Of a DNA stretch of 64,000 nucleotides, positions 1 through 64,000 are shown piece after piece. The translations under genes were made by a program, and so were the position numbers. Origin of the DNA: an uncultured delta proteobacterium (GTDB lineage Bacteria > Desulfobacterota > Binatia > UBA9968); the NCBI GenBank assembly GCA_963771465.1, contig CAVYTU010000006.1, positions 1-64,000 of the forward strand. Direction: 5' to 3'. How positions within the stretch are numbered: position 1 is the first letter of the stretch; each line of letters starts with the position of its first letter. The notes under the pieces were generated by a model that was given only the letters and a program-made list of their open reading frames with translations, did no database searches and had not been told where the DNA came from.

Positions 1-135
1 TCGCGGCGGCGGAGGAAGCCGCCACCTTCGCCGCGATGCAGGGCAGAATCGGGATCCGATGCAGCGGGGTTTCTCTCCACCGCGCGCGAGTACTGCGATT
101 CCGCGCACCTTCGCGTTCAGCCGGTGCGAAGCGTG

Positions 136-870
136 TCACAACCCGTCATTGAAGTGCGCGACGACCTTCTTGTCTTCATTCATGGAGACGGTGCAGCTGT
201 TCTGGGCGCCACTGCATGCTCCTCCCCATCCGGCGAAGCGCGACGACCCGAAGGGCGTTGCAGTCAGCGTGACCGTGGTCCCGTCTGGATATGCGACTGA
301 GGTACAGTTCCCATGATCTCTGCCGTCAACCCAACAGTCAAACGTCACTAGTGGGAGCTGGATCGGCTCGGGTTGCAAATCGACTCGTCCCGCTGTTAGA
401 AAACACTCATCAGGAGGACACCGGTCAACCTTGTCCGTAAGCAACTCGACAGACAGACGCCACTGGAGAGTGTCTGTCGGGGAACCCGGGTCGGGCGGCT
501 CAGGTGGACCTCCGATGGGCAACGGCGAAGCGATGCACCCGATGTTCGTCACGACATGCAGAATCATTGCTGCAAGGGCGGGCACGGCAGATCCCTGCGC
601 AAAGTCGCTCGCCGTTGTTTGAGCCGACCCGAATGCGTGAGTAGGCGTCCAAGTACTGGTCGCACGACTGAACGAGCAGCCCTGCGTCCACCAGACTGCG
701 CGCGCTATCGAGCTGTTGCCGCAGTGCTTGTAAGCGACGCGTCCCTGATGCCCCCGGCCCCACCCCTTGAAGTGTGCCATTTGTCGCGGAACGATCCAGA
801 TATGCGAGCACAGCGGTACCATCAATGTGGGCCCAGGCATCACTGCGTCTCGCCGTAATAAATGATTGCG
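136..870 (-). pseudogene. Frameshifted, 5'-truncated secreted protein with C-terminal divergent InlB B-repeat domain
   Basis: The 500..1165 ORF frame gives VLAYLDRSATNGTLQGVGPGASGTRRLQALRQQL...CDQYLDAYSRI. The protein continues at ~630 in the 136..876 frame as GSAQTTASDFAQGSAVPALAAMIL...GTTVTLTATPFGSSRFAGWGGACSGAQNSCTVSM, a typical B-repeat signature. The 5' end is not resolvable. Confidence 0.6.
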
Positions 871-912
871 CCCCATAGCGGACGGTTTTCTTAGGACTCG
901 CCAAAATTAATG

Positions 913-954
913 CGTTCAAATCGTTCAAGCCGTTCAAATCGTTCCAGTCGTTTA
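913..954 (+). repeat. Tandem 9-mer repeat (CGTTCAAAT-like, ~4.5 copies)
   Basis: cgttcaaat cgttcaagc cgttcaaat cgttccagt cgttta, read directly. Confidence 0.85.
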
Positions 955-973
955 GGATTCGGAGAAAGAAGTA

Positions 974-1144
974 ATGGCCAGACAGTACAAAATCATTTCC
1001 GGTGATTCCCATCTCGACATTCGTCCTGAGCGCTGGACAGCGCGGGTGCCCAAGCGGTGGCGCGAGCGGGCGCCGCGTACGGTGATTCTCGCCAACGGCA
1101 ATGAAGGCATTCTCGTCGAGAATCGTCCGCCGTTCGATAAGTGA
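974..1144 (+). pseudogene. N-terminal fragment (56 aa) of an amidohydrolase, paralog of 5796..6941
   Basis: GGAG RBS at 961. It translates to MARQYKIISGDSHLDIRPERWTARVPKRWRERAPRTVILANGNEGILVENRPPFDK*, which aligns to MANKYRLFSADSHLEISPERWTERVPAKYRDRAPRLVKLANGGDGIIIEGRP. Not in the ORF track. Confidence 0.85.
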
Positions 1145-1151
1145 GGAGTTA

Positions 1152-1826
1152 GTGAACGAGTTCATCAGTGAGGATGATCTTAAAACGTTCGACGGATGGC
1201 TGAGGTATCAAGGTGTCGATGCGTCGATGATGACGGGGGAGCAGTTGGCGAGCTGGGAGGGCATCTTCGAGGACGCCAGCAAGCGCCGTGCAGCGAATCC
1301 CAAGGTCGGCCTGATGAAGCTCCAGCCGGTCCCTGGCGAGTTTAAGTACGCAGTAGCGATCAGGGAAGGTGCTGATCTGTGGCTCGTTCTGTGGGTTCGG
1401 CGTTCGGTAAAGGGCGAGTTTTTTGTCATGAGGCCGATGGGTGATCGGGAATGGAACCCGCACACAAGCTATCACCTCGATGGCACCCGGCATATGAAGA
1501 GTCATGGCCGCAAGAGTCTTCCACCGCAGAAATTCCAGCCCTTAACCGGCCTGTTTCGTGGAACTGTTGACCTCGGAATCGAGAGTGGCCATGCGCCGAA
1601 GGGCGTTGGAGCAATCTGTGATCCGGCGGCGTTCTCCGGCGTTGTCGAAGTTCCATCTGGTGTCCTGGGACCGCGGCATGGCGCTGTCGGAGTGTTTCTA
1701 GTGGAGCCAGGTCATGAACCGCCAGACTACACGTGGGGGTATGAGGTAGTCATTCAAACGGTCTTTCGTGACGTGTCGCCACATGTTGTAATTACAGTGC
1801 TGCGTCATAAAAATTTTCACGCGTGA
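1152..1826 (+). CDS. Hypothetical protein (~224 aa)
   Basis: GAGGAG RBS followed by GTG at 1152 within ORF 1101..1826. Globular-looking composition with a WNPHTSYHLDGTRHMKSH motif; no recognised family. Confidence 0.7.
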   Translation: MNEFISEDDLKTFDGWLRYQGVDASMMTGEQLASWEGIFEDASKRRAANPKVGLMKLQPVPGEFKYAVAIREGADLWLVLWVRRSVKGEFFVMRPMGDREWNPHTSYHLDGTRHMKSHGRKSLPPQKFQPLTGLFRGTVDLGIESGHAPKGVGAICDPAAFSGVVEVPSGVLGPRHGAVGVFLVEPGHEPPDYTWGYEVVIQTVFRDVSPHVVITVLRHKNFHA

Positions 1827-1891
1827 CGAGATTCCATGATCGCCGCTATACGCAAGAAAGAGCACCGACCTTCAAAGCCGCGGCGCCGAAC

Positions 1892-2019
1892 GAATCCAGT
1901 GTCAGTGTTGTTTCGCTTTCCCGGCGAGCATTCGATTGCGCCACATGGAGATGGCCGGTGTCTTTGAGCGCTTTCCCAAACTGAATATTTATCGGGCTGA
2001 GAGTCAGTGCGACTGGCTT
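1892..2019 (+). pseudogene. Degraded internal amidohydrolase fragment
   Basis: From 1951: MAGVFERFPKLNIYRAESQCDWL, versus LSGVFDRLPKLKIYWAETQVGWL in 5796..6941. Upstream, in another frame, NPVSVLFRF versus DPIRVLTRF. Confidence 0.75.
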
Positions 2020-2225
2020 TGGGTGTTGGTCCACGCCGCCAAAGATTTTCCGTTCCATTGATACTGGCGTCGGTGGACAGCGTCGTGGTCGCCAACGTGA
2101 TCTACGAATCGTTTATCGGCGGCCACTTCAATGCATCGGCGGCGATGTTGGTGGTGCTGGTCACATTCAACTTGATCTTCGTCATCGCTGGGCGGAAATG
2201 GATCGGGCGCGCGTTGGCGCAATAG
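2014..2225 (+). pseudogene. C-terminal fragment of an ABC transporter permease (Fe3+/FbpB-like), frameshifted
   Basis: WLWVLVHAAKDF, then one base missing in the T-run at 2046-2049, then SVPLILASVDSVVVANVIYESFIGGHFNASAAMLVVLVTF. This resembles the last TM segments of FbpB-type permeases. Confidence 0.55.
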
Positions 2226-2243
2226 CGCCGCGGGATTGCAGCG

Positions 2244-2316
2244 CGTAGCCTGAATGAAGTGAAACGGAATCCAGGGGCTTCGTTCCGGATTGTGCTGATG
2301 CTCCAGCCGGGCTACG
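2244..2316. repeat. GTAG-family REP-like palindromic element
   Basis: Inverted ends CGTAGCC...GGCTACG with internal GGAATCC/GGATT arms, lying between convergent genes. Confidence 0.65.
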
Positions 2317-2317
2317 A

Positions 2318-3340
2318 CTAACCCAGTTCCTCCCGATCCAATCCCGTCATTTCCAACAGTGGCCTGTCAGTGAACGAAAATAGTATCGCCGGCTCGGTTT
2401 GGGATAGATTTTTATGCGCGTGCCAGCGCCAGGATGGGACGGTGAAGCTGTCGTGTTCGTCCCAGCGCAATTCCACCTGATTATTTTTGTCCACCATGGT
2501 GACGCCGCGGCCTTGGACGGTGTGATACATGGCCGTGCCGGTGTGACGATGGAAGCGAGTCTCTTGTCCGGGTTGAAGCATCTGGAGGTAACAAGTCATC
2601 GTCAGAAACGTATGGCCGCCGTCGATGGGATTCTTGTATTCGATATAGAGACCATCGTAGGGATCGGTGATGGATTGCGCGCTAAGCTCTTTCAGCGTTT
2701 CGAGCGCTTCATTCCATTTGTAGTGGTAGGGCACGCCGGCGGCGCCTTCGTAGTCGACCTTCGGTTGGCGCGCCGGGCCGTAGAGGCGGCGCGCGGTGCC
2801 ATTGGCCTTCGTTAGCGGCTGCTGTTTTCCCTCGACCCATTCTTCACGGAAGATCGAGGCGTCGAGAAAACTGACGACGCCGGCGTCGAGCGCGTCGATC
2901 CAGATGATCGGTTCTTTGGAATTATTCACATGATCGTGCCACACCCAGTTGGGCTGGATGAGCAAATCGCCAGGTTCCATCACCATCGGCTCGCCGTTCG
3001 ATGTCGTGTACGCGCCGCCGCCTTTGACGACGAAGCGGAGCGCAGTGTTGGTGTGGCGGTGCGCTGCCGCAGCTTCGCCGGGAAGCACGATTTGAAATCC
3101 CATCGCCAGCGTTTTACTGCCGGTTTCTAGGCCGACGTTGCGGCGAAACGCGTCCGGGCCGATGCGAATGACTTCCGTCGTTTCCATTAGGACCGGAAGA
3201 ATCTCTCGCCAACGCCAAAGCTTGGGCTCCATGCGCTGAATGCGGCGATCACTCTGCCAGTAACCGCGCAGGCCCAGCTCGGCGAATTGTTTGTGCAGGT
3301 GTTCGCGATTTCGCGGTTCGTCTGTGGCTGGTTTAGACAT
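2318..3340 (-). CDS. Gentisate 1,2-dioxygenase-like bicupin ring-cleavage dioxygenase
   Basis: AHRHTNTALRFVVKGGGAYTT...GDLLIQPNWVWHDHVN and a second cupin FHRHTG...PSWRWHAH; EYKNPIDGG motif. Confidence 0.85.
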   Translation of the reverse strand: MSKPATDEPRNREHLHKQFAELGLRGYWQSDRRIQRMEPKLWRWREILPVLMETTEVIRIGPDAFRRNVGLETGSKTLAMGFQIVLPGEAAAAHRHTNTALRFVVKGGGAYTTSNGEPMVMEPGDLLIQPNWVWHDHVNNSKEPIIWIDALDAGVVSFLDASIFREEWVEGKQQPLTKANGTARRLYGPARQPKVDYEGAAGVPYHYKWNEALETLKELSAQSITDPYDGLYIEYKNPIDGGHTFLTMTCYLQMLQPGQETRFHRHTGTAMYHTVQGRGVTMVDKNNQVELRWDEHDSFTVPSWRWHAHKNLSQTEPAILFSFTDRPLLEMTGLDREELG

Positions 3341-3472
3341 GGAATTCCTCCATCGTCGATTTGACTAACGAGTTTGTATCAAATTCATCGAAGCAGGCGC
3401 AACTTGGACTTTACAAGCGGAAGGGTTTCCCGCTATGTGTTTAGACAGTATTCCCCACTCAGGAGGTTCGTT

Positions 3473-4447
3473 ATGGTTACGGCGAAAGACGTGCAAGGCG
3501 TGATGGCGATGATGCCGTCGTTTTCAACCAAGGATGCGGGCGATTTAAATTCTAAAAATACTATTGACGTGGATAACCTCAAAGCCGGCGTCGACCGTAT
3601 GATCCATGACGGAATTGACGTGATCACCGTGTCGGGCAGCTTCGGCGAGTGTTACAACCTGCATTGGGACGAATACAAAACTTTGGCGGCGGCGAGCGTC
3701 GATGCGGTAAAAAAGCGCGTGCCGCTGTTCATCGGCGCGACCAGCCCCAACGCGCGCGAAGTCGTCGAGCGGCTCAAGTTCGTGCAAGACATCGGCGGCG
3801 ACGGCACTTTGCTCGGCGTTCCTTATTACGACGCGCAGTCGCCGGAATACATGGCCGACTTCTACACCCAGATCGCCGAGATGTTTCCCAAGCTGGGCTT
3901 TTTGATTTACCACAATCCGGTCAATCACAAAGTCAAAATTCCGGTTTCGATATTCCCTCGGCTGGTCAAATGCCCCAACATCATCGGCATGAAAGACAGC
4001 CATCGCGACACGCGCGAGTTTATCCGACTGATGGAAATCATCCGCGGCAAGATCAGCGTGATGACCAATCAGGCGCAGATGATACCTTATTACCGCATGG
4101 GATCTTCGGGCTGCTGGTCGATCGACTCATGGATGGGGCCGTGGCCGGTGCTGCATCTGAGAAATCTCTGCCGCGCAGGAAAAGATCAGGACGCGTTGCA
4201 AGTGATCAGCGAAATCATGGCCGCCGCCGGCGGCGAGCGGCCGGGCGGTAACGAAGGAGCAACCGCGAAGCTGCCGATCGAATTCGCCGGCTATGTCAAT
4301 CCAGGACCAGCGCGCACGCCGATCATTAAATTCTCCGATACGACGATCGAGCGCGCCAAGAAAAAAGCCGATGGCTGGAAAGCCTTGTGCGCCAAGTATC
4401 GGCCGCTGGTGGAAGCGGAGCGAGCGCAGGTGAAGGCGGCGTCGTAG
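3473..4447 (+). CDS. DHDPS-family aldolase, NahE (o-hydroxybenzylidenepyruvate hydratase-aldolase)-like
   Basis: AGGAGG RBS. The N-terminus MVTAKDVQGVMAMMP and the GSFGEC, YHNP, GMKDS (Schiff-base Lys) and CWSID-MGPWP motifs are as in NahE-type enzymes. Confidence 0.8.
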   Translation: MVTAKDVQGVMAMMPSFSTKDAGDLNSKNTIDVDNLKAGVDRMIHDGIDVITVSGSFGECYNLHWDEYKTLAAASVDAVKKRVPLFIGATSPNAREVVERLKFVQDIGGDGTLLGVPYYDAQSPEYMADFYTQIAEMFPKLGFLIYHNPVNHKVKIPVSIFPRLVKCPNIIGMKDSHRDTREFIRLMEIIRGKISVMTNQAQMIPYYRMGSSGCWSIDSWMGPWPVLHLRNLCRAGKDQDALQVISEIMAAAGGERPGGNEGATAKLPIEFAGYVNPGPARTPIIKFSDTTIERAKKKADGWKALCAKYRPLVEAERAQVKAAS

Positions 4448-4450
4448 GAA

Positions 4451-4480
4451 AGTGCTGAGTAACGAGTACTGAGTGCTGAG
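4451..4480 (+). repeat. Tandem heptamer repeat (AGTGCTG-like x4)
   Basis: agtgctg agtaacg agtactg agtgctg ag, immediately after a stop codon. Confidence 0.8.
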
Positions 4481-4546
4481 ATAGGATTCGCGGCTAGCTC
4501 TGAGTCACGTTGCTCAATACAATGACGTGATCATGGGGAGAAAACT

Positions 4547-5734
4547 GTGAGCTCTGTTCCGCTAATTCCCAAACAGGCGGCGATTGCGGTCGCCGATATG
4601 ATCGACAATTGTGCCAAGGTGAAGCCGGGGATGAACGTGCTTCTCGTCGCCGGCAACGACGGCATGTACGGCGGTATTAATATCGTCGAATCGGAAGTCA
4701 TCGCTTGGCTGCATTCGGCCATCGTCCAGCGCGGCGCCGATGCGACGGTGCTTTGGTGCGACATTCCATTTCGTCCAACGGTGTTGTGGGGCGACGGCGC
4801 CGATCCGGGCAAGGCTTGGCGCGTGCCGAAGATTGTCGCCGCCGCCATGAAAGGCGCCGACTGTATCATTAGCAACGCAGTCGATCTGACTTTTGAAGAA
4901 GAGCTGCGCGAAACCGCCGACATACTCGAAGAACATAATATTCCGTACGCTCGCAACATGGCGACGACGGGATCGCTATTGACGAGCAACTGGGGTCTCA
5001 CGCCCTACGAGTTGGTGTCTGAGATCCGCTTGCAAGCATGCGCGCTAGCGGTTCCCGGCGCCAAGTGGACGATGACGCATCCCAACGGTTCGCACATCGA
5101 AGGCTACGTGGTAAAGCCCGACGACACGGATGACTATGGCCATTATCGCGACATTGGCGTCTACCGGCCTTTCCCCGAAGGCGTGTGGTCGTCGATCAAG
5201 GCGCGCGACGCCGAGGGCGTCGGCATCATCAACGAGATCGGTGTCATCTGGGCGCGCCACATCGGCGTGCCGTGTCCGTTCAAACAGCCGGTGAAAGTGT
5301 TCATCGAAAAAGGCCAGATCAAAAAATTCGAAGGCGGCGCCGAAGCCGAGACGTTGACGCGCTTTTACCAATTTATCGCAAAGTATTTGGGCGACGCCGC
5401 CTACGAAGTGCGCGGCTTTCACGGCGGCGTGCATCCCTCGGCGATCTTGGAGCCGCACCAATGCCCCAACGCGCCCTATCGCCATTTCATCGAGCACCAT
5501 CACTGGAGCAGCTTTCACTTTCATATGGGCAACAGCCGGCGCAGCAAGACGTTTCCTTACTTGATGCATATCTCCGCCGAACTGCGCGGCGGCGATCTCA
5601 AGATCGGCGAGAACTATGTTTACAAAGACGGGAGAATTACCTCCGCTGATCATCCGAAAGTGCGGGCCATAGCCGAGAAGTATAGAGACCGACCGGGTCT
5701 GGAACCGGAGAAGTGGTTGCAGACGCCGAGGTGA
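4547..5734 (+). CDS. Uncharacterised protein, possibly M29 aminopeptidase / NicX-like fold
   Basis: GTG start with GGAG RBS. CAKVKPGMNVLLV N-terminus, FPEG, VFIEKGQIKKFEGGAEA and His motifs FHGGVHP, HFHMGN and MHISAE. Confidence 0.6.
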   Translation: MSSVPLIPKQAAIAVADMIDNCAKVKPGMNVLLVAGNDGMYGGINIVESEVIAWLHSAIVQRGADATVLWCDIPFRPTVLWGDGADPGKAWRVPKIVAAAMKGADCIISNAVDLTFEEELRETADILEEHNIPYARNMATTGSLLTSNWGLTPYELVSEIRLQACALAVPGAKWTMTHPNGSHIEGYVVKPDDTDDYGHYRDIGVYRPFPEGVWSSIKARDAEGVGIINEIGVIWARHIGVPCPFKQPVKVFIEKGQIKKFEGGAEAETLTRFYQFIAKYLGDAAYEVRGFHGGVHPSAILEPHQCPNAPYRHFIEHHHWSSFHFHMGNSRRSKTFPYLMHISAELRGGDLKIGENYVYKDGRITSADHPKVRAIAEKYRDRPGLEPEKWLQTPR

Positions 5735-5739
5735 GATTT

Positions 5740-5771
5740 GTTCAAAGTTCAAGGTTCAAAGGTGCAAGGTT
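5740..5771 (+). repeat. Tandem heptamer repeat (GTTCAAR x~4)
   Basis: gttcaaa gttcaag gttcaaa g gtgcaag gtt. Confidence 0.8.
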
Positions 5772-5795
5772 GTTTCGGATCGATTGGAAGAGCTC

Positions 5796-6941
5796 ATGGC
5801 AAATAAGTATCGACTGTTTTCCGCTGATTCGCATTTAGAGATTTCACCGGAGCGTTGGACCGAGCGCGTGCCGGCGAAGTATCGCGACCGGGCGCCGCGC
5901 TTGGTGAAGCTCGCCAATGGCGGCGATGGGATTATTATCGAAGGACGGCCGCTTTACGTGGTCGGGCTCGCGATCGCTGGGAAGCCTTATGAGCGTCATG
6001 AGCTCTCGGGCGTGAACTACGAAGGCTCGGAGGGAACCGGTGCACCACAACAGCGCTTGCAAGAACAAGATCAAGACGGCGTCGATGGCGAGATTCTTTA
6101 CACTTCAGCCGGGAACTTGAGTTTTTGGCGCGGCATCAAAAATGACGATGCATATCTTGCAACCATTCACGCATACAACACATTCTTGGCCGAAGAATAC
6201 TGCGCAGCGAATCGCGACCGGTTGATCGCATTGGGCGCGCTGCCGACTCATTCGGTCGACGCGGCAGTGAAGGAACTCGAGTACTGCGCCAAGGCCGGCT
6301 TGAAGGGCATGATGCTCAACACTTTTCCGAGCGGCAAGTCCTATCCTACGGCGGAAGACGATCGTTTCTACGCCGCGGCGTTGGATTTGAACATGCCTTT
6401 GTCGGTGCATGTCTCGATGCAACTCCCCGACGGGCCATTGTTCAAATACGACAAAGATCCCGGCGAAGTCGCTTTCGGTGGCGATCCGATCCGGGTGCTG
6501 ACTCGTTTCGGCGGTAACAGCGGACTCAACGCAGTCCAGTTGCTGTTGTCCGGCGTCTTCGACCGCTTGCCAAAACTAAAAATCTACTGGGCGGAAACCC
6601 AGGTCGGCTGGTTGCCCTATTTTTGCGACCAACTCGATGACGTCTACAAACGCAGCAAGCATTGGATGGAGCGCTACTTCGATTTAAAGCCCTTGAAGAA
6701 ACAACCGAGCGATTATTTTCCCGAACATTTTTGCTGGGGGTTCATCTACGACCGCATCGGCATGCGCCTGCGTTATGATATCGGGGTCGACAAAATCATG
6801 TGGGGCAACGATTTTCCTCACTCCGCCGGCGACTGGCCGAACTCTCGTCGCGTGATCGACGACCTTTTCTCCGGCGTGCCGCAGGATGAAAAGCAGAAAA
6901 TGCTGGCCGACAATGCGGTTCAATTCTTTCACTTGCAGTGA
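5796..6941 (+). CDS. Amidohydrolase family protein (Amidohydro_2; decarboxylase/hydratase type)
   Basis: SADSH, SVH, SGVFDRLPKLKIYWAE and WGNDFPH motifs. Confidence 0.9.
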   Translation: MANKYRLFSADSHLEISPERWTERVPAKYRDRAPRLVKLANGGDGIIIEGRPLYVVGLAIAGKPYERHELSGVNYEGSEGTGAPQQRLQEQDQDGVDGEILYTSAGNLSFWRGIKNDDAYLATIHAYNTFLAEEYCAANRDRLIALGALPTHSVDAAVKELEYCAKAGLKGMMLNTFPSGKSYPTAEDDRFYAAALDLNMPLSVHVSMQLPDGPLFKYDKDPGEVAFGGDPIRVLTRFGGNSGLNAVQLLLSGVFDRLPKLKIYWAETQVGWLPYFCDQLDDVYKRSKHWMERYFDLKPLKKQPSDYFPEHFCWGFIYDRIGMRLRYDIGVDKIMWGNDFPHSAGDWPNSRRVIDDLFSGVPQDEKQKMLADNAVQFFHLQ

Positions 6942-7002
6942 GCCAAGGCGGCCGTTAACCGCTTTCGCCGCTCGTGCTCTGAAGCAGAGTGTTACTGGTT
7001 CG

Positions 7003-7825
7003 TTAGTCGTAGCTCGTGGCGCCGCGGGGTTGGAGCACTCGGATCTCGGTCAGTAGCGGCAGGGCTTCCTTGCTTACGACGAGGGTGTCGGTTTTCAAGA
7101 CCTGCGCTTTCATGCCGCTGCATCAATTGCTGCACTAAAAACATGCGGTCGCGATAGTGCATCGGAATCGCGATCTTGGGTTTGAGCTGGGCCAAAACTT
7201 CCCGCGCCAGGTCCGGCCCCATGGTGGCGCCGCCGCCGATCGGGGTGAGCGCGATGTCGATTTTGCCGAAGGCTTTGATCTGCTGCTCGGTTAGTTTCTG
7301 GCTCAAATCGCCGAGATGGGCGATGCACAGGGTGCCCAGATCGAAGACGAAAGCCGAGCCGTGAATGCGCTCGATGTAGGCGGCGTTTTGATGGATCGGC
7401 ACGTTGTAAATCAAGACATCCTTGACGGTGGTGGCGACCGTGTTCCACCCCGCGCCATAATTCTTGAGGCCGCGCAGCACTAACGGATTGCCTCCCACGA
7501 TATGAACCGCGTTGTGATTGAAAGTCTCCTTGCCGACGGTGACCGCGTCCGCCGTCACGTTCGGAGTGGGATACCATCCCGGGCCCAACGGATCGGTGGC
7601 GATGCGCGTGCCCTTACCGGTGGTGATCAGAAAATAATTGTGGCCGAAGTACTGAATCGTCGCATCGACGTTGGCGGCGTAGGCGAGCGAGGTGAAGCCG
7701 CGCCGCGCCACGTCAAGATCGCGGCAGGCCGATTGCGCTGGCGCCGCTAGCAGCGCCAGCGTGGCTGCAACGAGCAGGGTGCTTGGCAGGGCTGCCCGCA
7801 TCCACTTCAGTAATCGCTGCGTCAT
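7003..7825 (-). CDS. Exported metallo-beta-lactamase-fold protein; apparent frameshift near 7120
   Basis: Signal peptide, YFGHNYFLI, IAHLGDL and AIPMHY motifs. A family-like tail (SGMKAQVLKTDTLVVSKEALPLLTEIRVL...) lies in another frame ending at 7003. Confidence 0.7.
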
Positions 7826-7873
7826 GGATTCATTTCCAGGAAGCGCTCGGAGCCGAACCGTGAGAATAATATT

Positions 7874-8872
7874 TTAAACTGCCGTGTCCTCATGGCCACG
7901 CAAAAATTCCTGCCACGCCCTCTGCGACGGCGCGATTTTTTCTTGCAGTTTCTGCTTGCCGCTTTCGCTGATCGGCGTGAAGTTCAACGCGGCTTGAACA
8001 TTTTGTTCCAGCGGCGCCATTTGTTCGCAGCCGATAATGACGCTGGCGACGGGTTGGCTGAGGTTGAATTGCAGAAGCTCAGCATGAGAGGCGCGGCCGA
8101 CGCCTGTTCCGACGAGCATTCCCTGACCCATGACCTTCATTGATAGGATTCCCATATTCTTTTGCAGTGCCACGGGCAGAGCGGAATTCTCGAACGCCGG
8201 GATCGGCGCCATCTTGCGCTGAGCGATCGGATTGGCCGATTGCGCGGCGTTGAGCGCCATCAACACGGCGTCGAATTCAAAGCGGCGCAACGCCTCGGTC
8301 ATGGCGGCGCCGTCGTTATGGCCGGTGATGCCGATGAAGCGCGCGACTTTCTGCTGCTTTAATTGTGTTACGGCGGCGAGTACGCCGTCGGGACTGCCAA
8401 TGCGCTCGAGGTCTTCGAGACTGCTCAGGCTGTGAATTTGAATTAGATCGACGTAATCGGTTTGCAGGAACTTGAGACTGGTCTCGACTGAGCGCAGCGC
8501 GCCGTCGCGGTCTCTGGGATCGATCTTGGTGGCAAGAAAGATTTCTTTGCGGCGCGTTTTGGAAAACTCACCGAGCCGTTTCTCACTCAGCCGTTCGATG
8601 CCGCGCCGCGTGTACGAGCCCGCGGTGTCGAAATAATTGATACCGGAATTGAAAGCGCGATCGAGCAGCGCCTGGGCGGCGTTTTCATCTTCGATGGAGC
8701 AAAAGCGCGAGCCGGAGCCAAAGCCGATGCAAGAAACCATCTCTCCCGTTTTTCCCAAGCGGCGTTTCGCCAGCGAGCCGGCAGATGCGCCCAATGCTTT
8801 ATCCGCGGCGCTCAAGACGACGGCAGCCGTAGTGGTTTTCAGAAACTCGCGACGGGACCAACGTGATTTCAT
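7874..8872 (-). CDS. Aldo/keto reductase with twin-arginine (Tat) leader
   Basis: SRREFLK leader; RRLGKTG, FDTAGSY, FLATK, QIHS and IGITGH motifs. Confidence 0.9.
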   Translation of the reverse strand: MKSRWSRREFLKTTTAAVVLSAADKALGASAGSLAKRRLGKTGEMVSCIGFGSGSRFCSIEDENAAQALLDRAFNSGINYFDTAGSYTRRGIERLSEKRLGEFSKTRRKEIFLATKIDPRDRDGALRSVETSLKFLQTDYVDLIQIHSLSSLEDLERIGSPDGVLAAVTQLKQQKVARFIGITGHNDGAAMTEALRRFEFDAVLMALNAAQSANPIAQRKMAPIPAFENSALPVALQKNMGILSMKVMGQGMLVGTGVGRASHAELLQFNLSQPVASVIIGCEQMAPLEQNVQAALNFTPISESGKQKLQEKIAPSQRAWQEFLRGHEDTAV

Positions 8873-8975
8873 GTTCGTACTCCTTTCCGACTTGCCGAGC
8901 AGGATGGCTGGTGTAGCGATATTAATTCAAAGACACCTCGCAATGCCAGTCAAATTAAAAAACGTTCGTTGATAT

Positions 8976-10496
8976 TTAACTTTGACTGGTGTGAGTAGCA
9001 GGCGGCGACGATCCCCTAAATTTTCTCCACCAAGGCGTGACTGCCGGCAGGATGAAAAAGAAAATCGCCAAGGTAGTGATGGCGCCGGCGATGGGCCGGG
9101 TGAAAAAAATCGCAAGCGATCCCTGCGAGAGGATCAAGCTTTGGCGCAGCGCCGTTTCAGCTAGGTCGCCGAGAACCAGCGCCAGCACGAGCGGAGCGAT
9201 CGGATAATCGAGCTTTTTGAACATATAGCCGATGACACCGAATAATAGCATGTACCAGATATCGAGCATGCTGTTGTGCACGGCGAAGGAGCCGATGGCG
9301 CAGACGACGATGATGAGCGGCGTCAAGATCGCGAAAGGGATACGCAAAATTGCCGCGAAGAGCGGCACTAATGCCAGTACCATAACCACGCCGATCACGT
9401 TACCGGTGTACATACTGGCAATGAGTCCCCAGACGAATTCAGGTTTTTCCTTGAACAGCAGCGGGCCAGGTTGCAGACCCCAAATAATCAGGCCCCCGAG
9501 CATGACCGCTGCGGTGGGCGAGCCGGGGATTCCCAACGTGATCATCGGCAGGATCGCCGCGACTCCCGCCGAGTGAGCGGCGGTTTCCGGTGCGATGACT
9601 CCTTCGATCTCGCCTTTACCGAAGCGATCGGCATTTTTTGAAAACCTTTTGGCGAACGCATAACTCATGAACGACGCCGGCGTGGCGCCGCCGGGCTTGA
9701 AGCCCATCCAGAAACCGATAAAGGAACTGCGCACAAAGGTGCGCCAGTAGCGCGGCAAAATCTTCCAGGTGTCTAAGACGACGCGAAATTTCATGCCGGT
9801 CTTGGAGCCTTTAAAGCTCAGTCCCTCTTCGACGCTGAGCAAAATTTCGCCGATGCCGAACAGGCCGATGACCGCGATGATAAAATCGAAACCCTTCATG
9901 AGGCCGGTGAAGCCAAAGGTGAGGCGCAGCTGGCCTGTGACGATATCGAGCCCGACGGTGGCGAGAATGAAGCCGAGGAGAATCGCCACGAGAGTCTTGA
10001 ACGGGTTGCCACCGCCAAGGCCGACGAAACTGGAAAAGGTAAGTAGTTGAATGGCGAAGAATTCCGCAGGGCCGAACTTCAGCGCGATCTCAGCGAGCAC
10101 GGGCGCGAAGAAGGTGATCAGCACGATCGAAAAAAACGCGCCGATAAACGATGAGGTAAACGCCGCCGTGAGCGCCTGACCGCCTTCGCCTTGGCGCGCC
10201 ATTGGATAGCCATCGAAAGTCGTCGCGACGGACCAAGGCTCGCCGGGAATATTAAACAGAATCGAAGTTATGGCGCCGCCAAACAGCGCGCCCCAATAGA
10301 TCGAAGTGAGCAAAATGATCGCCGAGGTCGGTGGCATCGTGAAAGTCACCGGCAAAAGGATTGCGACGCCATTGGCGCCGCCCAGGCCGGGCAGGACGCC
10401 GATGATCGTGCCGAGGAAAATACCGAGCACAGCCACGGAAAGATTGAACGGCGTGAGGGCGATCTGAAAGCCGAGGAGTATATTCTCGAAGCCCAT
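8976..10496 (-). CDS. tctA: Tripartite tricarboxylate transporter permease TctA
   Basis: GVLPGLG, NIPGEP, GIPGS and GLQPGPLLF signatures; 506 aa polytopic protein. Confidence 0.93.
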   Translation of the reverse strand: MGFENILLGFQIALTPFNLSVAVLGIFLGTIIGVLPGLGGANGVAILLPVTFTMPPTSAIILLTSIYWGALFGGAITSILFNIPGEPWSVATTFDGYPMARQGEGGQALTAAFTSSFIGAFFSIVLITFFAPVLAEIALKFGPAEFFAIQLLTFSSFVGLGGGNPFKTLVAILLGFILATVGLDIVTGQLRLTFGFTGLMKGFDFIIAVIGLFGIGEILLSVEEGLSFKGSKTGMKFRVVLDTWKILPRYWRTFVRSSFIGFWMGFKPGGATPASFMSYAFAKRFSKNADRFGKGEIEGVIAPETAAHSAGVAAILPMITLGIPGSPTAAVMLGGLIIWGLQPGPLLFKEKPEFVWGLIASMYTGNVIGVVMVLALVPLFAAILRIPFAILTPLIIVVCAIGSFAVHNSMLDIWYMLLFGVIGYMFKKLDYPIAPLVLALVLGDLAETALRQSLILSQGSLAIFFTRPIAGAITTLAIFFFILPAVTPWWRKFRGSSPPATHTSQS

Positions 10497-10499
10497 GAA

Positions 10500-10961
10500 T
10501 CAATAGCCTAACCACGCCTCCAGCGGTCCCTTCGGCATGGGAACGTAAAACCATTTTTCGAATACGAAAAAAATGGTCACTGGGATTCCGAAAGCGAGCA
10601 GCACAACCGCCGACCAAGTATGGCGCCCGACCCAGCGCATATAGAAACCGATATAGAGCGCCGAAGAAACGTAGAGGCCGACCCAGTGGATCAGCATGAC
10701 CGATGCGGTGGCGGGCCAGAGCACTTTGAATACTGGACCGACTTTTTCTCGGGTGACAAAGGACCGACCCGTCGGCTTGCGCGCCGCTTGGACGATGATG
10801 ACGGCGCAAGACAACACCATGATGAGCGCAAGCCAAAATGGGAAGAAGCCGCTGTTGGGACCGTCGCTGCCCCAACCGGCGCCGAGTCGCAGGGCGTCGG
10901 CTAAGACTAAGCCGCCGAGGAGAATGAGAATCGAAGCGGTAACGATGTCGGCCACGCGCAT
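10500..10961 (-). CDS. tctB: Tripartite tricarboxylate transporter TctB
   Basis: Four TM segments, GPNSGFFP motif, PMPKG tail, located between tctC and tctA. Confidence 0.88.
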   Translation of the reverse strand: MRVADIVTASILILLGGLVLADALRLGAGWGSDGPNSGFFPFWLALIMVLSCAVIIVQAARKPTGRSFVTREKVGPVFKVLWPATASVMLIHWVGLYVSSALYIGFYMRWVGRHTWSAVVLLAFGIPVTIFFVFEKWFYVPMPKGPLEAWLGY

Positions 10962-10962
10962 G

Positions 10963-11961
10963 CTATTTTTTGAGCAATCCTTCTTTGCCCATCAGCTCGC
11001 GGTGGAGCTTTTCGTTCTCATCGACCCACTTGACGTACTCCGCGCCCACGGCAAAGGCCGGCTTAAGCGCGCCGTCAGTGAGATATTTTTTAAACTCCGC
11101 AGTGTCGTAGACTTTCTTTAAAAAGTCGGTATGCCACTGCACCGCTTCCTTGGGAATATCCGGCGCGCCGAAAATCCCGCGCAGCATTACGTAGTGAATG
11201 TCCGCGTTGAGAGCTTCTTTGATCGTCGGGATCGCTTTCCAATCGCCTTCACCGATGCGCGCGGTGTCGAAAACCCCCAGAGGTCTCACGCGTCCGGTTT
11301 TCCAATGGCTAATGCATTCGGCGGGATTATTCACCGTCGAATCGATGTGCTTGCCGACCAGATTGACGCACACCTCACCGCCGCCTTTGAACGGCAAGAA
11401 AGTGAACTTGACTCCAAGCGCCTGCTCCAACTGAATCGTGATGATTTGATCTTCTTGCGCTGAGCCGGTGCCGCCCATTTTCATGCGGTTACCGCCGCCG
11501 CTCCGTTCTTTTACGGCGGCGAGGTATTCTTTTGCAGTCTTATAGGGCGATTCGGCATTGACCCACAGAATGAATTGGTCCAGCGCCATGCGGGCCAGCG
11601 GCGTTAGATCGCGCCAATTGAATGGCACGCCGGTATGAAGCGGTGTCGTGAAAAGGTTTGAGAGCGTAATGATCATGACATGGGGATCGCCTTTTTTCTC
11701 CTTGGCGTAGAGAAACCCTTCGGCGCCGGCGCCGCCGGATTTGTTAACCGCGATCAGTGGGCGCGGCGAGAGCTTGTGCTTTTCGGCGATACCTCCAATC
11801 AGTCGCGCCATCTGATCGGCGCCGCCGCCGGTGCCCGCCGGGATGACGAACTCTATGGGTCGGGTTGGCTCCCAGGCGGTAGCGGCGCCAGCAACTCCCA
11901 CAGTAAGTGGCCAGATCACAAACGCCGCGATGAATTGGCGAGAGCAGATGATTCTAGTCAT
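10963..11961 (-). CDS. tctC: Tripartite tricarboxylate transporter substrate-binding protein (TctC/Bug)
   Basis: Signal peptide; PTRPIEFVIPAGTGGGAD, NKSGGAGAEG and PFKGGGE motifs. Start set to the ATG at 11961. Confidence 0.9.
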   Translation of the reverse strand: MTRIICSRQFIAAFVIWPLTVGVAGAATAWEPTRPIEFVIPAGTGGGADQMARLIGGIAEKHKLSPRPLIAVNKSGGAGAEGFLYAKEKKGDPHVMIITLSNLFTTPLHTGVPFNWRDLTPLARMALDQFILWVNAESPYKTAKEYLAAVKERSGGGNRMKMGGTGSAQEDQIITIQLEQALGVKFTFLPFKGGGEVCVNLVGKHIDSTVNNPAECISHWKTGRVRPLGVFDTARIGEGDWKAIPTIKEALNADIHYVMLRGIFGAPDIPKEAVQWHTDFLKKVYDTAEFKKYLTDGALKPAFAVGAEYVKWVDENEKLHRELMGKEGLLKK

Positions 11962-12154
11962 AAGTCTATCCTTATTGATCTGATTAAAAATTTTGCCATC
12001 ATGCACTATGATCACGCTTCTGCGAGCAGCCGACATTGTGGAGCACTGCTTTTGACGCCGAACGTCGAGGCGAAATTCATTTCGCTACAGCTCTTGGAGC
12101 AGCGCTTTACTAGAGTCGCTGCCACCCTGTCAAGAGCCTTCATCGCGAAAGCGC

Positions 12155-12196
12155 TTGACAAGCAGGAAACGAGTTCGCTAAAAACTGGTCAGACCA
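12155..12196 (+). promoter_or_regulatory. Sigma70-like promoter with overlapping FadR-family operator TGGTCAGACCA
   Basis: TTGACA at 12155, TAAAAA at 12179, and palindrome TGGT-N3-ACCA at 12186..12196 (PdhR/LldR-type box), directly upstream of the FadR gene. Confidence 0.7.
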
Positions 12197-12215
12197 CCAG
12201 ACAGCTGGACCCAAC

Positions 12216-12956
12216 ATGCTACGGGCGATAAAAAAAACCAGGATTCACGAAGAGGTATTCAGCCAGATCCGAGAGCTGATCAAAGACGGCAGGTTTAAAG
12301 CCCGCGATCAACTTCCGTCTGAGCGCGAATTGGCCGAAACTTTTAAAGTCAGCCGGACGTCGGTGCGGGAGGCGCTTCGCGCGCTCGAGAGCCAGGGATT
12401 GATCGTCAGCCGGACGGGCATGGGCAATTTCGTCGTGGACCTGCCGGTGGAATCGTTGGTTGGGCCGCTGGCGCGCTTGCTGATCGACGAGAAAAAAGCG
12501 CTCGCCGACGTGTTTGAGATGCGCAAGCTGATCGAGCCGCATATCGCCGCTTTGGCGGCGCAACGAGCCACTAGGAACGACGTAGCGCAGTTGAAAAGGA
12601 TCGTTGCTAAGCAGATCGACGCTGTGAGCAGCGGCATGACGGGAGTCGAGGCGGACGCGGAGTTTCATTTCACGATTGGACGGGCCACGCGGAATCAGGC
12701 GCTGCAAAAGCTGGTCTCCGGTTTGATGGAGCTATTAAGTCGAAGCCGTGAGGATTCGCTGCAAACCGAGTTGCGCAGGAATAGGTCCGTCGACGCGCAT
12801 CGGAGGATTATCGCCGCGATCGAAAGGCACGACAAAAACAGGGCGCGCGGCGAAATGCTGCGCCACATCGAGCAGGTCGAAGAAAGTGTAGCCGGGATGC
12901 AGCGAGGCGTCGGAGTTAGTAAAAAGAAGCTTCATCCCGCCGGCAGAGCCGCATGA
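12216..12956 (+). CDS. FadR/GntR family transcriptional regulator
   Basis: LPSERELAETFKVSRTSVREAL wHTH plus an FCD domain (DAEFH, H...MLRHI). Confidence 0.95.
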   Translation: MLRAIKKTRIHEEVFSQIRELIKDGRFKARDQLPSERELAETFKVSRTSVREALRALESQGLIVSRTGMGNFVVDLPVESLVGPLARLLIDEKKALADVFEMRKLIEPHIAALAAQRATRNDVAQLKRIVAKQIDAVSSGMTGVEADAEFHFTIGRATRNQALQKLVSGLMELLSRSREDSLQTELRRNRSVDAHRRIIAAIERHDKNRARGEMLRHIEQVEESVAGMQRGVGVSKKKLHPAGRAA

Positions 12957-13169
12957 TTTCACAAATTTCGGTCCGCCCGAAACTTGATGCTCTCGAAGCA
13001 TGCGTCGCAATTTCATACGCGCTTCAGAAGCCTTGTCAGGTGTCTAATCGATCACAGAGCGTCGCCTCCGCGTGGCGTGGCCGGGTCATGATGCAAGGAG
13101 CAATGTTCTAATACGCCGGCGCAGTGGTGCCGACTCAATTCAGCGAACAAATTCGAGAAAGAGGAAACC

Positions 13170-14885
13170 ATGGCCACACTGACAAATTCCGAAAAAAAAG
13201 AAGCCACCGGCCCAGTCATCTCTGGCGGACATCTGGTCGCCAAGGCGCTCAAGAACGAAGGCGTCGAGGTGATCTGGACGCTGTGCGGCGGACACATTAT
13301 CGACATCTACGACGGCTGCATCGACGAGGGCATCAAGATCATCGACGTGCGCCATGAGCAAGTCGCGGCCCACGCGGCGGACGGTTACTCGCGCCAGAGC
13401 GGTAAGATCGGCTGCGTGGTGACCACCGCGGGGCCGGGCACGACCAATGCGATGACTGGCATCGCCAATGCGTTTCGCGCCGAGAGTCCGCTGGTGATGA
13501 TCGGCGGGCAGGGCGCGCTGTCGCAGCATAAGATGGGTTCGCTGCAAGATTTACCCCACGTCGACATCATGGCGCCGATCACCAAATTCGCCGCCAGCGT
13601 GCCGCACACCGAGCGAGTCGCCGACATGGTGTCCATGGCATTTCGCGAAGCGGTCAATGGCGCGCCAGGTCCGAGCTATCTGGAAATCCCGCGCGACGTG
13701 CTCGACGCCAAGGTGCCGCTGGAACGCGCGCGCATTCCCAAGCCTGGGGCGTACCGCGCCTCGACAAAATCCATCGGTGATCCGCGGGACATCGAAAAGC
13801 TCGCCGATCTTTTAGTCAATTCGGAGCGGCCCTGCGCGCTGTTCGGCACGCAGGTGTGGACTTCGCGCGGCCACGATGACGCCGTATCGCTTTGCCGCGC
13901 GCTTAATATTCCCGGCTATATGAACGGTTCGTCCCGCGGCATCTTCGCGCCCGGCGATCCCCATGGCTTTAACCGCACGCGCAGCTTGGCTTTCGACAAG
14001 GCCGATGTGATTGTCATCGTCGGTTGTCCATTCGATTTCCGCTTGGGCTATGGCCGGCGGCTCCGTTCCGATGCCACCGTGGTGCAGATCGACCTCGACT
14101 ATCGCAACGTCGGCAAGAACCGCGATATCTCGCTTGGCCTGGTCGGCGACTGCGGCGCGATTCTCAAAGCCGTCGAGCAGGCTGCCACCGGCCGCGCGTC
14201 GAAAGGCAACGCGCAGCGCGCCGAGTGGATGAAAGATCTGCGCGCCGCGGAAGCCAAGGCGTACGAAAAATTATTACCGTCATTCAAATCGGAATCGACG
14301 CCGATCAATCCTTATCGCGTCGCCTACGAGATCAACGAATTTTTGACCGACAACACGGTTTACATCGGCGACGGCGGCGATGTGGTGACGATTACCGCGA
14401 CGGCCGTCGAGCCGCGCAAGGCGGGCAATTGGATGGACCCCGGCCCGCTCGGCACCTTGGGCGTCGGCACTTCGTTCTCGATGGCGACCAAGTTCGTCCA
14501 TCCGCAAAAAGAAGTTTTGTGCTACTACGGCGACGGTTCCTTCGGCATGACCGCCTGGGATATGGAAACCGCGCAGCGCTTCAAGCTGCCGTACATGGCG
14601 GTGATCGGCAATAACTCGGCGATGAATCAGATCCGCTGCGGCCAGATCGGCAAGTACGGTCCGGAGCGCGGCTGCGTCGGCAATAAACTGGGCGACGTCG
14701 ATTTCGAAAAATTCGCTGAGTGTTTCAGCGGCTGGGGTATCGCCGTGCGCGAGCCGAGCCAGATCCGTCCGGCGCTGGAAAAAGCCCGTGAGCGCGTCGC
14801 CGGCGGACAGTGCGCCATCGTCAACATCTGGGTCGACATCAATGAGTATGCGCCGGGCACTAGAGCGCAGACGATGTATAAGTAA
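13170..14885 (+). CDS. oxc: ThDP-dependent oxalyl-CoA decarboxylase / 2-hydroxyacyl-CoA lyase family enzyme
   Basis: DVRHEQVAAHAADGY, DPGPLGTLGVG and the GDGSFG...NN ThDP motif; adjacent to frc. Confidence 0.75.
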   Translation: MATLTNSEKKEATGPVISGGHLVAKALKNEGVEVIWTLCGGHIIDIYDGCIDEGIKIIDVRHEQVAAHAADGYSRQSGKIGCVVTTAGPGTTNAMTGIANAFRAESPLVMIGGQGALSQHKMGSLQDLPHVDIMAPITKFAASVPHTERVADMVSMAFREAVNGAPGPSYLEIPRDVLDAKVPLERARIPKPGAYRASTKSIGDPRDIEKLADLLVNSERPCALFGTQVWTSRGHDDAVSLCRALNIPGYMNGSSRGIFAPGDPHGFNRTRSLAFDKADVIVIVGCPFDFRLGYGRRLRSDATVVQIDLDYRNVGKNRDISLGLVGDCGAILKAVEQAATGRASKGNAQRAEWMKDLRAAEAKAYEKLLPSFKSESTPINPYRVAYEINEFLTDNTVYIGDGGDVVTITATAVEPRKAGNWMDPGPLGTLGVGTSFSMATKFVHPQKEVLCYYGDGSFGMTAWDMETAQRFKLPYMAVIGNNSAMNQIRCGQIGKYGPERGCVGNKLGDVDFEKFAECFSGWGIAVREPSQIRPALEKARERVAGGQCAIVNIWVDINEYAPGTRAQTMYK

Positions 14886-14899
14886 AGCGGTGAAGAGAT

Positions 14900-15010
14900 T
14901 TAACCCAAAGAACGCAAAAGCGCAAAAGCAGAAGGATTCACCACGCGCTGAGATCAAGTGTGTTTTTATATATCTTTTCTTCTCGGTGTACTGTGCGCCT
15001 CCGTGGTGAG
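14900..15010. repeat. Degenerate intergenic 9-mer-type inverted repeat element
   Basis: cgcaaaag cgcaaaag, and the arms caccacg ... ccgtggtg. A similar acaaag-periodic tract lies at 16301..16360. Confidence 0.45.
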
Positions 15011-15050
15011 ATTTCTTCTTCCTAGATTCATGTAAGGAGAAAACTATTCG

Positions 15051-16292
15051 ATGGGCAAAGCGCTCGATGGAATTCGTATTTTAGACATGACCCACGTGCA
15101 GTCGGGGCCGACCTGCACGCAGATTTTGGCGTGGTTCGGCGCCGACGTGATCAAGGTCGAACTGCCTGGACGTGGCGACATTACCCGCGGTCAGCTGCGC
15201 GACAAACCGAATGTCGACAGCCTCTATTTCACCATGCTCAACAGCAATAAGCGCAGCGTCACGATCAACACCAAGCATGAAAAGGGCAAAGAAGTGTTTC
15301 GCAAGTTGATCAATGCCTGCGACGTGATGGTGGAGAACTTCGCGCCCGGCGCTCTCGACCGGCAAGGATTTACTTGGGAGGTGATTCACGATCTCAACCC
15401 GCGGCTGATTTACGCATCGGTCAAAGGCTTCGGCCCCGGTCCCTATGAAGACTGCAAAGTTTACGAAAATATCGCGCAGTGCACCGGCGGCTCAGCGAGC
15501 ACAACGGGATTCGACGACGGCCCGCCGCTGGTCACCGGCGCACAGATCGGTGATTCGGGCACGGGCATTCACCTAGTCGCCGGTATTCTCGCCGCGCTTT
15601 TTCAGCGTGAGAAGAGCGGCCAAGGCCAGCGCGTTACCTGCGCCATGCAGGACACCGTGCTCAATCTATGTCGAGTGAAAATGCGCGATCAACAACGTTT
15701 GGCAGCCGGCCCGCTGATGGAATATCCGCAATATCCCAACGGCGTCTTTGGCGACGCGGTGCCGCGCGCCGGTAACGCTTCCGGTGGCGGCCAGCCGGGC
15801 TGGGCGGTGCGCACTAAAGGCGGCGGGCCCAACGATTACATCTACGTGATCATTCAGCCGCCTGGTTGGGAGCCGTTGATGAAGCTCTGCGGCCGACCCG
15901 AATTGATCACCGATGCCGAGTGGGCGACGCCGGAAAAGCGTTTGCCCAAACTGGACAAGTGTTTCGCGATCATCGAGCAGTGGGCGATGACCCTTGATAA
16001 GCTCGAAGTGATGCGCCGACTCAATGAGTTCGACGTGCCTTGCGGGCCGATCCTCGACATGGCCGAGATCGCCGCCGAGCAGTCGCTGCGCGACACCGGC
16101 ACCGTCGTCGAAGTCGATCATCCCAAGCGCGGGAAATTCTTAACCGTGGGCAATCCGATTAAGCTCTCCGATTCGCCGACTGAGATAAAACCGTCACCGC
16201 TATTGGGTGAGCACACCGATGAAATTTTAAAATCCATCGTCGGCTGGAGCGATGCGGAAATCGCCGCGGCGCGTAAAGAAGGCGCGGTTTGA
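15051..16292 (+). CDS. frc: Formyl-CoA:oxalate CoA-transferase
   Basis: [44 protein letters not shown] (catalytic Asp) and [13 protein letters not shown] (glycine loop). Confidence 0.95.
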
Positions 16293-16380
16293 AGAATGGG
16301 TACAAAGATCACAAAGTAGAAGATTCGGATTCGGAAAATTAGCCACAAAGAACGTAAAGAAAAATCGGAGTTATAACGAA

Positions 16381-16403
16381 AGGGCGGGTTTGCAACCCGC
16401 CCT
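16381..16403. repeat. REP-like hairpin AGGGCGGGTT-TGC-AACCCGCCCT
   Basis: Perfect 10-bp stem between frc and the ligase gene. Confidence 0.6.
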
Positions 16404-16441
16404 CTTGGTTTCCACCTAAGTAGTCCGAAGCAGCGGAGGGA

Positions 16442-18564
16442 ATGATGGACAAGAAGGTTGTGCGTACCCTCATCGACTCAGTCCGGAAGTCAGGCAGGCG
16501 CGCGCTGAACGCGCCGGAAGCCCAGCAGTTGTGCGATGCCTACGGTATTCCCACGCCGAAGCAGGCGTTGGCCAAGAGCGCGGCTGACGCTGCGAAAACG
16601 GCCGCGCGTTTGCGCTTTCCCGTCGTCCTCAAAATTGTTTCCGACGATATCCTGCATAAGACCGAAGCCGGCGGCGTCATCGTCGGACTGAAGACCGCAA
16701 GCGAGGTGAGACAGGCTTTCGAACGACTCGTCAAAAGCGCCAAGGCCTATAAGAAAAACCCCGCGATCCACGGCGTACAAGTGCAGCAGATGCTCACCGG
16801 CGGCCGAGAAGTGATGGTCGGTGCGATCAGCGATCCGAGCTTCGGCAAGCTGGTCGCCTTCGGTTTAGGCGGCGTGTTGGTCGAAGTGATGAAGGACATC
16901 ACCTTTCGCTTGGCACCGGCGAGCAGGAAAGACGCGCTGGCGATGCTCGATGGCGTGAGCGCGGCGGAACTCCTGCGCGGCGTGCGCGGCGCCAAGGGCG
17001 TCGACCGCGCGGCATTGGCCGACATCATCCAAAAAGTTTCCAAGCTGGTCAACGACTTTCCCGAGATTCTCGAAGTCGATTTGAATCCGATCTTCGCCAC
17101 GGACAAGGGTGCTCATGCCGTCGACGTTCGCATCGTCGTCGGCGAGCCGTTGCCGCAACGCCAACGTTTCACTCAGAGCGAAATTCTCGGCGCCATGCAA
17201 CGGATCATGAATCCGCGTTGCGTGGCGGTGATCGGCGCGTCGGCCGAAGACGGCAAGATCGGCAACTCGGTGATGAAAAATCTCATCAACGGCGGCTATG
17301 CCGGTAAAATTTATCCGATCCATCCCAAGGCCGAGGAAATCCTCGGACGCAAGGCTTATCCGAGCGTGCTCAACGTGCCGGAAGAAATTGACGTCGCGGT
17401 GTTCGCGATCCCGGCAAAATTTTGTGCCGGCGCGATGGAGGAGGTGGGACGCAAAAAAATTCCCGGCGCGGTGATGATTCCGTCCGGCTTTGCCGAGGTC
17501 GGCGAACAGGCTTTGCAGGATGAATTGCTCGGTGTCGCGCAGCGCCACAACGTGCGCATCATGGGGCCCAATATTTACGGATTCTATTATACGCCGCAAA
17601 GTCTTTGCGCGACTTTCTGCACTCCCTACGATGTCAAAGGCAAAGTGGCGCTGAGCTCGCAGTCGGGCGGCGTCGGCATGTCGATTGTCGGCTTCTCGCG
17701 CTCTACGCGCATGGGCGTGTCGGCGATTGTCGGCCTGGGCAACAAGTCCGATCTCGACGAAGACGATCTGTTGACCTACTTCGAGCAGGACGACAACACC
17801 CAGGTGATCGCCATGCATTGCGAAGATTTGAAAGATGGCCGGTCGTTCGCCGAAGTGGCGAGCCGGGTGTCGAAGAAAAAGCCGGTGGTGATGCTCAAGG
17901 CCGGACGAACGGCGCTGGGCGCGCGCGCCGCCGCGTCGCACACCGGCGCGCTGGCGGGCAACGACAAGATTTACGACGATGTGCTGCGCCAATGCGGCGT
18001 GATCCGCGCCAAGAGTTTAAATGACCTGCTACAATTCGCCCGCGGCCTGCAAGTGCTGCCGACGCCCCAGGGTGAAAATATCATCATCATTACCGGCGCC
18101 GGCGGCTCGGGAGTTTTGCTTTCAGACGCCTGCGTCGACAACGGCCTGTCGTTGATGAAAATGCCGCCGGATCTTGACGCCGGCTTCCGCAAATTCATCC
18201 CCCCTTCGGCGCCGCCGGCAATCCGGTCGACATCACCGGCGGCGAACCGCCGACAACCTACGCCAACACGATTCGCTACGCGCTCGCCGAGCCGCGCATT
18301 CATTCGCTCATTCTTGGCTACTGGCACACCATCATCACGCCGCCGATGGTATTCGCCAAACTCTGCGCCGAAGTCGTCGAGGAAGCGCGCGCCAAAGGCA
18401 TCGACAAGCCGGTGGTGGCATCGCTGGTCGGCGACGTACAGGTGGAAGAAGCGAGCGAATATCTCTACGAACGCGGCATCGTCGCCTATCCGTATACGAC
18501 GGAATTGCCAGTCGCCGTGCTCGGCGCGAAGTACAAATGGGCACGCGGCGCAGGAGTGTTATAG
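16442..18564 (+). CDS. ADP-forming acetate/acyl-CoA ligase (ATP-grasp domain first, CoA-binding/ligase domain second); 1-base frameshift in C-run 18199..18204
   Basis: LKIVSDDILHKTEAGGV, AVIGAS, GPN, SQSG and AASHTGALAG (phospho-His) motifs. Adding one C gives IPPFGAAGNPVDITGGEPP, in frame with ORF 18346..18564. Confidence 0.88.
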
Positions 18565-18743
18565 GAGAATCCGCATTCGCCAAGAAGATTCAGCACCGGA
18601 TAATTAACCGCAATGGGCGCAAAATAAATCCCATCGCGAGCTTTGGATCGTCGAACCAGGCCGAGTTCGAATTCACGAACGAACGTGATGAGAACCTGAT
18701 GATTGCATGATCCGTGGAAGAAGAGCCGCAACGCTAGCGTCGG

Positions 18744-19769
18744 TTACACCGAACTAGGCTCTCTTTGTTTCATATCAAAGGCTTGCGCCAGCAGTTCGTA
18801 GGAACGATGGCGCGGCGCCGGATCGTACGTCCATGTGACCACGACCAGCTCGTCGAGGTCTAAACTTTTCGCGAGTTCTTTCAATCGCGCGGCGACCTGC
18901 TCTGACGATCCAACGATTGCCTTGCGGTGCAACTTTTCGGCGATCGCCATCTCTGCGGAAGAATAGGTGCGAGCTGCGGCTTCCTCGGGAGAGGTTAGTG
19001 GCAGGCGGATGCCTAATTTGCGATCGATCATTGCCCGTTCGCGCGCCTTGAATTGGAACAGCGCTTCTTCTTCTGTATCGGCCGCCAGCGCCCAGACGCA
19101 GATTGTCGCCATCGGCTTGGGATTATTTTCACTCGGGCGATAGTTCTCCCGGTAAAGAGCGAGCGCTTGCTCGACGCCGGTACCTTCGCTGAAAAAATAT
19201 GCGAAGGCGTAGGGCAAGCTAAAATAGGCGGCGAGTTGAGCGCCGTAATCTGAACTACCGAGAATCCACATCTCTGGGCTTGTCGGTCCCGTTGGCTGGG
19301 CAACGACTTTGCTGAAGGGATGGCCTTCGGGCAGGGGAGTTCCCGACACCCAGTGTTGCAGCTCCTGGACTTGGCGGGGAAATTGGTCGTGAACGTTTTG
19401 CGGATTGGGATTGAGCGCGTAGGATGTCATCTGATCCGATCCGGGCGCGCGGCCAATTCCCAGATCGATTCTCCCTGGTGCGATGGCCTCCAGGACGCGG
19501 AACTGCTCAGCAACTTTCAGTGCTGAATAGTGCGGCAGCATGACGCCGGCGCTGCCGATACGGATGCGCGGCGTGGTGGCGGCGATCGCAGCCATCAGTA
19601 TCTCCGGCGCCGTGCCGACGATACTGCCGGAGTTATGGTGTTCCGACAACCAGTAGCGATGATAACCGAGCGCGTCGCAATGGCGCGCGAGCTCAAGCGT
19701 CTCACGTATCGCAGTGTCCTGGGTTCGACCCTTGGACGCGGTCGATTGATCGAGTACTGACAATCTCAT
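18744..19769 (-). CDS. Luciferase-like (LLM) flavin-dependent oxidoreductase
   Basis: LSVLDQS, RYWLSEHH, GSAGVMLPHYSALKVAEQF and GRIDLGIGRAPG motifs. Confidence 0.92.
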   Translation of the reverse strand: MRLSVLDQSTASKGRTQDTAIRETLELARHCDALGYHRYWLSEHHNSGSIVGTAPEILMAAIAATTPRIRIGSAGVMLPHYSALKVAEQFRVLEAIAPGRIDLGIGRAPGSDQMTSYALNPNPQNVHDQFPRQVQELQHWVSGTPLPEGHPFSKVVAQPTGPTSPEMWILGSSDYGAQLAAYFSLPYAFAYFFSEGTGVEQALALYRENYRPSENNPKPMATICVWALAADTEEEALFQFKARERAMIDRKLGIRLPLTSPEEAAARTYSSAEMAIAEKLHRKAIVGSSEQVAARLKELAKSLDLDELVVVTWTYDPAPRHRSYELLAQAFDMKQREPSSV

Positions 19770-19777
19770 GATAAACG

Positions 19778-20692
19778 TCAGCCCAACCGATCGCCGATTT
19801 TCAATTCAACTTGCTTCGCGAATTCCGCACCGTTGACCTTGGCGCCTTCGCCGCGCAGTCTCTTCACCGTCAGCGTGCCGCCATTCAGTGCGACAGTGAT
19901 TTCTTCTGCACCGATGCCGGTCACTTGTCCGGCTGGCGCTGAATTATTTCCAGATTGCAGACGGGCGTCGAAGATGCGCACCAACTTGCCGTTGTAAGTT
20001 GTGTGCGCTCCCGGTTGGGGGTCGCAACCGCGGATTAAGTTATAAACTTCTTGGGCCGGTTTGGACCAATCGATTTTGGCATGGGTATCATCGCATGGCG
20101 GATCGTAACTGGCTTTCGATGCGTCCTGGACGATGCGCGGCGGGTTTCCGGCGTTGATCAGGTCGATGGCTTCGCCCATCGCTTCCACGCCGAGGGGAAA
20201 AATTTTGTTGAAATACAACGAGCCGGTGGTGTCGTCGGGTTCGACCTTGACTTCTTTCTGCAAAAGGATCGGCCCGGTATCGATGCCTTTGTCGACCCAG
20301 AAAAGCGAAAGTCCGGTGACCGACTCGCCTCGAATCAAGGCCCAGTTGATGGCGCTCGCGCCGCGATACTTCGGCAAGAGCGAGGGATGAAAGCAGATGC
20401 TGCCGAGTTTGGGCACGCTGAAGACTTGTTGCGGCACGATCTGGGTGACGAACGCCAGGATCGCCAGATCGGCGTTTAAGGCGACGAATTCGTCGCACAC
20501 TTCCGGCGCTTTGAACGATTTATGCTGGCGCACCGGGATACCGAGCTGGATCGCTTTCTGTTTTAGCGGGTCGAATTTGCCGTTGGGCGGATCCATGGGG
20601 CAGTAGACCGCGACGACTTTCTCACCTTTGTCGAGAAGTTTATCGAGAGTTTTTTCGGCGAAAGCCGCCTGGCCGATGAGGATGATCCGCAT
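19778..20692 (-). CDS. Formyltransferase-fold protein resembling the ALDH1L1 10-formyl-THF hydrolase domain (Fmt-like)
   Basis: IGQAAF, CFHPSLLPKYRGASAINW, FWVDKGIDTG and LYFNKIFPLG motifs, plus an Fmt-type C-terminal domain. Confidence 0.85.
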   Translation of the reverse strand: MRIILIGQAAFAEKTLDKLLDKGEKVVAVYCPMDPPNGKFDPLKQKAIQLGIPVRQHKSFKAPEVCDEFVALNADLAILAFVTQIVPQQVFSVPKLGSICFHPSLLPKYRGASAINWALIRGESVTGLSLFWVDKGIDTGPILLQKEVKVEPDDTTGSLYFNKIFPLGVEAMGEAIDLINAGNPPRIVQDASKASYDPPCDDTHAKIDWSKPAQEVYNLIRGCDPQPGAHTTYNGKLVRIFDARLQSGNNSAPAGQVTGIGAEEITVALNGGTLTVKRLRGEGAKVNGAEFAKQVELKIGDRLG

Positions 20693-20759
20693 GTTGTCGA
20701 CCTCCAGTCTCGAACATCGTGCGCCTGGACGTTGGGCGCACGATCATGTCAATTACGCT

Positions 20760-21287
20760 TCAGCCGATGATCTTGTAATCGCCGCCCATGTAGCTCTTGC
20801 ATAGGTTCACGTAGGTGGACGACCCCATCTTGATCCAATGCAGCGCTTCGCCGGTAATCTCTTTTTTGACTTTGGCGGGCGCGCCGGCGGCGAGCACCCG
20901 AGGCGGGATGACGGTATGGGGCGTGACCACGCTGCCGGCGCCGATCAGCGCTTCTTCGCCGATCTCGACGTTTTCCAAAAGCACGACGTTCATGCCGATG
21001 ATGGCGCCGCGCTTGATCAGCGGGCCTTCCATGATCGCGCCGTGGCCGATGGTGCAATCTTCCCCGATGATCGTCGGCGCTTCACCGGAGTGGATCACGC
21101 AATTATCCTGCACGCTGGTGCGCGCGCCGATGACGATGGGGTTGGCGTTCTGATCGGATCGCAGCACCGCGCCCCACCAGATGCTCGCTTCGTCGCCGAC
21201 GGTAACGTCGCCGATAATCACGGCCGTGGGCGCGATGAATGCTGTTGGTGCGATGTTCGGTTTTTTGCCTTTGTACTCAATGATCAT
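20760..21287 (-). CDS. Gamma carbonic anhydrase / PaaY-CaiE-like left-handed beta-helix protein
   Basis: AFIAPTAVIIGDV, AVLRSD, VQDNCVIH, IGHGA, IGAGSVV and GAPAK motifs. Confidence 0.9.
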   Translation of the reverse strand: MIIEYKGKKPNIAPTAFIAPTAVIIGDVTVGDEASIWWGAVLRSDQNANPIVIGARTSVQDNCVIHSGEAPTIIGEDCTIGHGAIMEGPLIKRGAIIGMNVVLLENVEIGEEALIGAGSVVTPHTVIPPRVLAAGAPAKVKKEITGEALHWIKMGSSTYVNLCKSYMGGDYKIIG

Positions 21288-21482
21288 CGAGACGTGACCT
21301 CCAAGAAATGTTCGGCCACGATATGAGACGAGGCAACGGAAATCAAGATTGTGCCGTTCATTGGCTGCTGCATTGACTCAATCGGCGAAAGCCGTTAATG
21401 GTTTTGAAATTTCGTAACCCTCAGACGGTTTCTTCCCGCTTTTGCTGGCGAAGGAATCGGAAAAGAAGATTGGAGTTTGCCG

Positions 21483-22553
21483 ATGAGATTCAGTCCTGCG
21501 AGTTTTGCGGCTGCGATACTACTTGCAATCGGCATCGCCGTGCCGGCACAGGCGCAGAACCGTGAATCGATTTTGGCGGCGCTGGCGAATTTGCCCGCGG
21601 CGGAACGCCAAGCGCGCTTGATCGAGGGGGCAAAGAGGGAGAGCGGTTTGGTCTGGTACTCGAGCACGACGGCCGAGGATGCGCTGGCATTGACGAAAAA
21701 ATTTCACGAGCAGCATCCGTCGATCCAGATCAATCATTTTCGCTCGTCGAGCGAAAAGCTGCTCGAACGGATCCTCGCCGAGTCGCGCGCCAATGCGTTC
21801 AAAGCCGATATCGTCAGCCTGCCGGAACTCGAGCTTTCGCTGATGATCAAGCGCAAACTGTTGGCGCGTCATCAAGGCACGGAGAACGCGATCTATCCCG
21901 CGGAGTCTAAAGATCCGCGCGGCTATTGGACCGGGCTTTACACCTCAGCGTGGGTGGCGGCCTATAACACGAAATTGGTAGCGAAGGATCAGGTGCCGCG
22001 GACTTATAAAGATCTGCTCAACCCCAAGTGGAAAGGTAACATCGCGATGGATAACGAGCCCTACAGCTGGTACGTGATCTCGCTCGCCTACCTGGAGAAG
22101 CGCGACGGTAAAGAGGCGGCGGCGGACTACATGAAAAAACTCGCGGCCCAGCAGATCCAGTGGCGCAAAGGGCATTCTCTAATCGGCCAGCTGATGGCGG
22201 CGGGCGAGTTCCCCCTCGCAGCCGAGCTGCAAGTGCACACGGTCGAGCGCGCCAAAGCGACCGGCGCGCCGTTGGAATGGTCGGCGCTCGACGGCGTGAT
22301 TCCAATCTCCAGAGTTGGCGCCGCCGTGACCAACACGGGCAATAGCGTTTACACTTCGGCGCTCTTTTACGATTTCTTGCTGTCCCGCACCGGCATGGAA
22401 ACGATCCGCGCCAGCCGCCGCGTCCCGAGCCGACCCGACGTCACGGCGCCTTACTTAAAACCGTACAAGCTCTTGCCCTTCGAGCCTCAGGCGATCGACG
22501 ACTTCGACAAATACGTCGCGCTATTTCGAGATTCGTTCAAGCCGGGAAATTAG
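21483..22553 (+). CDS. ABC transporter substrate-binding protein (AfuA/FbpA-like family)
   Basis: Signal peptide; EGAKRESGLVWYSS, AYNTKLV and DLLNPKWKG motifs. Confidence 0.88.
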   Translation: MRFSPASFAAAILLAIGIAVPAQAQNRESILAALANLPAAERQARLIEGAKRESGLVWYSSTTAEDALALTKKFHEQHPSIQINHFRSSSEKLLERILAESRANAFKADIVSLPELELSLMIKRKLLARHQGTENAIYPAESKDPRGYWTGLYTSAWVAAYNTKLVAKDQVPRTYKDLLNPKWKGNIAMDNEPYSWYVISLAYLEKRDGKEAAADYMKKLAAQQIQWRKGHSLIGQLMAAGEFPLAAELQVHTVERAKATGAPLEWSALDGVIPISRVGAAVTNTGNSVYTSALFYDFLLSRTGMETIRASRRVPSRPDVTAPYLKPYKLLPFEPQAIDDFDKYVALFRDSFKPGN

Positions 22554-22674
22554 CAGATCGGAGTGGTGCAGGCGGGGAGTGGCCAAGGTTGTTGAGCTCA
22601 GCGGACACCTTGCCGAGATTGATTTCTGAACTGCTTGCCGGAAGAGTCTCTACCTTGGCTAGCGCCTCTGACCC

Positions 22675-24099
22675 GTGATCGCACTGCCATCGACTCATAA
22701 CAGCGAAGCGATTCGCCGTCTTGTGCTCGTCAACTCGGTTCTCGGAGTGATCACCGCGGGGATTTCCACGCGCGTGTTTACGATCTCCGTGCCAACCTTG
22801 GCGGCGGCGCTCGATACTGACATGCTTGGGATTTCCTGGGCGCTGATTGTTTATCAAATGGCCGGTATCGGGCTCGGCGTGATCTGCGGCCGGTTGGGCG
22901 ATATTCACGGTCACCATAAAACTTACGCTGTCGGAATGTGGGTGATGGCGCTCGGTTCGCTGCTATGCGGTTTCTCGCAAAATGTCTGGCAACTCATTTT
23001 GTTTCGTTTCCTGCAGGGGCTCGGTGGCGCGATGATTCAATCGTCCGGTCGCACCTTGGCTTTCAAAGCGATGCCGATCGGTTCCGAGGGAAAAGCGCAG
23101 GGGTTGATGGCGATGTCCCATCAGCTGGGGTTTTTTATCGGCCCGCCGCTCGGCGGCTTGATCATCGATCTGGTGCACTGGCGTGGCATTTTCTTTCTGC
23201 TGTTTGTTCCGAGTCTCGCCGGCGCGGCGTTGTGCATGATCACTGGCCGTGGCGCGGCTGCCGAGCCGTTGCGTTCACAAGTGATCGACTATCGGGGCGC
23301 GTTTTTGTTTCTCGCTTTGACGGTGATCGCTACTTTGCTGTTCGATCAAAAAGTGGCGCAGTTCGCCGGCGGCGCGAATCTGGCGCTGCTGGCATTGGTC
23401 TTTGTCGCGGTGTTATGGCTTTTTCTCGCGCAGGAAAAACGCAGCACGAGTCCGATGGTCAATCTGGCGATTTTTTCAGTGCCGATCTTTGCCTATGGCT
23501 CCATCGGGCTTTTGTTCAGCAATATCAATCAAAGTCTTACCACGTTCATTACGCCCTTTTACTTGCAAGAGGTGCTCAAGCTCTCGCCGACATTTATCGG
23601 CACGCTTTTTCTGATCCCATCGCTTTTTAGCATAGTCATCTCGCCACTGAGCGGGGCGTTGACCGACCGCATCGGTTCGCGTCTGTTAATGATCCTCGGC
23701 GTGTCGGTGCTGATGGTGAGCTTTGTCGTCGGCGCCGTCCTGCGGATCGATTCACACTGGAGCCTACCGGCGCTGTTGTTGGGGCTATCGGGCATCGGCT
23801 CGGCGTTTTTTAATACCGCTTCGCAGGCGGCGATGATTCGCGTCCTGCCAAAAGAGCAATGGGGCACAGCGATCGGCATCATCAACGGCATCTTCGGCCT
23901 CGGGCACATGCTCGGCATTTCCTTGAGCGGTATCTTTTTGACCCTGGCGTTTCGCTTCTACACCGGCAACCCTGCGGCGACTCCCAATCCCACTGACACC
24001 GGCTCATTCGTGGTGTCGATGAACATCACTTACTGGATTGCGCTGGCGCTCGGCGTTATCCCGCTGGTGACCTCGATGAAATTCAAGCGCAGCGAATAG
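22675..24099 (+). CDS. MFS transporter, DHA2 (14-TM) family
   Basis: GRLGDIHG motif A, RFLQGLGGA, GPPLGG, IDYRGA and GALTDRIG. Confidence 0.9.
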   Translation: MIALPSTHNSEAIRRLVLVNSVLGVITAGISTRVFTISVPTLAAALDTDMLGISWALIVYQMAGIGLGVICGRLGDIHGHHKTYAVGMWVMALGSLLCGFSQNVWQLILFRFLQGLGGAMIQSSGRTLAFKAMPIGSEGKAQGLMAMSHQLGFFIGPPLGGLIIDLVHWRGIFFLLFVPSLAGAALCMITGRGAAAEPLRSQVIDYRGAFLFLALTVIATLLFDQKVAQFAGGANLALLALVFVAVLWLFLAQEKRSTSPMVNLAIFSVPIFAYGSIGLLFSNINQSLTTFITPFYLQEVLKLSPTFIGTLFLIPSLFSIVISPLSGALTDRIGSRLLMILGVSVLMVSFVVGAVLRIDSHWSLPALLLGLSGIGSAFFNTASQAAMIRVLPKEQWGTAIGIINGIFGLGHMLGISLSGIFLTLAFRFYTGNPAATPNPTDTGSFVVSMNITYWIALALGVIPLVTSMKFKRSE

Positions 24100-24161
24100 C
24101 TCGGCGCAAAGTTTCCTTTGGCGCTGTGACAACAGTGCCGATCAGCGAGGCAGGATTGCCG

Positions 24162-25391
24162 TTAGTTAAGGTCAAAAGTTTTTTCAGCCATTTGAGAAAT
24201 CTGTTGGCCAATGGCGAGCGATGCGGTGGCGCCGGGAGATGGCGCGTTGAGAACGTGAATGGCGCGTTGATTTTGCCGGATGATAAAGTCGTCGACCAGC
24301 GCGCCGCTGGCTGACACCGCTTGGGCGCGCACGCCGGCGCCGCCGGGCACGAGATCGTTCTCGACAATTTCGGGCAAAAGTTTTTGCAGCGCGCGTACGA
24401 AAGCTTTCTTACTCAAAGAACGGTAAAGCTCGCCAAAACCGGTCTGCCAATATTTGCCGGTGATCGCCCAGAAGCCCCTGAACGACAAGGTGCGCCACAA
24501 GTCGGGCAAATTTATGTCGCTGTGGCGGTAGCCTTCGCGCGCGTAAGCAAAGACGGCGTTGGGTCCAGCCTCGACGCCGCCGCGGGCCATACGAGTGAAG
24601 TGAACGCCCAAAAATGGAAAAGTCGGATCGGGCACCGGATAAATTAGATTTTTCACCAGGTATTCGCGCTCGGCGGCGATTTTATAGTACTCGCCGCGAA
24701 ACGGGATGATGCGATGCTCTTCGTCATCGCTTTGATTGCGCCCGATGCTTGTCAATTGCGCGAGGATATCCGACTGCAGCCCGCCGCAATTGATCAAATA
24801 TTTTGTCCGATAGTCGCCGCCGGAAGTTTGCAGGACGATTTCTGCGCCGCGGTCGAGGATGCCGACGACTCGCTGCGACAAGCGAATGTCGCCGTTGGCG
24901 TCGCGCACTTTGCCGGCGTAAGCCGCGGCGACTTTGCGGTAGTCGACGATGCCGGTTTCCGGCACGTAGAGCCCTTTGATGCCCGTGGCGTGGGGTTCGA
25001 TTTCCTTAAGCCGCTCCGGGCCGATAAGCGCCAAATCTTTTAGCCCGTTGGCTTCGCCGCGCCGTTGTAGCTCATCGAGGCGCGGCAATTCCGCTGCGCT
25101 GGTGGCGACCACGACTTTGCCGCAGATTTCATAGGGTACGTCGTGCGCGTCGCAAAAGGCCATGAGTTCTCTGCGGCCGCTGACGCAAAGCCGTGCTTTG
25201 AGCGATCCCGGCCGGTAGTAAAGGCCGGAATGAATCACGCCGCTGTTGTTGCCGGTCTGATGGCGCGCTAGCTCAGCTTCTTTTTCCAACAGCAGGAGTT
25301 TGACGTCGGCATGGGCGGCGGTGATTTTGAGCGCTGTTGCCAGGCCTAAAATGCCGCCGCCGATGATCGCCAAGTCATACTGGGAAGCCAT
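24162..25391 (-). CDS. lhgO: L-2-hydroxyglutarate oxidase
   Basis: GGGILG, HQTGNNSGVIHSGLYY, PFRGEYY, YPVPDPTFPFLGVHFT, GVRAQA and NAPSPGAT motifs. Confidence 0.93.
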   Translation of the reverse strand: MASQYDLAIIGGGILGLATALKITAAHADVKLLLLEKEAELARHQTGNNSGVIHSGLYYRPGSLKARLCVSGRRELMAFCDAHDVPYEICGKVVVATSAAELPRLDELQRRGEANGLKDLALIGPERLKEIEPHATGIKGLYVPETGIVDYRKVAAAYAGKVRDANGDIRLSQRVVGILDRGAEIVLQTSGGDYRTKYLINCGGLQSDILAQLTSIGRNQSDDEEHRIIPFRGEYYKIAAEREYLVKNLIYPVPDPTFPFLGVHFTRMARGGVEAGPNAVFAYAREGYRHSDINLPDLWRTLSFRGFWAITGKYWQTGFGELYRSLSKKAFVRALQKLLPEIVENDLVPGGAGVRAQAVSASGALVDDFIIRQNQRAIHVLNAPSPGATASLAIGQQISQMAEKTFDLN

Positions 25392-25402
25392 GCGCGGGTG
25401 CG

Positions 25403-26338
25403 TTACAGATGCAACAGTTGACGGGAATTGGTCTCGGTGAAGCGCTTCACCTGCTCGGGATTGGCTTGCAGTGAAATTGCATTGAACGCCTTATTGAGCG
25501 GGCCCAGGCCGCCGCAGTAGTCCGATCCGAAGACGATGTTACGCTCGCCCATCTTGGCGATCAAAAACGCCAAGGTCGGCGCATCCGAGCTGGCACAGTC
25601 AATCAAGAAATGCTCGAGAAAGATTTCAGAATACTTCTGCTCGCCCTTGGGGCCTTTGTGCTTCCAGAAAAAACGGTGCAGCAAAAGCGGAATGCCGCCG
25701 CCGGAGCTGCGGATGACGATCTTCAAATTCGGATAGCGGTCGAACACGCCGCTGGCGATCATGCGCAGGCAGCACTCGGCGACCTCGCCGTCGGACAAAA
25801 CCGCATAAGCGACGCCAGCGCCGCCGTCTTCGAGCCGCTTGAGCGACGGACTTTGGGCAGTTCCGGCGCCATGGAGGAAAATCGGCAGATTATGTTCGGA
25901 GATTTTTTTGTAAATCGGCTCCATGATCTCGGTGTCCACGAGCATTTCGCCGTCAACGTGGGGATAGAGCAGCACGGCGCGAAATCCTTGCGCCACGGTA
26001 CGCTCGATTTCCTTTACCGAGGCATCGATGTTTTTGAGCGATAAAGCGGTCATGCCGGCCAATCGATCTTTGTGCGGTAAGACTCGCTCAGCGAGGATAT
26101 CATTGGACGCGCGGACAATTTCCAGCGCCTGCTCCGGCGGCAATTGATCGGCGTAAACGCCGGCTCCTTGGCAGATCAACTGCAGGTCGATGCCGACCTC
26201 GTCCATTTCCTTCACCCGCTTGGATAAATCAGGCGAATCGTAGGCATCGATATGCGGACGCTTGCCCGTCAGTTGGTTGATTTTTTCGGCCACCTCAGGC
26301 GCAGTGTGGTGCGCATGCCAATCGATGATCATGGCCAT
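25403..26338 (-). CDS. Amidohydrolase family protein (Amidohydro_2)
   Basis: IIDWHAH, FLHG, SGVFDRYPNLK and FGSDY motifs. Confidence 0.88.
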   Translation of the reverse strand: MAMIIDWHAHHTAPEVAEKINQLTGKRPHIDAYDSPDLSKRVKEMDEVGIDLQLICQGAGVYADQLPPEQALEIVRASNDILAERVLPHKDRLAGMTALSLKNIDASVKEIERTVAQGFRAVLLYPHVDGEMLVDTEIMEPIYKKISEHNLPIFLHGAGTAQSPSLKRLEDGGAGVAYAVLSDGEVAECCLRMIASGVFDRYPNLKIVIRSSGGGIPLLLHRFFWKHKGPKGEQKYSEIFLEHFLIDCASSDAPTLAFLIAKMGERNIVFGSDYCGGLGPLNKAFNAISLQANPEQVKRFTETNSRQLLHL

Positions 26339-26494
26339 GGATAGATCTCCTTTTCGCGGTCAGGTTGCTCCCGAATACAGCGGATGACTCCGATGAGTCA
26401 AGCGGCGCTCGGCAAAAGTTTCGGGCAAAAAAATTTCACGCGCCAGGTAAACGCTGGCGCGGTCTAGCGCGAGAATTCACGGGGCGGGTGGCGG

Positions 26495-27121
26495 CTATTT
26501 TATCGGCGCGCCGGTGAACTCGCTCTTGTCTCGGAGACGGCGGACCAGTTCTTCGTAGGAAGACTTCGAAATCACCCGGGTGAATTGCGAACGATAGTTG
26601 TTGACCAAGCTGACGTTCTCGGCGACGACGTCATAGACCTTCCAATCGTTACCGGCGAGTTGGGCCTTGTAGTTGATCGTATACTCTTCGCCCTTGGCAG
26701 TGACGATCTTGCTATAGACATCGGCGTAGTTGCCGTCGACTTTCTCGTGCACGTAGACGATCTTCTCATTGGTATAGGATTCGATGATATCGGCGTAGGC
26801 ACGTTCGATAATCTCGGTGAAGAGGCGGATGAAATCTTCCTGTTCTTGGGGCGTGCGCCGGCGCCAATCGGCGCCCAAGGATCGTTTCGCCATCTCGGCG
26901 AAATCGAAGCGGGCAAAGAGAATCTGTTTTAAATGGTCGCGCCGCTCGCGCTGCTTTGCCGGTGGTTTGAAGCGCGGATCTTTGAGCACGACCAGCGCCT
27001 TATCCACCGTGGCTTTGATCTGGTCTGTTGGCAATCCCGCCACGGCGTCGGCGGTAAACATCGAGAGTGCCAAATAGAGCGCTGCGATGAACAGGGACGA
27101 TTTTTTACTTGGAGCTTTCAT
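26495..27121 (-). CDS. mlaC: Phospholipid-binding periplasmic protein MlaC/Ttg2D
   Basis: FDFAEMAKRSLG and WKVYDVVAENVSLVNNYRSQF motifs; operon position. Confidence 0.9.
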   Translation of the reverse strand: MKAPSKKSSLFIAALYLALSMFTADAVAGLPTDQIKATVDKALVVLKDPRFKPPAKQRERRDHLKQILFARFDFAEMAKRSLGADWRRRTPQEQEDFIRLFTEIIERAYADIIESYTNEKIVYVHEKVDGNYADVYSKIVTAKGEEYTINYKAQLAGNDWKVYDVVAENVSLVNNYRSQFTRVISKSSYEELVRRLRDKSEFTGAPIK

Positions 27122-27584
27122 CTTTCTTGCCACCTTTACTAGACGTAAGATCGCCACCGACAATCTTGCCGATCAAATCGGGAATATCCGGCGGTGAATC
27201 GGTTTCCCTTATTTTCCCACCCGGCGGAATTATTTTATCCGAAGCACCGGGGGAGACCAAGACAAATTTGTCGCCAATCAGACCCCGGGCGCGGACCGAT
27301 GCGATGACATCTTCCTGAAGCTTAATGCCATCGCTCAATCTGAGGGTCAAGCGCGCCTTGTCGTCTGCCAAGCCGATGCCTTCGACTCGGCCAATTCGGA
27401 CGCCGGCGATTTCCACCGGATCGCCCGGTTTTAGTCCGGCGACAGAAGCAAAATCGGCAAAAACCACATAGCCTTGTGAAGCGAACAGCTCGAGTTTGCC
27501 CAAACGGATCGCGAGATACCCCAGGCAAGTAAGTCCGACTAGAACGAAGATGCCAACGACGACGTCTGTGCGTGAATGATTCAA
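27105..27584 (-). CDS. mlaD: MCE-domain protein MlaD
   Basis: TTG start after AGGAG; N-terminal TM; GLKPGDPVEIAGVRIGRV and GLIGDKFV motifs. Confidence 0.9.
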   Translation of the reverse strand: MNHSRTDVVVGIFVLVGLTCLGYLAIRLGKLELFASQGYVVFADFASVAGLKPGDPVEIAGVRIGRVEGIGLADDKARLTLRLSDGIKLQEDVIASVRARGLIGDKFVLVSPGASDKIIPPGGKIRETDSPPDIPDLIGKIVGGDLTSSKGGKKDESSK

Positions 27585-27595
27585 TGTCGTAACTC

Positions 27596-28342
27596 CTAAA
27601 GAACTTGGATCGGGCCTTCGGTTTTGCCGTGAATAAATTGTTGTACCGCCGGGTTCTCGGAGGCGCAAAACGCTTGCGGTGGCGCAATGTTTTCAATCAC
27701 ACCGTTGGCGAGCATAGCAACGTAGTCGGAGATGTCAAAGACCTGCGGAATGGTATGGCTGACGACGATACCGGTAAAACCAAACTCTTTCTGAGTTCGA
27801 GAGATCAGCTGATGGATGCTAGTCGCCAAGATCGGATCCAAGCCAGTCGTCGGTTCGTCAAACAAGACGATCTGCGGGTCCATGATCAGCGCGCGCGCCA
27901 GCCCAGCGCGCTTTTTCATGCCGCCGCTCAGCTCGGCGGGAAATTTTCCGCCCATTTCCCCCAAACCAACCTGCTCTATGCGCGCGTCGACTTTCTTTTT
28001 AATGTCGCTTTCGCTGGTGCGAGTCTTTTCGCGCAGCGGAAAGGCGACGTTGTCGAAAACCGTCATTGAATCGAGCAACGCAGCGCCTTGAAAGAGCACG
28101 CCGAATTTACTGCGAATCTCATAAAGGTCCTTTTGTGTCAATTGAGTGATGTCGACGCCATCGATGAAAATTTCTCCCGAGTCGGGGAGATAGAGCGCGT
28201 TCAAATGCTTGAGCAAAACTGTTTTGCCGCATCCGCTGGTGCCGACGATGGTGGTGATCTTGCCCGAGGCGAACTCCAAGTTCACGCCCTTAAGGACTTT
28301 TTGACTGCGAAAACTTTTGTGCAGGTTAGCGACCTTGATCAT
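27596..28342 (-). CDS. mlaF: ABC ATPase MlaF
   Basis: GTSGCGKT, FQGAALLDSMTV, LSGGMKKR and DEPTTGLDP motifs. Confidence 0.93.
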   Translation of the reverse strand: MIKVANLHKSFRSQKVLKGVNLEFASGKITTIVGTSGCGKTVLLKHLNALYLPDSGEIFIDGVDITQLTQKDLYEIRSKFGVLFQGAALLDSMTVFDNVAFPLREKTRTSESDIKKKVDARIEQVGLGEMGGKFPAELSGGMKKRAGLARALIMDPQIVLFDEPTTGLDPILATSIHQLISRTQKEFGFTGIVVSHTIPQVFDISDYVAMLANGVIENIAPPQAFCASENPAVQQFIHGKTEGPIQVL

Positions 28343-28346
28343 GGCG

Positions 28347-29117
28347 TTAGAGCATGATGGAAGTCAAAAAATAATCCCAGACCAGAATGAAAACGAACGA
28401 AAGCACCACCGACTCGGTGGTGGCCTGACTCACGCCGGTCGCCATCGGCGGCGCATGAAATCCCTTGTAGCAACAAATCCAGGTGATGATCAGGCCGAAG
28501 GAGAGCGACTTGATAAATCCGCTGTAGACATCGTGAAAGACGATGCTGCTTTCCATGCCGGCGAAAAAACTGCCGGAGCTGACGCCGAGCAGATTGACGC
28601 CGACGATATAGGACCCGAAAATCCCGATCACATCGAAAATCGCGGTCAACAGCGGCATCGCGATCAGGCTGGCGATGATCCGCGGCGACACGAGATACTT
28701 AACCGGGTTGATCGCCATCGAGTCGAGGGCGTCGATCTGCTCGGTGGCGCGCATGGTGCCGAGTTCCGCCGCCATCGCTGAGCCGGTCCGTCCCGTCACC
28801 ATGAATGCGGAAAGCACCGGGCCCAACTCGCGCAGCAGACCCAAGGCGGCCGCTGAACCGAGGAAACTTTCGGCGTTGAATTTTCTCAAACTATAATAGC
28901 CCTGAAAGCCCATGACCATGCCGGTAAAAAATCCCGACAAGGCGACTACCGAGAGCGACTCCACGCCGATGGTTTTAATGTGATGGATGATCAGGTAAAT
29001 CTTGGCTGGGCGACGGAAAGCCAGCGCCAGCGCTGACATCAGGAAGGAAAACATCCTTCCCATGCCGCCAACCTGTTCGATGGCAAATCGGCCGGTGCGG
29101 CCTAGAAAAGAAACCAT
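28347..29117 (-). CDS. mlaE: ABC permease MlaE
   Basis: RELGPVL and GRTGSAMAAELGTMRATEQIDAL motifs. Confidence 0.94.
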   Translation of the reverse strand: MVSFLGRTGRFAIEQVGGMGRMFSFLMSALALAFRRPAKIYLIIHHIKTIGVESLSVVALSGFFTGMVMGFQGYYSLRKFNAESFLGSAAALGLLRELGPVLSAFMVTGRTGSAMAAELGTMRATEQIDALDSMAINPVKYLVSPRIIASLIAMPLLTAIFDVIGIFGSYIVGVNLLGVSSGSFFAGMESSIVFHDVYSGFIKSLSFGLIITWICCYKGFHAPPMATGVSQATTESVVLSFVFILVWDYFLTSIML

Positions 29118-29197
29118 GGGTTATAAGTGTGAAGCGCAGCGAAGTTATTGAATGCCAGTTAAATACCGAAATCCATCGCGGGTTGCAAGGAAAGGAT

Positions 29198-30064
29198 ATG
29201 AAGTATTTCCACCATGCCACAACGACGCTTGAGGGCGCGGCGAAGCTGGGCCCGCTGGCGCCGATTTATCGGCGCCGGGCTTCAGCGCCGACACAATCGG
29301 ACGACGAAACCCTGGACGCGCTGTTCCACGGCAAAGTGAAACTGTTTCAAAGTCGCAGCGGTTACCGGTTTTCCTTGGACGCACTCTTGTTGGCGCACTT
29401 TGTCACGCTCAAAGCGCGCGAGCGCGCCGTCGATCTCGGCACCGGTAATGGCGTGATCCCGCTCATCTTGGCGCGCTTACGCAGCGACGTTGCGATCACC
29501 GCCGTCGAGATCCAGCCGGCCATGGCGGAGCGCGCCGCGCGAAACGTCCGGCTCAATCAATTTGAAAGCCAAATTCACGTCCGTCTTGGCGATATTCGCG
29601 AGGCCGACGCGATCGCGCCGGCGGCGAGCTTCGACGTGGCGGTATGCAATCCGCCCTATCGCCATGCGGCCAGCGGAAGGATCAGTCCCAACGATGAGAA
29701 GCGCATCGCGCGCCACGAATCCCGCGGCGCGCTCGGCGACTTTTTGCGTGCGGCTGATTTTTTTCTGCGGCCCAGAGGACGCATGGCAGTGGTCTATCTC
29801 GCGGAGCGCGCGGTGGATTTATTTTCCGCCATGCGCGCCGCGCGCCTTGAACCGAAACGGGTGCGTATGGTGCACTCCTTCATGGACGCCGACGCGTCGC
29901 TGGTCTTGGTGGAAGGTGTGAAAGGCGGTCGAAGCGGAGTGAAAATCCTCCCGCCGTTGATTGTCTATGACGACGGCAAAAACTATAGCGCCGAAGTCGC
30001 TGCGATGATCGCCGGGGACGGCGCGACCTGCGGATTACGGCAAGAGAACAGCAGCGGATTATGA
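29198..30064 (+). CDS. tRNA1(Val) adenine-N6 methyltransferase family (YfiC/TrmN6-like); start uncertain
   Basis: QSRSGYRFSLDALLLA, DLGTGNG, CNPPY and IARHE motifs. Confidence 0.85.
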   Translation: MKYFHHATTTLEGAAKLGPLAPIYRRRASAPTQSDDETLDALFHGKVKLFQSRSGYRFSLDALLLAHFVTLKARERAVDLGTGNGVIPLILARLRSDVAITAVEIQPAMAERAARNVRLNQFESQIHVRLGDIREADAIAPAASFDVAVCNPPYRHAASGRISPNDEKRIARHESRGALGDFLRAADFFLRPRGRMAVVYLAERAVDLFSAMRAARLEPKRVRMVHSFMDADASLVLVEGVKGGRSGVKILPPLIVYDDGKNYSAEVAAMIAGDGATCGLRQENSSGL

Positions 30065-30065
30065 A

Positions 30066-30527
30066 CTAAGCTTTGGTGTTTCTCCGGGCGAAGCTATTTA
30101 AGAGCTTGCGAAAGGCTTCGCGAATTTCCGGATCGTCTATGGACAGCAAAAAATCTTCGTTCACTTGGCGCGGCGGGTCGGCGATAAGACTTGGCCCAAG
30201 GGATTCGTTTTGCGGCGCGTCGATTCGTCCAACCATAAAAAAAATAGTTTTCACCGCGTCGCTCTTGAGCCTTTGATTGAGTTTTTCGGCGATCATATCT
30301 TTCATAAATTGCAGTTGCTGCATCCACACCGGGCTCGATACTTTGACGAACAACGTGCCGTTACGGATTTTCTCCGGCTGAGCGTTGTTAGCGATGGTTT
30401 TGCCGACAACATCGTTCCAAATCGGCCAGACGCCGTACTCGTCTAACCGGGGCGTCAGATCGAGACGCTTGAGCGACTGACTCAAGACCGCGCCAAGGCG
30501 CTCTAACGGTAGCTCTTTTTTCGCCAT
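30066..30527 (-). CDS. dciA: DUF721 / DciA replicative helicase loader family
   Basis: WNDVVGKTIANNAQPEKIRNGTLFVKVSSPVWMQQLQF is the characteristic DUF721 core. Confidence 0.8.
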   Translation of the reverse strand: MAKKELPLERLGAVLSQSLKRLDLTPRLDEYGVWPIWNDVVGKTIANNAQPEKIRNGTLFVKVSSPVWMQQLQFMKDMIAEKLNQRLKSDAVKTIFFMVGRIDAPQNESLGPSLIADPPRQVNEDFLLSIDDPEIREAFRKLLNSFARRNTKA

Positions 30528-30657
30528 TTTCAGCCCCAGCGGCAAGTTAGCAGAAGCAATTGGTCGACGCCAGTTCACGCCGGTGCCTTGCGGGATTGCC
30601 AAACGAACGTCAAAACACGTGAAAAATCACGCTAAATTACCCGCCGAAAAATTTTTA

Positions 30658-30732
30658 TTGACAAAAAATAAAATTGTCTCTACAAGTACCAAATCTAGTG
30701 TATTTTTAATTCATCAACACCATATATTGCGA
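30658..30732 (+). promoter_or_regulatory. nrdJ promoter with two NrdR boxes
   Basis: TTGACA(30658)-17 bp-TACAAG(30681). Boxes gtaccaaatctagtgt (30686) and acaccatatattgcga (30717) start 31 bp apart and match the acaCwAtATaTwGtg consensus. Confidence 0.8.
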
Positions 30733-30760
30733 GCAGCCAGTGAAAGAGGGAGAATAAACC

Positions 30761-33526
30761 ATGGCGAATAATAATGTATCGCAGGCGGCCGATATGGGAG
30801 TCCAAGGAGCTCAGGAACGGGGTAAGACGGGGCTGAAGATCGCCCGCTACTTTACCCGCCCCGGTGTTCATCCTTATGACGAAATCGAGTGGGAGTTTCG
30901 CACCGCTTCAATTACCAACGAAAAGGGCAAAGTGGTATTTGAGCAGACCAACGTCGATATTCCTAAATCCTGGTCGCTGATGGCCACCCAGGTCGTCGTC
31001 TCTAAATATTTTCGCGGTCCTCTCGGCACGCCGCAGCGCGAACATAGTGTGCGCCAAATGATCGGCCGCGTGGTCGATACCATCACTGGTTGGGGCAATA
31101 AAGATGGCTATTTTGCCAGCGCCGACGATGCTCAGGCATTCGCCGACGAGCTGACCCATATTTTGGTCCATCAGAAGGCCTGCTTTAACAGCCCGGTGTG
31201 GTTTAACTGCGGCATCGAAGAAAAGCCCCAGTGCTCGGCTTGCTTCATTCTCGCCGTCGAAGACACCATGGATTCGATCCTCGATTGGTATCGCAAGGAA
31301 GGCGTGATCTTCAAAGGCGGCTCGGGCTCGGGCGTCAACCTTTCTAAGATTCGCTCCGCCAAAGAACAGTTGGCTGGCGGCGGTACGGCATCCGGTCCGG
31401 TTTCCTTCATGAAAGCCGCCGATGCATCGGCGGGCGTCATCAAATCCGGCGGTAAAACCCGGCGCGCCGCTAAAATGGTCGTCTTGAACGTCGATCACCC
31501 AGACATCGAAGAGTTCGTGAAATGCAAAGTCGAAGAGGAGAAAAAAGCTTGGGCGCTGATCGAAGCAGGCTATGATTCGAGCCTCGACGGTCCGGCTTAC
31601 GGCAGCGTGTTTTTCCAAAACGCCAACAACTCGGTGCGGGTCACCGACGAGTTCATGCAGGCAGTGCAAGAGGACCGCGAGTGGCAAACCAAATACGTCA
31701 AGAGCGGCCAGACTTGCGACACTTACAAGGCCAAAGATCTTTTGCGTATGATCGCGGAGAGCACTTATTTTTGCGGCGATCCCGGTATGCAGTACGACAC
31801 CACGATCAACGATTGGCATACCTGCTCGAACACGGCGCGCATCAACGCCTCCAATCCCTGTTCCGAGTACATGCACCTGGACAACTCGGCGTGTAATCTA
31901 GCTTCGCTCAATCTGCTCAAGTATCTGCGCGAGGACGGCGTCTTCGATACCGAGTCGTTTCGCCGCGCCGTCGATATTATCATTCTCGCCCAGGATATTT
32001 TGATCGATAATTCCTCCTATCCAACCGCGGAGATCACCGCCAATGCCCATGCGTTTCGTGAGCTCGGTTTGGGCTATGCCAATTTGGGCGCGCTCTTGAT
32101 GACTTTGGGTTTGCCCTATGATTCCGACGCTGGGCGAGCCTACGCTAGCGCGGTGACGGCGTTAATGTCGGGTCAAGGATATCTCCAGTCGGCGCGCAAC
32201 GCGGCGGCGACGGGAACTTTTGCCGGGTACGAACTTAACCGCCAGCCGATGCTCCGGGTGTTAAACAAACATCGCTCCCAGGCCTACAAAATTTCGCCGT
32301 CCCATGTGCCCCTCGATCTACTCGCCGCGGCGCGCGAAGCTTGGGACCAAACCTGCGCGGAAGCGGAAAAATTTGGCGTCAAGAATTCGCAAATATCAGT
32401 GCTCGCCCCCACCGGCACCATCGCTTTCATGATGGACTGCGACACCACCGGCGTCGAACCTGATATCGCGTTGATCAAATACAAAAAGTTGGTCGGCGGC
32501 GGCATGCTCAAGATGATCAATAACACCGTGCCGCGCGCGCTTAAGCGTCTGGGCTACGACGTTAAGCAAAGCCAGGAGATCGTCGAGTACATTGAAGAGA
32601 ACGACACCATCGAGGGTGCGCCGCATATTAAAGACGACGATCTGGCGGTGTTCGATTGCGCCTTCAAAGCGGAGAAGGGCAGCCGGACGATTCATTACAT
32701 GGGCCACGTAAAAATGATGGGCGCGGTACAGCCGTTTATTTCCGGGGCGATTTCCAAGACCATCAATATGCCCACCGACGCCACGGTGGAAGAGATCATG
32801 CACGCTTATATGGAGTCCTGGAAACTCGGGCTCAAAGCGATTGCTGTCTACCGTGACGGCTCCAAACGCACCCAGCCGCTCAATACTTCGAAGGATAAGG
32901 AAGAAAAGAAAGCGACGGTGGCGGAGAGTAAAGATGCCCGAGTACTGCGGCGCAAGCTGCCGGATGAGCGGCGCTCGATCACGCACAAATTCGATATCGC
33001 CGGCCACGAAGGCTACATCATCGCCGGCATGTACGAAGACGGTCAACCGGGGGAAATTTTCATCACCATGTCGAAGGAAGGTTCGACGATCTCCGGTCTG
33101 ATGGATTCCTTCGCCACGGCGATTTCCATAGCGCTCCAATACGGTGTGCCGTTACAGGGATTGGTCGACAAGTTCAGCCACATGCGCTTCGAGCCCTCGG
33201 GCTTCACCAAGAATCCCGATATTCCGATGGCTAAGTCGATTATGGATTATATCTTCCGTTGGCTCGCCAGTAAATTTCTCGATGGCGACGCGCAGCAAGA
33301 AGCCGGCGTCGTGAGACATGATCCGGTGGAAGAAGTGGCGCAAAAGAAAGTCGTTTCGATCACCGCGCACGCGCCACGCGGCGGCGCGCCGGTGGCGAGC
33401 ATCAGCAGCATTACGAGCTTGTATCAACAAGACGCGCCGCCCTGTTCCGACTGCGGCGCGATCATGATCCGCAGCGGCGCTTGCTATAAATGCATGAACT
33501 GCGGCGCGGTGAGCGGCTGCTCGTAA
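30761..33526 (+). CDS. nrdJ: Class II (B12-dependent) ribonucleotide reductase with C-terminal TSCPD/Zn-ribbon region
   Basis: FNSPVWFN, PQCSACFI, SNPCSE, ACNLAS, APTGTI, SGAISKTIN and YRDGSK motifs; C-terminal CSDC...CMNC. Confidence 0.96.
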   Translation: MANNNVSQAADMGVQGAQERGKTGLKIARYFTRPGVHPYDEIEWEFRTASITNEKGKVVFEQTNVDIPKSWSLMATQVVVSKYFRGPLGTPQREHSVRQMIGRVVDTITGWGNKDGYFASADDAQAFADELTHILVHQKACFNSPVWFNCGIEEKPQCSACFILAVEDTMDSILDWYRKEGVIFKGGSGSGVNLSKIRSAKEQLAGGGTASGPVSFMKAADASAGVIKSGGKTRRAAKMVVLNVDHPDIEEFVKCKVEEEKKAWALIEAGYDSSLDGPAYGSVFFQNANNSVRVTDEFMQAVQEDREWQTKYVKSGQTCDTYKAKDLLRMIAESTYFCGDPGMQYDTTINDWHTCSNTARINASNPCSEYMHLDNSACNLASLNLLKYLREDGVFDTESFRRAVDIIILAQDILIDNSSYPTAEITANAHAFRELGLGYANLGALLMTLGLPYDSDAGRAYASAVTALMSGQGYLQSARNAAATGTFAGYELNRQPMLRVLNKHRSQAYKISPSHVPLDLLAAAREAWDQTCAEAEKFGVKNSQISVLAPTGTIAFMMDCDTTGVEPDIALIKYKKLVGGGMLKMINNTVPRALKRLGYDVKQSQEIVEYIEENDTIEGAPHIKDDDLAVFDCAFKAEKGSRTIHYMGHVKMMGAVQPFISGAISKTINMPTDATVEEIMHAYMESWKLGLKAIAVYRDGSKRTQPLNTSKDKEEKKATVAESKDARVLRRKLPDERRSITHKFDIAGHEGYIIAGMYEDGQPGEIFITMSKEGSTISGLMDSFATAISIALQYGVPLQGLVDKFSHMRFEPSGFTKNPDIPMAKSIMDYIFRWLASKFLDGDAQQEAGVVRHDPVEEVAQKKVVSITAHAPRGGAPVASISSITSLYQQDAPPCSDCGAIMIRSGACYKCMNCGAVSGCS

Positions 33527-33555
33527 TTCAGGCTTTTCGAGTCATACCGAACAGT

Positions 33556-33590
33556 CAAACGGGCTGGTAGTTTTGCTACCAGCCCGTTTG
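33556..33590. terminator. Hairpin terminator between convergent nrdJ and the MmgE/PrpD gene
   Basis: caaacgggctggtag-ttttg-ctaccagcccgtttg, a 15-bp perfect stem. Confidence 0.8.
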
Positions 33591-33637
33591 TTCATCCAGA
33601 ATGCTCCCTCGTAGGTTTGACTGTCTTTAGCTTCTAG

Positions 33638-34978
33638 TCATTCCCCGCGGACATGGTCCAGAAGTTTGGCTATGTCATCAACGTTTTCCAAGTTCAGTAC
33701 GGTGTCGCGCACTTGTGCCGCTCTCTGTGGCGAGAGGCTCCCTTGGACGCAAGTCAAATACTTCGCTTCGAGATCCTCTCGGTTGCTGATACGGCGTGAA
33801 TGAGTGACTTCGGTGGAGTGGCTCTGTCCATTCTTCAGGTGGATCGTGAGCCGTTCTTTAGGCCTTCTTTCGACCGAGCCTCCCGGCGGCGGGACGATGC
33901 GAAGCCGGCGCATCAACGCTTGGACGTCCTGAGATCGCACCCGCTCGTGGGTCATTTGCCGAAGCCCCATCTGGCCATCGAGAAGAGCCACGGCCAGACA
34001 GTATTGTAGGCTGTACTGACCTTCGTGCGCATCAACGGCTTCGGCCCGCCTCAATGAAAACGAATGAAGATCGCACTCGATCCGGTCGACTTCCTCGGCC
34101 CGGATACCGTGCTTTTTCACCAGTTCCACTACCGCCTCGATCGGTCGGTGGGAAGGGCTACAACTAGGATATTCTTTGGTGATCGCGCCGCGCTCGAGCT
34201 CGTAACGCTTGCCCAAGTCGCGGGTGAGGGAATTCCAGTCTATCTCACCATCACCGCAAAACGCGTCGGCCATCCCTTGCGAGGTTTCTAAAATCGATTT
34301 TTCGGCGGTGAATCCACGCGCCGCCAGCGTGGCAGCCATCACGCCGTTGCGCGCAGCATTACCAGAAACCAAAGCCTTGGCCATCGTCCCCATGTTCGCG
34401 CGCAGGCCACAAGCCCCGTTCGCGGCAATGCCAAAGGCGGTTTTCATCTGCTCCAAGTTTAAGCCCACAACCACAGCGGCCGCAGCCGCAGCTCCCAAAG
34501 AACCATTCGTTCCCGTGTGGTGCCAGCCCCGATAGGTCGGGCCGGTTAACTTTTCGCGACCGGCATCGAAGGCCGCATCCAAACGCGAACAAACCTCTCG
34601 TCCTAAAACATAGGCTTGGAGTATTTTGGCGCCGGATAAGTGCGCCGGCTCACCAAGCGCGAGCGCCGCCGGTAGCGTTTGGGTGCTGTAGTGACCGCTG
34701 TCATCGTAGTCGAGCGCATGGGAAGCATGGCCATTGGCAAGCGCTGCAAGTAGCGGCGAGCTACGAAACCCTTGTCCAATAACCGTTGCGCGCGCGGCGG
34801 CTTCTTGGTCTTGCACCCAACGCGCCAATAATTTACAGCCAGGATCACGGGCGCCGGCGAGGATCACTCCAAATGTGTCCAGCATCATCAGCTTGGCATT
34901 TTGAAGAACCACGGCGGGAATATCTTCCAGTCCTGTGCGGACGACAAACTGGGCTAGCGCTTCGGTTGCTCCGTTCAT
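33638..34978 (-). CDS. MmgE/PrpD family protein
   Basis: LDTFGVILAG, ANGHASHALDYDD, GWHHTG, KEYPSC and QYSLQY motifs. Confidence 0.9.
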   Translation of the reverse strand: MNGATEALAQFVVRTGLEDIPAVVLQNAKLMMLDTFGVILAGARDPGCKLLARWVQDQEAAARATVIGQGFRSSPLLAALANGHASHALDYDDSGHYSTQTLPAALALGEPAHLSGAKILQAYVLGREVCSRLDAAFDAGREKLTGPTYRGWHHTGTNGSLGAAAAAAVVVGLNLEQMKTAFGIAANGACGLRANMGTMAKALVSGNAARNGVMAATLAARGFTAEKSILETSQGMADAFCGDGEIDWNSLTRDLGKRYELERGAITKEYPSCSPSHRPIEAVVELVKKHGIRAEEVDRIECDLHSFSLRRAEAVDAHEGQYSLQYCLAVALLDGQMGLRQMTHERVRSQDVQALMRRLRIVPPPGGSVERRPKERLTIHLKNGQSHSTEVTHSRRISNREDLEAKYLTCVQGSLSPQRAAQVRDTVLNLENVDDIAKLLDHVRGE

Positions 34979-35356
34979 AATCGCTCCTTATTTCGCGGGA
35001 GAAAAAACTTGTGATCAGCCTGCGCTTACCACGGCAATTCAACGAATGTCAACGGAGTTCGCTTGCCGACCAACTCAACGAAGCCCAAAGCGTTCTCAAC
35101 GCCGCGAGCGATCCCTACGCCGGCCTTTTATGGTTGGAGTTCTTATGCTCTCCGGTGGATCAAGCGATCGTAGATCAGTATGAGCCATATGGCGCATCTT
35201 ATCTCACCGCCGGCTCGGTCCAGGAAAAGATTGTGCGTGGATTGAAACTGTCTGTTGTCGACTGGGAGCTGTTACCAAGCTCGACGAATACCAAAAGAAA
35301 ATCACCGAGGCCTATGGTTTTCCCAGAGCCAATGCAAAATAAAATATTTGGGCAGC

Positions 35357-36391
35357 TCAACGAAGAAGGTTTTTCACCCGCTCGATAACCGTGCCAGTTT
35401 GATTCATCAGCTCTTTGATCAAAACCTGGAGATCCTCGCCGCTTGTGGGATCCACGTCCAGATTAAACTTTTTGGCTTCGGCTAGGAGTTCGGCATCCCG
35501 CAACGACCGCGCGTAAGCGTCGCGCAAAATTTTCACCTTGTCGGCGGGCGTTCCCGGTGGAGCGACCATTGGGCGGCCCAGATCGTCGCCGACTAGAAGG
35601 ACTTGCGCGACGCGACGGCTGACTTCCGGAGTCTTATGCTTGTCCATCAGCTCATAAATTGTCGGCACGTCCAGCGCCCTCGAGTCACGTTTCATCCCAC
35701 CCTGTAACAGATGGCGATCAAAACCGGTCTTGTCCCATGTTAAGAACGGTTCCCGGCTGAAATGCACGGCCATACGAGTGGTTCGACAAACAGCCTCGCC
35801 CTTTTCCACCGCGAGGGCTGCCTCGGTGCCGCCTTGATAGCCTGTAACCAACGCAAACTTCGCTCCCAAGGTCTCTTCCAATATCTTCGTCATGATATAC
35901 GTCAAATCGGTAGTTCCTGAATTGCTACACTTCGGCGGCTCCTTGGCTTTCATGATGCTCTCAATGGACTTGTGCGGCGAATCGGCTCGAATGTAGTGCA
36001 TCATCGGGTCTTTTTCCTGCGTCCCAATCCAGTTGAAGTTCACCATCTTGAACTGCGCCTCTTTTCGTCCCACCAACTCGTCTAAGTACAAGTTGTTTTG
36101 GAACATGCCGACGGTCAAGCCGTCGGGCTTGGCCACCGTATAAAGATAATTAGCCGCCACCATCGAGCCGGCACCCGGCATATTCTGAACCAGCATGTTG
36201 GGGTTGCCGGGGATATATTTTGGCATGGTACGCGCAAACATACGCGCCCAGTGATCGTAGGTGCCTCCGGTCGTAGTGCCCGCGACAATCCGTATCGTTT
36301 TGTCCTGATAGAAAGGCGCTCTCTGCCCATTGGCAGTCGAGTACGGCAGCAAAAAAATCAGCCAGAAGGCAACCAGGCTCTTATGTGCCAT
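35357..36391 (-). CDS. Orphan Bug/TctC-family substrate-binding protein
   Basis: FYQDKTIRIVAGTTTGGTYD, QNMPGAGS, AKPDGLT and APPGTP motifs. Confidence 0.88.
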   Translation of the reverse strand: MAHKSLVAFWLIFLLPYSTANGQRAPFYQDKTIRIVAGTTTGGTYDHWARMFARTMPKYIPGNPNMLVQNMPGAGSMVAANYLYTVAKPDGLTVGMFQNNLYLDELVGRKEAQFKMVNFNWIGTQEKDPMMHYIRADSPHKSIESIMKAKEPPKCSNSGTTDLTYIMTKILEETLGAKFALVTGYQGGTEAALAVEKGEAVCRTTRMAVHFSREPFLTWDKTGFDRHLLQGGMKRDSRALDVPTIYELMDKHKTPEVSRRVAQVLLVGDDLGRPMVAPPGTPADKVKILRDAYARSLRDAELLAEAKKFNLDVDPTSGEDLQVLIKELMNQTGTVIERVKNLLR

Positions 36392-36598
36392 CGTTTTTCT
36401 CCCCGAGGGCTGGAAACATGTCCAATGGCGAAAGCTGCTAACCTATCTGCGGCGTAAGTCCCAGCGAAAATTTTTTTTTCACGAATTTAGTTTCCGTGTC
36501 GCTGTTGCGCTCCTTTTTCGCCGAGAGCGACGATTAAGACTGGACAATAGCTGTAATGATCCGGTGTTCGGCGTTGAAAAACTTGCTGCCAGCGGCGG

Positions 36599-37204
36599 CT
36601 ATTTTTTCTCCAGGTGCAACATGCCCTTTTGCGTGTCGATGTCCATGCGAAAGTTGCTTAAGAAATTCAAACCCAGAAGGCCGGCGGCTGTGGCTTCCGG
36701 TGTGGTGTCATGGACCGCGGCGGTAAGATTCTTGATCTCCATGCCGCCGACCGTGATCGAATCGAGCGTGGTGAGCGGCGCTTCGACGACGCCGTTGGCA
36801 GTGTGAAAGGGAGCGGTTTTGAGGTTGCGACTAACATCGATGTTGAGCTCGCGGGCGAGCGCTTGGGAGATAAAGGTATAACTGGCGCCGGTATCGACGA
36901 CCAGCTTGGTGATCTGGCGATTGTTCAAGGTCACCGGGACGATCACGATGTTGCCGTGTCGTTCAATCGGGATGGAAGCCTTGCGCAGCGCTGGCGCCGC
37001 GACCTTGATGTCGGGCTCGGCCATGCGCGGATTTTCTTTGGCTTGAATTCGGTTGGCGCCCTCGCGTTTCGTTGGCGGGACGTTGTGAAGGTTATCAGTG
37101 ATGTGCAGCACTCCGCTGTCATCGACCCAGCGGTAGTATTCCGCGGCAAAGACCGGATTGGCGGTGAGCCAGATGGCTAGGATCAAACCTCGCACGGGAT
37201 TCAT
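36599..37204 (-). CDS. Secreted DUF4124 + retropepsin-like aspartic protease
   Basis: Signal peptide; YRWVDDSGVLHITD (DUF4124); VVDTGASYT and GLLGLNFL motifs. Confidence 0.88.
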   Translation of the reverse strand: MNPVRGLILAIWLTANPVFAAEYYRWVDDSGVLHITDNLHNVPPTKREGANRIQAKENPRMAEPDIKVAAPALRKASIPIERHGNIVIVPVTLNNRQITKLVVDTGASYTFISQALARELNIDVSRNLKTAPFHTANGVVEAPLTTLDSITVGGMEIKNLTAAVHDTTPEATAAGLLGLNFLSNFRMDIDTQKGMLHLEKK

Positions 37205-37386
37205 GGTTGCAATCAATTTACCATGCTTGCCGGTTCGGTGAAACAAACTTATTGCTGGCGGTTCGGCGCTGCAGGTTTGAAGTTGGATTTCCGGAAGAGG
37301 AAAAGGCGGGTAATGTTGTCGTTTTTCCCCTAGACGGAGCGCCAAAGACGCTGGCCGACCTTGGTCGCGAGCGGTCGCTGCTATTG

Positions 37387-37680
37387 CTATCCGGCGACCT
37401 CATAGGTTTTCACTTCCACTTTCGCTACGTTCATCAGCGCGCGCGTATGTTGTTGGATCGTGCGATGGGCGTCGCTGGCGCGATAGCGATCGATCGCTTC
37501 CTGGTTGTCCCAGGTGCTAAGCGAAACAAATTCACCAGGACTTTCCCGGCTGCGCAAAAAGTGCTCGCTCTTACAGCCCGGCTGCTCGATCAATAGCGCG
37601 CCGCAGTCTTCCTTCCACAGCCGTTCAGCCTCAGCGATTTTATCGGGCGGCACCTTAACGAGAATCATTCGGGTAATCAT
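37387..37680 (-). CDS. Antibiotic biosynthesis monooxygenase (ABM) family protein
   Basis: QPGC and STWDNQEAIDRYRASDAH motifs; 97 aa; AGGAGG RBS. Confidence 0.85.
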   Translation of the reverse strand: MITRMILVKVPPDKIAEAERLWKEDCGALLIEQPGCKSEHFLRSRESPGEFVSLSTWDNQEAIDRYRASDAHRTIQQHTRALMNVAKVEVKTYEVAG

Positions 37681-38009
37681 GGATGTTCCTCCTTATTGGC
37701 AAATTTGGCTAACCTTTGAAATTCAACACCATACTCTGGGCCAGCATACGGGTATTTCATCGACTTCGGTTTAATGACTCTAATATCGGGCCGTTTGTGA
37801 GCCAGCTTCGCCAAGAGCTTGAAAGTTTTTTCCCGTTCCGCTGGCAAAGACTCTGCATCATAGATAACGAGAGCGAAGTATTGAACATGGAGTCTCCGCT
37901 TGGCCTCGGCTGGAGCAGTCACGGCTTCGGTCACCAGCTCGTGGGACAGTCGAGTTGCTAGTGTGTTGCGAATAACCGCGTCTTTCGCAATGACTGGAAC
38001 ATGGCTCAT
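37677..38009 (-). CDS. Hypothetical protein, degenerate receiver-domain-like
   Basis: RBS AAGGA; ATGA overlap with the ABM gene; HVPVIAKD..IR..L and FALVIYD resemble REC beta1/beta3. Confidence 0.5.
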   Translation of the reverse strand: MSHVPVIAKDAVIRNTLATRLSHELVTEAVTAPAEAKRRLHVQYFALVIYDAESLPAEREKTFKLLAKLAHKRPDIRVIKPKSMKYPYAGPEYGVEFQRLAKFANKEEHP

Positions 38010-38230
38010 ACGAGTTTCCTTTTAGAGCTATTGCGCCTTATGTTTCAAGAGCCCGTGTTCCTATCGTTTGGGACGATCCGCCATGTTGTCTAATGCCCGC
38101 ACTTCAAGATGAATTTGCATATTGACACCTGCAAGGCCGGTGCTAGCGTTTTAGACGGTAGAGGATAACTGTTCGAGCGGCTGTTGCGGTGCTGTGAACG
38201 GGGCCATCATTAGCCCTGGAAGGAGTGTTT

Positions 38231-38755
38231 ATGGCGCTTCAATCTCACACCACGAGCGCGCCCGCCGTGGTTTCTGAACCTTCAGAGTTTTCTGGCGTAT
38301 ACGTTGAAGGAGTTGTCGCCGGTCTTATCGGCGCGGCAACGATTGCCATATGGTTTTTCATTCTCGATCTCTATAACGGCAAACCCTTTTATACGCCCAA
38401 CGTTTTGGGGGCCGCGTTGTCTCTGTCCGGAACCATCCCTGATCCTGCGACGGCGCCTATCTCAATGGAGTTAGTTGTGTTCTATACATGGATTCACGCG
38501 TTGATATTCTGCGCGATTGGCGGGTTGGCCGCGAAACTTCTCGCGCTGGCGGAGCGTGATCTTAACTTTGGCTTCGGCATCCTGCTTCTTCTCGTCGTCT
38601 TTGAATTTGGCTTTATCGCCGCAGCGATGGTGTTCGCAGAACCGGTACTGCGGGCGTTGGCATGGCCAGCGGTCCTGTTGGGCAATTTGCTGGCGGCGGG
38701 CGCGATGGCAGTCTACTTTTGGCGCCACCATCCCAAGCTGGCGATCGCACCGTGA
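38231..38755 (+). CDS. Hypothetical membrane protein (~4 TM)
   Basis: AGGAG RBS; hydrophobic segments; GKPFYTPNVLG loop. Confidence 0.8.
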   Translation: MALQSHTTSAPAVVSEPSEFSGVYVEGVVAGLIGAATIAIWFFILDLYNGKPFYTPNVLGAALSLSGTIPDPATAPISMELVVFYTWIHALIFCAIGGLAAKLLALAERDLNFGFGILLLLVVFEFGFIAAAMVFAEPVLRALAWPAVLLGNLLAAGAMAVYFWRHHPKLAIAP

Positions 38756-39038
38756 GAATCAAGCCGATCGAGTGCGGGTCCAGCCGTTGATGGGCAAGGT
38801 CGGCATCAGCACCACCGCGCCAGGCTACCGCTACGCGTTGCATGTAGATGCCGGGTCGACCAGGAGCGGCTCTCGGGTTTAAGCACCAGTTATTCACCGG
38901 GTAAGCTTACGTTTTGATCCCGACTCTGATGTGTCATTGTGGTTGGTGCGACAAATTTAACACCGCCTTTACATATCAATATCCGTATGGTACAAAATCA
39001 CTCAACTAAAAACGAAAGAGAGAAGCAGAGCGGAGATT

Positions 39039-39308
39039 ATGGGAATTGCTGAACCGCAGAAAAAAAGTGTAGTCGAGCAGTTCAGAGTCCATCAGACGGA
39101 CACCGGCTCTCCCGAAGTGCAAGTTGCGCTATTAAGCCAGCGCATCGATCATCTCACCGGGCACTTCAAAGTTCATGTTAAGGATCACCATTCTCGTCGT
39201 GGCCTCCTGATGCTAGTAGGGCAAAGGAGAAGGCTTTTGGATTATTTGCGGGATAACGATTTTGCCCGCTACGAAAGCCTCATCCAACGACTTGGAATAC
39301 GTAAGTAG
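39039..39308 (+). CDS. rpsO: 30S ribosomal protein S15
   Basis: [12 protein letters not shown] and [10 protein letters not shown] motifs. Confidence 0.98.
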
Positions 39309-39375
39309 TTATTCCACGCCGGCCCGCCGTTTCCACAGCTCCGTCAAACCCCCTCTTGCTACCGAGGATTGTTCT

Positions 39376-41478
39376 ATGATGAAGAAAGTCGAAATAGATT
39401 TTCATGGCAGACCCTTGTCCATCGAAGTTGGCCGGATGGCCAAACAGGCTGACGGCGCCGCGTTAGTCACGTATGGTGAGACCGTAGTTTTGGTCACCGC
39501 GGTGGCGGCCAAAGATTTAAAAATGGACATGGATTTTTTTCCCCTGACGGTGGATTACCAGGAAAAAACTTTTGCCGCCGGCAAGATTCCCGGCGGCTTT
39601 TTTAAGCGCGAGGGACGGCCGTCGGAAAAGGAAATTCTTACCTGCCGGCTGATCGACCGTTCGATTCGCCCGCTATTCGCGGATGGGCTGCGCTGTGAGA
39701 CCCAAGTGATTGCCACCGTGCTTTCAGCCGACCGGGAGAACGATCCCGATGTCGTCGCCATGTTGGGCACCTCGGTGGCGCTGCACATTTCGGACATTCC
39801 CTTCAACGGCCCGTTGGCCGGTGTGCGTATCGGTCGGATCAACGGCAAATGGGTAATGAATCCGACCCAAGACCAGCTCCAGGAGAGCGATACCGATATT
39901 TTTCTCTCCGGCAGCAAGGATGCCATCGTCATGGTCGAGGGCGGCGCGCAGATCGTCCCCGAAGCGGAGATTCTAGAAGCGCTGTTTGCCGGTCATGATG
40001 CAATCCAGCCGTTGCTGCAAATCCAAGAAGATTTGCGCCGCGAGTTCGGCAAAGCCAAGAGGCATGTGCCGTTGGCTGTGCTCGATGAAAAGATCGTCCG
40101 ACGGATCGATGACTTGGCCGCGGCCAAACTCAAGCAGGCCTTGGAAATCCCGGAAAAACTCGAACGCTACAAGCGGATCGCCGAAGTCAAAAGCGAAGTG
40201 GTACCGCAAGCGCTGGCCGAGTTCCCCGACAAGCAAAAAGATATTAAGGGCGCCTTCGAAGAGCTTAAGAAAAATGTCTTTCGCGGTCTGGTAATTCATC
40301 AGGAGCGGCGCATCGACGGGCGAGGTCTGAAAGACATTCGGCCGATCACCTGCGAGGTCGAAATTTTGCCGCGCACTCACGGCTCGGCGCTGTTTACCCG
40401 CGGCGAGACTCAGGCCTTGGTCGTTGCAACTCTAGGGACGGCTTCCGACGAGCAGCGTGTCGATGCTCTGATCGGCGAGCATTTCAAGAAATTCATGCTG
40501 CACTATAATTTCCCGCCGTTCAGCGTCGGCGAAGTTAAGTTTCTCCGCGGTCCAGGCCGGCGCGAGATCGGCCATGGTAATTTGGCTGAGCGCGCGCTGA
40601 TTCCCGTTCTGCCGATGGACGAGAGCTTTCCTTACACCATCCGTATCGTTTCAGAAATCTTGGAGTCCAACGGCTCAACCTCGATGGCGAGCGTGTGCGG
40701 TGGTTCTTTATCGCTGATGGATGCGGGTGTGCCGGTGAAAGCGCCGGTCGCCGGCATTGCGATGGGGTTGATCAAAGAAGGCGAACATGTGCGCGTGCTC
40801 TCCGATATTCTCGGCGACGAGGATCATTTAGGTGACATGGATTTCAAAGTGGCGGGGACGGCCGAAGGCGTCACGTCATTGCAAATGGACATCAAGGTCA
40901 GCGGCGTCAATCGTGAGATCATGGGCCAGGCGCTGCATCAGGCCAAGGAAGGCCGCATGCATATCCTCGGCATCATGAACCAGACGATGAGCAAGTCGCG
41001 CGCTGATGTTTCCGGCCACGCGCCGCGCATCATCACGATTCATGTCAAACCAGAAAAGATCCGCGAAATCATCGGCCCGGGTGGCAAAGTGATCCGTGGC
41101 ATCATCGAAGCGACCGGTGTCAAGATGGACGTCGAAGACGACGGCAGCGTGACCATCGCTTCGGTCGACGAAGCGGCTGCGAAGAAAGCGATCGAGATGG
41201 TTCAGGCGATCATCGCCGAAGCTGAGATCGGCAAGATTTACAAAGGCACGGTGCGTAAGATCGTCGAGTTCGGCGCCTTCGTCGAAATCATGCCGGGCAC
41301 CGACGGCTTGGTGCATATATCTCAACTCGCGCCCGGGCGCGTGAACAAAGTGACCGACGTGCTTAAAGAGGGCGATGAGGTGATGGTTAAAGTTCTTGAA
41401 ATCGACAGGCAGGGCAAGATTCGCTTGAGCCGCAAGGAAGCGCTGCAAGAAGCCAGCGGCGGTTCGGACGCGCTCTAA
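39376..41478 (+). CDS. pnp: Polyribonucleotide nucleotidyltransferase
   Basis: [32 protein letters not shown] and [12 protein letters not shown] motifs, plus KH and S1 domains. Confidence 0.98.
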
Positions 41479-41504
41479 GCGTAATTGCGCAAGTTAGCGA
41501 TTCC

Positions 41505-42779
41505 ATGTTCGCCAAGACTGTCCTCGATAACGGCATTCGCGTCGTCTCCAATGAGATGCATGATCATCGTTCGGTGAGTCTCGGCATCTGGGTGGAAAAC
41601 GGCTCGCGTCACGAAAGCGCGCCGCAAAACGGCATCTCTCACTTCATCGAGCATTTGCTCTTCAAAGGCACCGAGCGGCGCAGCGCCGCGCAGATCGCCG
41701 AGGAAATGGATGCCGTCGGCGGCGTCCTCAACGCCTTCACTTCGAAAGAGCAAACCTGCTACTATGCCAAAGTTCTCGACGAAAACTTGCCCCTGGCCAT
41801 CGATTTATTAACCGATATTTTTCTCCATTCGAGTTTCGATGCCGACGAGATCGAGCGCGAGCGTTCGGTGATTCTCCAAGAGATGTCGCAGTCCGAAGAC
41901 ACGCCGGATGATTACGTCCACGATTTGTTCAGCCTGGATTTCTTCAAGGATCATCCGATCGGCCGGCCGATCTGCGGCCGCCAGGAAACCGTCAACCGCT
42001 TTCAGCGCAGTGATTTTGTCGATTTCTTTAAAACCCGCTACCGCCCGAGCCGCGTAATCGTCGCCGCGGCGGGAAACTTTCGCCACGATCATCTGGTCGC
42101 GGAGATGACGACACGCTTGGGTATGGTCGGCGACGGCAGCGAACCGATCGCGGCGCTCCTCGACGGCGAGCGCAAGCCGACGATGGCGAGCGGCGTCTAT
42201 CCCCACTCCAAAGAACTCGAACAGGCTCACCTCTGCTTGGGTATGGCGGGTGTCGCCCAGGCCGACCCGCGGCGCTATCCGGCTTATGTGCTGAACACAT
42301 TGCTCGGCGGCGGTATGAGCTCTCGTTTGTTCCAGGAGATTCGTGAAAAGCGCGGCAAGGCGTATTCAGTCTATTCTTTTTCATCGTCGTACAAGGATGT
42401 GGGTTATCTCGGCGTGTACGCCGGCACGAGCATCGAGTCGGCGGAAGAAGTGGTCGATCTGGTGGTCAAGGAATTGCGCAAATTGGCGGCGGGCGAAATC
42501 ACGGACGAAGAACTTGTGCGTACGCGCGGCCAGCTGGTCGGCGGCATGATGCTCGGCCTGGAGTCGACGGACTCATGGATGAGCCATATCGCGCGCAATG
42601 AGATTTACTTCGGCAAGACAGTCACCACCGAGGAGATCTGCCAGCGCATTCGCGCCGTCTCGCGCGACGATGTGATTCAATTGGCGGATAGCTTGTTTCA
42701 TCCTGAAGAGATGACTTTGACGTTGTTGGGCGACTTCGCCGACGACTTTAAGCTCAAGAGCCTCGCATCCAGTCATTGA
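41505..42779 (+). CDS. M16 family zinc peptidase
   Basis: HFIEHLLFKGT (HxxEH) and LGGGMSSRLFQEIREKRG motifs; conserved position after pnp. Confidence 0.93.
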   Translation: MFAKTVLDNGIRVVSNEMHDHRSVSLGIWVENGSRHESAPQNGISHFIEHLLFKGTERRSAAQIAEEMDAVGGVLNAFTSKEQTCYYAKVLDENLPLAIDLLTDIFLHSSFDADEIERERSVILQEMSQSEDTPDDYVHDLFSLDFFKDHPIGRPICGRQETVNRFQRSDFVDFFKTRYRPSRVIVAAAGNFRHDHLVAEMTTRLGMVGDGSEPIAALLDGERKPTMASGVYPHSKELEQAHLCLGMAGVAQADPRRYPAYVLNTLLGGGMSSRLFQEIREKRGKAYSVYSFSSSYKDVGYLGVYAGTSIESAEEVVDLVVKELRKLAAGEITDEELVRTRGQLVGGMMLGLESTDSWMSHIARNEIYFGKTVTTEEICQRIRAVSRDDVIQLADSLFHPEEMTLTLLGDFADDFKLKSLASSH

Positions 42780-42815
42780 CCTTCGCCGCCGTCAAGCTTC
42801 TTTGTCGGATCGTCA

Positions 42816-43271
42816 GTGGAAGAGTTACGCGTTCAAATCAAAAGGCTGCGTCCCGGCTCGGCGTCCTTCGATTTACCCGCTTATATGACGGAGGGGGCGG
42901 CGGGCATGGATTTGTGCGCCGATATCGATGGCGAGCTGCAATTGGCGCCGATGGCGCGGGCGTTGATTCCAACCGGCATCGCGATCGCGCTGCCGATCGG
43001 TTTCGAAGCGCAGATTCGCCCGCGCAGCGGTCTGGCTTTGAAGCAAGGTTTTACCCTGGTTAACACTCCCGGCACCATCGATTCGGACTATCGCGGTGAG
43101 ATTCAGATCATCGCGATCAATCTCGGCGCCGAGCCGGTCGTTATCGAGCGCGGTCAGCGCATCGCCCAGATGGTGTTGCAGCGGGTGGTTCGCGCGCGCT
43201 GGCATGAAGTTGAAGAGTTGCCGAACTCGATGCGCCAGGACGGCGGTTTTGGCCACACGGATAAAAAATAA
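42816..43271 (+). CDS. dut: dUTP diphosphatase
   Basis: [26 protein letters not shown] and GGFGHT motifs. Confidence 0.97.
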
Positions 43272-43279
43272 CTTTAATA

Positions 43280-43360
43280 GTTCAAGGTTCACGCGTTCGA
43301 TGAAAAGAGCAAATTTTGGGGCAATCCTTATTTGAACCTTGATCGCTTGAACATTTAAAC
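43280..43360. repeat. Inverted pair of GTTCAAR heptamer tracts
   Basis: gttcaag gttcacg cgttcga ... ttgaacc ttgatcg cttgaac atttaaac. Confidence 0.65.
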
Positions 43361-43382
43361 GCTCATAGGGCATCATCGAAGC

Positions 43383-44675
43383 ATGATTCAACGTTACACT
43401 CGGCCGGAGATGGGCCGCATCTGGTCCGAGGAAAATAGTTTTCAAAAGTGGCTCGACGTCGAGATCCTCGCGGCTGAAGGTTTGGCTCGACTCGGTAAAG
43501 TGCCCAAGGCGGCCATCGCGCGCATTCGCAAAAAAGCGCGTTTCGACGTGAAGCGTATTCGTGCCATCGAAGCCGAGGTCAAGCATGAGATCATCGCGTT
43601 CCTAAGCTCGGTGGCGGAATTCATCGGCGACGATGCGCGCTACTTGCACGTCGGCATGACCTCCTCCGATGTGATGGACACGGCGTTGGCGATTCAATTT
43701 AAAGAAGCCTCGGCGATCATCGAACAGGATATCAAAAACCTGATGAAGGCGCTGCGCAGCCAGGCGCGCAAGTACAAATGGACCGTGCAGATCGGCCGCA
43801 CCCATGGAGTCCACGCTGAGCCGATCACTTTCGGCTTGAAGCTGGCGCTCTGGTATCAAGAGATGGCACGCCATTTGTCGCGCTTCAAAAATGCCGTCGA
43901 CGACATTTGCGTCGGCCAGATTTCCGGCGCGGTGGGCACCTTCGCGCAAATCTCGCCCAAAGTCGAAGCCTATGTGTGCCGCAAGGCCGGTCTCAAGCCG
44001 GCGCTGGTGTCCAATCAGATCATTCAGCGCGATCGCCACGCTTATTATTTCGCGACGCTGGCGATCATCGCCAGTTCGTTGGAAAAGTTCGCCGTCGAAG
44101 TGCGCCACTTGCAGCGCACCGAAGTCCAAGAAGCCGAAGAGCCGTTTACTGCCGGGCAGAAGGGTTCCTCAGCGATGCCGCACAAGCGCAATCCAATTCT
44201 ATCCGAAAACGTTTCCGGTTTGGCGCGGCTAATGCGCGCTTACGCCATGGCCGCCATGGAAAACGTGCCGCTCTGGCACGAGCGCGATATCAGCCATTCC
44301 TCCGTCGAACGCGTGATCGCGCCGGACGCGACCATCGCGTTAGATTTCATGCTGCGGCGCATGACCTATGTGCTCGGCAATCTCTGCGTCTATCCGGAAA
44401 ATATGCAGCGCAATCTGGAAAAAAGCGGCGGCACGGTATTCTCGGAAAAGGTTTTGCTCGCATTGGTCGGCAAAGGCATCGCCCGCGACATCGCTTACCG
44501 CATGGTGCAGCGCCACGCTCTGAAGGTCGGCAAAGAGGGCGGCGATATGAAACGGGAGTTGCTTGCGGACGGCGAAATCCGCCGTTACCTCGCGCCCAAG
44601 GAGATCGAAGCGATCTGGGGCGTGCGGCACCATTTAACCAACGTCGACTTTATCTTTCGGCGCGCGTTTCAATAA
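43383..44675 (+). CDS. purB: Adenylosuccinate lyase
   Basis: TSSDVMDT, GRTHGVHAEP, GSSAMPHKRNP and LWHERDISHSSVER motifs. Confidence 0.97.
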   Translation: MIQRYTRPEMGRIWSEENSFQKWLDVEILAAEGLARLGKVPKAAIARIRKKARFDVKRIRAIEAEVKHEIIAFLSSVAEFIGDDARYLHVGMTSSDVMDTALAIQFKEASAIIEQDIKNLMKALRSQARKYKWTVQIGRTHGVHAEPITFGLKLALWYQEMARHLSRFKNAVDDICVGQISGAVGTFAQISPKVEAYVCRKAGLKPALVSNQIIQRDRHAYYFATLAIIASSLEKFAVEVRHLQRTEVQEAEEPFTAGQKGSSAMPHKRNPILSENVSGLARLMRAYAMAAMENVPLWHERDISHSSVERVIAPDATIALDFMLRRMTYVLGNLCVYPENMQRNLEKSGGTVFSEKVLLALVGKGIARDIAYRMVQRHALKVGKEGGDMKRELLADGEIRRYLAPKEIEAIWGVRHHLTNVDFIFRRAFQ

Positions 44676-44702
44676 CGTTGCGTTGAAGAAAGCTTGTACA
44701 TT

Positions 44703-44948
44703 ATGCGCGTGAAGATTTTTGTCTCGCTCAAAACCGGTGTGCTCGACCCGCAGGGTAAGGCGATCGAGCGCTCGCTGCACACGCTCGGTTACGGCGAAGT
44801 GCAAGATGTCCGCGTCGGCAAGTATCTTGAAGTCAACCTCGAAGCGCCGTCGCGCGCGGCGGCCGAGCTTCGTATCCGTGAAATGTGTGATAAACTAATA
44901 GCCAACACGGTGATCGAAGACTATCGATTTGAAATCAGTCCCGAATAA
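44703..44948 (+). CDS. purS: FGAM synthase subunit PurS
   Basis: VLDPQG, VRVGK and LIANTVIEDY motifs. Confidence 0.96.
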   Translation: MRVKIFVSLKTGVLDPQGKAIERSLHTLGYGEVQDVRVGKYLEVNLEAPSRAAAELRIREMCDKLIANTVIEDYRFEISPE

Positions 44949-44950
44949 GC

Positions 44951-45017
44951 AGTCCTGAGTGATGAGTTCCGAGTCCTAGGAGAGACAACTTTCCCGTCTC
45001 AGCACTGGTTACCCAGC
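44951..45017. repeat. AGTSCTG-type heptamer tract with inverted copy
   Basis: agtcctg agtgatg agttccg agtccta ... ctcagcact; same family as 4451..4480. Confidence 0.65.
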
Positions 45018-45031
45018 TTCTATAATTAATT

Positions 45032-45742
45032 ATGCGTTGGGGTGTGATCACTTTTCCCGGTTCGTGCGACGATCAGGACGTCGTTGACAGTCTCAAGGCG
45101 GATTTGGGCCAGACGGTCCGATCGCTTTGGCACAAGGACGAGTTTCGCGGCGACTTCGATTGCATCGTTTTGCCGGGTGGATTTTCTTACGGCGATTATC
45201 TTCGTTGCGGCGCGATGGCGCGCTTTTCGCCGATCATGCGCGGCGTGGTGCAGTTCGCCGAGAGCGGCGGGCTGGTGCTCGGGATTTGCAACGGCTTTCA
45301 GATCCTTTGCGAATCGGGACTGTTGCCCGGCGCGCTGGTGCGCAACGCCGGCTTACAATTCGTTTGTCAGCCGGTGCATCTACGCGTCGAAGAAACCGAC
45401 ACGCCGTTTACCAGCGGTATGAAAAAAGGCCAGCTCCTGCAGATTCCGGTGAAACACGGCGAAGGTTGCTATTTTGCCGATGCCGAAACGCTGGAACGCT
45501 TGCGCAAGAACCGGCAAATCCTGCTGCGCTACGTCGATGCCAAGGGCAAACCGACGCCAGCCGCCAATCCCAACGGCTCGCTCGACGGTATCGCCGGTAT
45601 TTGTAATGAAAAGCGCAATGTCTTCGGTCTCATGCCGCATCCCGAAGATGCCTGTAACAAACTGCTTGGCAGCGACGACGGCGCGAAACTATTCGGCTCC
45701 ATCGCGGCGGCTTTTAGTGAGAAGGCCAAGCCACGTGGCTGA
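45032..45742 (+). CDS. purQ: FGAM synthase glutaminase subunit PurQ
   Basis: [27 protein letters not shown] and MPHPE motifs. Confidence 0.97.
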
Positions 45743-47969
45743 GGCGCCGAGCAAAAAATTAGTTCAGCCCGCGGTGACGCCTGACTTGGTCGCCGGCCAT
45801 GGCATTACGCCGGAAGAGTATAAAAAAATAGTTAACATCCTCGGCCGTGAACCGAATTTCACCGAGCTCGGCGTGTTTTCCGTCATGTGGTCTGAGCACT
45901 GTAGCTATAAGAGCTCGCGCTATTATTTAAAAAATTTGCCGACCGAAGGGCCCTATGTGCTGCAAGGGCCCGGCGAGAATGCCGGTGTCGTCGACATCGG
46001 CGGCGGCTTGGCGGTGGCTTTTAAAATGGAAAGTCACAACCATCCGTCGTTCATCGAGCCGTATCAAGGCGCAGCCACCGGCGTCGGCGGCATACTGCGC
46101 GATATTTTCACCATGGGCGCACGGCCCATCGCGTCGCTCAATTCGCTGCGTTTCGGCAGCATCGATCATCCACGCACGCGTTATCTGGTTGCCGGCGTGG
46201 TCGCCGGCATCGGCGGCTATGGCAACTGTATCGGTGTGCCCACCGTCGGCGGCGAGTGTTCCTTCGACGAGTGCTACAACGCCAATATTCTAGTCAACGC
46301 TTTCACCCTCGGCCTGGTCAAGAAAAATAAAATTTTCACCGGCATCGCCAAGGGCGTCGGCAATTCCGTTATGTACGTCGGCTCCAAAACCGGACGCGAC
46401 GGTATTCATGGTGCGACCATGGCATCGGCATCGTTCTCGGAAGCGAAGGAACAGCGCCGGCCGACCGTACAGGTTGGCGATCCCTTCACCGAGAAACTAC
46501 TTTTGGAAGCTTGTTTGGAGCTATTCGAGCAAGACTACATCGTCGGCATCCAAGATATGGGCGCCGCCGGTCTCACCAGTTCGTCGGCGGAAATGGCCGG
46601 GCGTGGCGGATCGGGCGTCGAGCTCGATCTCTCTGCGGTGCCCGTGCGTGAGACCGGCATGACGCCCTACGAAATCCTGCTTTCGGAATCCCAGGAGCGC
46701 ATGCTGTTGGTTGCCAAGCGAGGCTGCGAAGGCGAGATCAAAAAGATTTTCGATAAGTGGGATCTCGATGCGGTGGTGGTTGGAAAAGTGACCAACGATC
46801 AACAGTTTCGTACTTTATGGCACGGCGAAGAGGTGGCACGTGTGCCGATCGGCGCGCTCACCAAGGAAGCGCCGGCATACCGGCGGCCTGCCGCTCGGCC
46901 AGCCGAACAGGATCATATCCAGCAACTCGATCCGGCGACGATCGCTGAACCGAAGGATTTGGCCACGGTATTCAAACAGATATTAGCCGCGCCCAATATC
47001 GCGTCGAAGGAATGGCTCTATCGCCAGTACGATCAGTTCGTGCGTAGCAACACCGTCGTCGCCTCGGGCGCGGACGCCGCCGTGATCCGGGTCAAGGGAA
47101 CCGACAAAGCGTTGGCGCTCACGGTCGACGGCAACAGCCGCTACTGCTACTTGGATCCCTACGTCGGCGGCGTGCTAGCGGTTGCCGAAGCGGCGCGCAA
47201 TCTTGCCTGTGTCGGCGCCCGGCCCATCGGTTTGACCGATTGTTTGAATTTTGGCAGCCCGGAAAATCCCACGGTCATGTGGCAGTTCGCCGAGGTGATC
47301 CAAGGCATGCGCGATGCTTGCATCGCCCTCAACGTTCCCGTGGTGAGCGGCAACGTCAGTTTTTATAACGAGACCGACGGCGTGCCGATTCATCCGACGC
47401 CAACCATCGGTATGGTCGGCCTGCTCGAAAAAGTTACTCGGGTGGTGACGCCGTGGTTTAAAAGCGCCGGCGACGTGGTCGTGTTGCTGGGCCGGACGCG
47501 CGACGAGTTGGGCGGCAGCGAGTATCTCAAATTGATTCATGGGTTCAGCCGCGGCACGCCGCCGTGGATCGATTTGCAACTCGAGTTGGCGGTGCAGAAC
47601 TGTTGTCTCGACGCGATCGATGAGGAAATACTTCAGTCCGCCCATGATGTGAGCGACGGCGGCTTAGCCGTGGCTTTGGCTGAATGCTCAATCGGCGGAC
47701 CGGAAAAGCCTTTGGGCGTGCGCATCGAGACCCGCGAGATGATTCGCGGCGATGCCTTGCTGTTCAGCGAGTCGCAGTCGCGCATCGTGGTTTCGCTCAG
47801 GGAGCAAAATCTAGAGCGTTTGAAAGCAATCGCCGAGCGCCATCGTGTGCCGATGCAAACCATCGGCGCCGTGGGCGGCGCGCGCTTTACCATCCAGCCG
47901 CTGGTGCAAATGGCAGTGGAAGAACTGAAGGCAATCTGGTCTAATGGCTTGACGGCACGGCTCAAGTAG
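45735..47969 (+). CDS. purL: FGAM synthase subunit PurL (small form)
   Basis: [41 protein letters not shown] and HDVSDGG motifs; GTG start overlapping purQ. Confidence 0.96.
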
Positions 47970-48035
47970 TTTTGGCGAAAACTTCAATCGCCCAAGGTTC
48001 AACCGGATGACGACGTTGTTTGGGTTGCATTGACG

Positions 48036-49460
48036 ATGGCGGATAAATTCCACGACGAGTGCGCGGTGATGGGCGTGTATGGCCACCCCGAAGCGGCCAA
48101 CATGGTTTACCTCGGGCTGTATGCTCTGCAGCACCGGGGTCAAGAATCTTGCGGTATCGTCACATCGGACGGCAAAGGGCTGACTTCCCATCGCCAGATG
48201 GGTTTGGTCGCCGACGCCTTCAAGGAAGACGTTATCAAACGGCTCGAAGGCGCCAGCGCCATCGGCCACAACCGTTACTCGACCACGGGCCAGAGCCATC
48301 TCAAGAACGCCCAACCCTTCGTGGTCGAATATTCCCAAGGTCCGATCGCGATTTCGCATAACGGCAATCTGGTGAACGGCGCGCTGTTGCGCGACGAGCT
48401 GGAAAAATCGGGTTCGATCTTCCAATCGACCACCGATACCGAGGTGATCGTCCATCTGATCGCCACGTCGAGAGGATCGACATCGATGGGCCGGATCATC
48501 GAAGCGCTGTCGCGCTGTCGCGGCGCTTACTCGCTGCTCTTTTTGACCTTGGACAAGTTGATCGCGGCGCGCGATCCCTACGGTTTTCGCCCTTTAGTCT
48601 TGGGAAAATTTCCCGAGGGCAAAAATCGCGGCGCTTATGTTTTCGCGTCGGAAACCTGCGCGTTGGATTTGATCGAGGCGGAATTCGTCCGCGACGTCGA
48701 GCCGGGTGAGATCATTTCCGTTGGTCCAGACGGTTTGGAATCGCTTAAACCTTTTCCACCGTCGCCCCATGCCAAGTGCATCTTCGAATATATTTATTTT
48801 GCCCGGCCCGACAGCAAGCTGTTTGGTCATAACGTTTACCAAGTGCGCAAGGCGTTGGGACGGCAGTTGGCGCGGGAAAGCCCCGTCGATGCCGATCTGG
48901 TAACGCCGGTGCCGGACTCGGGCGTGCCGGCGGCGATGGGCTATAGCGAAGAGTCGAAAATTCCCCTCGAGTTCGGCTTGATCCGCAATCACTACGTCGG
49001 TCGGACTTTCATCGAGCCGCAGCAGACGATTCGCAACTTCGGCGTTAAAATCAAGCTCAACGCCCAGCGCGATGTTTTAAAAGGTAAGCGCGTCATCGTC
49101 GTCGACGACTCGATCGTGCGCGGTACGACGAGCCGAAAAATCATCCGCATGCTGCGCGACGCCGGCGCCACCGAAGTGCACCTGCGCGTCAGCTCGCCGG
49201 CGACGATCGGTCCATGTTACTACGGCATCGACACGCCGACGCGCACCGAATTGATCGCCGCGAACAACTCGACGGAAGAAATTCGCCGCTACGTCGAAGC
49301 CGACACGCTGGCGTATCTATCCAACGACGGCATGTACGCTTACTTCGACGGCAAAAAACAAGGTTTTTGCGACGCCTGCTTCACCGGCAACTATCCAGTC
49401 CACTTCGAAGACGAAGGGCACACCCGCCAGCTGCATCTTTTTGACGCCGTTAGCCGATGA
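48036..49460 (+). CDS. purF: Amidophosphoribosyltransferase
   Basis: HDEC propeptide site, LQHRGQE, GHNRYST, CIFEYIYF, VDDSIVRGTT and CDACF motifs. Confidence 0.97.
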   Translation: MADKFHDECAVMGVYGHPEAANMVYLGLYALQHRGQESCGIVTSDGKGLTSHRQMGLVADAFKEDVIKRLEGASAIGHNRYSTTGQSHLKNAQPFVVEYSQGPIAISHNGNLVNGALLRDELEKSGSIFQSTTDTEVIVHLIATSRGSTSMGRIIEALSRCRGAYSLLFLTLDKLIAARDPYGFRPLVLGKFPEGKNRGAYVFASETCALDLIEAEFVRDVEPGEIISVGPDGLESLKPFPPSPHAKCIFEYIYFARPDSKLFGHNVYQVRKALGRQLARESPVDADLVTPVPDSGVPAAMGYSEESKIPLEFGLIRNHYVGRTFIEPQQTIRNFGVKIKLNAQRDVLKGKRVIVVDDSIVRGTTSRKIIRMLRDAGATEVHLRVSSPATIGPCYYGIDTPTRTELIAANNSTEEIRRYVEADTLAYLSNDGMYAYFDGKKQGFCDACFTGNYPVHFEDEGHTRQLHLFDAVSR

Positions 49461-49503
49461 GATTTTTCGAATTGTTCTTTGCGGCTCGCTCCGTTCCACT
49501 CCA

Positions 49504-50916
49504 ATGAACTCGCCACTTGCGGCCAAACCGATTCGCGGCGTGAAGGTTTGGTCTGCGGCCGCGAATTTCATCCGCGATCCCATTCCGGTTTTGCGCTCGC
49601 TGCACCAAGAACATGGCAGCCTGGTAGCCTTTCCCAACGATCCCCTGCGCCAGTTCGATCCGCGGCTCTATGTGATGGCGTTCGGCCCCCAGTACAATGA
49701 ACAAATTCTGACCAACACGGAGGTCTTCAAGTCCCGCGGCATCGTGCCCCAGGGGCCAAAAGACTCGGCCCATCAAATCGTTCGTTTCGGTCTGATCAGC
49801 ATGAACGGCGAGCAGCACCGGCGCCATCGGTCGCTGTTGATGCCGGCGTTTCATCGCCGCGCGGTGGACGGTTACCGCGACACGATGGCGGCGCTGACGT
49901 CGCACATGGTGGAGCAATGGCGTGTCGGTGAAACGCGGGATACCTCCCGCGACATGCGCAGTCTCGCGCTGGACGTTTCGAGCATGGTGCTGTTCGGTTA
50001 TTCCGAGAAAGCGCGTTATCGCCCCTTGGGCGAATTGATCGAGCGCTGGATGGCGACCTGCTTCTCGCCCAAGGTGTGGTTTTTTCAATGGGATCTGCCC
50101 GGTTTGCCGTTTCAGCGTTTGCTCCGCCTCGCCGAAGAGCTCGACCGCGAGGTGCGCCGCATGATCCACGAACGTCGAAATGAATCGCTCGACGGCGATG
50201 ATGTGATCTCGATGCTGATTCGCGCTCACGATCAAGACAACGGCGCCATGACGGAAGATGAGTTGGTGGGCGAGGTGAGCATACTTTTTGCCGCCGCCCA
50301 TGAAACCAATACGGTGGCGCTCACTTGGACACTTTTCTTACTGTCGCAGCACCCGAAAATTCTCGCCGACCTGTTGGACGAACTGGACGGCGAGCTCCAT
50401 GGCGATGCGCCGCGGGTCGATCAGTTCGATCGCTTACCGCTGCTCGAAGCCGTGATCAAAGAGAGCATGCGCATCCTGCCGCCGGTGGCCTGGGGCACCC
50501 GCGCGGTGGATCAAGCGACGCAGTTGGGTCCTTTCGAGCTGCCCAAGGGTTCGCGGGTCTTATATAGCCAATACATCACGCACCATCTGCCGGAGATCTA
50601 TCCCAATCCGCGCCGCTATGATCCCCGGCGCTGGTCGTCGTTCGCGCCGCCGCCCTACGCCTATATTCCCTTCGGCGGCGGACCGCGCTTATGCATCGGC
50701 TACGCATTCTCGATGACTTTCCTGCGCATCGCCCTGCCGGTCATCTTGCAACGCTTCAACCTATCGCTGGCGCCGGGGGCGAGGATCGATCGAACCTATC
50801 AGGTGACGATCGCGCCGAAGTACGGCATGCCGATGGTCGTGCAGGATAGGAGCACAGCGATAAAACCGATTCGTCCGCACGGTGCGATTCACGATATGGT
50901 TGAGTTCGATAATTAA
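49504..50916 (+). CDS. Cytochrome P450
   Basis: I-helix FAAAHETN, ESMR (ExxR), YDPRRW and heme motif FGGGPRLCIG. Confidence 0.95.
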   Translation: MNSPLAAKPIRGVKVWSAAANFIRDPIPVLRSLHQEHGSLVAFPNDPLRQFDPRLYVMAFGPQYNEQILTNTEVFKSRGIVPQGPKDSAHQIVRFGLISMNGEQHRRHRSLLMPAFHRRAVDGYRDTMAALTSHMVEQWRVGETRDTSRDMRSLALDVSSMVLFGYSEKARYRPLGELIERWMATCFSPKVWFFQWDLPGLPFQRLLRLAEELDREVRRMIHERRNESLDGDDVISMLIRAHDQDNGAMTEDELVGEVSILFAAAHETNTVALTWTLFLLSQHPKILADLLDELDGELHGDAPRVDQFDRLPLLEAVIKESMRILPPVAWGTRAVDQATQLGPFELPKGSRVLYSQYITHHLPEIYPNPRRYDPRRWSSFAPPPYAYIPFGGGPRLCIGYAFSMTFLRIALPVILQRFNLSLAPGARIDRTYQVTIAPKYGMPMVVQDRSTAIKPIRPHGAIHDMVEFDN

Positions 50917-51035
50917 ACGCGCTCGACGGCAGCGAATGTACCGCGTTGCGCCGTCAATGTGTCGCTCGCTCAAGAATTCCAATCGTGCTGCGATAATCCC
51001 AACGCCATTATGCTTCGAAAGTACTGAGTAGATCG

Positions 51036-51836
51036 ATGAAAAATCTCCGTGGCAAACGCGCATTGATAACGGGTGCGGGGTCGGGCATCGGCCGGGCCAT
51101 CGCGCTCGAGCTGGCGCGTGAAGGGACCCATCTTTGGCTGCTCGAAATCAATGAACTCACTCTAGACTCTGTCGGCGCCGAGGCGCGCAGTTGTGGCGTC
51201 GACGTTATGGCGCGGCGCTGCGACCTGAGCCGCGCTGACGAAATTCGGTCCGCCTTTGACGAAGTGCTCAAAACTTGGGGCGGCATCGACATTCTGGTTA
51301 ACAATGCCGGGATCATGTATTACGGCGCCACCGAAAATATTTCAGATCAGCAGTGGGCCGAAGTGTTGGCGGTCAATTTAACCGCGCCGATCACGCTGAC
51401 GCGGCTGTTCTTGCCGTCGCTTTTAGAGCGGCACGAGGCGCATATCCTGAATGTTTGCAGTATCTACGGATTGGTTCCCAAGCGGCGCTTGGCTGCTTAT
51501 CAAACGGCCAAGTTCGCCTTGGTCGGATTCAGCCAATCGATGCGTTTGGAATACGGTCCACGCGGGCTGGGTGTGACGGCGCTATGTCCTGGCTTGGTGC
51601 GAACCGACTTGATCGGTGCCGCCGAAAAAAGCGGCCGGCTCAAGAGTCGCTTGACTCTGGCGTCTCACTTGGCCGTGGCGCCGAAAATCATTGCCCTGCG
51701 AGCGGTGCAGGCGATTCAAAAAGATCAAGGACTGGTCGTGGTTACTTTGCATGCCCGAGCCTTGTGGCTCGTCCATCGCTGCTTTCCTCGGCTGTTGGAC
51801 CGTTGGCAATATCGGAAACGGCGGCCAAGGCGATGA
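51036..51836 (+). CDS. Short-chain dehydrogenase/reductase
   Basis: TGAGSGIG, NNAG and YQTAK (YxxxK) motifs. Confidence 0.93.
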   Translation: MKNLRGKRALITGAGSGIGRAIALELAREGTHLWLLEINELTLDSVGAEARSCGVDVMARRCDLSRADEIRSAFDEVLKTWGGIDILVNNAGIMYYGATENISDQQWAEVLAVNLTAPITLTRLFLPSLLERHEAHILNVCSIYGLVPKRRLAAYQTAKFALVGFSQSMRLEYGPRGLGVTALCPGLVRTDLIGAAEKSGRLKSRLTLASHLAVAPKIIALRAVQAIQKDQGLVVVTLHARALWLVHRCFPRLLDRWQYRKRRPRR

Positions 51837-51852
51837 AAGGCGGAGCTACTAC

Positions 51853-52953
51853 TCAATTTGCTGGGTGCCGCGCGAACCGGTGATTGTCAGCCGTCAAGTT
51901 TTGCGGCGTGGCATCAAGGAAGTCGAAAGCCACGCTCAAACGCCTAGCGTCACCGCTGATTCTATGGGTTTTAGGCGCCGAGGAATAATTGAATAAAAAC
52001 CGCACGTGATTGTTGCCGCTTTGAATTACGCCATTGGGAACGTCGAACTCATACCAGTGCCAGCCCTGTTCCAGAAGCATCTTGACGACGGAAATTTTGT
52101 TTATTTCAACTTCGACAAATTGGCACGACCGCCCCCTTCCGACATAGGGAGAGAGATTCATTCGCCAGCGGTAACCGGCCGCGCTGGTGAATCGCGGGCT
52201 CATTTCCGAACGGAGGCCCTCGGCCCAGACCACCGACTGGTGGCCGCCTTTCCAAAGCTCGTCGATGGACCAGCCGCCGCCGAGCACGCGGCGAACTCCC
52301 GGCGTGCCAAAGTCGAATCTAATCGTTCCCGGCGAGATATTTTTAGCCGGCGTATCGGCGATTCGGTAGGAGCCGACTCCCGTTTCCATGGCGTAGAAAT
52401 ATGCTGTGGCGCAGAGCGCGACGCCACCGACCGCAAACCAACTGATGCGGCGGGTGAACGAAGACGTGGGCCATGGTGCGCGACCGACCAATCGACGGGT
52501 AATAAAATATCCGGTGAGCGCGCCCACTGACCCGCCGGCGAAAACATCGATCAAAAAGTGCGCGCGAAAATAAAGGCGCGATATGGCGGTCCAAGTCGCC
52601 AAGAGAAAATACAGCGGCGTGAGAGCGGGGAAAGAGACGCTGAGCGTGGATGCGATCGCGAAGGCTGTCCCGGAATGGCCGGATGGAAAAGCGTAACTGC
52701 CGGCCGACCTCGGGCGCGGCATCTGAAAGATATGCTTGAGAGCTTCGATGAGCATCCCTGTGCTGGCGATGGATAAAAGCACGGCGACGCCGGCGAGTTT
52801 GAAGTGTTGATTTTGGCGCTTGTAGCCAACGGCGATCAGAGCGAGGCCGAGCGGCACGCCGAAGTATCCCTGGCCGTTGTAACCGAGGATAGCCATCGCG
52901 TAGTAGACGAAAGACTCCCGTAGCAATTCGCAGCCAAGATAGAGTGGATCCAT
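51853..52953 (-). CDS. PAP2-family membrane phosphatase with extra C-terminal soluble domain
   Basis: K....RP, FPSGH and SRLYFRAHFLIDV motifs, followed by a ~170-aa beta-rich extension. Confidence 0.88.
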   Translation of the reverse strand: MDPLYLGCELLRESFVYYAMAILGYNGQGYFGVPLGLALIAVGYKRQNQHFKLAGVAVLLSIASTGMLIEALKHIFQMPRPRSAGSYAFPSGHSGTAFAIASTLSVSFPALTPLYFLLATWTAISRLYFRAHFLIDVFAGGSVGALTGYFITRRLVGRAPWPTSSFTRRISWFAVGGVALCATAYFYAMETGVGSYRIADTPAKNISPGTIRFDFGTPGVRRVLGGGWSIDELWKGGHQSVVWAEGLRSEMSPRFTSAAGYRWRMNLSPYVGRGRSCQFVEVEINKISVVKMLLEQGWHWYEFDVPNGVIQSGNNHVRFLFNYSSAPKTHRISGDARRLSVAFDFLDATPQNLTADNHRFARHPAN

Positions 52954-53086
52954 GATGGCATTTCCTCGCGATCAGATGCGAAACAGCTGATCGAAAGAAG
53001 ACTGATCGCAGCGATATAAGTTTGTCAGAGTTGCGCGTCCGTCCGGCGAAACTTTCATTTCCGTTTCCATGCTTGCTCCACAAACA

Positions 53087-53128
53087 CAAAGGCCAAGAAC
53101 AGCAGCCTCCCAATGTTCTTGGCCTTTG
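53087..53128 (-). terminator. Hairpin downstream of the SWIB gene
   Basis: caaaggccaagaac-N14-gttcttggcctttg. Confidence 0.6.
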
Positions 53129-53149
53129 AAATCCGCGCGGGCGAAAGGA

Positions 53150-53434
53150 TTACTTAACGTGCTTGCTCACCAACTTGGTCATCTCGAACATGGTGACCGT
53201 TTTCTTGCCGCCAAACACTGCCTTCAGGGCGTCGTCGGCATTGATGTTGGTTCTTTTCTTTTTGTCCTGCAGGCCGTTCTTCTTGATGTAGACCCACAGT
53301 TTTTTGGTTAGCTCGGTGCGCGGGATCGGCTTGTTGCCGACGACCGCGCTCAACGCTGTGTCCGGCTGCACCGGTTTCATGAACGCCGCGTTGGGTTTTC
53401 TTTTCTTCGCCGCTTTCTTTTTTGCTGCTGCCAT
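53150..53434 (-). CDS. Stand-alone SWIB/MDM2 domain protein with Lys/Ala-rich N-terminal tail
   Basis: GGAGG RBS; NAAFMKP...LSAVVG...RTELTKKLWVYIKKNGLQD...INADDALKAVFGG...MFEMTKLVSKH. Confidence 0.92.
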   Translation of the reverse strand: MAAAKKKAAKKRKPNAAFMKPVQPDTALSAVVGNKPIPRTELTKKLWVYIKKNGLQDKKKRTNINADDALKAVFGGKKTVTMFEMTKLVSKHVK

Positions 53435-53510
53435 TCTGTTTCCTCCTTCAGGAAATAAATTTATTTCGTCAAGATATAGCAGAGGAGCGCGATCTTTGCC
53501 AATGAATTTT

Positions 53511-55244
53511 TTAGTTTTTTCCTCGTAAAAGACGCGTATTGGCCTCGTCGAGCCGGGCGTCGCCGCTGGCGATCTGAACCGCGACGCCGTAATCGGCCAT
53601 GGCTCTCGCGACCGATACATAGCCTTGGCGCACGTCTTCAACGACTTTATCCAGCGGGCGCCGGCGCGGGTCGCCAAGGCCGCCGCCGCCGGGCCGCTCG
53701 ACTCGGATGGTGTCGTTGTACTGGAGGCGGTGGTCGCCGAAGCGCGACGGCAGATGCTTGGCATCTTTTGATTCGGAATTGACCACGCATGCGCCCTTGC
53801 CGCCGGCGCGGCCGTCGTCGCTGCCAAAAGGCGCGATGGCGTGTTTGTCCGTGCGCATGGAGAAACGCACTTCGTCGGCGAGGATTCGATAGTCACGGAC
53901 AAAGCCGAGGCCGCCGCGCCACTCGCCGGCGCCGCCGGAGTCCGGGGTCATTTCAAAGCGTTCGACCCGAGTGGGGAATTCCGACTCGATGATCTCGATG
54001 GGGGCGGTTTTGCAGTTACTTAGGTGGAATGCAGTCGCCGAAACGCCGTCTTTGCCCGAGCGCGCGCCGGTGCCGCCGCTAAAAATCTCGTAGTGTACAT
54101 AGGCGCGATTGGACTGCGCGTCGCGCCCGCCGAGCACCAGCGCGGCGCTGCCGGAGCCGCCGGCGATACGTTTGTCGGGGACGAAGGGCGCGAGCGCGCG
54201 GAGAATGGCTTCCGCCGCGGTGAGCGCGGTTGGCATGTAAGTATTGACCGCGGCGGGAAAGCGCGGGTTAACAACGCTGCCGTCGCGAAAGGTAGCCTCG
54301 ATGACGCGGGCGAGTCCTTGATTGATCGGCAGGAAACGGTCGACCAGCGCGACCAGGCAGTAGGCGCAGGCGGCGCGCACCAGCGGCGGGCGAATGTTTG
54401 CCGGCCCCTGGGTTTGATCGCTGGAGCCGCTGAAGTCGAAGTGGAGTCTGTCGCCGGTTTTCTTAACTTTAACGTGAATGCGGATCGGCTTGCTAAGATC
54501 GATACCGTCGTGGTCGACGAAGCTTTCGCCTTCGGACTCGCCTTCGGGCCACGCTGCAATCGTCTGACGCACCCGGTTCTCCGTATAGGCTGAGAGCCTC
54601 TCGGTCGACTCGATGATCGTCGCTTTGCCGTAACGCTGCATGAGCTCGCCGATACGTCTTTCGCCCAAGCGCGCTGCGCCGACTTGACCGCGCAGGTCGC
54701 CGATCACGAGCGCCGGCGTGCGGCTGTTGGCGGCGATCATCGCTTCAATTTCCTTCACCGGTCTTAGCTCGGCCATGAATTTTACCGCCGGCAGATGCAA
54801 GCCTTCTTGATAGATTTCCCGAGCGTTGCCTGAGCCGCTCCCCGGCACGGTGCCGCCGATGTCGCTCTTGTGCGCCATGTTGGCGGCGAAGCCGATCCAT
54901 TCATTCTCATAATAGATCGGCGTGAAGACGCCCATGTCGGGCGCATGGGGACTGCCGCCGAGATAAGGATGGTTGATGATGAAGGCATCGCCGGGGTGAA
55001 TCTCATCGAGCCTAAACGTTTTTAGAATCGCCGCGGCGCAGGCGGGGAAGGCCCCCATGTGGAGTGGCAGCACGACATGCTGCGCGATCACTTCGCCTTG
55101 GGTATTCAAGATTGCGCAACTGGCGTCCTGGGACTCGCGAATGATCGTTGAGTAGCCGGTGCGAAAGAGCGAGTTCTGCATCTCCTGGACGATGCCGGCC
55201 AGGCGCGCTTGGATGACTTGGAGAGTGATCGGGTCGATGGACAT
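53511..55244 (-). CDS. Hydantoinase B / oxoprolinase subunit (copy 2)
   Basis: RTGYSTIIRESQD, HPYLGGSPHAPD, AHKSDIGG, DSGGAG..RGG and PGGGGLGDP motifs. Confidence 0.92.
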   Translation of the reverse strand: MSIDPITLQVIQARLAGIVQEMQNSLFRTGYSTIIRESQDASCAILNTQGEVIAQHVVLPLHMGAFPACAAAILKTFRLDEIHPGDAFIINHPYLGGSPHAPDMGVFTPIYYENEWIGFAANMAHKSDIGGTVPGSGSGNAREIYQEGLHLPAVKFMAELRPVKEIEAMIAANSRTPALVIGDLRGQVGAARLGERRIGELMQRYGKATIIESTERLSAYTENRVRQTIAAWPEGESEGESFVDHDGIDLSKPIRIHVKVKKTGDRLHFDFSGSSDQTQGPANIRPPLVRAACAYCLVALVDRFLPINQGLARVIEATFRDGSVVNPRFPAAVNTYMPTALTAAEAILRALAPFVPDKRIAGGSGSAALVLGGRDAQSNRAYVHYEIFSGGTGARSGKDGVSATAFHLSNCKTAPIEIIESEFPTRVERFEMTPDSGGAGEWRGGLGFVRDYRILADEVRFSMRTDKHAIAPFGSDDGRAGGKGACVVNSESKDAKHLPSRFGDHRLQYNDTIRVERPGGGGLGDPRRRPLDKVVEDVRQGYVSVARAMADYGVAVQIASGDARLDEANTRLLRGKN

Positions 55245-55297
55245 TTGTAGGAGGCAAAATTAAAAAGGCAGATGAAAGAAGGATCTATTTGGCCGCT

Positions 55298-57031
55298 TCA
55301 TGGCGCATCGCGCAGTGCCCGCGTTTGCTTCCCATTCACAACGTAGTCACCATCCGCGTTGTCGATGACAACGCGGTAGACTTCGCGCGCTTTCTTTTGT
55401 GTCACGTAGCCGTTGCGCACGTCGTTCAAGACGCGCGCGGGGTCGCGTGTAAGCGGGTTGCCCAGTCCGCCGCCGCCGGGAGTTTCGAGACTGAAGACCT
55501 CGCCGGGATGGAGCACGTGGTCGGAGAAGCGCGACGGGATCACTCGTTCGCCGGTTTTTCCCGGATTTAAAACGCAGTGGCCGGTCTTGCCGTCGCTGCC
55601 GCCATCGATGCCCTTAGGGGCGACCGTATGTTTGGTCGAGCGCAACGAGAAACGCGCGTCGTTGTCGAGCACTTCGTACTCGCGCACGAAGCCCAAGCCG
55701 CCGCGAAACGCTCCTGGTCCGCCGGAGTCGGCGATCAGTTCAAAGCGATTTACCCGGGTGGCAAATTCCGATTCGATTATTTCAATCGGCGCGATCTTGG
55801 CATTGGATTGATTGACGTTGGTACCCGACACGCCGTCCTTGCCGCTGCGGCCGCCGGAACCGCCGCCGAAGATTTCATACTGGACGTAACCCTTGCCGGT
55901 CTTGTTGCTGCGGCCGCCGATGATGATCGACCGGCTGCTGCAACCGTCGCCGACTTTTTTGTGCGGCGTGATCTGGCTCGACGCTTCGAGCAAGGATTCG
56001 ACTAATGCATGGACGGTTGGATTGTAAGTATTCACCGGCGCGGGAAAGATTGGATTGACGACGCTGCCATCGCGCACTTTGATTTCGATGCAGCGGGCCA
56101 ATCCGTAGTTGATCGCCAGCGCCGGATCGACCAGGCAAGTGAGCAGATAGCAGCAGGCGGCGCGTACGATGGTCGGGCGGATGTTCGCCGGCCCTTTGGT
56201 TTGATCGGCGCAACCGGTGAAGTCGAACAGCAGCCGATCGCCTTTTTTCTCCATACGCACGTGCAGGCGCACCGGTTTATCGAGATCCACGCCGTCGCTG
56301 TCGACGAAACGCTCGCCTGTGCCGACGCCGTTGGGCCACGAGGCGATCTCTTTGCGCACTTTGGCTTCGGTGCGGTCAAACAATTCATCGAAAGCGGCTA
56401 AAATCGTTGCCTTGCCGTAGCGCTCCATCATTTCTTGAAAGCGCCGTTCGCCCAGGCGCGCCGCGCCCACTTGGCCGCGCAGGTCGCCGATGACCAGCTC
56501 CGGTGTGCGGCTGTTGGCACCGAGCATCGCTTCGATATCTTTGCTGGTTTGAAAATTGTGCACGTACTTGATGGGCGGCACGTGCAAACCCTCCTGGTAA
56601 ATTTCGCGCGCTTGGCTCCAGCAGCTGCCGGGCACCGGACCGCCGATATCGCTTTTGTGCGCCAGGTTCGCCGCGAAGCCGACCCATTCGCCTTGGAAAA
56701 AAATCGGCGAAAGCACTGCCATGTCCGGCGCATGCGGGCTGCCGCCGAGATAGGGATGGTTGGTGATGAAGGCGTCGCCTTCCTGCATCTCGTCGGCCGT
56801 ATAGTTTTTCATAATGCCCGCAGCGCAGGCGGGGAACGCACCCATATGGAGCGGCAAGACGACATGTTGCGCGACGACTTCGCCGGCGCGATTCAAAAGC
56901 GCGCAGCTGGCGTCTTGCGACTCGCGGATAATCGTCGAGTAGCCGGTGCGGAACAAAGAATTTTGCATTTCCTGGACGATGCCGGCCAGGCGCGCTTGGA
57001 TGACTTGCAGGGTGACGGGATCGACGGTCAT
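55298..57031 (-). CDS. Hydantoinase B / oxoprolinase subunit (copy 1)
   Basis: Same motifs as 53511..55244. Confidence 0.92.
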   Translation of the reverse strand: MTVDPVTLQVIQARLAGIVQEMQNSLFRTGYSTIIRESQDASCALLNRAGEVVAQHVVLPLHMGAFPACAAGIMKNYTADEMQEGDAFITNHPYLGGSPHAPDMAVLSPIFFQGEWVGFAANLAHKSDIGGPVPGSCWSQAREIYQEGLHVPPIKYVHNFQTSKDIEAMLGANSRTPELVIGDLRGQVGAARLGERRFQEMMERYGKATILAAFDELFDRTEAKVRKEIASWPNGVGTGERFVDSDGVDLDKPVRLHVRMEKKGDRLLFDFTGCADQTKGPANIRPTIVRAACCYLLTCLVDPALAINYGLARCIEIKVRDGSVVNPIFPAPVNTYNPTVHALVESLLEASSQITPHKKVGDGCSSRSIIIGGRSNKTGKGYVQYEIFGGGSGGRSGKDGVSGTNVNQSNAKIAPIEIIESEFATRVNRFELIADSGGPGAFRGGLGFVREYEVLDNDARFSLRSTKHTVAPKGIDGGSDGKTGHCVLNPGKTGERVIPSRFSDHVLHPGEVFSLETPGGGGLGNPLTRDPARVLNDVRNGYVTQKKAREVYRVVIDNADGDYVVNGKQTRALRDAP

Positions 57032-57089
57032 AAAATTTCAGGCATGAGGCGCGCGCCAACAGGCTGGCGGGAACAGGGAAAAGACCGGC

Positions 57090-59162
57090 TCACGCCTTTT
57101 TCTCCTTAACAAGGATATTCCGATAATCATCGACGGCTGCTTCTTGCTCGGGTTGGATCACTGTCGTGGTGTCCAACTGCTCGACGATCGCCGGCCCGGG
57201 AATTTTGTGGCCCGGCTCAAGCAGGTCGCGGTTATAAACTTGCGTCATCAGCACGCCATGTTCTTTGCCGAAGAAGACTTTACGCGCGCCGGTTTTCGCC
57301 GCGTCCACTTTGCGTCCAGTGACTTTTCCTGGCGACAATTTCGCCTGCGGCACCAGACCGAGGGAAATGAGCCGCAAGCTCACTAGCTCGACGGGCTCGG
57401 TCTCGGCTTTGTGGCCGGAATTCTGCTCGTGCATGGTGTCGAAACGGCCGCACATAAGGGTCAGATCATGCTTGGTAAACGGCGGCATCGGCGAGGGCAC
57501 GGTGAGTTCGTAACCTTGCCCCGCGTAGCGCAGATCGAGGTAGGGCTCGATTTTAATTTCATCTTCAGCAAAATCTTCACTCTGTAGATCGGCTTTGGCG
57601 CGCTCGATCAACTGGTGAAACATGTCGTTGATCTCGGCCAAATCCAAGTCCTCGAGGCCAACCAATTTGGAGCGCACGTAGTCGTGTTTCACATCCGACA
57701 TTAACAAGCCTAGCGCCGAGTGCACCCCGGGCGTGAGCGGCACGAGCACCGACGGAATTCCCAAATCGAGCGCCATGCGGCCCGCGTGCATCGGCCCGCC
57801 GCCGCCGAAAGCGACCAGCGTGAAGTCGCGGATGTCGTAACCGCGCGCGGACGACACGGCTTTGATCGCTTCTTCCATCTTGGCGTCGATGATCTTCAAT
57901 ACTCCGTCGGCGGCTTCGAGCAAGTCGAGCTTCAACGGCTTGGCGATTTTTTCTTGCAGGACGCGCTCGGCTTTCGCCTTATCGAGCTTCATGCGGCCGC
58001 CGAGAAAGTGTTCGGGATCGAGCACACCGCAAACCATGTTCGCATCGGTGACCGTGATGTTTTCGCCGCCGCGGTCATAGCAAACCGGGCCGGGGTCGGC
58101 GCCGGCGCTGTCGGGACCAACTTGCAGACCGCCGACGGCGTCGATGCGCGCGATGGTGCCGCCGCCGGCGCTGACCGTGTGGATGTCGAGCATCGGTAGC
58201 GCGATCGGCCGCAGATTAATCTTCCCTTGCGTGGTGATCACCGGATTGCCTTGATGAATCAGCGCGACATCGCAACTCGTGCCGCCCATGTCGAACGTGA
58301 TGATGTTGTTGATGCCGACGCGTTCGCAAGTACCCATCGACGCGATGACGCCGCCGGCCGGGCCCGAGAGCACGGTGGCCACCGGTTTTTCCGCCGAGCC
58401 TTTGAATGTCGACACGCCGCCGTTGGACTGCATGATGTAGAGCTTGGGCGTAGTGACGCCCAATTCTCTCATTCGGCTTTCAAGGCGGCCCAAGTAATTC
58501 GCCATCACCGGCGCGATGTAGGCGTTGATCACCGTCGTGCTCAGCCGATAAAACTCGCGGATCTGTGGCAAGACTTCATAAGACAGAGACAACCGCGCTT
58601 CGGGAAATTCCTTGGCGAAGATCTCTTTGATCTTGAGCTCGTGGGCGGGATTCATAAATGAGAATAGAAAACAAACCGCCACCGACTGGACGCCTTTTTT
58701 CTTCAAACTTCGCACCGCTTCAATCGACGCCTCGACGTCGATGGGCGTCAGCGCGTTGCCCTTGAAGTCGACCCGCTCGGGAACTTCTTCGGTTAAATAC
58801 GGCGGCGCGAGCAATCTCGGCTTTTCAAAAAATAGATCGTAGGTCGCCGGGCCGTAGCCGCGCGTCTGCTCCATGACTTCATAGATGCCGCGAAAACCTT
58901 GGGTCACCAGCAATCCGGTCTTGGCGCCTTTTTCTTCGAGCAGCGCGTTGGTGCCGACGGTGGTGCCGTGGCAAAAAAACGAGATGTCGCCCGCCGCCAC
59001 GCCCGGATCGACCAATTCTTTGACGCCGTTCAAAACCGCTTGAAACGGTTCTTTGGGCGTCGACGGAACTTTCGTGATGGAGATTTCGCCGCTGTCTTCG
59101 TTGAAGAAAACAAAATCAGAAAACGTGCCCCCGGTGTCTACGGTAACTCGATACTTCGACAT
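57090..59162 (-). CDS. Hydantoinase A / oxoprolinase ATP-binding subunit
   Basis: DTGGTFSD, HGTTVGTNALLE, LSGPAGG, DMGGTS, GGGTIA and GPDSAGADPGP motifs. Confidence 0.94.
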   Translation of the reverse strand: MSKYRVTVDTGGTFSDFVFFNEDSGEISITKVPSTPKEPFQAVLNGVKELVDPGVAAGDISFFCHGTTVGTNALLEEKGAKTGLLVTQGFRGIYEVMEQTRGYGPATYDLFFEKPRLLAPPYLTEEVPERVDFKGNALTPIDVEASIEAVRSLKKKGVQSVAVCFLFSFMNPAHELKIKEIFAKEFPEARLSLSYEVLPQIREFYRLSTTVINAYIAPVMANYLGRLESRMRELGVTTPKLYIMQSNGGVSTFKGSAEKPVATVLSGPAGGVIASMGTCERVGINNIITFDMGGTSCDVALIHQGNPVITTQGKINLRPIALPMLDIHTVSAGGGTIARIDAVGGLQVGPDSAGADPGPVCYDRGGENITVTDANMVCGVLDPEHFLGGRMKLDKAKAERVLQEKIAKPLKLDLLEAADGVLKIIDAKMEEAIKAVSSARGYDIRDFTLVAFGGGGPMHAGRMALDLGIPSVLVPLTPGVHSALGLLMSDVKHDYVRSKLVGLEDLDLAEINDMFHQLIERAKADLQSEDFAEDEIKIEPYLDLRYAGQGYELTVPSPMPPFTKHDLTLMCGRFDTMHEQNSGHKAETEPVELVSLRLISLGLVPQAKLSPGKVTGRKVDAAKTGARKVFFGKEHGVLMTQVYNRDLLEPGHKIPGPAIVEQLDTTTVIQPEQEAAVDDYRNILVKEKKA

Positions 59163-59590
59163 AGTCCGTTTCGTCTACCATTAAAAATTTTGGGGTTCAA
59201 TCTTGCGACGCGTGTCGTCGACGCAATTGCCATTCAGGATCCCACTGATTCCATAACCATTAATGGCTAGGGAGATTTGCCCGTCGGCTGTGGATTTCGA
59301 TGTTGATTGCTACAGGCGCGCCGCGATGGTGTTAGATTGTCGAATTATTTTCCCGATCGATTAAGCATCGACCGCCAGGCAGTGATCTACCGACAATGCG
59401 CCCAAAAGTGCCGCGATGTCCTCTCAGGCGAGTCGGTGTTGCCCGAATAGCCGTGGTCAGTGATAGTGCCGGCCGTCCCTGCCTGTGACACATTGCCAAA
59501 TGCCGCTGTCATGTAAGCTTTTCGAACGCTTTTCCGAGTCGAAACTATTCGTTGTGACGTCGTCACTTGGCTATCGCTTGCAAGCTTTTC

Positions 59591-59665
59591 TGTAAATTCT
59601 CTTTACAGACAATTTGGCAATCGCCCGCGGCGATGCCGCGACAAACATTCTGGTATGACCGTTAC
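59591..59665 (+). promoter_or_regulatory. Enhancer palindrome TGTAAA-N5-TTTACA plus imperfect sigma54 site
   Basis: tgtaaattctctttaca at 59591..59607; tggtatg-accg-ttac at 59651..59665 (GG-N10-AC instead of GC), upstream of a PEP-CTERM gene. Confidence 0.6.
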
Positions 59666-59709
59666 GTTAGTACTTGCGCGGATGGACAGAATCATTTGGG
59701 AGAAACGAA

Positions 59710-60323
59710 ATGATCGACAATAAATTTACGCGGGTTCTGACGATCGCCGTGTGTTTCGCAGTGACGCTTTTCGCAACCAGGGCATGGGCCGTTCCGGTGA
59801 CCTGGAATGAATCCGGTGATGCCGGCAACACGCCGGGGACGGCGCAGACACCGATCGGCACCGGCCAGTCGATATTATCATTGGCACCCTGAGTCCGGCG
59901 ACTGACACCGACGTTTTTCGAATCTACATCCCCAATCCTGACATCTTCGCCTTAAATATGATTGGTACAGCTCTGACGCCGTACGAAGTATTGGGCAATG
60001 ATACTGAGGTTTATGTTCTCAACGAGGCGGGTAATTTAATATTTAACCACGACGGCGCTAACTTGGCGCAAGTTAATGCTGGTCAATTGGCTGGGATGCC
60101 CGCTGGCGTCTATTTGATCGCCTATAATCTGTTTAGTAGCACTCCAATCAGTAGCCAGCTGAACCCGATCATCGGCTGGAATGTTAATCCTTATAAGAGC
60201 CAAACCGGCACGGTTTTCCTTAACCTCACCGGCGCGGAGTTCGTGCCGGAGGCGAGTTCCGTATTACTCCTAGGTCTCGGACTCATTGGCATAGCGAGAA
60301 GGTTCAAGAAAGCTAATTCCTAA
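59710..60323 (+). CDS. PEP-CTERM sorted surface protein, frameshifted near 59865
   Basis: Signal peptide (AWA), then WNESGDAG...AQ. Adding one C joins it to VDIIIGTLSPATDTDVFRIYI... and the tail VPEASSVLLLGLGLIGIARRFKK. Confidence 0.8.
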
Positions 60324-60343
60324 TCGATTTTCGCCCGCGCCGC

Positions 60344-61423
60344 TCACGCCGCTTGTACCAGCGCGCGGAAGTGGCCGGCTTTGGAGATCGGCGGCAAACC
60401 TTTGACGATCACCTGCCAGCTGTCGCCGAGGTCGTTGCTCGATATTATTTCTCCGGCAGTGGTGGCGGCGTAGATCGCCGTCGAATTTCTCGCTTCTTCC
60501 AAACAGAACGCTTCGATGCTCGCTTGCAAGCGATCGGGCAGGCCGTTTTTCAAAATCTCCCAGCTATGGCCGCCGTCTTTGCTGCGCGAGATGCGCGCGC
60601 CGGCAAAATGGCTCGTGCGCCACGTGCCGGGAGCGTCCTGCGCCGCGGTCATGAACATTAATTTTGGATCGCTCGGACGGAACACAAAGCCGTCGGGATA
60701 GCCGCCGATTTCATCTTCGCGGCGCGTCCACTGTTGCCAACTCGTGCCGGCTTCTGAGCTAGCGTAGAGACCGCGGCCGGTAACGGCATAGAGGAATTTC
60801 GCGTTGGTCGGGTGAATCATCAAACGATGCACGTCTTCGTAAAGATCGGCAAATTCCTCCCAGTGTTCGCCGCCGTCGGTGCTGCGCAAAAGGCCGCCCA
60901 CTTCGATCGACGCATAGACCGTGTTGGGGTTGTCGGGATCGAAGTTGATATGCTTGACGTGGCCGATATGCGGCGGCGCGGGGAAACTCCACTTCGGCAC
61001 ACTCGGTACGGAGCGGAGGTTTGGCAGCTCACTCCAGTTCAAACCCAGATCGTCACTGACAAATAGATGCGCTGGTTCGGTGCCGGCGAAGACGCGCGCA
61101 CGGCCGCCGATGCGCTTGGCGGCCAACGAGTAGACATTGTTTTGCGTCATGCCGTTATTGCGCGCTTCCCAGCTCTTGCCGCCGTCGGCGCTGACCATCA
61201 CGCCGCCGAGAAATGCGCCGGCGAAGGTCAGGCCGCTTTCCGGCTCAGTCATGATCGCGCTGATGTGCTTGTCGGCGATGGCGCGGTTGGTAATGCGCCA
61301 GTCGGAATGACCGGTTTCGCGCTCGATGGTGACCGCGCCTTCCCGGGTGCCGACCAGAATTTGCTGCGATGGAGCCGTGGACGAATAGATGGTCGTGCCG
61401 CCGTGGGATAAGTTGATCGCCAT
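60344..61423 (-). CDS. BNR/Asp-box beta-propeller protein without signal peptide
   Basis: Repeated S-x-D-x-G-x-x-W boxes (SADGGKSW, SDDLGLNW, STDGGEHW, SKDGGHSW, SNDLGDSW). Confidence 0.85.
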   Translation of the reverse strand: MAINLSHGGTTIYSSTAPSQQILVGTREGAVTIERETGHSDWRITNRAIADKHISAIMTEPESGLTFAGAFLGGVMVSADGGKSWEARNNGMTQNNVYSLAAKRIGGRARVFAGTEPAHLFVSDDLGLNWSELPNLRSVPSVPKWSFPAPPHIGHVKHINFDPDNPNTVYASIEVGGLLRSTDGGEHWEEFADLYEDVHRLMIHPTNAKFLYAVTGRGLYASSEAGTSWQQWTRREDEIGGYPDGFVFRPSDPKLMFMTAAQDAPGTWRTSHFAGARISRSKDGGHSWEILKNGLPDRLQASIEAFCLEEARNSTAIYAATTAGEIISSNDLGDSWQVIVKGLPPISKAGHFRALVQAA

Positions 61424-61545
61424 GAATTTACCCTCCTAAGTGAGATTGCGAAAAGGTCGAATGATATCGGCCACCATTCCACCTCACTATTTTGCTGTCA
61501 AGTTGGAAACCGAGAGCGAATTTTTCGGTTCATCTCGCGCGCCGA

Positions 61546-62601
61546 CTATTGGATCGTTCTTCCCAGGGTGTCGATTTTTGGGTTCACGCCGAGCTGTCGC
61601 AGGACATCGTCCAAGAAGCGTGTATCCGTCCATTGGTTGACATCGATCTTTGGCACGTTCTCGAAGGACGCCATCTGATAGTAGAACTCGGTAGTTTTCT
61701 TATACTGTTCCAGATTCATCAAACCGTTGACCGCCCAGGAAGATTTGAATCCATTCCAAAGATTGGCCGCGTCTTTGCGGTCGAGTTTGCTGCGCCGTTT
61801 GATGATCGCGTTAATCCAAGCCTCTTGGTTATCCGCGAAATGACGCGCGGTTTTGACGATCGCCGCGGTGAAGCGGCGCAGTTGTTCCGGTTTCTCTTCA
61901 ATGACTTTGGTGGTTGCCGCGTTTACTTTTTCCACCACCGTGGCATTTTCGAAAAACGTGTTGTGATCGACAAGGATTTTGACCCCTGGCTCTTTTTGGA
62001 TGGATACCCAGGTGCCGACCGACATGGCCGTGGCGTCCACCCGTCCGGCGACCAAAGCTTGCGCGCGAGTTGTCGGCACGCCCATCGCCAGCACCGTTAG
62101 GCTCGTTGGATTTATCCCCAACGCTTTTAGCGTGAGCATCGACTGGGTGTGATCGACGCTGCCGAGACGAGCCACGGCGAAAGATTTGCCTTGTAGAGCT
62201 TGCACGCTTTTGATCTCGTCGCGCGCCGCGATGAGAAAATACAAACGCGCGTCGGGCGAGTGGATGGCGCGCATGGGCGCGCCCTTCGATGCCGTCAAGC
62301 GGATCACTTCCGAAGTCGATACGTTGCCGACGTCGATATCACCGGAGATCATCGCGGCTAGGGCGAGCGGCGTGCCTTGAAATTCGATCAGTTCGATATC
62401 CAGGCCTTCGCGTTGATAGAAGCCCAAGTCTTTGGCCAACCAGAGCACTGAATTGGGCAACGGCGGCACGGGCGAAGAGCCGAGGCCGACGCGCAGTTTG
62501 AGCGGCTCTTTCGCCTTGGACTCGGCGGCGGAAACGGTCGATCCTTGCAGCAAAATAAGCAGCGCCGCCAAGGGTAAAAATTTGCTCGATGCTAGCGGCA
62601 T
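61546..62601 (-). CDS. ABC substrate-binding protein, NMT1/SsuA-TauA family
   Basis: Signal peptide; WLAKDLGFYQREGLDIE, LQGKSFAV and ALVAGRVDA motifs. Confidence 0.88.
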   Translation of the reverse strand: MPLASSKFLPLAALLILLQGSTVSAAESKAKEPLKLRVGLGSSPVPPLPNSVLWLAKDLGFYQREGLDIELIEFQGTPLALAAMISGDIDVGNVSTSEVIRLTASKGAPMRAIHSPDARLYFLIAARDEIKSVQALQGKSFAVARLGSVDHTQSMLTLKALGINPTSLTVLAMGVPTTRAQALVAGRVDATAMSVGTWVSIQKEPGVKILVDHNTFFENATVVEKVNAATTKVIEEKPEQLRRFTAAIVKTARHFADNQEAWINAIIKRRSKLDRKDAANLWNGFKSSWAVNGLMNLEQYKKTTEFYYQMASFENVPKIDVNQWTDTRFLDDVLRQLGVNPKIDTLGRTIQ

Positions 62602-62610
62602 GACAGGCTT

Positions 62611-63414
62611 CTAGCGCGTTGAGCGCGTCTTTTCTAGTTTGTCGTTTTTCTCATGGGAAGATTCGACGAGTAATGGGTGCGAGTAGGGTTTGTGCTTTTC
62701 GCCGTCGCTTTCGGGTACGCGCAGCTGGTTCAGCAAATCTTTTTCCATGATGTCCAGATGTTGAAACATGGCGCCTTCCGCTTCCGTGGCATCGCGCTGC
62801 TCGATCGCTTTGAGAATATATTGATGCCAGCGGCGCGCCATTTCGTGGCGCCCGGCGCGCACGGTTTTTACCTCGGCGTCGTCGAACAAGCGCCAGAAAA
62901 ACGGCAGATGAAAAAACAGGCTGGCACCGGATTCATAAATTCTCAGCAGCGCAGGGTTATGCGCCGCGGCCGCGAGGGCATCATGAAAGTTTCGGTTCGG
63001 ACTGCGGTTGGTATTTTGTCGCGAGCCTTCCAGCTCGAGGCTATGGCGAATTTGCTCGATATCCTCGGCGGTGGCGCGCGCGGCGGCCCAGCCGGCAATG
63101 CGCACTTCGATGAGCTTGCGCACTTCGTAGAGCTGCTTGATGTTCACTTGAGCGGCGAGACTGGCGAGGTCATTGCCGATCTGGGAAGAAGCGTCCTTGG
63201 GATCGGTGACGATGACAGATCGACCGCGTCTAGTTATGAGGCCGCGCACGGCCAGCGACTTGAGCGCTTCGCGGATCGTGGTTCGGCCCACGCCGAAATT
63301 CACGCATAAACTGCGCTCGGCAGGGAGGCGGTCGCCGGGGTTCAGTTTGCCCTGCACGATCTGGTTTTGCAGATCGTTAGCGATGTTGTCGACACGACTA
63401 GTGAATTGAAGCAT
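62611..63414 (-). CDS. FadR/GntR family transcriptional regulator
   Basis: PGDRLPAERSLCVNFGVGRTTIREAL wHTH plus an FCD domain. Confidence 0.92.
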   Translation of the reverse strand: MLQFTSRVDNIANDLQNQIVQGKLNPGDRLPAERSLCVNFGVGRTTIREALKSLAVRGLITRRGRSVIVTDPKDASSQIGNDLASLAAQVNIKQLYEVRKLIEVRIAGWAAARATAEDIEQIRHSLELEGSRQNTNRSPNRNFHDALAAAAHNPALLRIYESGASLFFHLPFFWRLFDDAEVKTVRAGRHEMARRWHQYILKAIEQRDATEAEGAMFQHLDIMEKDLLNQLRVPESDGEKHKPYSHPLLVESSHEKNDKLEKTRSTR

Positions 63415-63490
63415 TGGTCTGACCCAAATCGTCTTGACATCATTAGGATGGCTGTTATATAGCAAAATATCAGAGATTTGGCCAGACCAA
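63414..63490. promoter_or_regulatory. Divergent promoter flanked by two FadR-type operators
   Basis: ttggtctgacccaa (63414) and ttggccagaccaa (63478) flank TTGACA (63434) and a TATA-rich -10. Confidence 0.65.
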
Positions 63491-63514
63491 AGTGGCCAAT
63501 GGAAGGAGATGACG

Positions 63515-64000
63515 ATGAGTTCCAACGAAAAGATCGTCGTGTTCGGGCCGGCACTGCCGATGAATATCGCGCCGATGTGGGTCGCTCACGATAAAGGATT
63601 TTTTAAAGAAGAAGGCTTGGATGTCGATCTGAGACCGGTGCAAGGCATTCCTGACAGCGAGCACCCGCGCCATCAGTGGCGCAAAGAGGGCGCGATCATT
63701 TTCCAATCGCCCGGCGGCTCGCCGCCGTTTCGCTCAGTGTTGGAAAAGCGCGATCACATCGACGGCGAGGTCAACGTAGTTTCCATCGCTAACCGCACGG
63801 CCCATGTGTTTGTGGCTAAGCCCTATGTCAAAGATGTTGCCGATTTGAAAGGTAGAAAGATCGCAGGAGACCTCAAAGGCGGTTCGAGCATGGACGCCAA
63901 GATGGTCATGCGCCACTTCGGTGTCGATCCGGAAAAGGACGTTACCTGGATCGATAGCCGCGGCAAGCCGCCCAACACGGAACGATTTCGTCTGGGGCTG
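63515..64000 (+). CDS. NMT1/THI5-like SBP-fold protein lacking a signal peptide (partial, runs off the window)
   Basis: AAGGAG RBS; MSSNEKIVVFGPALPMNIAPMWVAHDKGFFKEEGLDVDL...DLKGRKIA...FGVDPEKDVTWI; open to the window end. Confidence 0.8.
   Translation, partial: MSSNEKIVVFGPALPMNIAPMWVAHDKGFFKEEGLDVDLRPVQGIPDSEHPRHQWRKEGAIIFQSPGGSPPFRSVLEKRDHIDGEVNVVSIANRTAHVFVAKPYVKDVADLKGRKIAGDLKGGSSMDAKMVMRHFGVDPEKDVTWIDSRGKPPNTERFRLGL

What the first reader, a model, noticed from the sequence alone, without database searches (positions are those of the whole stretch)
19778..20692. Stand-alone ALDH1L1-like formyltransferase next to oxc/frc: candidate formyl-CoA:tetrahydrofolate formyltransferase
Seen: the motifs IGQ, xxHPSLLPxxRGASAINW, FWxDxGxDTG, PDDTxxxLY..FPxG and IRGxDxxPGA. 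It lacks the Fmt N-x-H asparagine (CFHPS), and there is no def neighbour. Established: these features match the N-terminal domain of eukaryotic 10-formyl-THF dehydrogenase, which moves a formyl group between 10-formyl-THF and a 4'-phosphopantetheine thiol; CoA carries the same thiol arm. Inference: placed beside a formyl-CoA-generating operon, it could channel formyl-CoA directly to 10-formyl-THF without ATP. This would be an undescribed oxalate-to-C1-pool route, and it would explain the need for the extra CoA ligase. Caveat: it is in a convergent operon, separated by an LLM gene.
Basis: partly seen in the sequence, partly recalled or inferred. Interest (0 to 1): 0.8.

Follow-up and report, generated by a model that had tools for sequence, protein, structure and literature searches.

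The report
Folate formyltransferase tied to formyl-CoA genes
This gene encodes a stand-alone bacterial relative of the first domain of the animal enzyme ALDH1L1, and its relatives in other bacteria sit inside oxalate-breakdown operons, which suggests it moves a one-carbon formyl group between coenzyme A and folate.

Summary
ORF 19778-20692 (-) encodes a 304-aa two-domain formyltransferase carrying every quoted motif. It is closer to the ALDH1L1/FDH N-terminal domain (214 bits) than to Fmt (154 bits). It scores below NCBI's fmt cut-off, and the genome has its own priA-def-fmt-rsmB cluster, PurN and PurU.

It belongs to a large stand-alone prokaryotic family that groups with the N-domains of full-length FDH proteins and excludes the Fmt-type rows.

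The neighbouring "frc" is a true formyl-CoA transferase. The "oxc" fails the Oxc cut-offs and looks more like a 2-hydroxyacyl-CoA lyase.

Linkage to frc is patchy in the window's own shallow clade (3 of 8 evaluable loci, always convergent). However, a distant clade of the same family sits in same-strand operons GntR-oxc-frc-FT-fhs. These are found on a plasmid of a cultured Paracoccaceae isolate and on several metagenome contigs. Other clades sit beside related TPP lyases, CoA ligases and Frc-like transferases.

The best reading is a reversible formyl-CoA:tetrahydrofolate formyltransferase, about 0.5 for this gene and higher for the operon clade. The chemistry is not new: LctF (2025) performs it and it is proposed for HypX. 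The catabolic role was not found in the searched literature. No assay was possible.

The parts
19778..20692 (-). Stand-alone FDH/ALDH1L1-N-domain-like formyltransferase (FT), 304 aa; candidate formyl-CoA:THF formyltransferase
   Evidence: family scores and motifs. H102, S104 and D138 invariant in 94/94 family rows. AF2 pLDDT 96; top fold match is 4qpd; trees place it in the FDH-like clade.
18744..19769 (-). MsnO8-family luciferase-like oxidoreductase (LLM). It starts 8 nt after the FT stop. Role unknown.
   Evidence: TIGR03558 398 bits against a 167 cut-off; 4us5, 175 bits. It follows FT in 8 of 8 close loci and in L115.
20760..21287 (-). Gamma-carbonic-anhydrase / PaaY / CaiE-type hexapeptide protein, 67 nt upstream of FT. 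Role unknown.
   Evidence: It lies upstream of FT in L007-L012 and in L115 and L116.
13170..14885 (+). TPP enzyme of the HACL/Oxc group (a likely formyl-CoA-forming lyase or decarboxylase); not a canonical Oxc
   Evidence: PRK05858 426/587, HACL 321/600, Oxc 233/557..
15051..16292 (+). Formyl-CoA transferase Frc
   Evidence: TIGR03253 668.6 bits against 504.2; NF003809 697.9 against 442.
16442..18607 (+). ADP-forming acyl-CoA ligase (fused ATP-grasp and CoA-binding domains)
   Evidence: closest solved proteins are the ADP-forming 4-hydroxybutyrate- and 3-hydroxypropionate-CoA ligases.
12216..12956 (+). GntR/FCD regulator heading the TPP-frc-ligase operon
   Evidence: A GntR gene also heads the oxc-frc-FT-fhs operons.
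8976..12036 (-). Tct-type tripartite transporter genes: TctA 8976-10496, TctC 10963-12036, and a small untested ORF 10500-10961 between them
   Evidence: TctC/TctA-like genes also follow the plasmid operon, at 41% and 49-50% identity.

Best explanation
The gene encodes a folate-dependent formyl transferase of a widespread prokaryotic family that groups with the N-terminal domain of eukaryotic 10-formyl-THF dehydrogenase.

Proposed mechanism. As in FDH, His102/Ser104/Asp138 would activate the N10-formyl group, and a pantetheine thiol would be the partner. Here that thiol would belong to free CoA: formyl-CoA + THF <-> 10-formyl-THF + CoA.

Proposed role. Where a TPP lyase or decarboxylase (Oxc or an HACL-like enzyme) makes formyl-CoA, the enzyme would pass the formyl group into the folate pool without ATP. 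The neighbouring ADP-forming ligase would re-activate the acid. Run backwards, it would re-prime the Frc/Oxc cycle with formyl-CoA made from formate through Fhs.

Shown: fold, catalytic and folate-contact residues, family placement, and gene linkage.

Inferred: CoA as the acceptor, the direction of flux, and that function is conserved between the operon clade (46-54% identity) and this gene's clade.
For: 1. Sequence, structure and tree
- Nearest solved relatives are FDH N-domains: 214 bits against 154 for Fmt.
- The AF2 model has pLDDT 96 and its top Foldseek hit is 4qpd.
- H102, S104, G136 and D138 are invariant in 94/94 family rows, and D134 is kept in 92/94. These map, by the alignment, to the catalytic and pterin-contact residues listed in PMC4388273.
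- The signature Q8, P103, S113-A114 and F131-W132 is shared with 6 full-length FDH proteins and not with 13 Fmt-type rows.
- Trees place it in a clade with SH-aLRT 98-100 that excludes all but one of the Fmt-type (N-x-H) rows. The exception, P0143, sits at the base of the family clade (supports 99, 98).

2. Chemistry precedent
- FDH hands the formyl group to a 4'-phosphopantetheine thiol, and mercaptoethanol can stand in for it (PMC4388273, PMC8748788, PMC6802093; passages read).
- LctF makes formyl-CoA from 10-formyl-THF and CoA in vitro (PMC11730586).

3. Gene linkage
- Plasmid CP031587.1 carries GntR-oxc-frc-FT-fhs on one strand with gaps of about 30-60 bp.
- NCBIfam confirms true Oxc (937/739), Frc (691/504) and Fhs (937/652) there and on contig L186.
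- Of 55 metagenome loci with at least 1300 bp upstream, 7 have a true Frc directly upstream on the same strand.
- Of 64 loci with at least 700 bp downstream, 9 have Fhs directly downstream.

4. Independent clades
- L101: HACL-like TPP enzyme ... ADP-forming ligase alpha subunit - FT.
- L107: AMP-forming ligase - FT - orf - TPP enzyme.
- L077: FT then an Frc-like transferase (377 bits) 89 bp later.
- L144: Frc-like transferase, then FT after a 5-bp gap, then three 2-hydroxyacyl-CoA-dehydratase-family genes.
- L133: window-type TPP enzyme (70% identity) - Frc - FT.
- L151: FT then FolD.

5. The window itself
- The window, L005 and L115 share the layout FT-LLM convergent to TPP-Frc-ligase.
- This genome has PurU, so a plain hydrolase is already present.
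- It has no Fhs, so there is no other formate-to-folate entry.
Against: - No assay was run, and CoA binding cannot be read from the sequence.
- In the window's own shallow clade the frc cluster is on the opposite strand. It is seen in only 3 of 8 loci with enough flank (window, L005, L115; not in L006-L009 or L011).
- The genes that stay with FT there are a gamma-CA-like gene and an LLM gene, which this model does not explain.
- The nearest sister loci (63-71% identity) pair FT with an N-formylglutamate-amidohydrolase-family gene and ETF genes, not with CoA enzymes.
- 40 of 41 family-positive genomes in the phylum sample have no true Frc.
- One clade sits among gltX/prfA/prmC housekeeping genes.
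- Family members are only 46-54% identical between the operon clade and this gene, so the acceptor could differ.
- HypX is only a distant relative (53 bits).
- The fold alone does not separate FDH-like from Fmt: TM 0.88 for 4qpd, 0.87-0.93 for Fmt chains.
Confidence: 0.5

Rival explanations
1. It is a plain 10-formyl-THF hydrolase, a free-standing version of the FDH 'hydrolase domain'. It would release formate and regenerate THF, as PurU does.
For: The isolated FDH N-domain hydrolyses 10-formyl-THF in vitro (PMC4388273, passages). The catalytic residues are all kept. The neighbourhoods involve formate-related enzymes such as Fhs and the FGase family.
Against: The FDH N-domain reaction is described as needing a thiol. 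A hydrolase encoded directly before Fhs, as in 10 loci, would form an ATP-wasting cycle. This genome already has PurU. The repeated pairing with CoA transferases, CoA ligases and CoA-ester TPP lyases is left unexplained.
Confidence: 0.15
2. It transfers formyl between folate and another acceptor. Candidates are the 4'-phosphopantetheine of a carrier protein, another small thiol, or an amine such as glutamate or another amino compound. The acceptor may differ between clades.
For: FDH itself uses a carrier-domain thiol. The nearest sister loci (L070, L117, L118, plus L128 and L176) have an N-formylglutamate-amidohydrolase-family gene directly upstream on the same strand. The window's conserved partners (gamma-CA-like, LLM) have no link to CoA. 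Relatives such as ArnA and the sugar N-formyltransferases use amines.
Against: No carrier-protein or ALDH gene was seen next to any of the loci examined. The 95-aa ORF in the SucCD-CitE operons is Cys-rich and ferredoxin-like, not ACP-like. The strongest and most repeated linkage is to enzymes whose substrate or product is formyl-CoA.
Confidence: 0.25
3. It is a second methionyl-tRNA formyltransferase, as public annotation calls it.
For: JGI and NCBI name it and its close relatives 'methionyl-tRNA formyltransferase'. It has the same two-domain fold. One family clade lies beside gltX, prfA and prmC.
Against: It scores below the fmt equivalog cut-off (167 vs 201.5). It lacks the Asn kept in 13/13 Fmt-type rows. 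It falls outside the main Fmt-type grouping in three trees. The genome has a canonical def-fmt pair.
Confidence: 0.03

Closest known systems
N-terminal (hydrolase) domain of 10-formyl-THF dehydrogenase, ALDH1L1/FDH
   Same: It is the best sequence match (38-39% identity, 2e-62). It has the same two-subdomain fold, the same His/Ser/Asp triad and the same folate-contact residues. It shares signature residues that Fmt lacks. It groups in the same tree clade.
   Different: It stands alone at 304 aa. No carrier domain or aldehyde-dehydrogenase domain is fused to it or encoded next to it. The full-length forms found are 634-920 aa; PP-binding was detected in two of the six (P0204, P0185). Here the thiol partner would have to be a free molecule.
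LctF of Streptomyces lactacystinicus (10-formyl-THF:CoA formyltransferase, lactacystin pathway)
   Same: It is a stand-alone Fmt-like protein shown by LC-MS to move formyl from 10-formyl-THF to CoA (PMC11730586; abstract and passages read). This is the reaction proposed here.
   Different: LctF works biosynthetically, feeding a PKS loading module. Here the setting is catabolic or central C1 metabolism and the favoured direction may be the reverse.
HypX/HoxX N-terminal domain (CO ligand synthesis for NiFe hydrogenase)
   Same: It is a formyltransferase-fold domain homologous to the FDH N-domain, proposed to form formyl-CoA from 10-formyl-THF on bound CoA (PMC6802093; passages read).
   Different: It is only a distant relative (53 bits, E about 2e-13; TM 0.72, 19% identity). 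HypX is fused to an enoyl-CoA-hydratase-like decarbonylase domain, and its Ser of the triad is replaced.
Methionyl-tRNA formyltransferase (Fmt)
   Same: Same Pfam domains and fold. TM-scores are as high as for FDH.
   Different: It is below the NCBIfam cut-off, has no N-x-H Asn, is not beside def, and is a paralogue of the genome's real fmt.
YfdE (acetyl-CoA:oxalate CoA-transferase), the priming enzyme of the Oxc/Frc cycle
   Same: It may play the same physiological part if the enzyme runs from 10-formyl-THF to formyl-CoA: supplying a first CoA thioester to start or refill the cycle (PMC3720670; passages read).
   Different: It is an unrelated protein family (class III CoA-transferase) with different chemistry.

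Membership tests
FDH/ALDH1L1 N-domain-like formyltransferases (stand-alone prokaryotic family) | Formyl_trans_N plus Formyl_trans_C two-domain fold | tested here: met
   Pfam 2.3e-33 and 1.3e-19. AF2 pLDDT 96. Foldseek 4qpd 3.8e-35, TM 0.88.
FDH/ALDH1L1 N-domain-like formyltransferases (stand-alone prokaryotic family) | Catalytic His/Ser/Asp (FDH His106, Ser108, Asp142) and pterin-contact Asp/Gly | tested here: met
   H102, S104, D138 and G136 are kept in 94/94 family rows and D134 in 92/94. Mapping to FDH numbering is by the alignment. Residue roles are from PMC4388273.
FDH/ALDH1L1 N-domain-like formyltransferases (stand-alone prokaryotic family) | Groups with FDH N-domains and away from Fmt in a tree | tested here: met
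   Clades with SH-aLRT 98-100 hold the query, all fetched loci and 6 full-length FDH N-domains. All Fmt-type rows but one are excluded; P0143 sits at the base of the family clade. These are quick IQ-TREE searches rooted on the genome's own Fmt.
ALDH1L1 / 10-formyl-THF dehydrogenase proper | Fused carrier (PP-binding) and aldehyde-dehydrogenase domains | tested here: not met
   The protein is 304 aa with only the two formyltransferase domains. The fused forms in the library are 634-920 aa; Aldedh was detected in all six and PP-binding in two (P0204, P0185).
Methionyl-tRNA formyltransferase (Fmt) | Reaches the NCBIfam TIGR00460 equivalog cut-off | tested here: not met
   167.4 bits against 201.5.
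Methionyl-tRNA formyltransferase (Fmt) | Asn of the N-x-H motif; def-fmt gene pair | tested here: not met
   Cys at that position, against Asn in 13/13 Fmt-type rows. def-fmt lies on contig C14.
10-formyl-THF:CoA formyltransferase (LctF / HypX N-domain type) | Formyl transfer between 10-formyl-THF and CoA | not testable with these tools
   Needs an enzyme assay.
10-formyl-THF:CoA formyltransferase (LctF / HypX N-domain type) | Sequence kinship with a proven member | tested here: inconclusive
   HypX is distant (53 bits; TM 0.72). LctF was not compared because no sequence was available.
10-formyl-THF:CoA formyltransferase (LctF / HypX N-domain type) | Encoded with enzymes that make or use formyl-CoA | tested here: met
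   oxc-frc-FT-fhs operons. TPP enzyme and ligase beside FT in L101 and L107. Frc-like transferase beside FT in L077 and L144. In the window itself the linkage is convergent only.
Formyl-THF deformylase PurU | PurU model score / ACT domain plus formyltransferase core | tested here: not met
   TIGR00655 29.9 bits against 286. The genome's PurU is elsewhere.
ArnA-type / sugar N-formyltransferases | Family model score | tested here: not met
   NF005998 137.9 bits against 777; NF005755 31 bits against 238.

The most novel reading that the evidence does not exclude
A widespread prokaryotic enzyme family, kin to (and perhaps the source of) the ALDH1L1 N-domain, is the natural bridge between the two activated C1 pools, formyl-CoA and 10-formyl-THF.

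- With Oxc/Frc/Fhs it would form a previously unrecognised oxalate-to-folate module.
- In anaerobes that carry Fhs it would let the thioester energy of formyl-CoA be recovered as ATP (formyl-CoA -> 10-formyl-THF -> formate + ATP). The formyl-CoA could come from oxalyl-CoA, 2-hydroxyacyl-CoA, or possibly glyoxylate by way of a 2-oxoacid:ferredoxin oxidoreductase.
- Run backwards, it would supply formyl-CoA from the Wood-Ljungdahl pool. That would be a candidate answer to the unsolved formyl donor of TPP-dependent acetone activation in sulfate reducers.
Probability: 0.35. Interest if true: 0.85.

Novelty: new variant of a known kind. Interest (0 to 1): 0.7.

Why it matters
Formyl-CoA and 10-formyl-THF are the two activated forms of formate. 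No central-metabolic enzyme joining them was found in the searched literature. The only proven case is the biosynthetic enzyme LctF.

- Oxalate metabolism. A natural, reversible link encoded between frc and fhs would revise the textbook oxalate pathway. It would add an ATP-free entry of oxalate carbon into the folate pool, or a priming route for the Oxc/Frc cycle.
- Synthetic biology. It would offer synthetic C1 pathways (HACL/formyl-CoA elongation) a folate-based source of formyl-CoA.
- An open question. It suggests a candidate for the "elusive" formyl donor in anaerobic acetone degradation (PMC7888143, passages read).
- Evolution. It gives a simple origin for ALDH1L1: a CoA-thiol enzyme later fused to a carrier domain bearing the same pantetheine arm.
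- Annotation. Public databases label these proteins Met-tRNA formyltransferase, which is probably wrong for the whole family.
- Testability. A cultured host exists (Paracoccaceae strain La 6, plasmid pLA6_002), so the idea can be tested directly.

Tried and rejected
- FT plus a CoA ligase as a general replacement for Fhs: rejected. By my reading of the lists, 33 of 41 family-positive genomes also have Fhs. All 8 that lack it belong to the window's class.
- Genome-level co-occurrence with true Frc in the phylum: no signal either way. Only G000 of 301 genomes has a true Frc.
- Co-occurrence with the PRK05858-type TPP enzyme: inconclusive. The model does not separate it from acetolactate synthases at the window's own score (425 bits). 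At a threshold of 490 bits, chosen after seeing the data, 8 of 13 genomes carry the family, but these are close kin.
- The 95-aa ORF inside the SucC/SucD operons as a carrier protein: rejected. It is Cys-rich and ferredoxin-like.
- Net charge of the C-terminal part as a test for tRNA binding: too weak to use (+1 against +4 for the genome's own Fmt).
- Fold search: does not separate FDH-like from Fmt.
- ESM Atlas: returned only 'formyltransferase' clusters.
- Sinorhizobium chromid hits (36% identity over 260 residues; L114): a very long branch and no annotation. Left aside.
- RNA libraries. One soil metatranscriptome library holds near-identical contigs that bridge Hexa/FT (20237-20900) and FT/LLM (19373-19864). 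These are contigs, DNA carry-over is not excluded, and the other three runs hold only small shares, so this is no more than a hint of co-transcription.
- Promoter/terminator scan of 18400-21700: 3 promoter-like sites against 1.4 expected, and 2 terminator-like sites against 4.3 expected. None lies between the three genes.
- Complex prediction was not used, because no protein-protein binding is claimed.
- Supplementary files of papers were not consulted.
Full report
**1. What is there**

The finding's coordinates hold one ORF on the minus strand, 304 aa long. It has a GGAGG box 8 nt ahead of its ATG.

Pfam finds Formyl_trans_N and Formyl_trans_C. The NCBIfam fmt equivalog gives 167.4 bits, under its 201.5 cut-off. 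The ArnA, PurN and PurU models are far under theirs. Against all PDB sequences the six best hits are FDH/ALDH1L1 N-terminal domains (2e-62 to 3e-58). Fmt follows at 4e-44, ArnA at 7e-30 and HypX at 2e-13.

An AlphaFold2 model built on a 42-row family alignment is confident, with pLDDT 96. Its best Foldseek match is the zebrafish FDH hydrolase domain. Fmt chains superpose equally well, so the fold does not discriminate.

**2. It is not the cell's Fmt**

The genome is 6.9 Mb and 99.4% complete. It has four Formyl_trans_N genes:
- a canonical Fmt with CLNVHYSLLP, inside a priA-def-fmt-rsmB cluster;
- PurN;
- PurU;
- this gene.

**3. The family**

A full HMMER scan of 1.84 billion representatives gave 1998 hits below 1e-30. 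The best 150 split cleanly by the active-site motif. One group reads I-[C/Q/..]-[Y/F]-H-P-S-L-L-P and the other reads x-N-[V/I/L]-H-[A/G]-S-L-L-P.

Six long hits (634-920 aa) have FDH-type architecture: formyltransferase domains plus Aldedh in all six, with PP-binding detected in two.

Three trees were built, with 120, 114 and 165 rows. All were IQ-TREE quick searches under LG+G4, rooted on the genome's own Fmt. They put the query, all fetched loci and the six FDH N-domains in one clade (SH-aLRT 98-100) that excludes all but one of the Fmt-type rows. The exception, P0143, has the N-x-H motif and sits at the base of the family clade. Where exactly the FDH rows attach inside the clade is not stable between trees.

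In 94 family rows H102, S104, G136 and D138 never vary. The residues Q8, P103, S113-A114 and F131-W132 are shared with FDH and not with Fmt. By the alignment these include the FDH catalytic triad and the pterin contacts described in PMC4388273.

**4. The neighbourhood in the window**

On the plus strand the order is:
- a GntR/FCD regulator;
- a TPP enzyme;
- Frc;
- an ADP-forming acyl-CoA ligase.

TctC and TctA lie divergently upstream.

Frc is genuine (668.6 bits against 504.2). The TPP enzyme is not a canonical Oxc (220.7 against 739.4). No gene in this genome reaches the Oxc cut-off. Its nearest solved relatives are 2-hydroxyacyl-CoA lyases/synthases (254 and 240 bits), against 158-177 bits for Oxc structures. 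The ligase is nearest to ADP-forming hydroxyacid-CoA ligases.

Convergent to this operon lie a gamma-carbonic-anhydrase-like hexapeptide gene, the formyltransferase (FT) and an MsnO8-family luciferase-like oxidoreductase. The gaps between them are 67 nt and 8 nt.

**5. Is the frc linkage conserved?**

*In the close clade.* Eight genome-contig loci have FT at 80-91% identity. LLM follows FT in 8 of 8. The hexapeptide gene precedes FT in 6 of the 6 loci that have upstream sequence. Frc and the ligase appear only in L005. With the window and metagenome contig L115, which repeats the whole layout, that makes 3 of 8 loci with enough flank.

*In the phylum.* Of 301 genomes sampled from the phylum, 41 carry the family, but a true Frc was found only in this genome.

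**6. The decisive comparison**

A tblastn search of plasmid records found one family member (45% identity) on plasmid pLA6_002 of a cultured marine Paracoccaceae isolate. It is annotated fmt_2.

Its context, all on one strand, is GntR(ydfH)-oxc-frc-FT-fhs-USP-TctC-like-TctB-TctA. sucCD and ppc lie divergently upstream, and glyA2 lies a few genes downstream. NCBIfam confirms true Oxc (937/739), Frc (691/504) and Fhs (937/652). The FT again falls below the fmt cut-off at 132 bits.

A metagenome scan with the family alignment found 591 relatives, of which the best 80 were kept. Among those 80:
- 7 of the 55 loci with at least 1300 bp upstream have a true Frc 55-181 bp upstream on the same strand;
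- 9 of the 64 loci with at least 700 bp downstream have Fhs 15-195 bp downstream.

Three of these loci (L186, L188, L193) hold the full GntR-oxc-frc-FT-fhs set. Two more (L177, L183) show it with a partial oxc-like match at the contig edge, and L181 shows frc-FT-fhs. L186 was checked with NCBIfam (oxc 1017, frc 702, fhs 922).

All of these lie in one 23-row clade (SH-aLRT 98), far from the window's clade.

**7. Other, independent links to CoA-ester enzymes**

- L101: HACL-like TPP enzyme (PRK05858 568 bits, HACL 385 bits) ... ADP-forming ligase alpha subunit - FT on one strand, with a second full-length ADP-forming ligase divergent.
- L107: AMP-forming ligase - FT - orf - the same type of TPP enzyme.
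- L133: a window-type TPP enzyme (70% identity) - Frc - FT.
- L077: FT, then an Frc-like transferase 89 bp later. It scores 377 bits, below the cut-off.
- L144: an Frc-like transferase, then FT after a 5-bp gap, then three 2-hydroxyacyl-CoA-dehydratase-family genes.
- L151: FT then FolD.
- SucC-like operon. A large clade in Thermodesulfobacteriota- and Nitrospirota-labelled MAGs keeps the operon SucC-like - ferredoxin-like - SucD-like - CitE/malyl-CoA-lyase-like - FT - GlcD - GlcD/E - GlcF. This is seen in 23 loci, two of them duplicates. TRAP transporter genes often follow.
- TRAP and OFOR clade. Another clade has DctPQM - membrane protein - FT, with a divergent 2-oxoacid:ferredoxin oxidoreductase.
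- Dehalococcoidia loci pair FT with an acyl-CoA dehydrogenase.

Contexts that do not fit:
- a gltX...prfA-prmC setting, in 10 loci;
- an N-formylglutamate-amidohydrolase-family gene directly before FT in the window clade's nearest sisters: L070, L117 and L118, plus L128 and L176;
- three loci next to a phosphodiesterase-family gene and a gene with a weak Sortilin-Vps10 match.

**8. Mechanism**

Established knowledge (papers read as passages):
- FDH moves the formyl group from N10 of the folate to the thiol of a 4'-phosphopantetheine arm.
- The isolated N-domain uses mercaptoethanol in its place (PMC4388273, PMC6802093, PMC8748788).
- LctF forms formyl-CoA from 10-formyl-THF and CoA (PMC11730586).

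An enzyme of this fold that is encoded between frc (which uses formyl-CoA and releases formate) and fhs (which turns formate into 10-formyl-THF) is most simply one that joins the two shared intermediates: formyl-CoA + THF <-> 10-formyl-THF + CoA. A plain hydrolase in that position would waste the ATP spent by Fhs.

From recalled free energies, which were not computed here, the thioester is somewhat richer in energy than the formyl-folate amide. Formyl-CoA to folate should therefore be mildly favoured, and the reverse would need pulling.

Two physiological readings fit:
- draining formyl-CoA into the folate pool, with the acid re-activated by an ADP-forming ligase such as the one in the window;
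- refilling the Oxc/Frc cycle with formyl-CoA made from formate through Fhs, analogous to priming by YfdE (PMC3720670).

**9. What remains open**

- CoA as the acceptor is inferred, not shown.
- The window's clade keeps partners (gamma-CA-like, LLM) that the model does not explain.
- Its sisters point to N-formyl-amide chemistry.
- Function may differ between clades that share about 50% identity.

I put 0.5 on the formyl-CoA reading for this gene. I put 0.25 on another acceptor, 0.15 on plain hydrolysis and 0.03 on Fmt.

**10. Known or new**

Five full-text searches found no paper that places a formyltransferase in oxalate or formyl-CoA catabolism, or that notes an oxc-frc-fmt-like-fhs operon. 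Subscription journals and supplementary files were not covered.

PMC7888143 states that the formyl donor for TPP-dependent acetone activation in sulfate reducers "remains elusive" and is probably a Wood-Ljungdahl C1 intermediate. PMC7176365 assumes that formyl-CoA from the actinobacterial lyase "may be hydrolyzed". Both gaps are ones this family could fill, but I have no evidence that those organisms carry it.

**11. Minor evidence**

Contigs from one soil RNA library, nearly identical to the window, bridge the Hexa/FT and FT/LLM junctions. This is compatible with one transcript but proves nothing.

Noticed in passing
window 8976-18607: The plus-strand operon GntR - HACL-like TPP enzyme - true Frc - ADP-forming hydroxyacid-type CoA ligase, with divergent TctC/TctA, looks like a module for a 2-hydroxy acid or oxalate. 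Frc would recycle CoA from formyl-CoA. The 'oxc' label is not met, and the genome has no gene over the Oxc cut-off.
   Followed up: partly
L013-L036, L081-L102, L120-L156 (for example L021:6200-15277): A conserved operon in Thermodesulfobacteriota- and Nitrospirota-labelled MAGs. The order is a GntR regulator (divergent), then SucC-like, a 95-aa Cys-rich ferredoxin-like ORF, SucD-like, a CitE/malyl-CoA-lyase-like gene, FT, GlcD, GlcD/E-like and a GlcF/CCG protein. TRAP DctPQM genes often follow. All the named genes score just below their NCBIfam cut-offs. The pathway is unassigned; it may be glycolate/glyoxylate via a malyl-CoA-type route.
   Followed up: partly
L070:9212-10915; L117, L118, L128, L176: An N-formylglutamate-amidohydrolase-family gene (PF05013) sits 16-40 bp (600 bp in L128) upstream of FT on the same strand, with etfBA and IclR nearby. 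These loci include the closest sister group of the window's clade. They hint at N-formyl-amide metabolism.
   Followed up: partly
L089, L100, L103, L104 (for example L104:2564-11557): DctP-DctQ-DctM, a 156-aa two-helix membrane protein and FT lie divergent to a four-subunit 2-oxoacid:ferredoxin oxidoreductase and a cytidylate-kinase-like/BON protein. If the oxidoreductase took glyoxylate, its product would be formyl-CoA. This is pure speculation.
   Followed up: no
L144:3601-9715: An Frc-like CoA-transferase, then FT after a 5-bp gap, then three HGD-D (2-hydroxyacyl-CoA dehydratase family) genes. Two TPP enzymes lie upstream on the other strand.
   Followed up: no
L151:44-3910: Monomeric isocitrate dehydrogenase, then FT, then FolD 15 bp later on one strand. 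This is a direct link of a family member to the folate C1 interconversion enzymes.
   Followed up: no
whole genome G000 and its class: No formate-THF ligase (PF01268) was found in this 99.4%-complete genome, nor in 7 of 8 sampled genomes of its class. It was found in 209 of 301 genomes of the phylum sample.
   Followed up: partly
L113 (CP031587.1 77734-78717): The gene annotated 'argininosuccinate lyase' after fhs_2/USP is 41% identical to the window's TctC. It is followed by TctB and TctA, so it is probably a mis-named Tct/Bug-family binding protein.
   Followed up: partly
window 24162-26338: An L-2-hydroxyglutarate oxidase (NF008726, 533 bits against 299) and an Amidohydro_2 gene keep synteny with the Hexa-FT-LLM trio in close relatives, as do an ABC-type binding protein and a DHA2 MFS transporter. 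The synteny may simply reflect shallow divergence.
   Followed up: no
public annotation of P0010-P0121 and CP031587.1 fmt_2: JGI, NCBI and Prokka-style records name members of this family 'methionyl-tRNA formyltransferase'. None of the four members tested reaches the NCBIfam fmt cut-off (167, 163, 132 and 174 bits against 201.5).
   Followed up: yes
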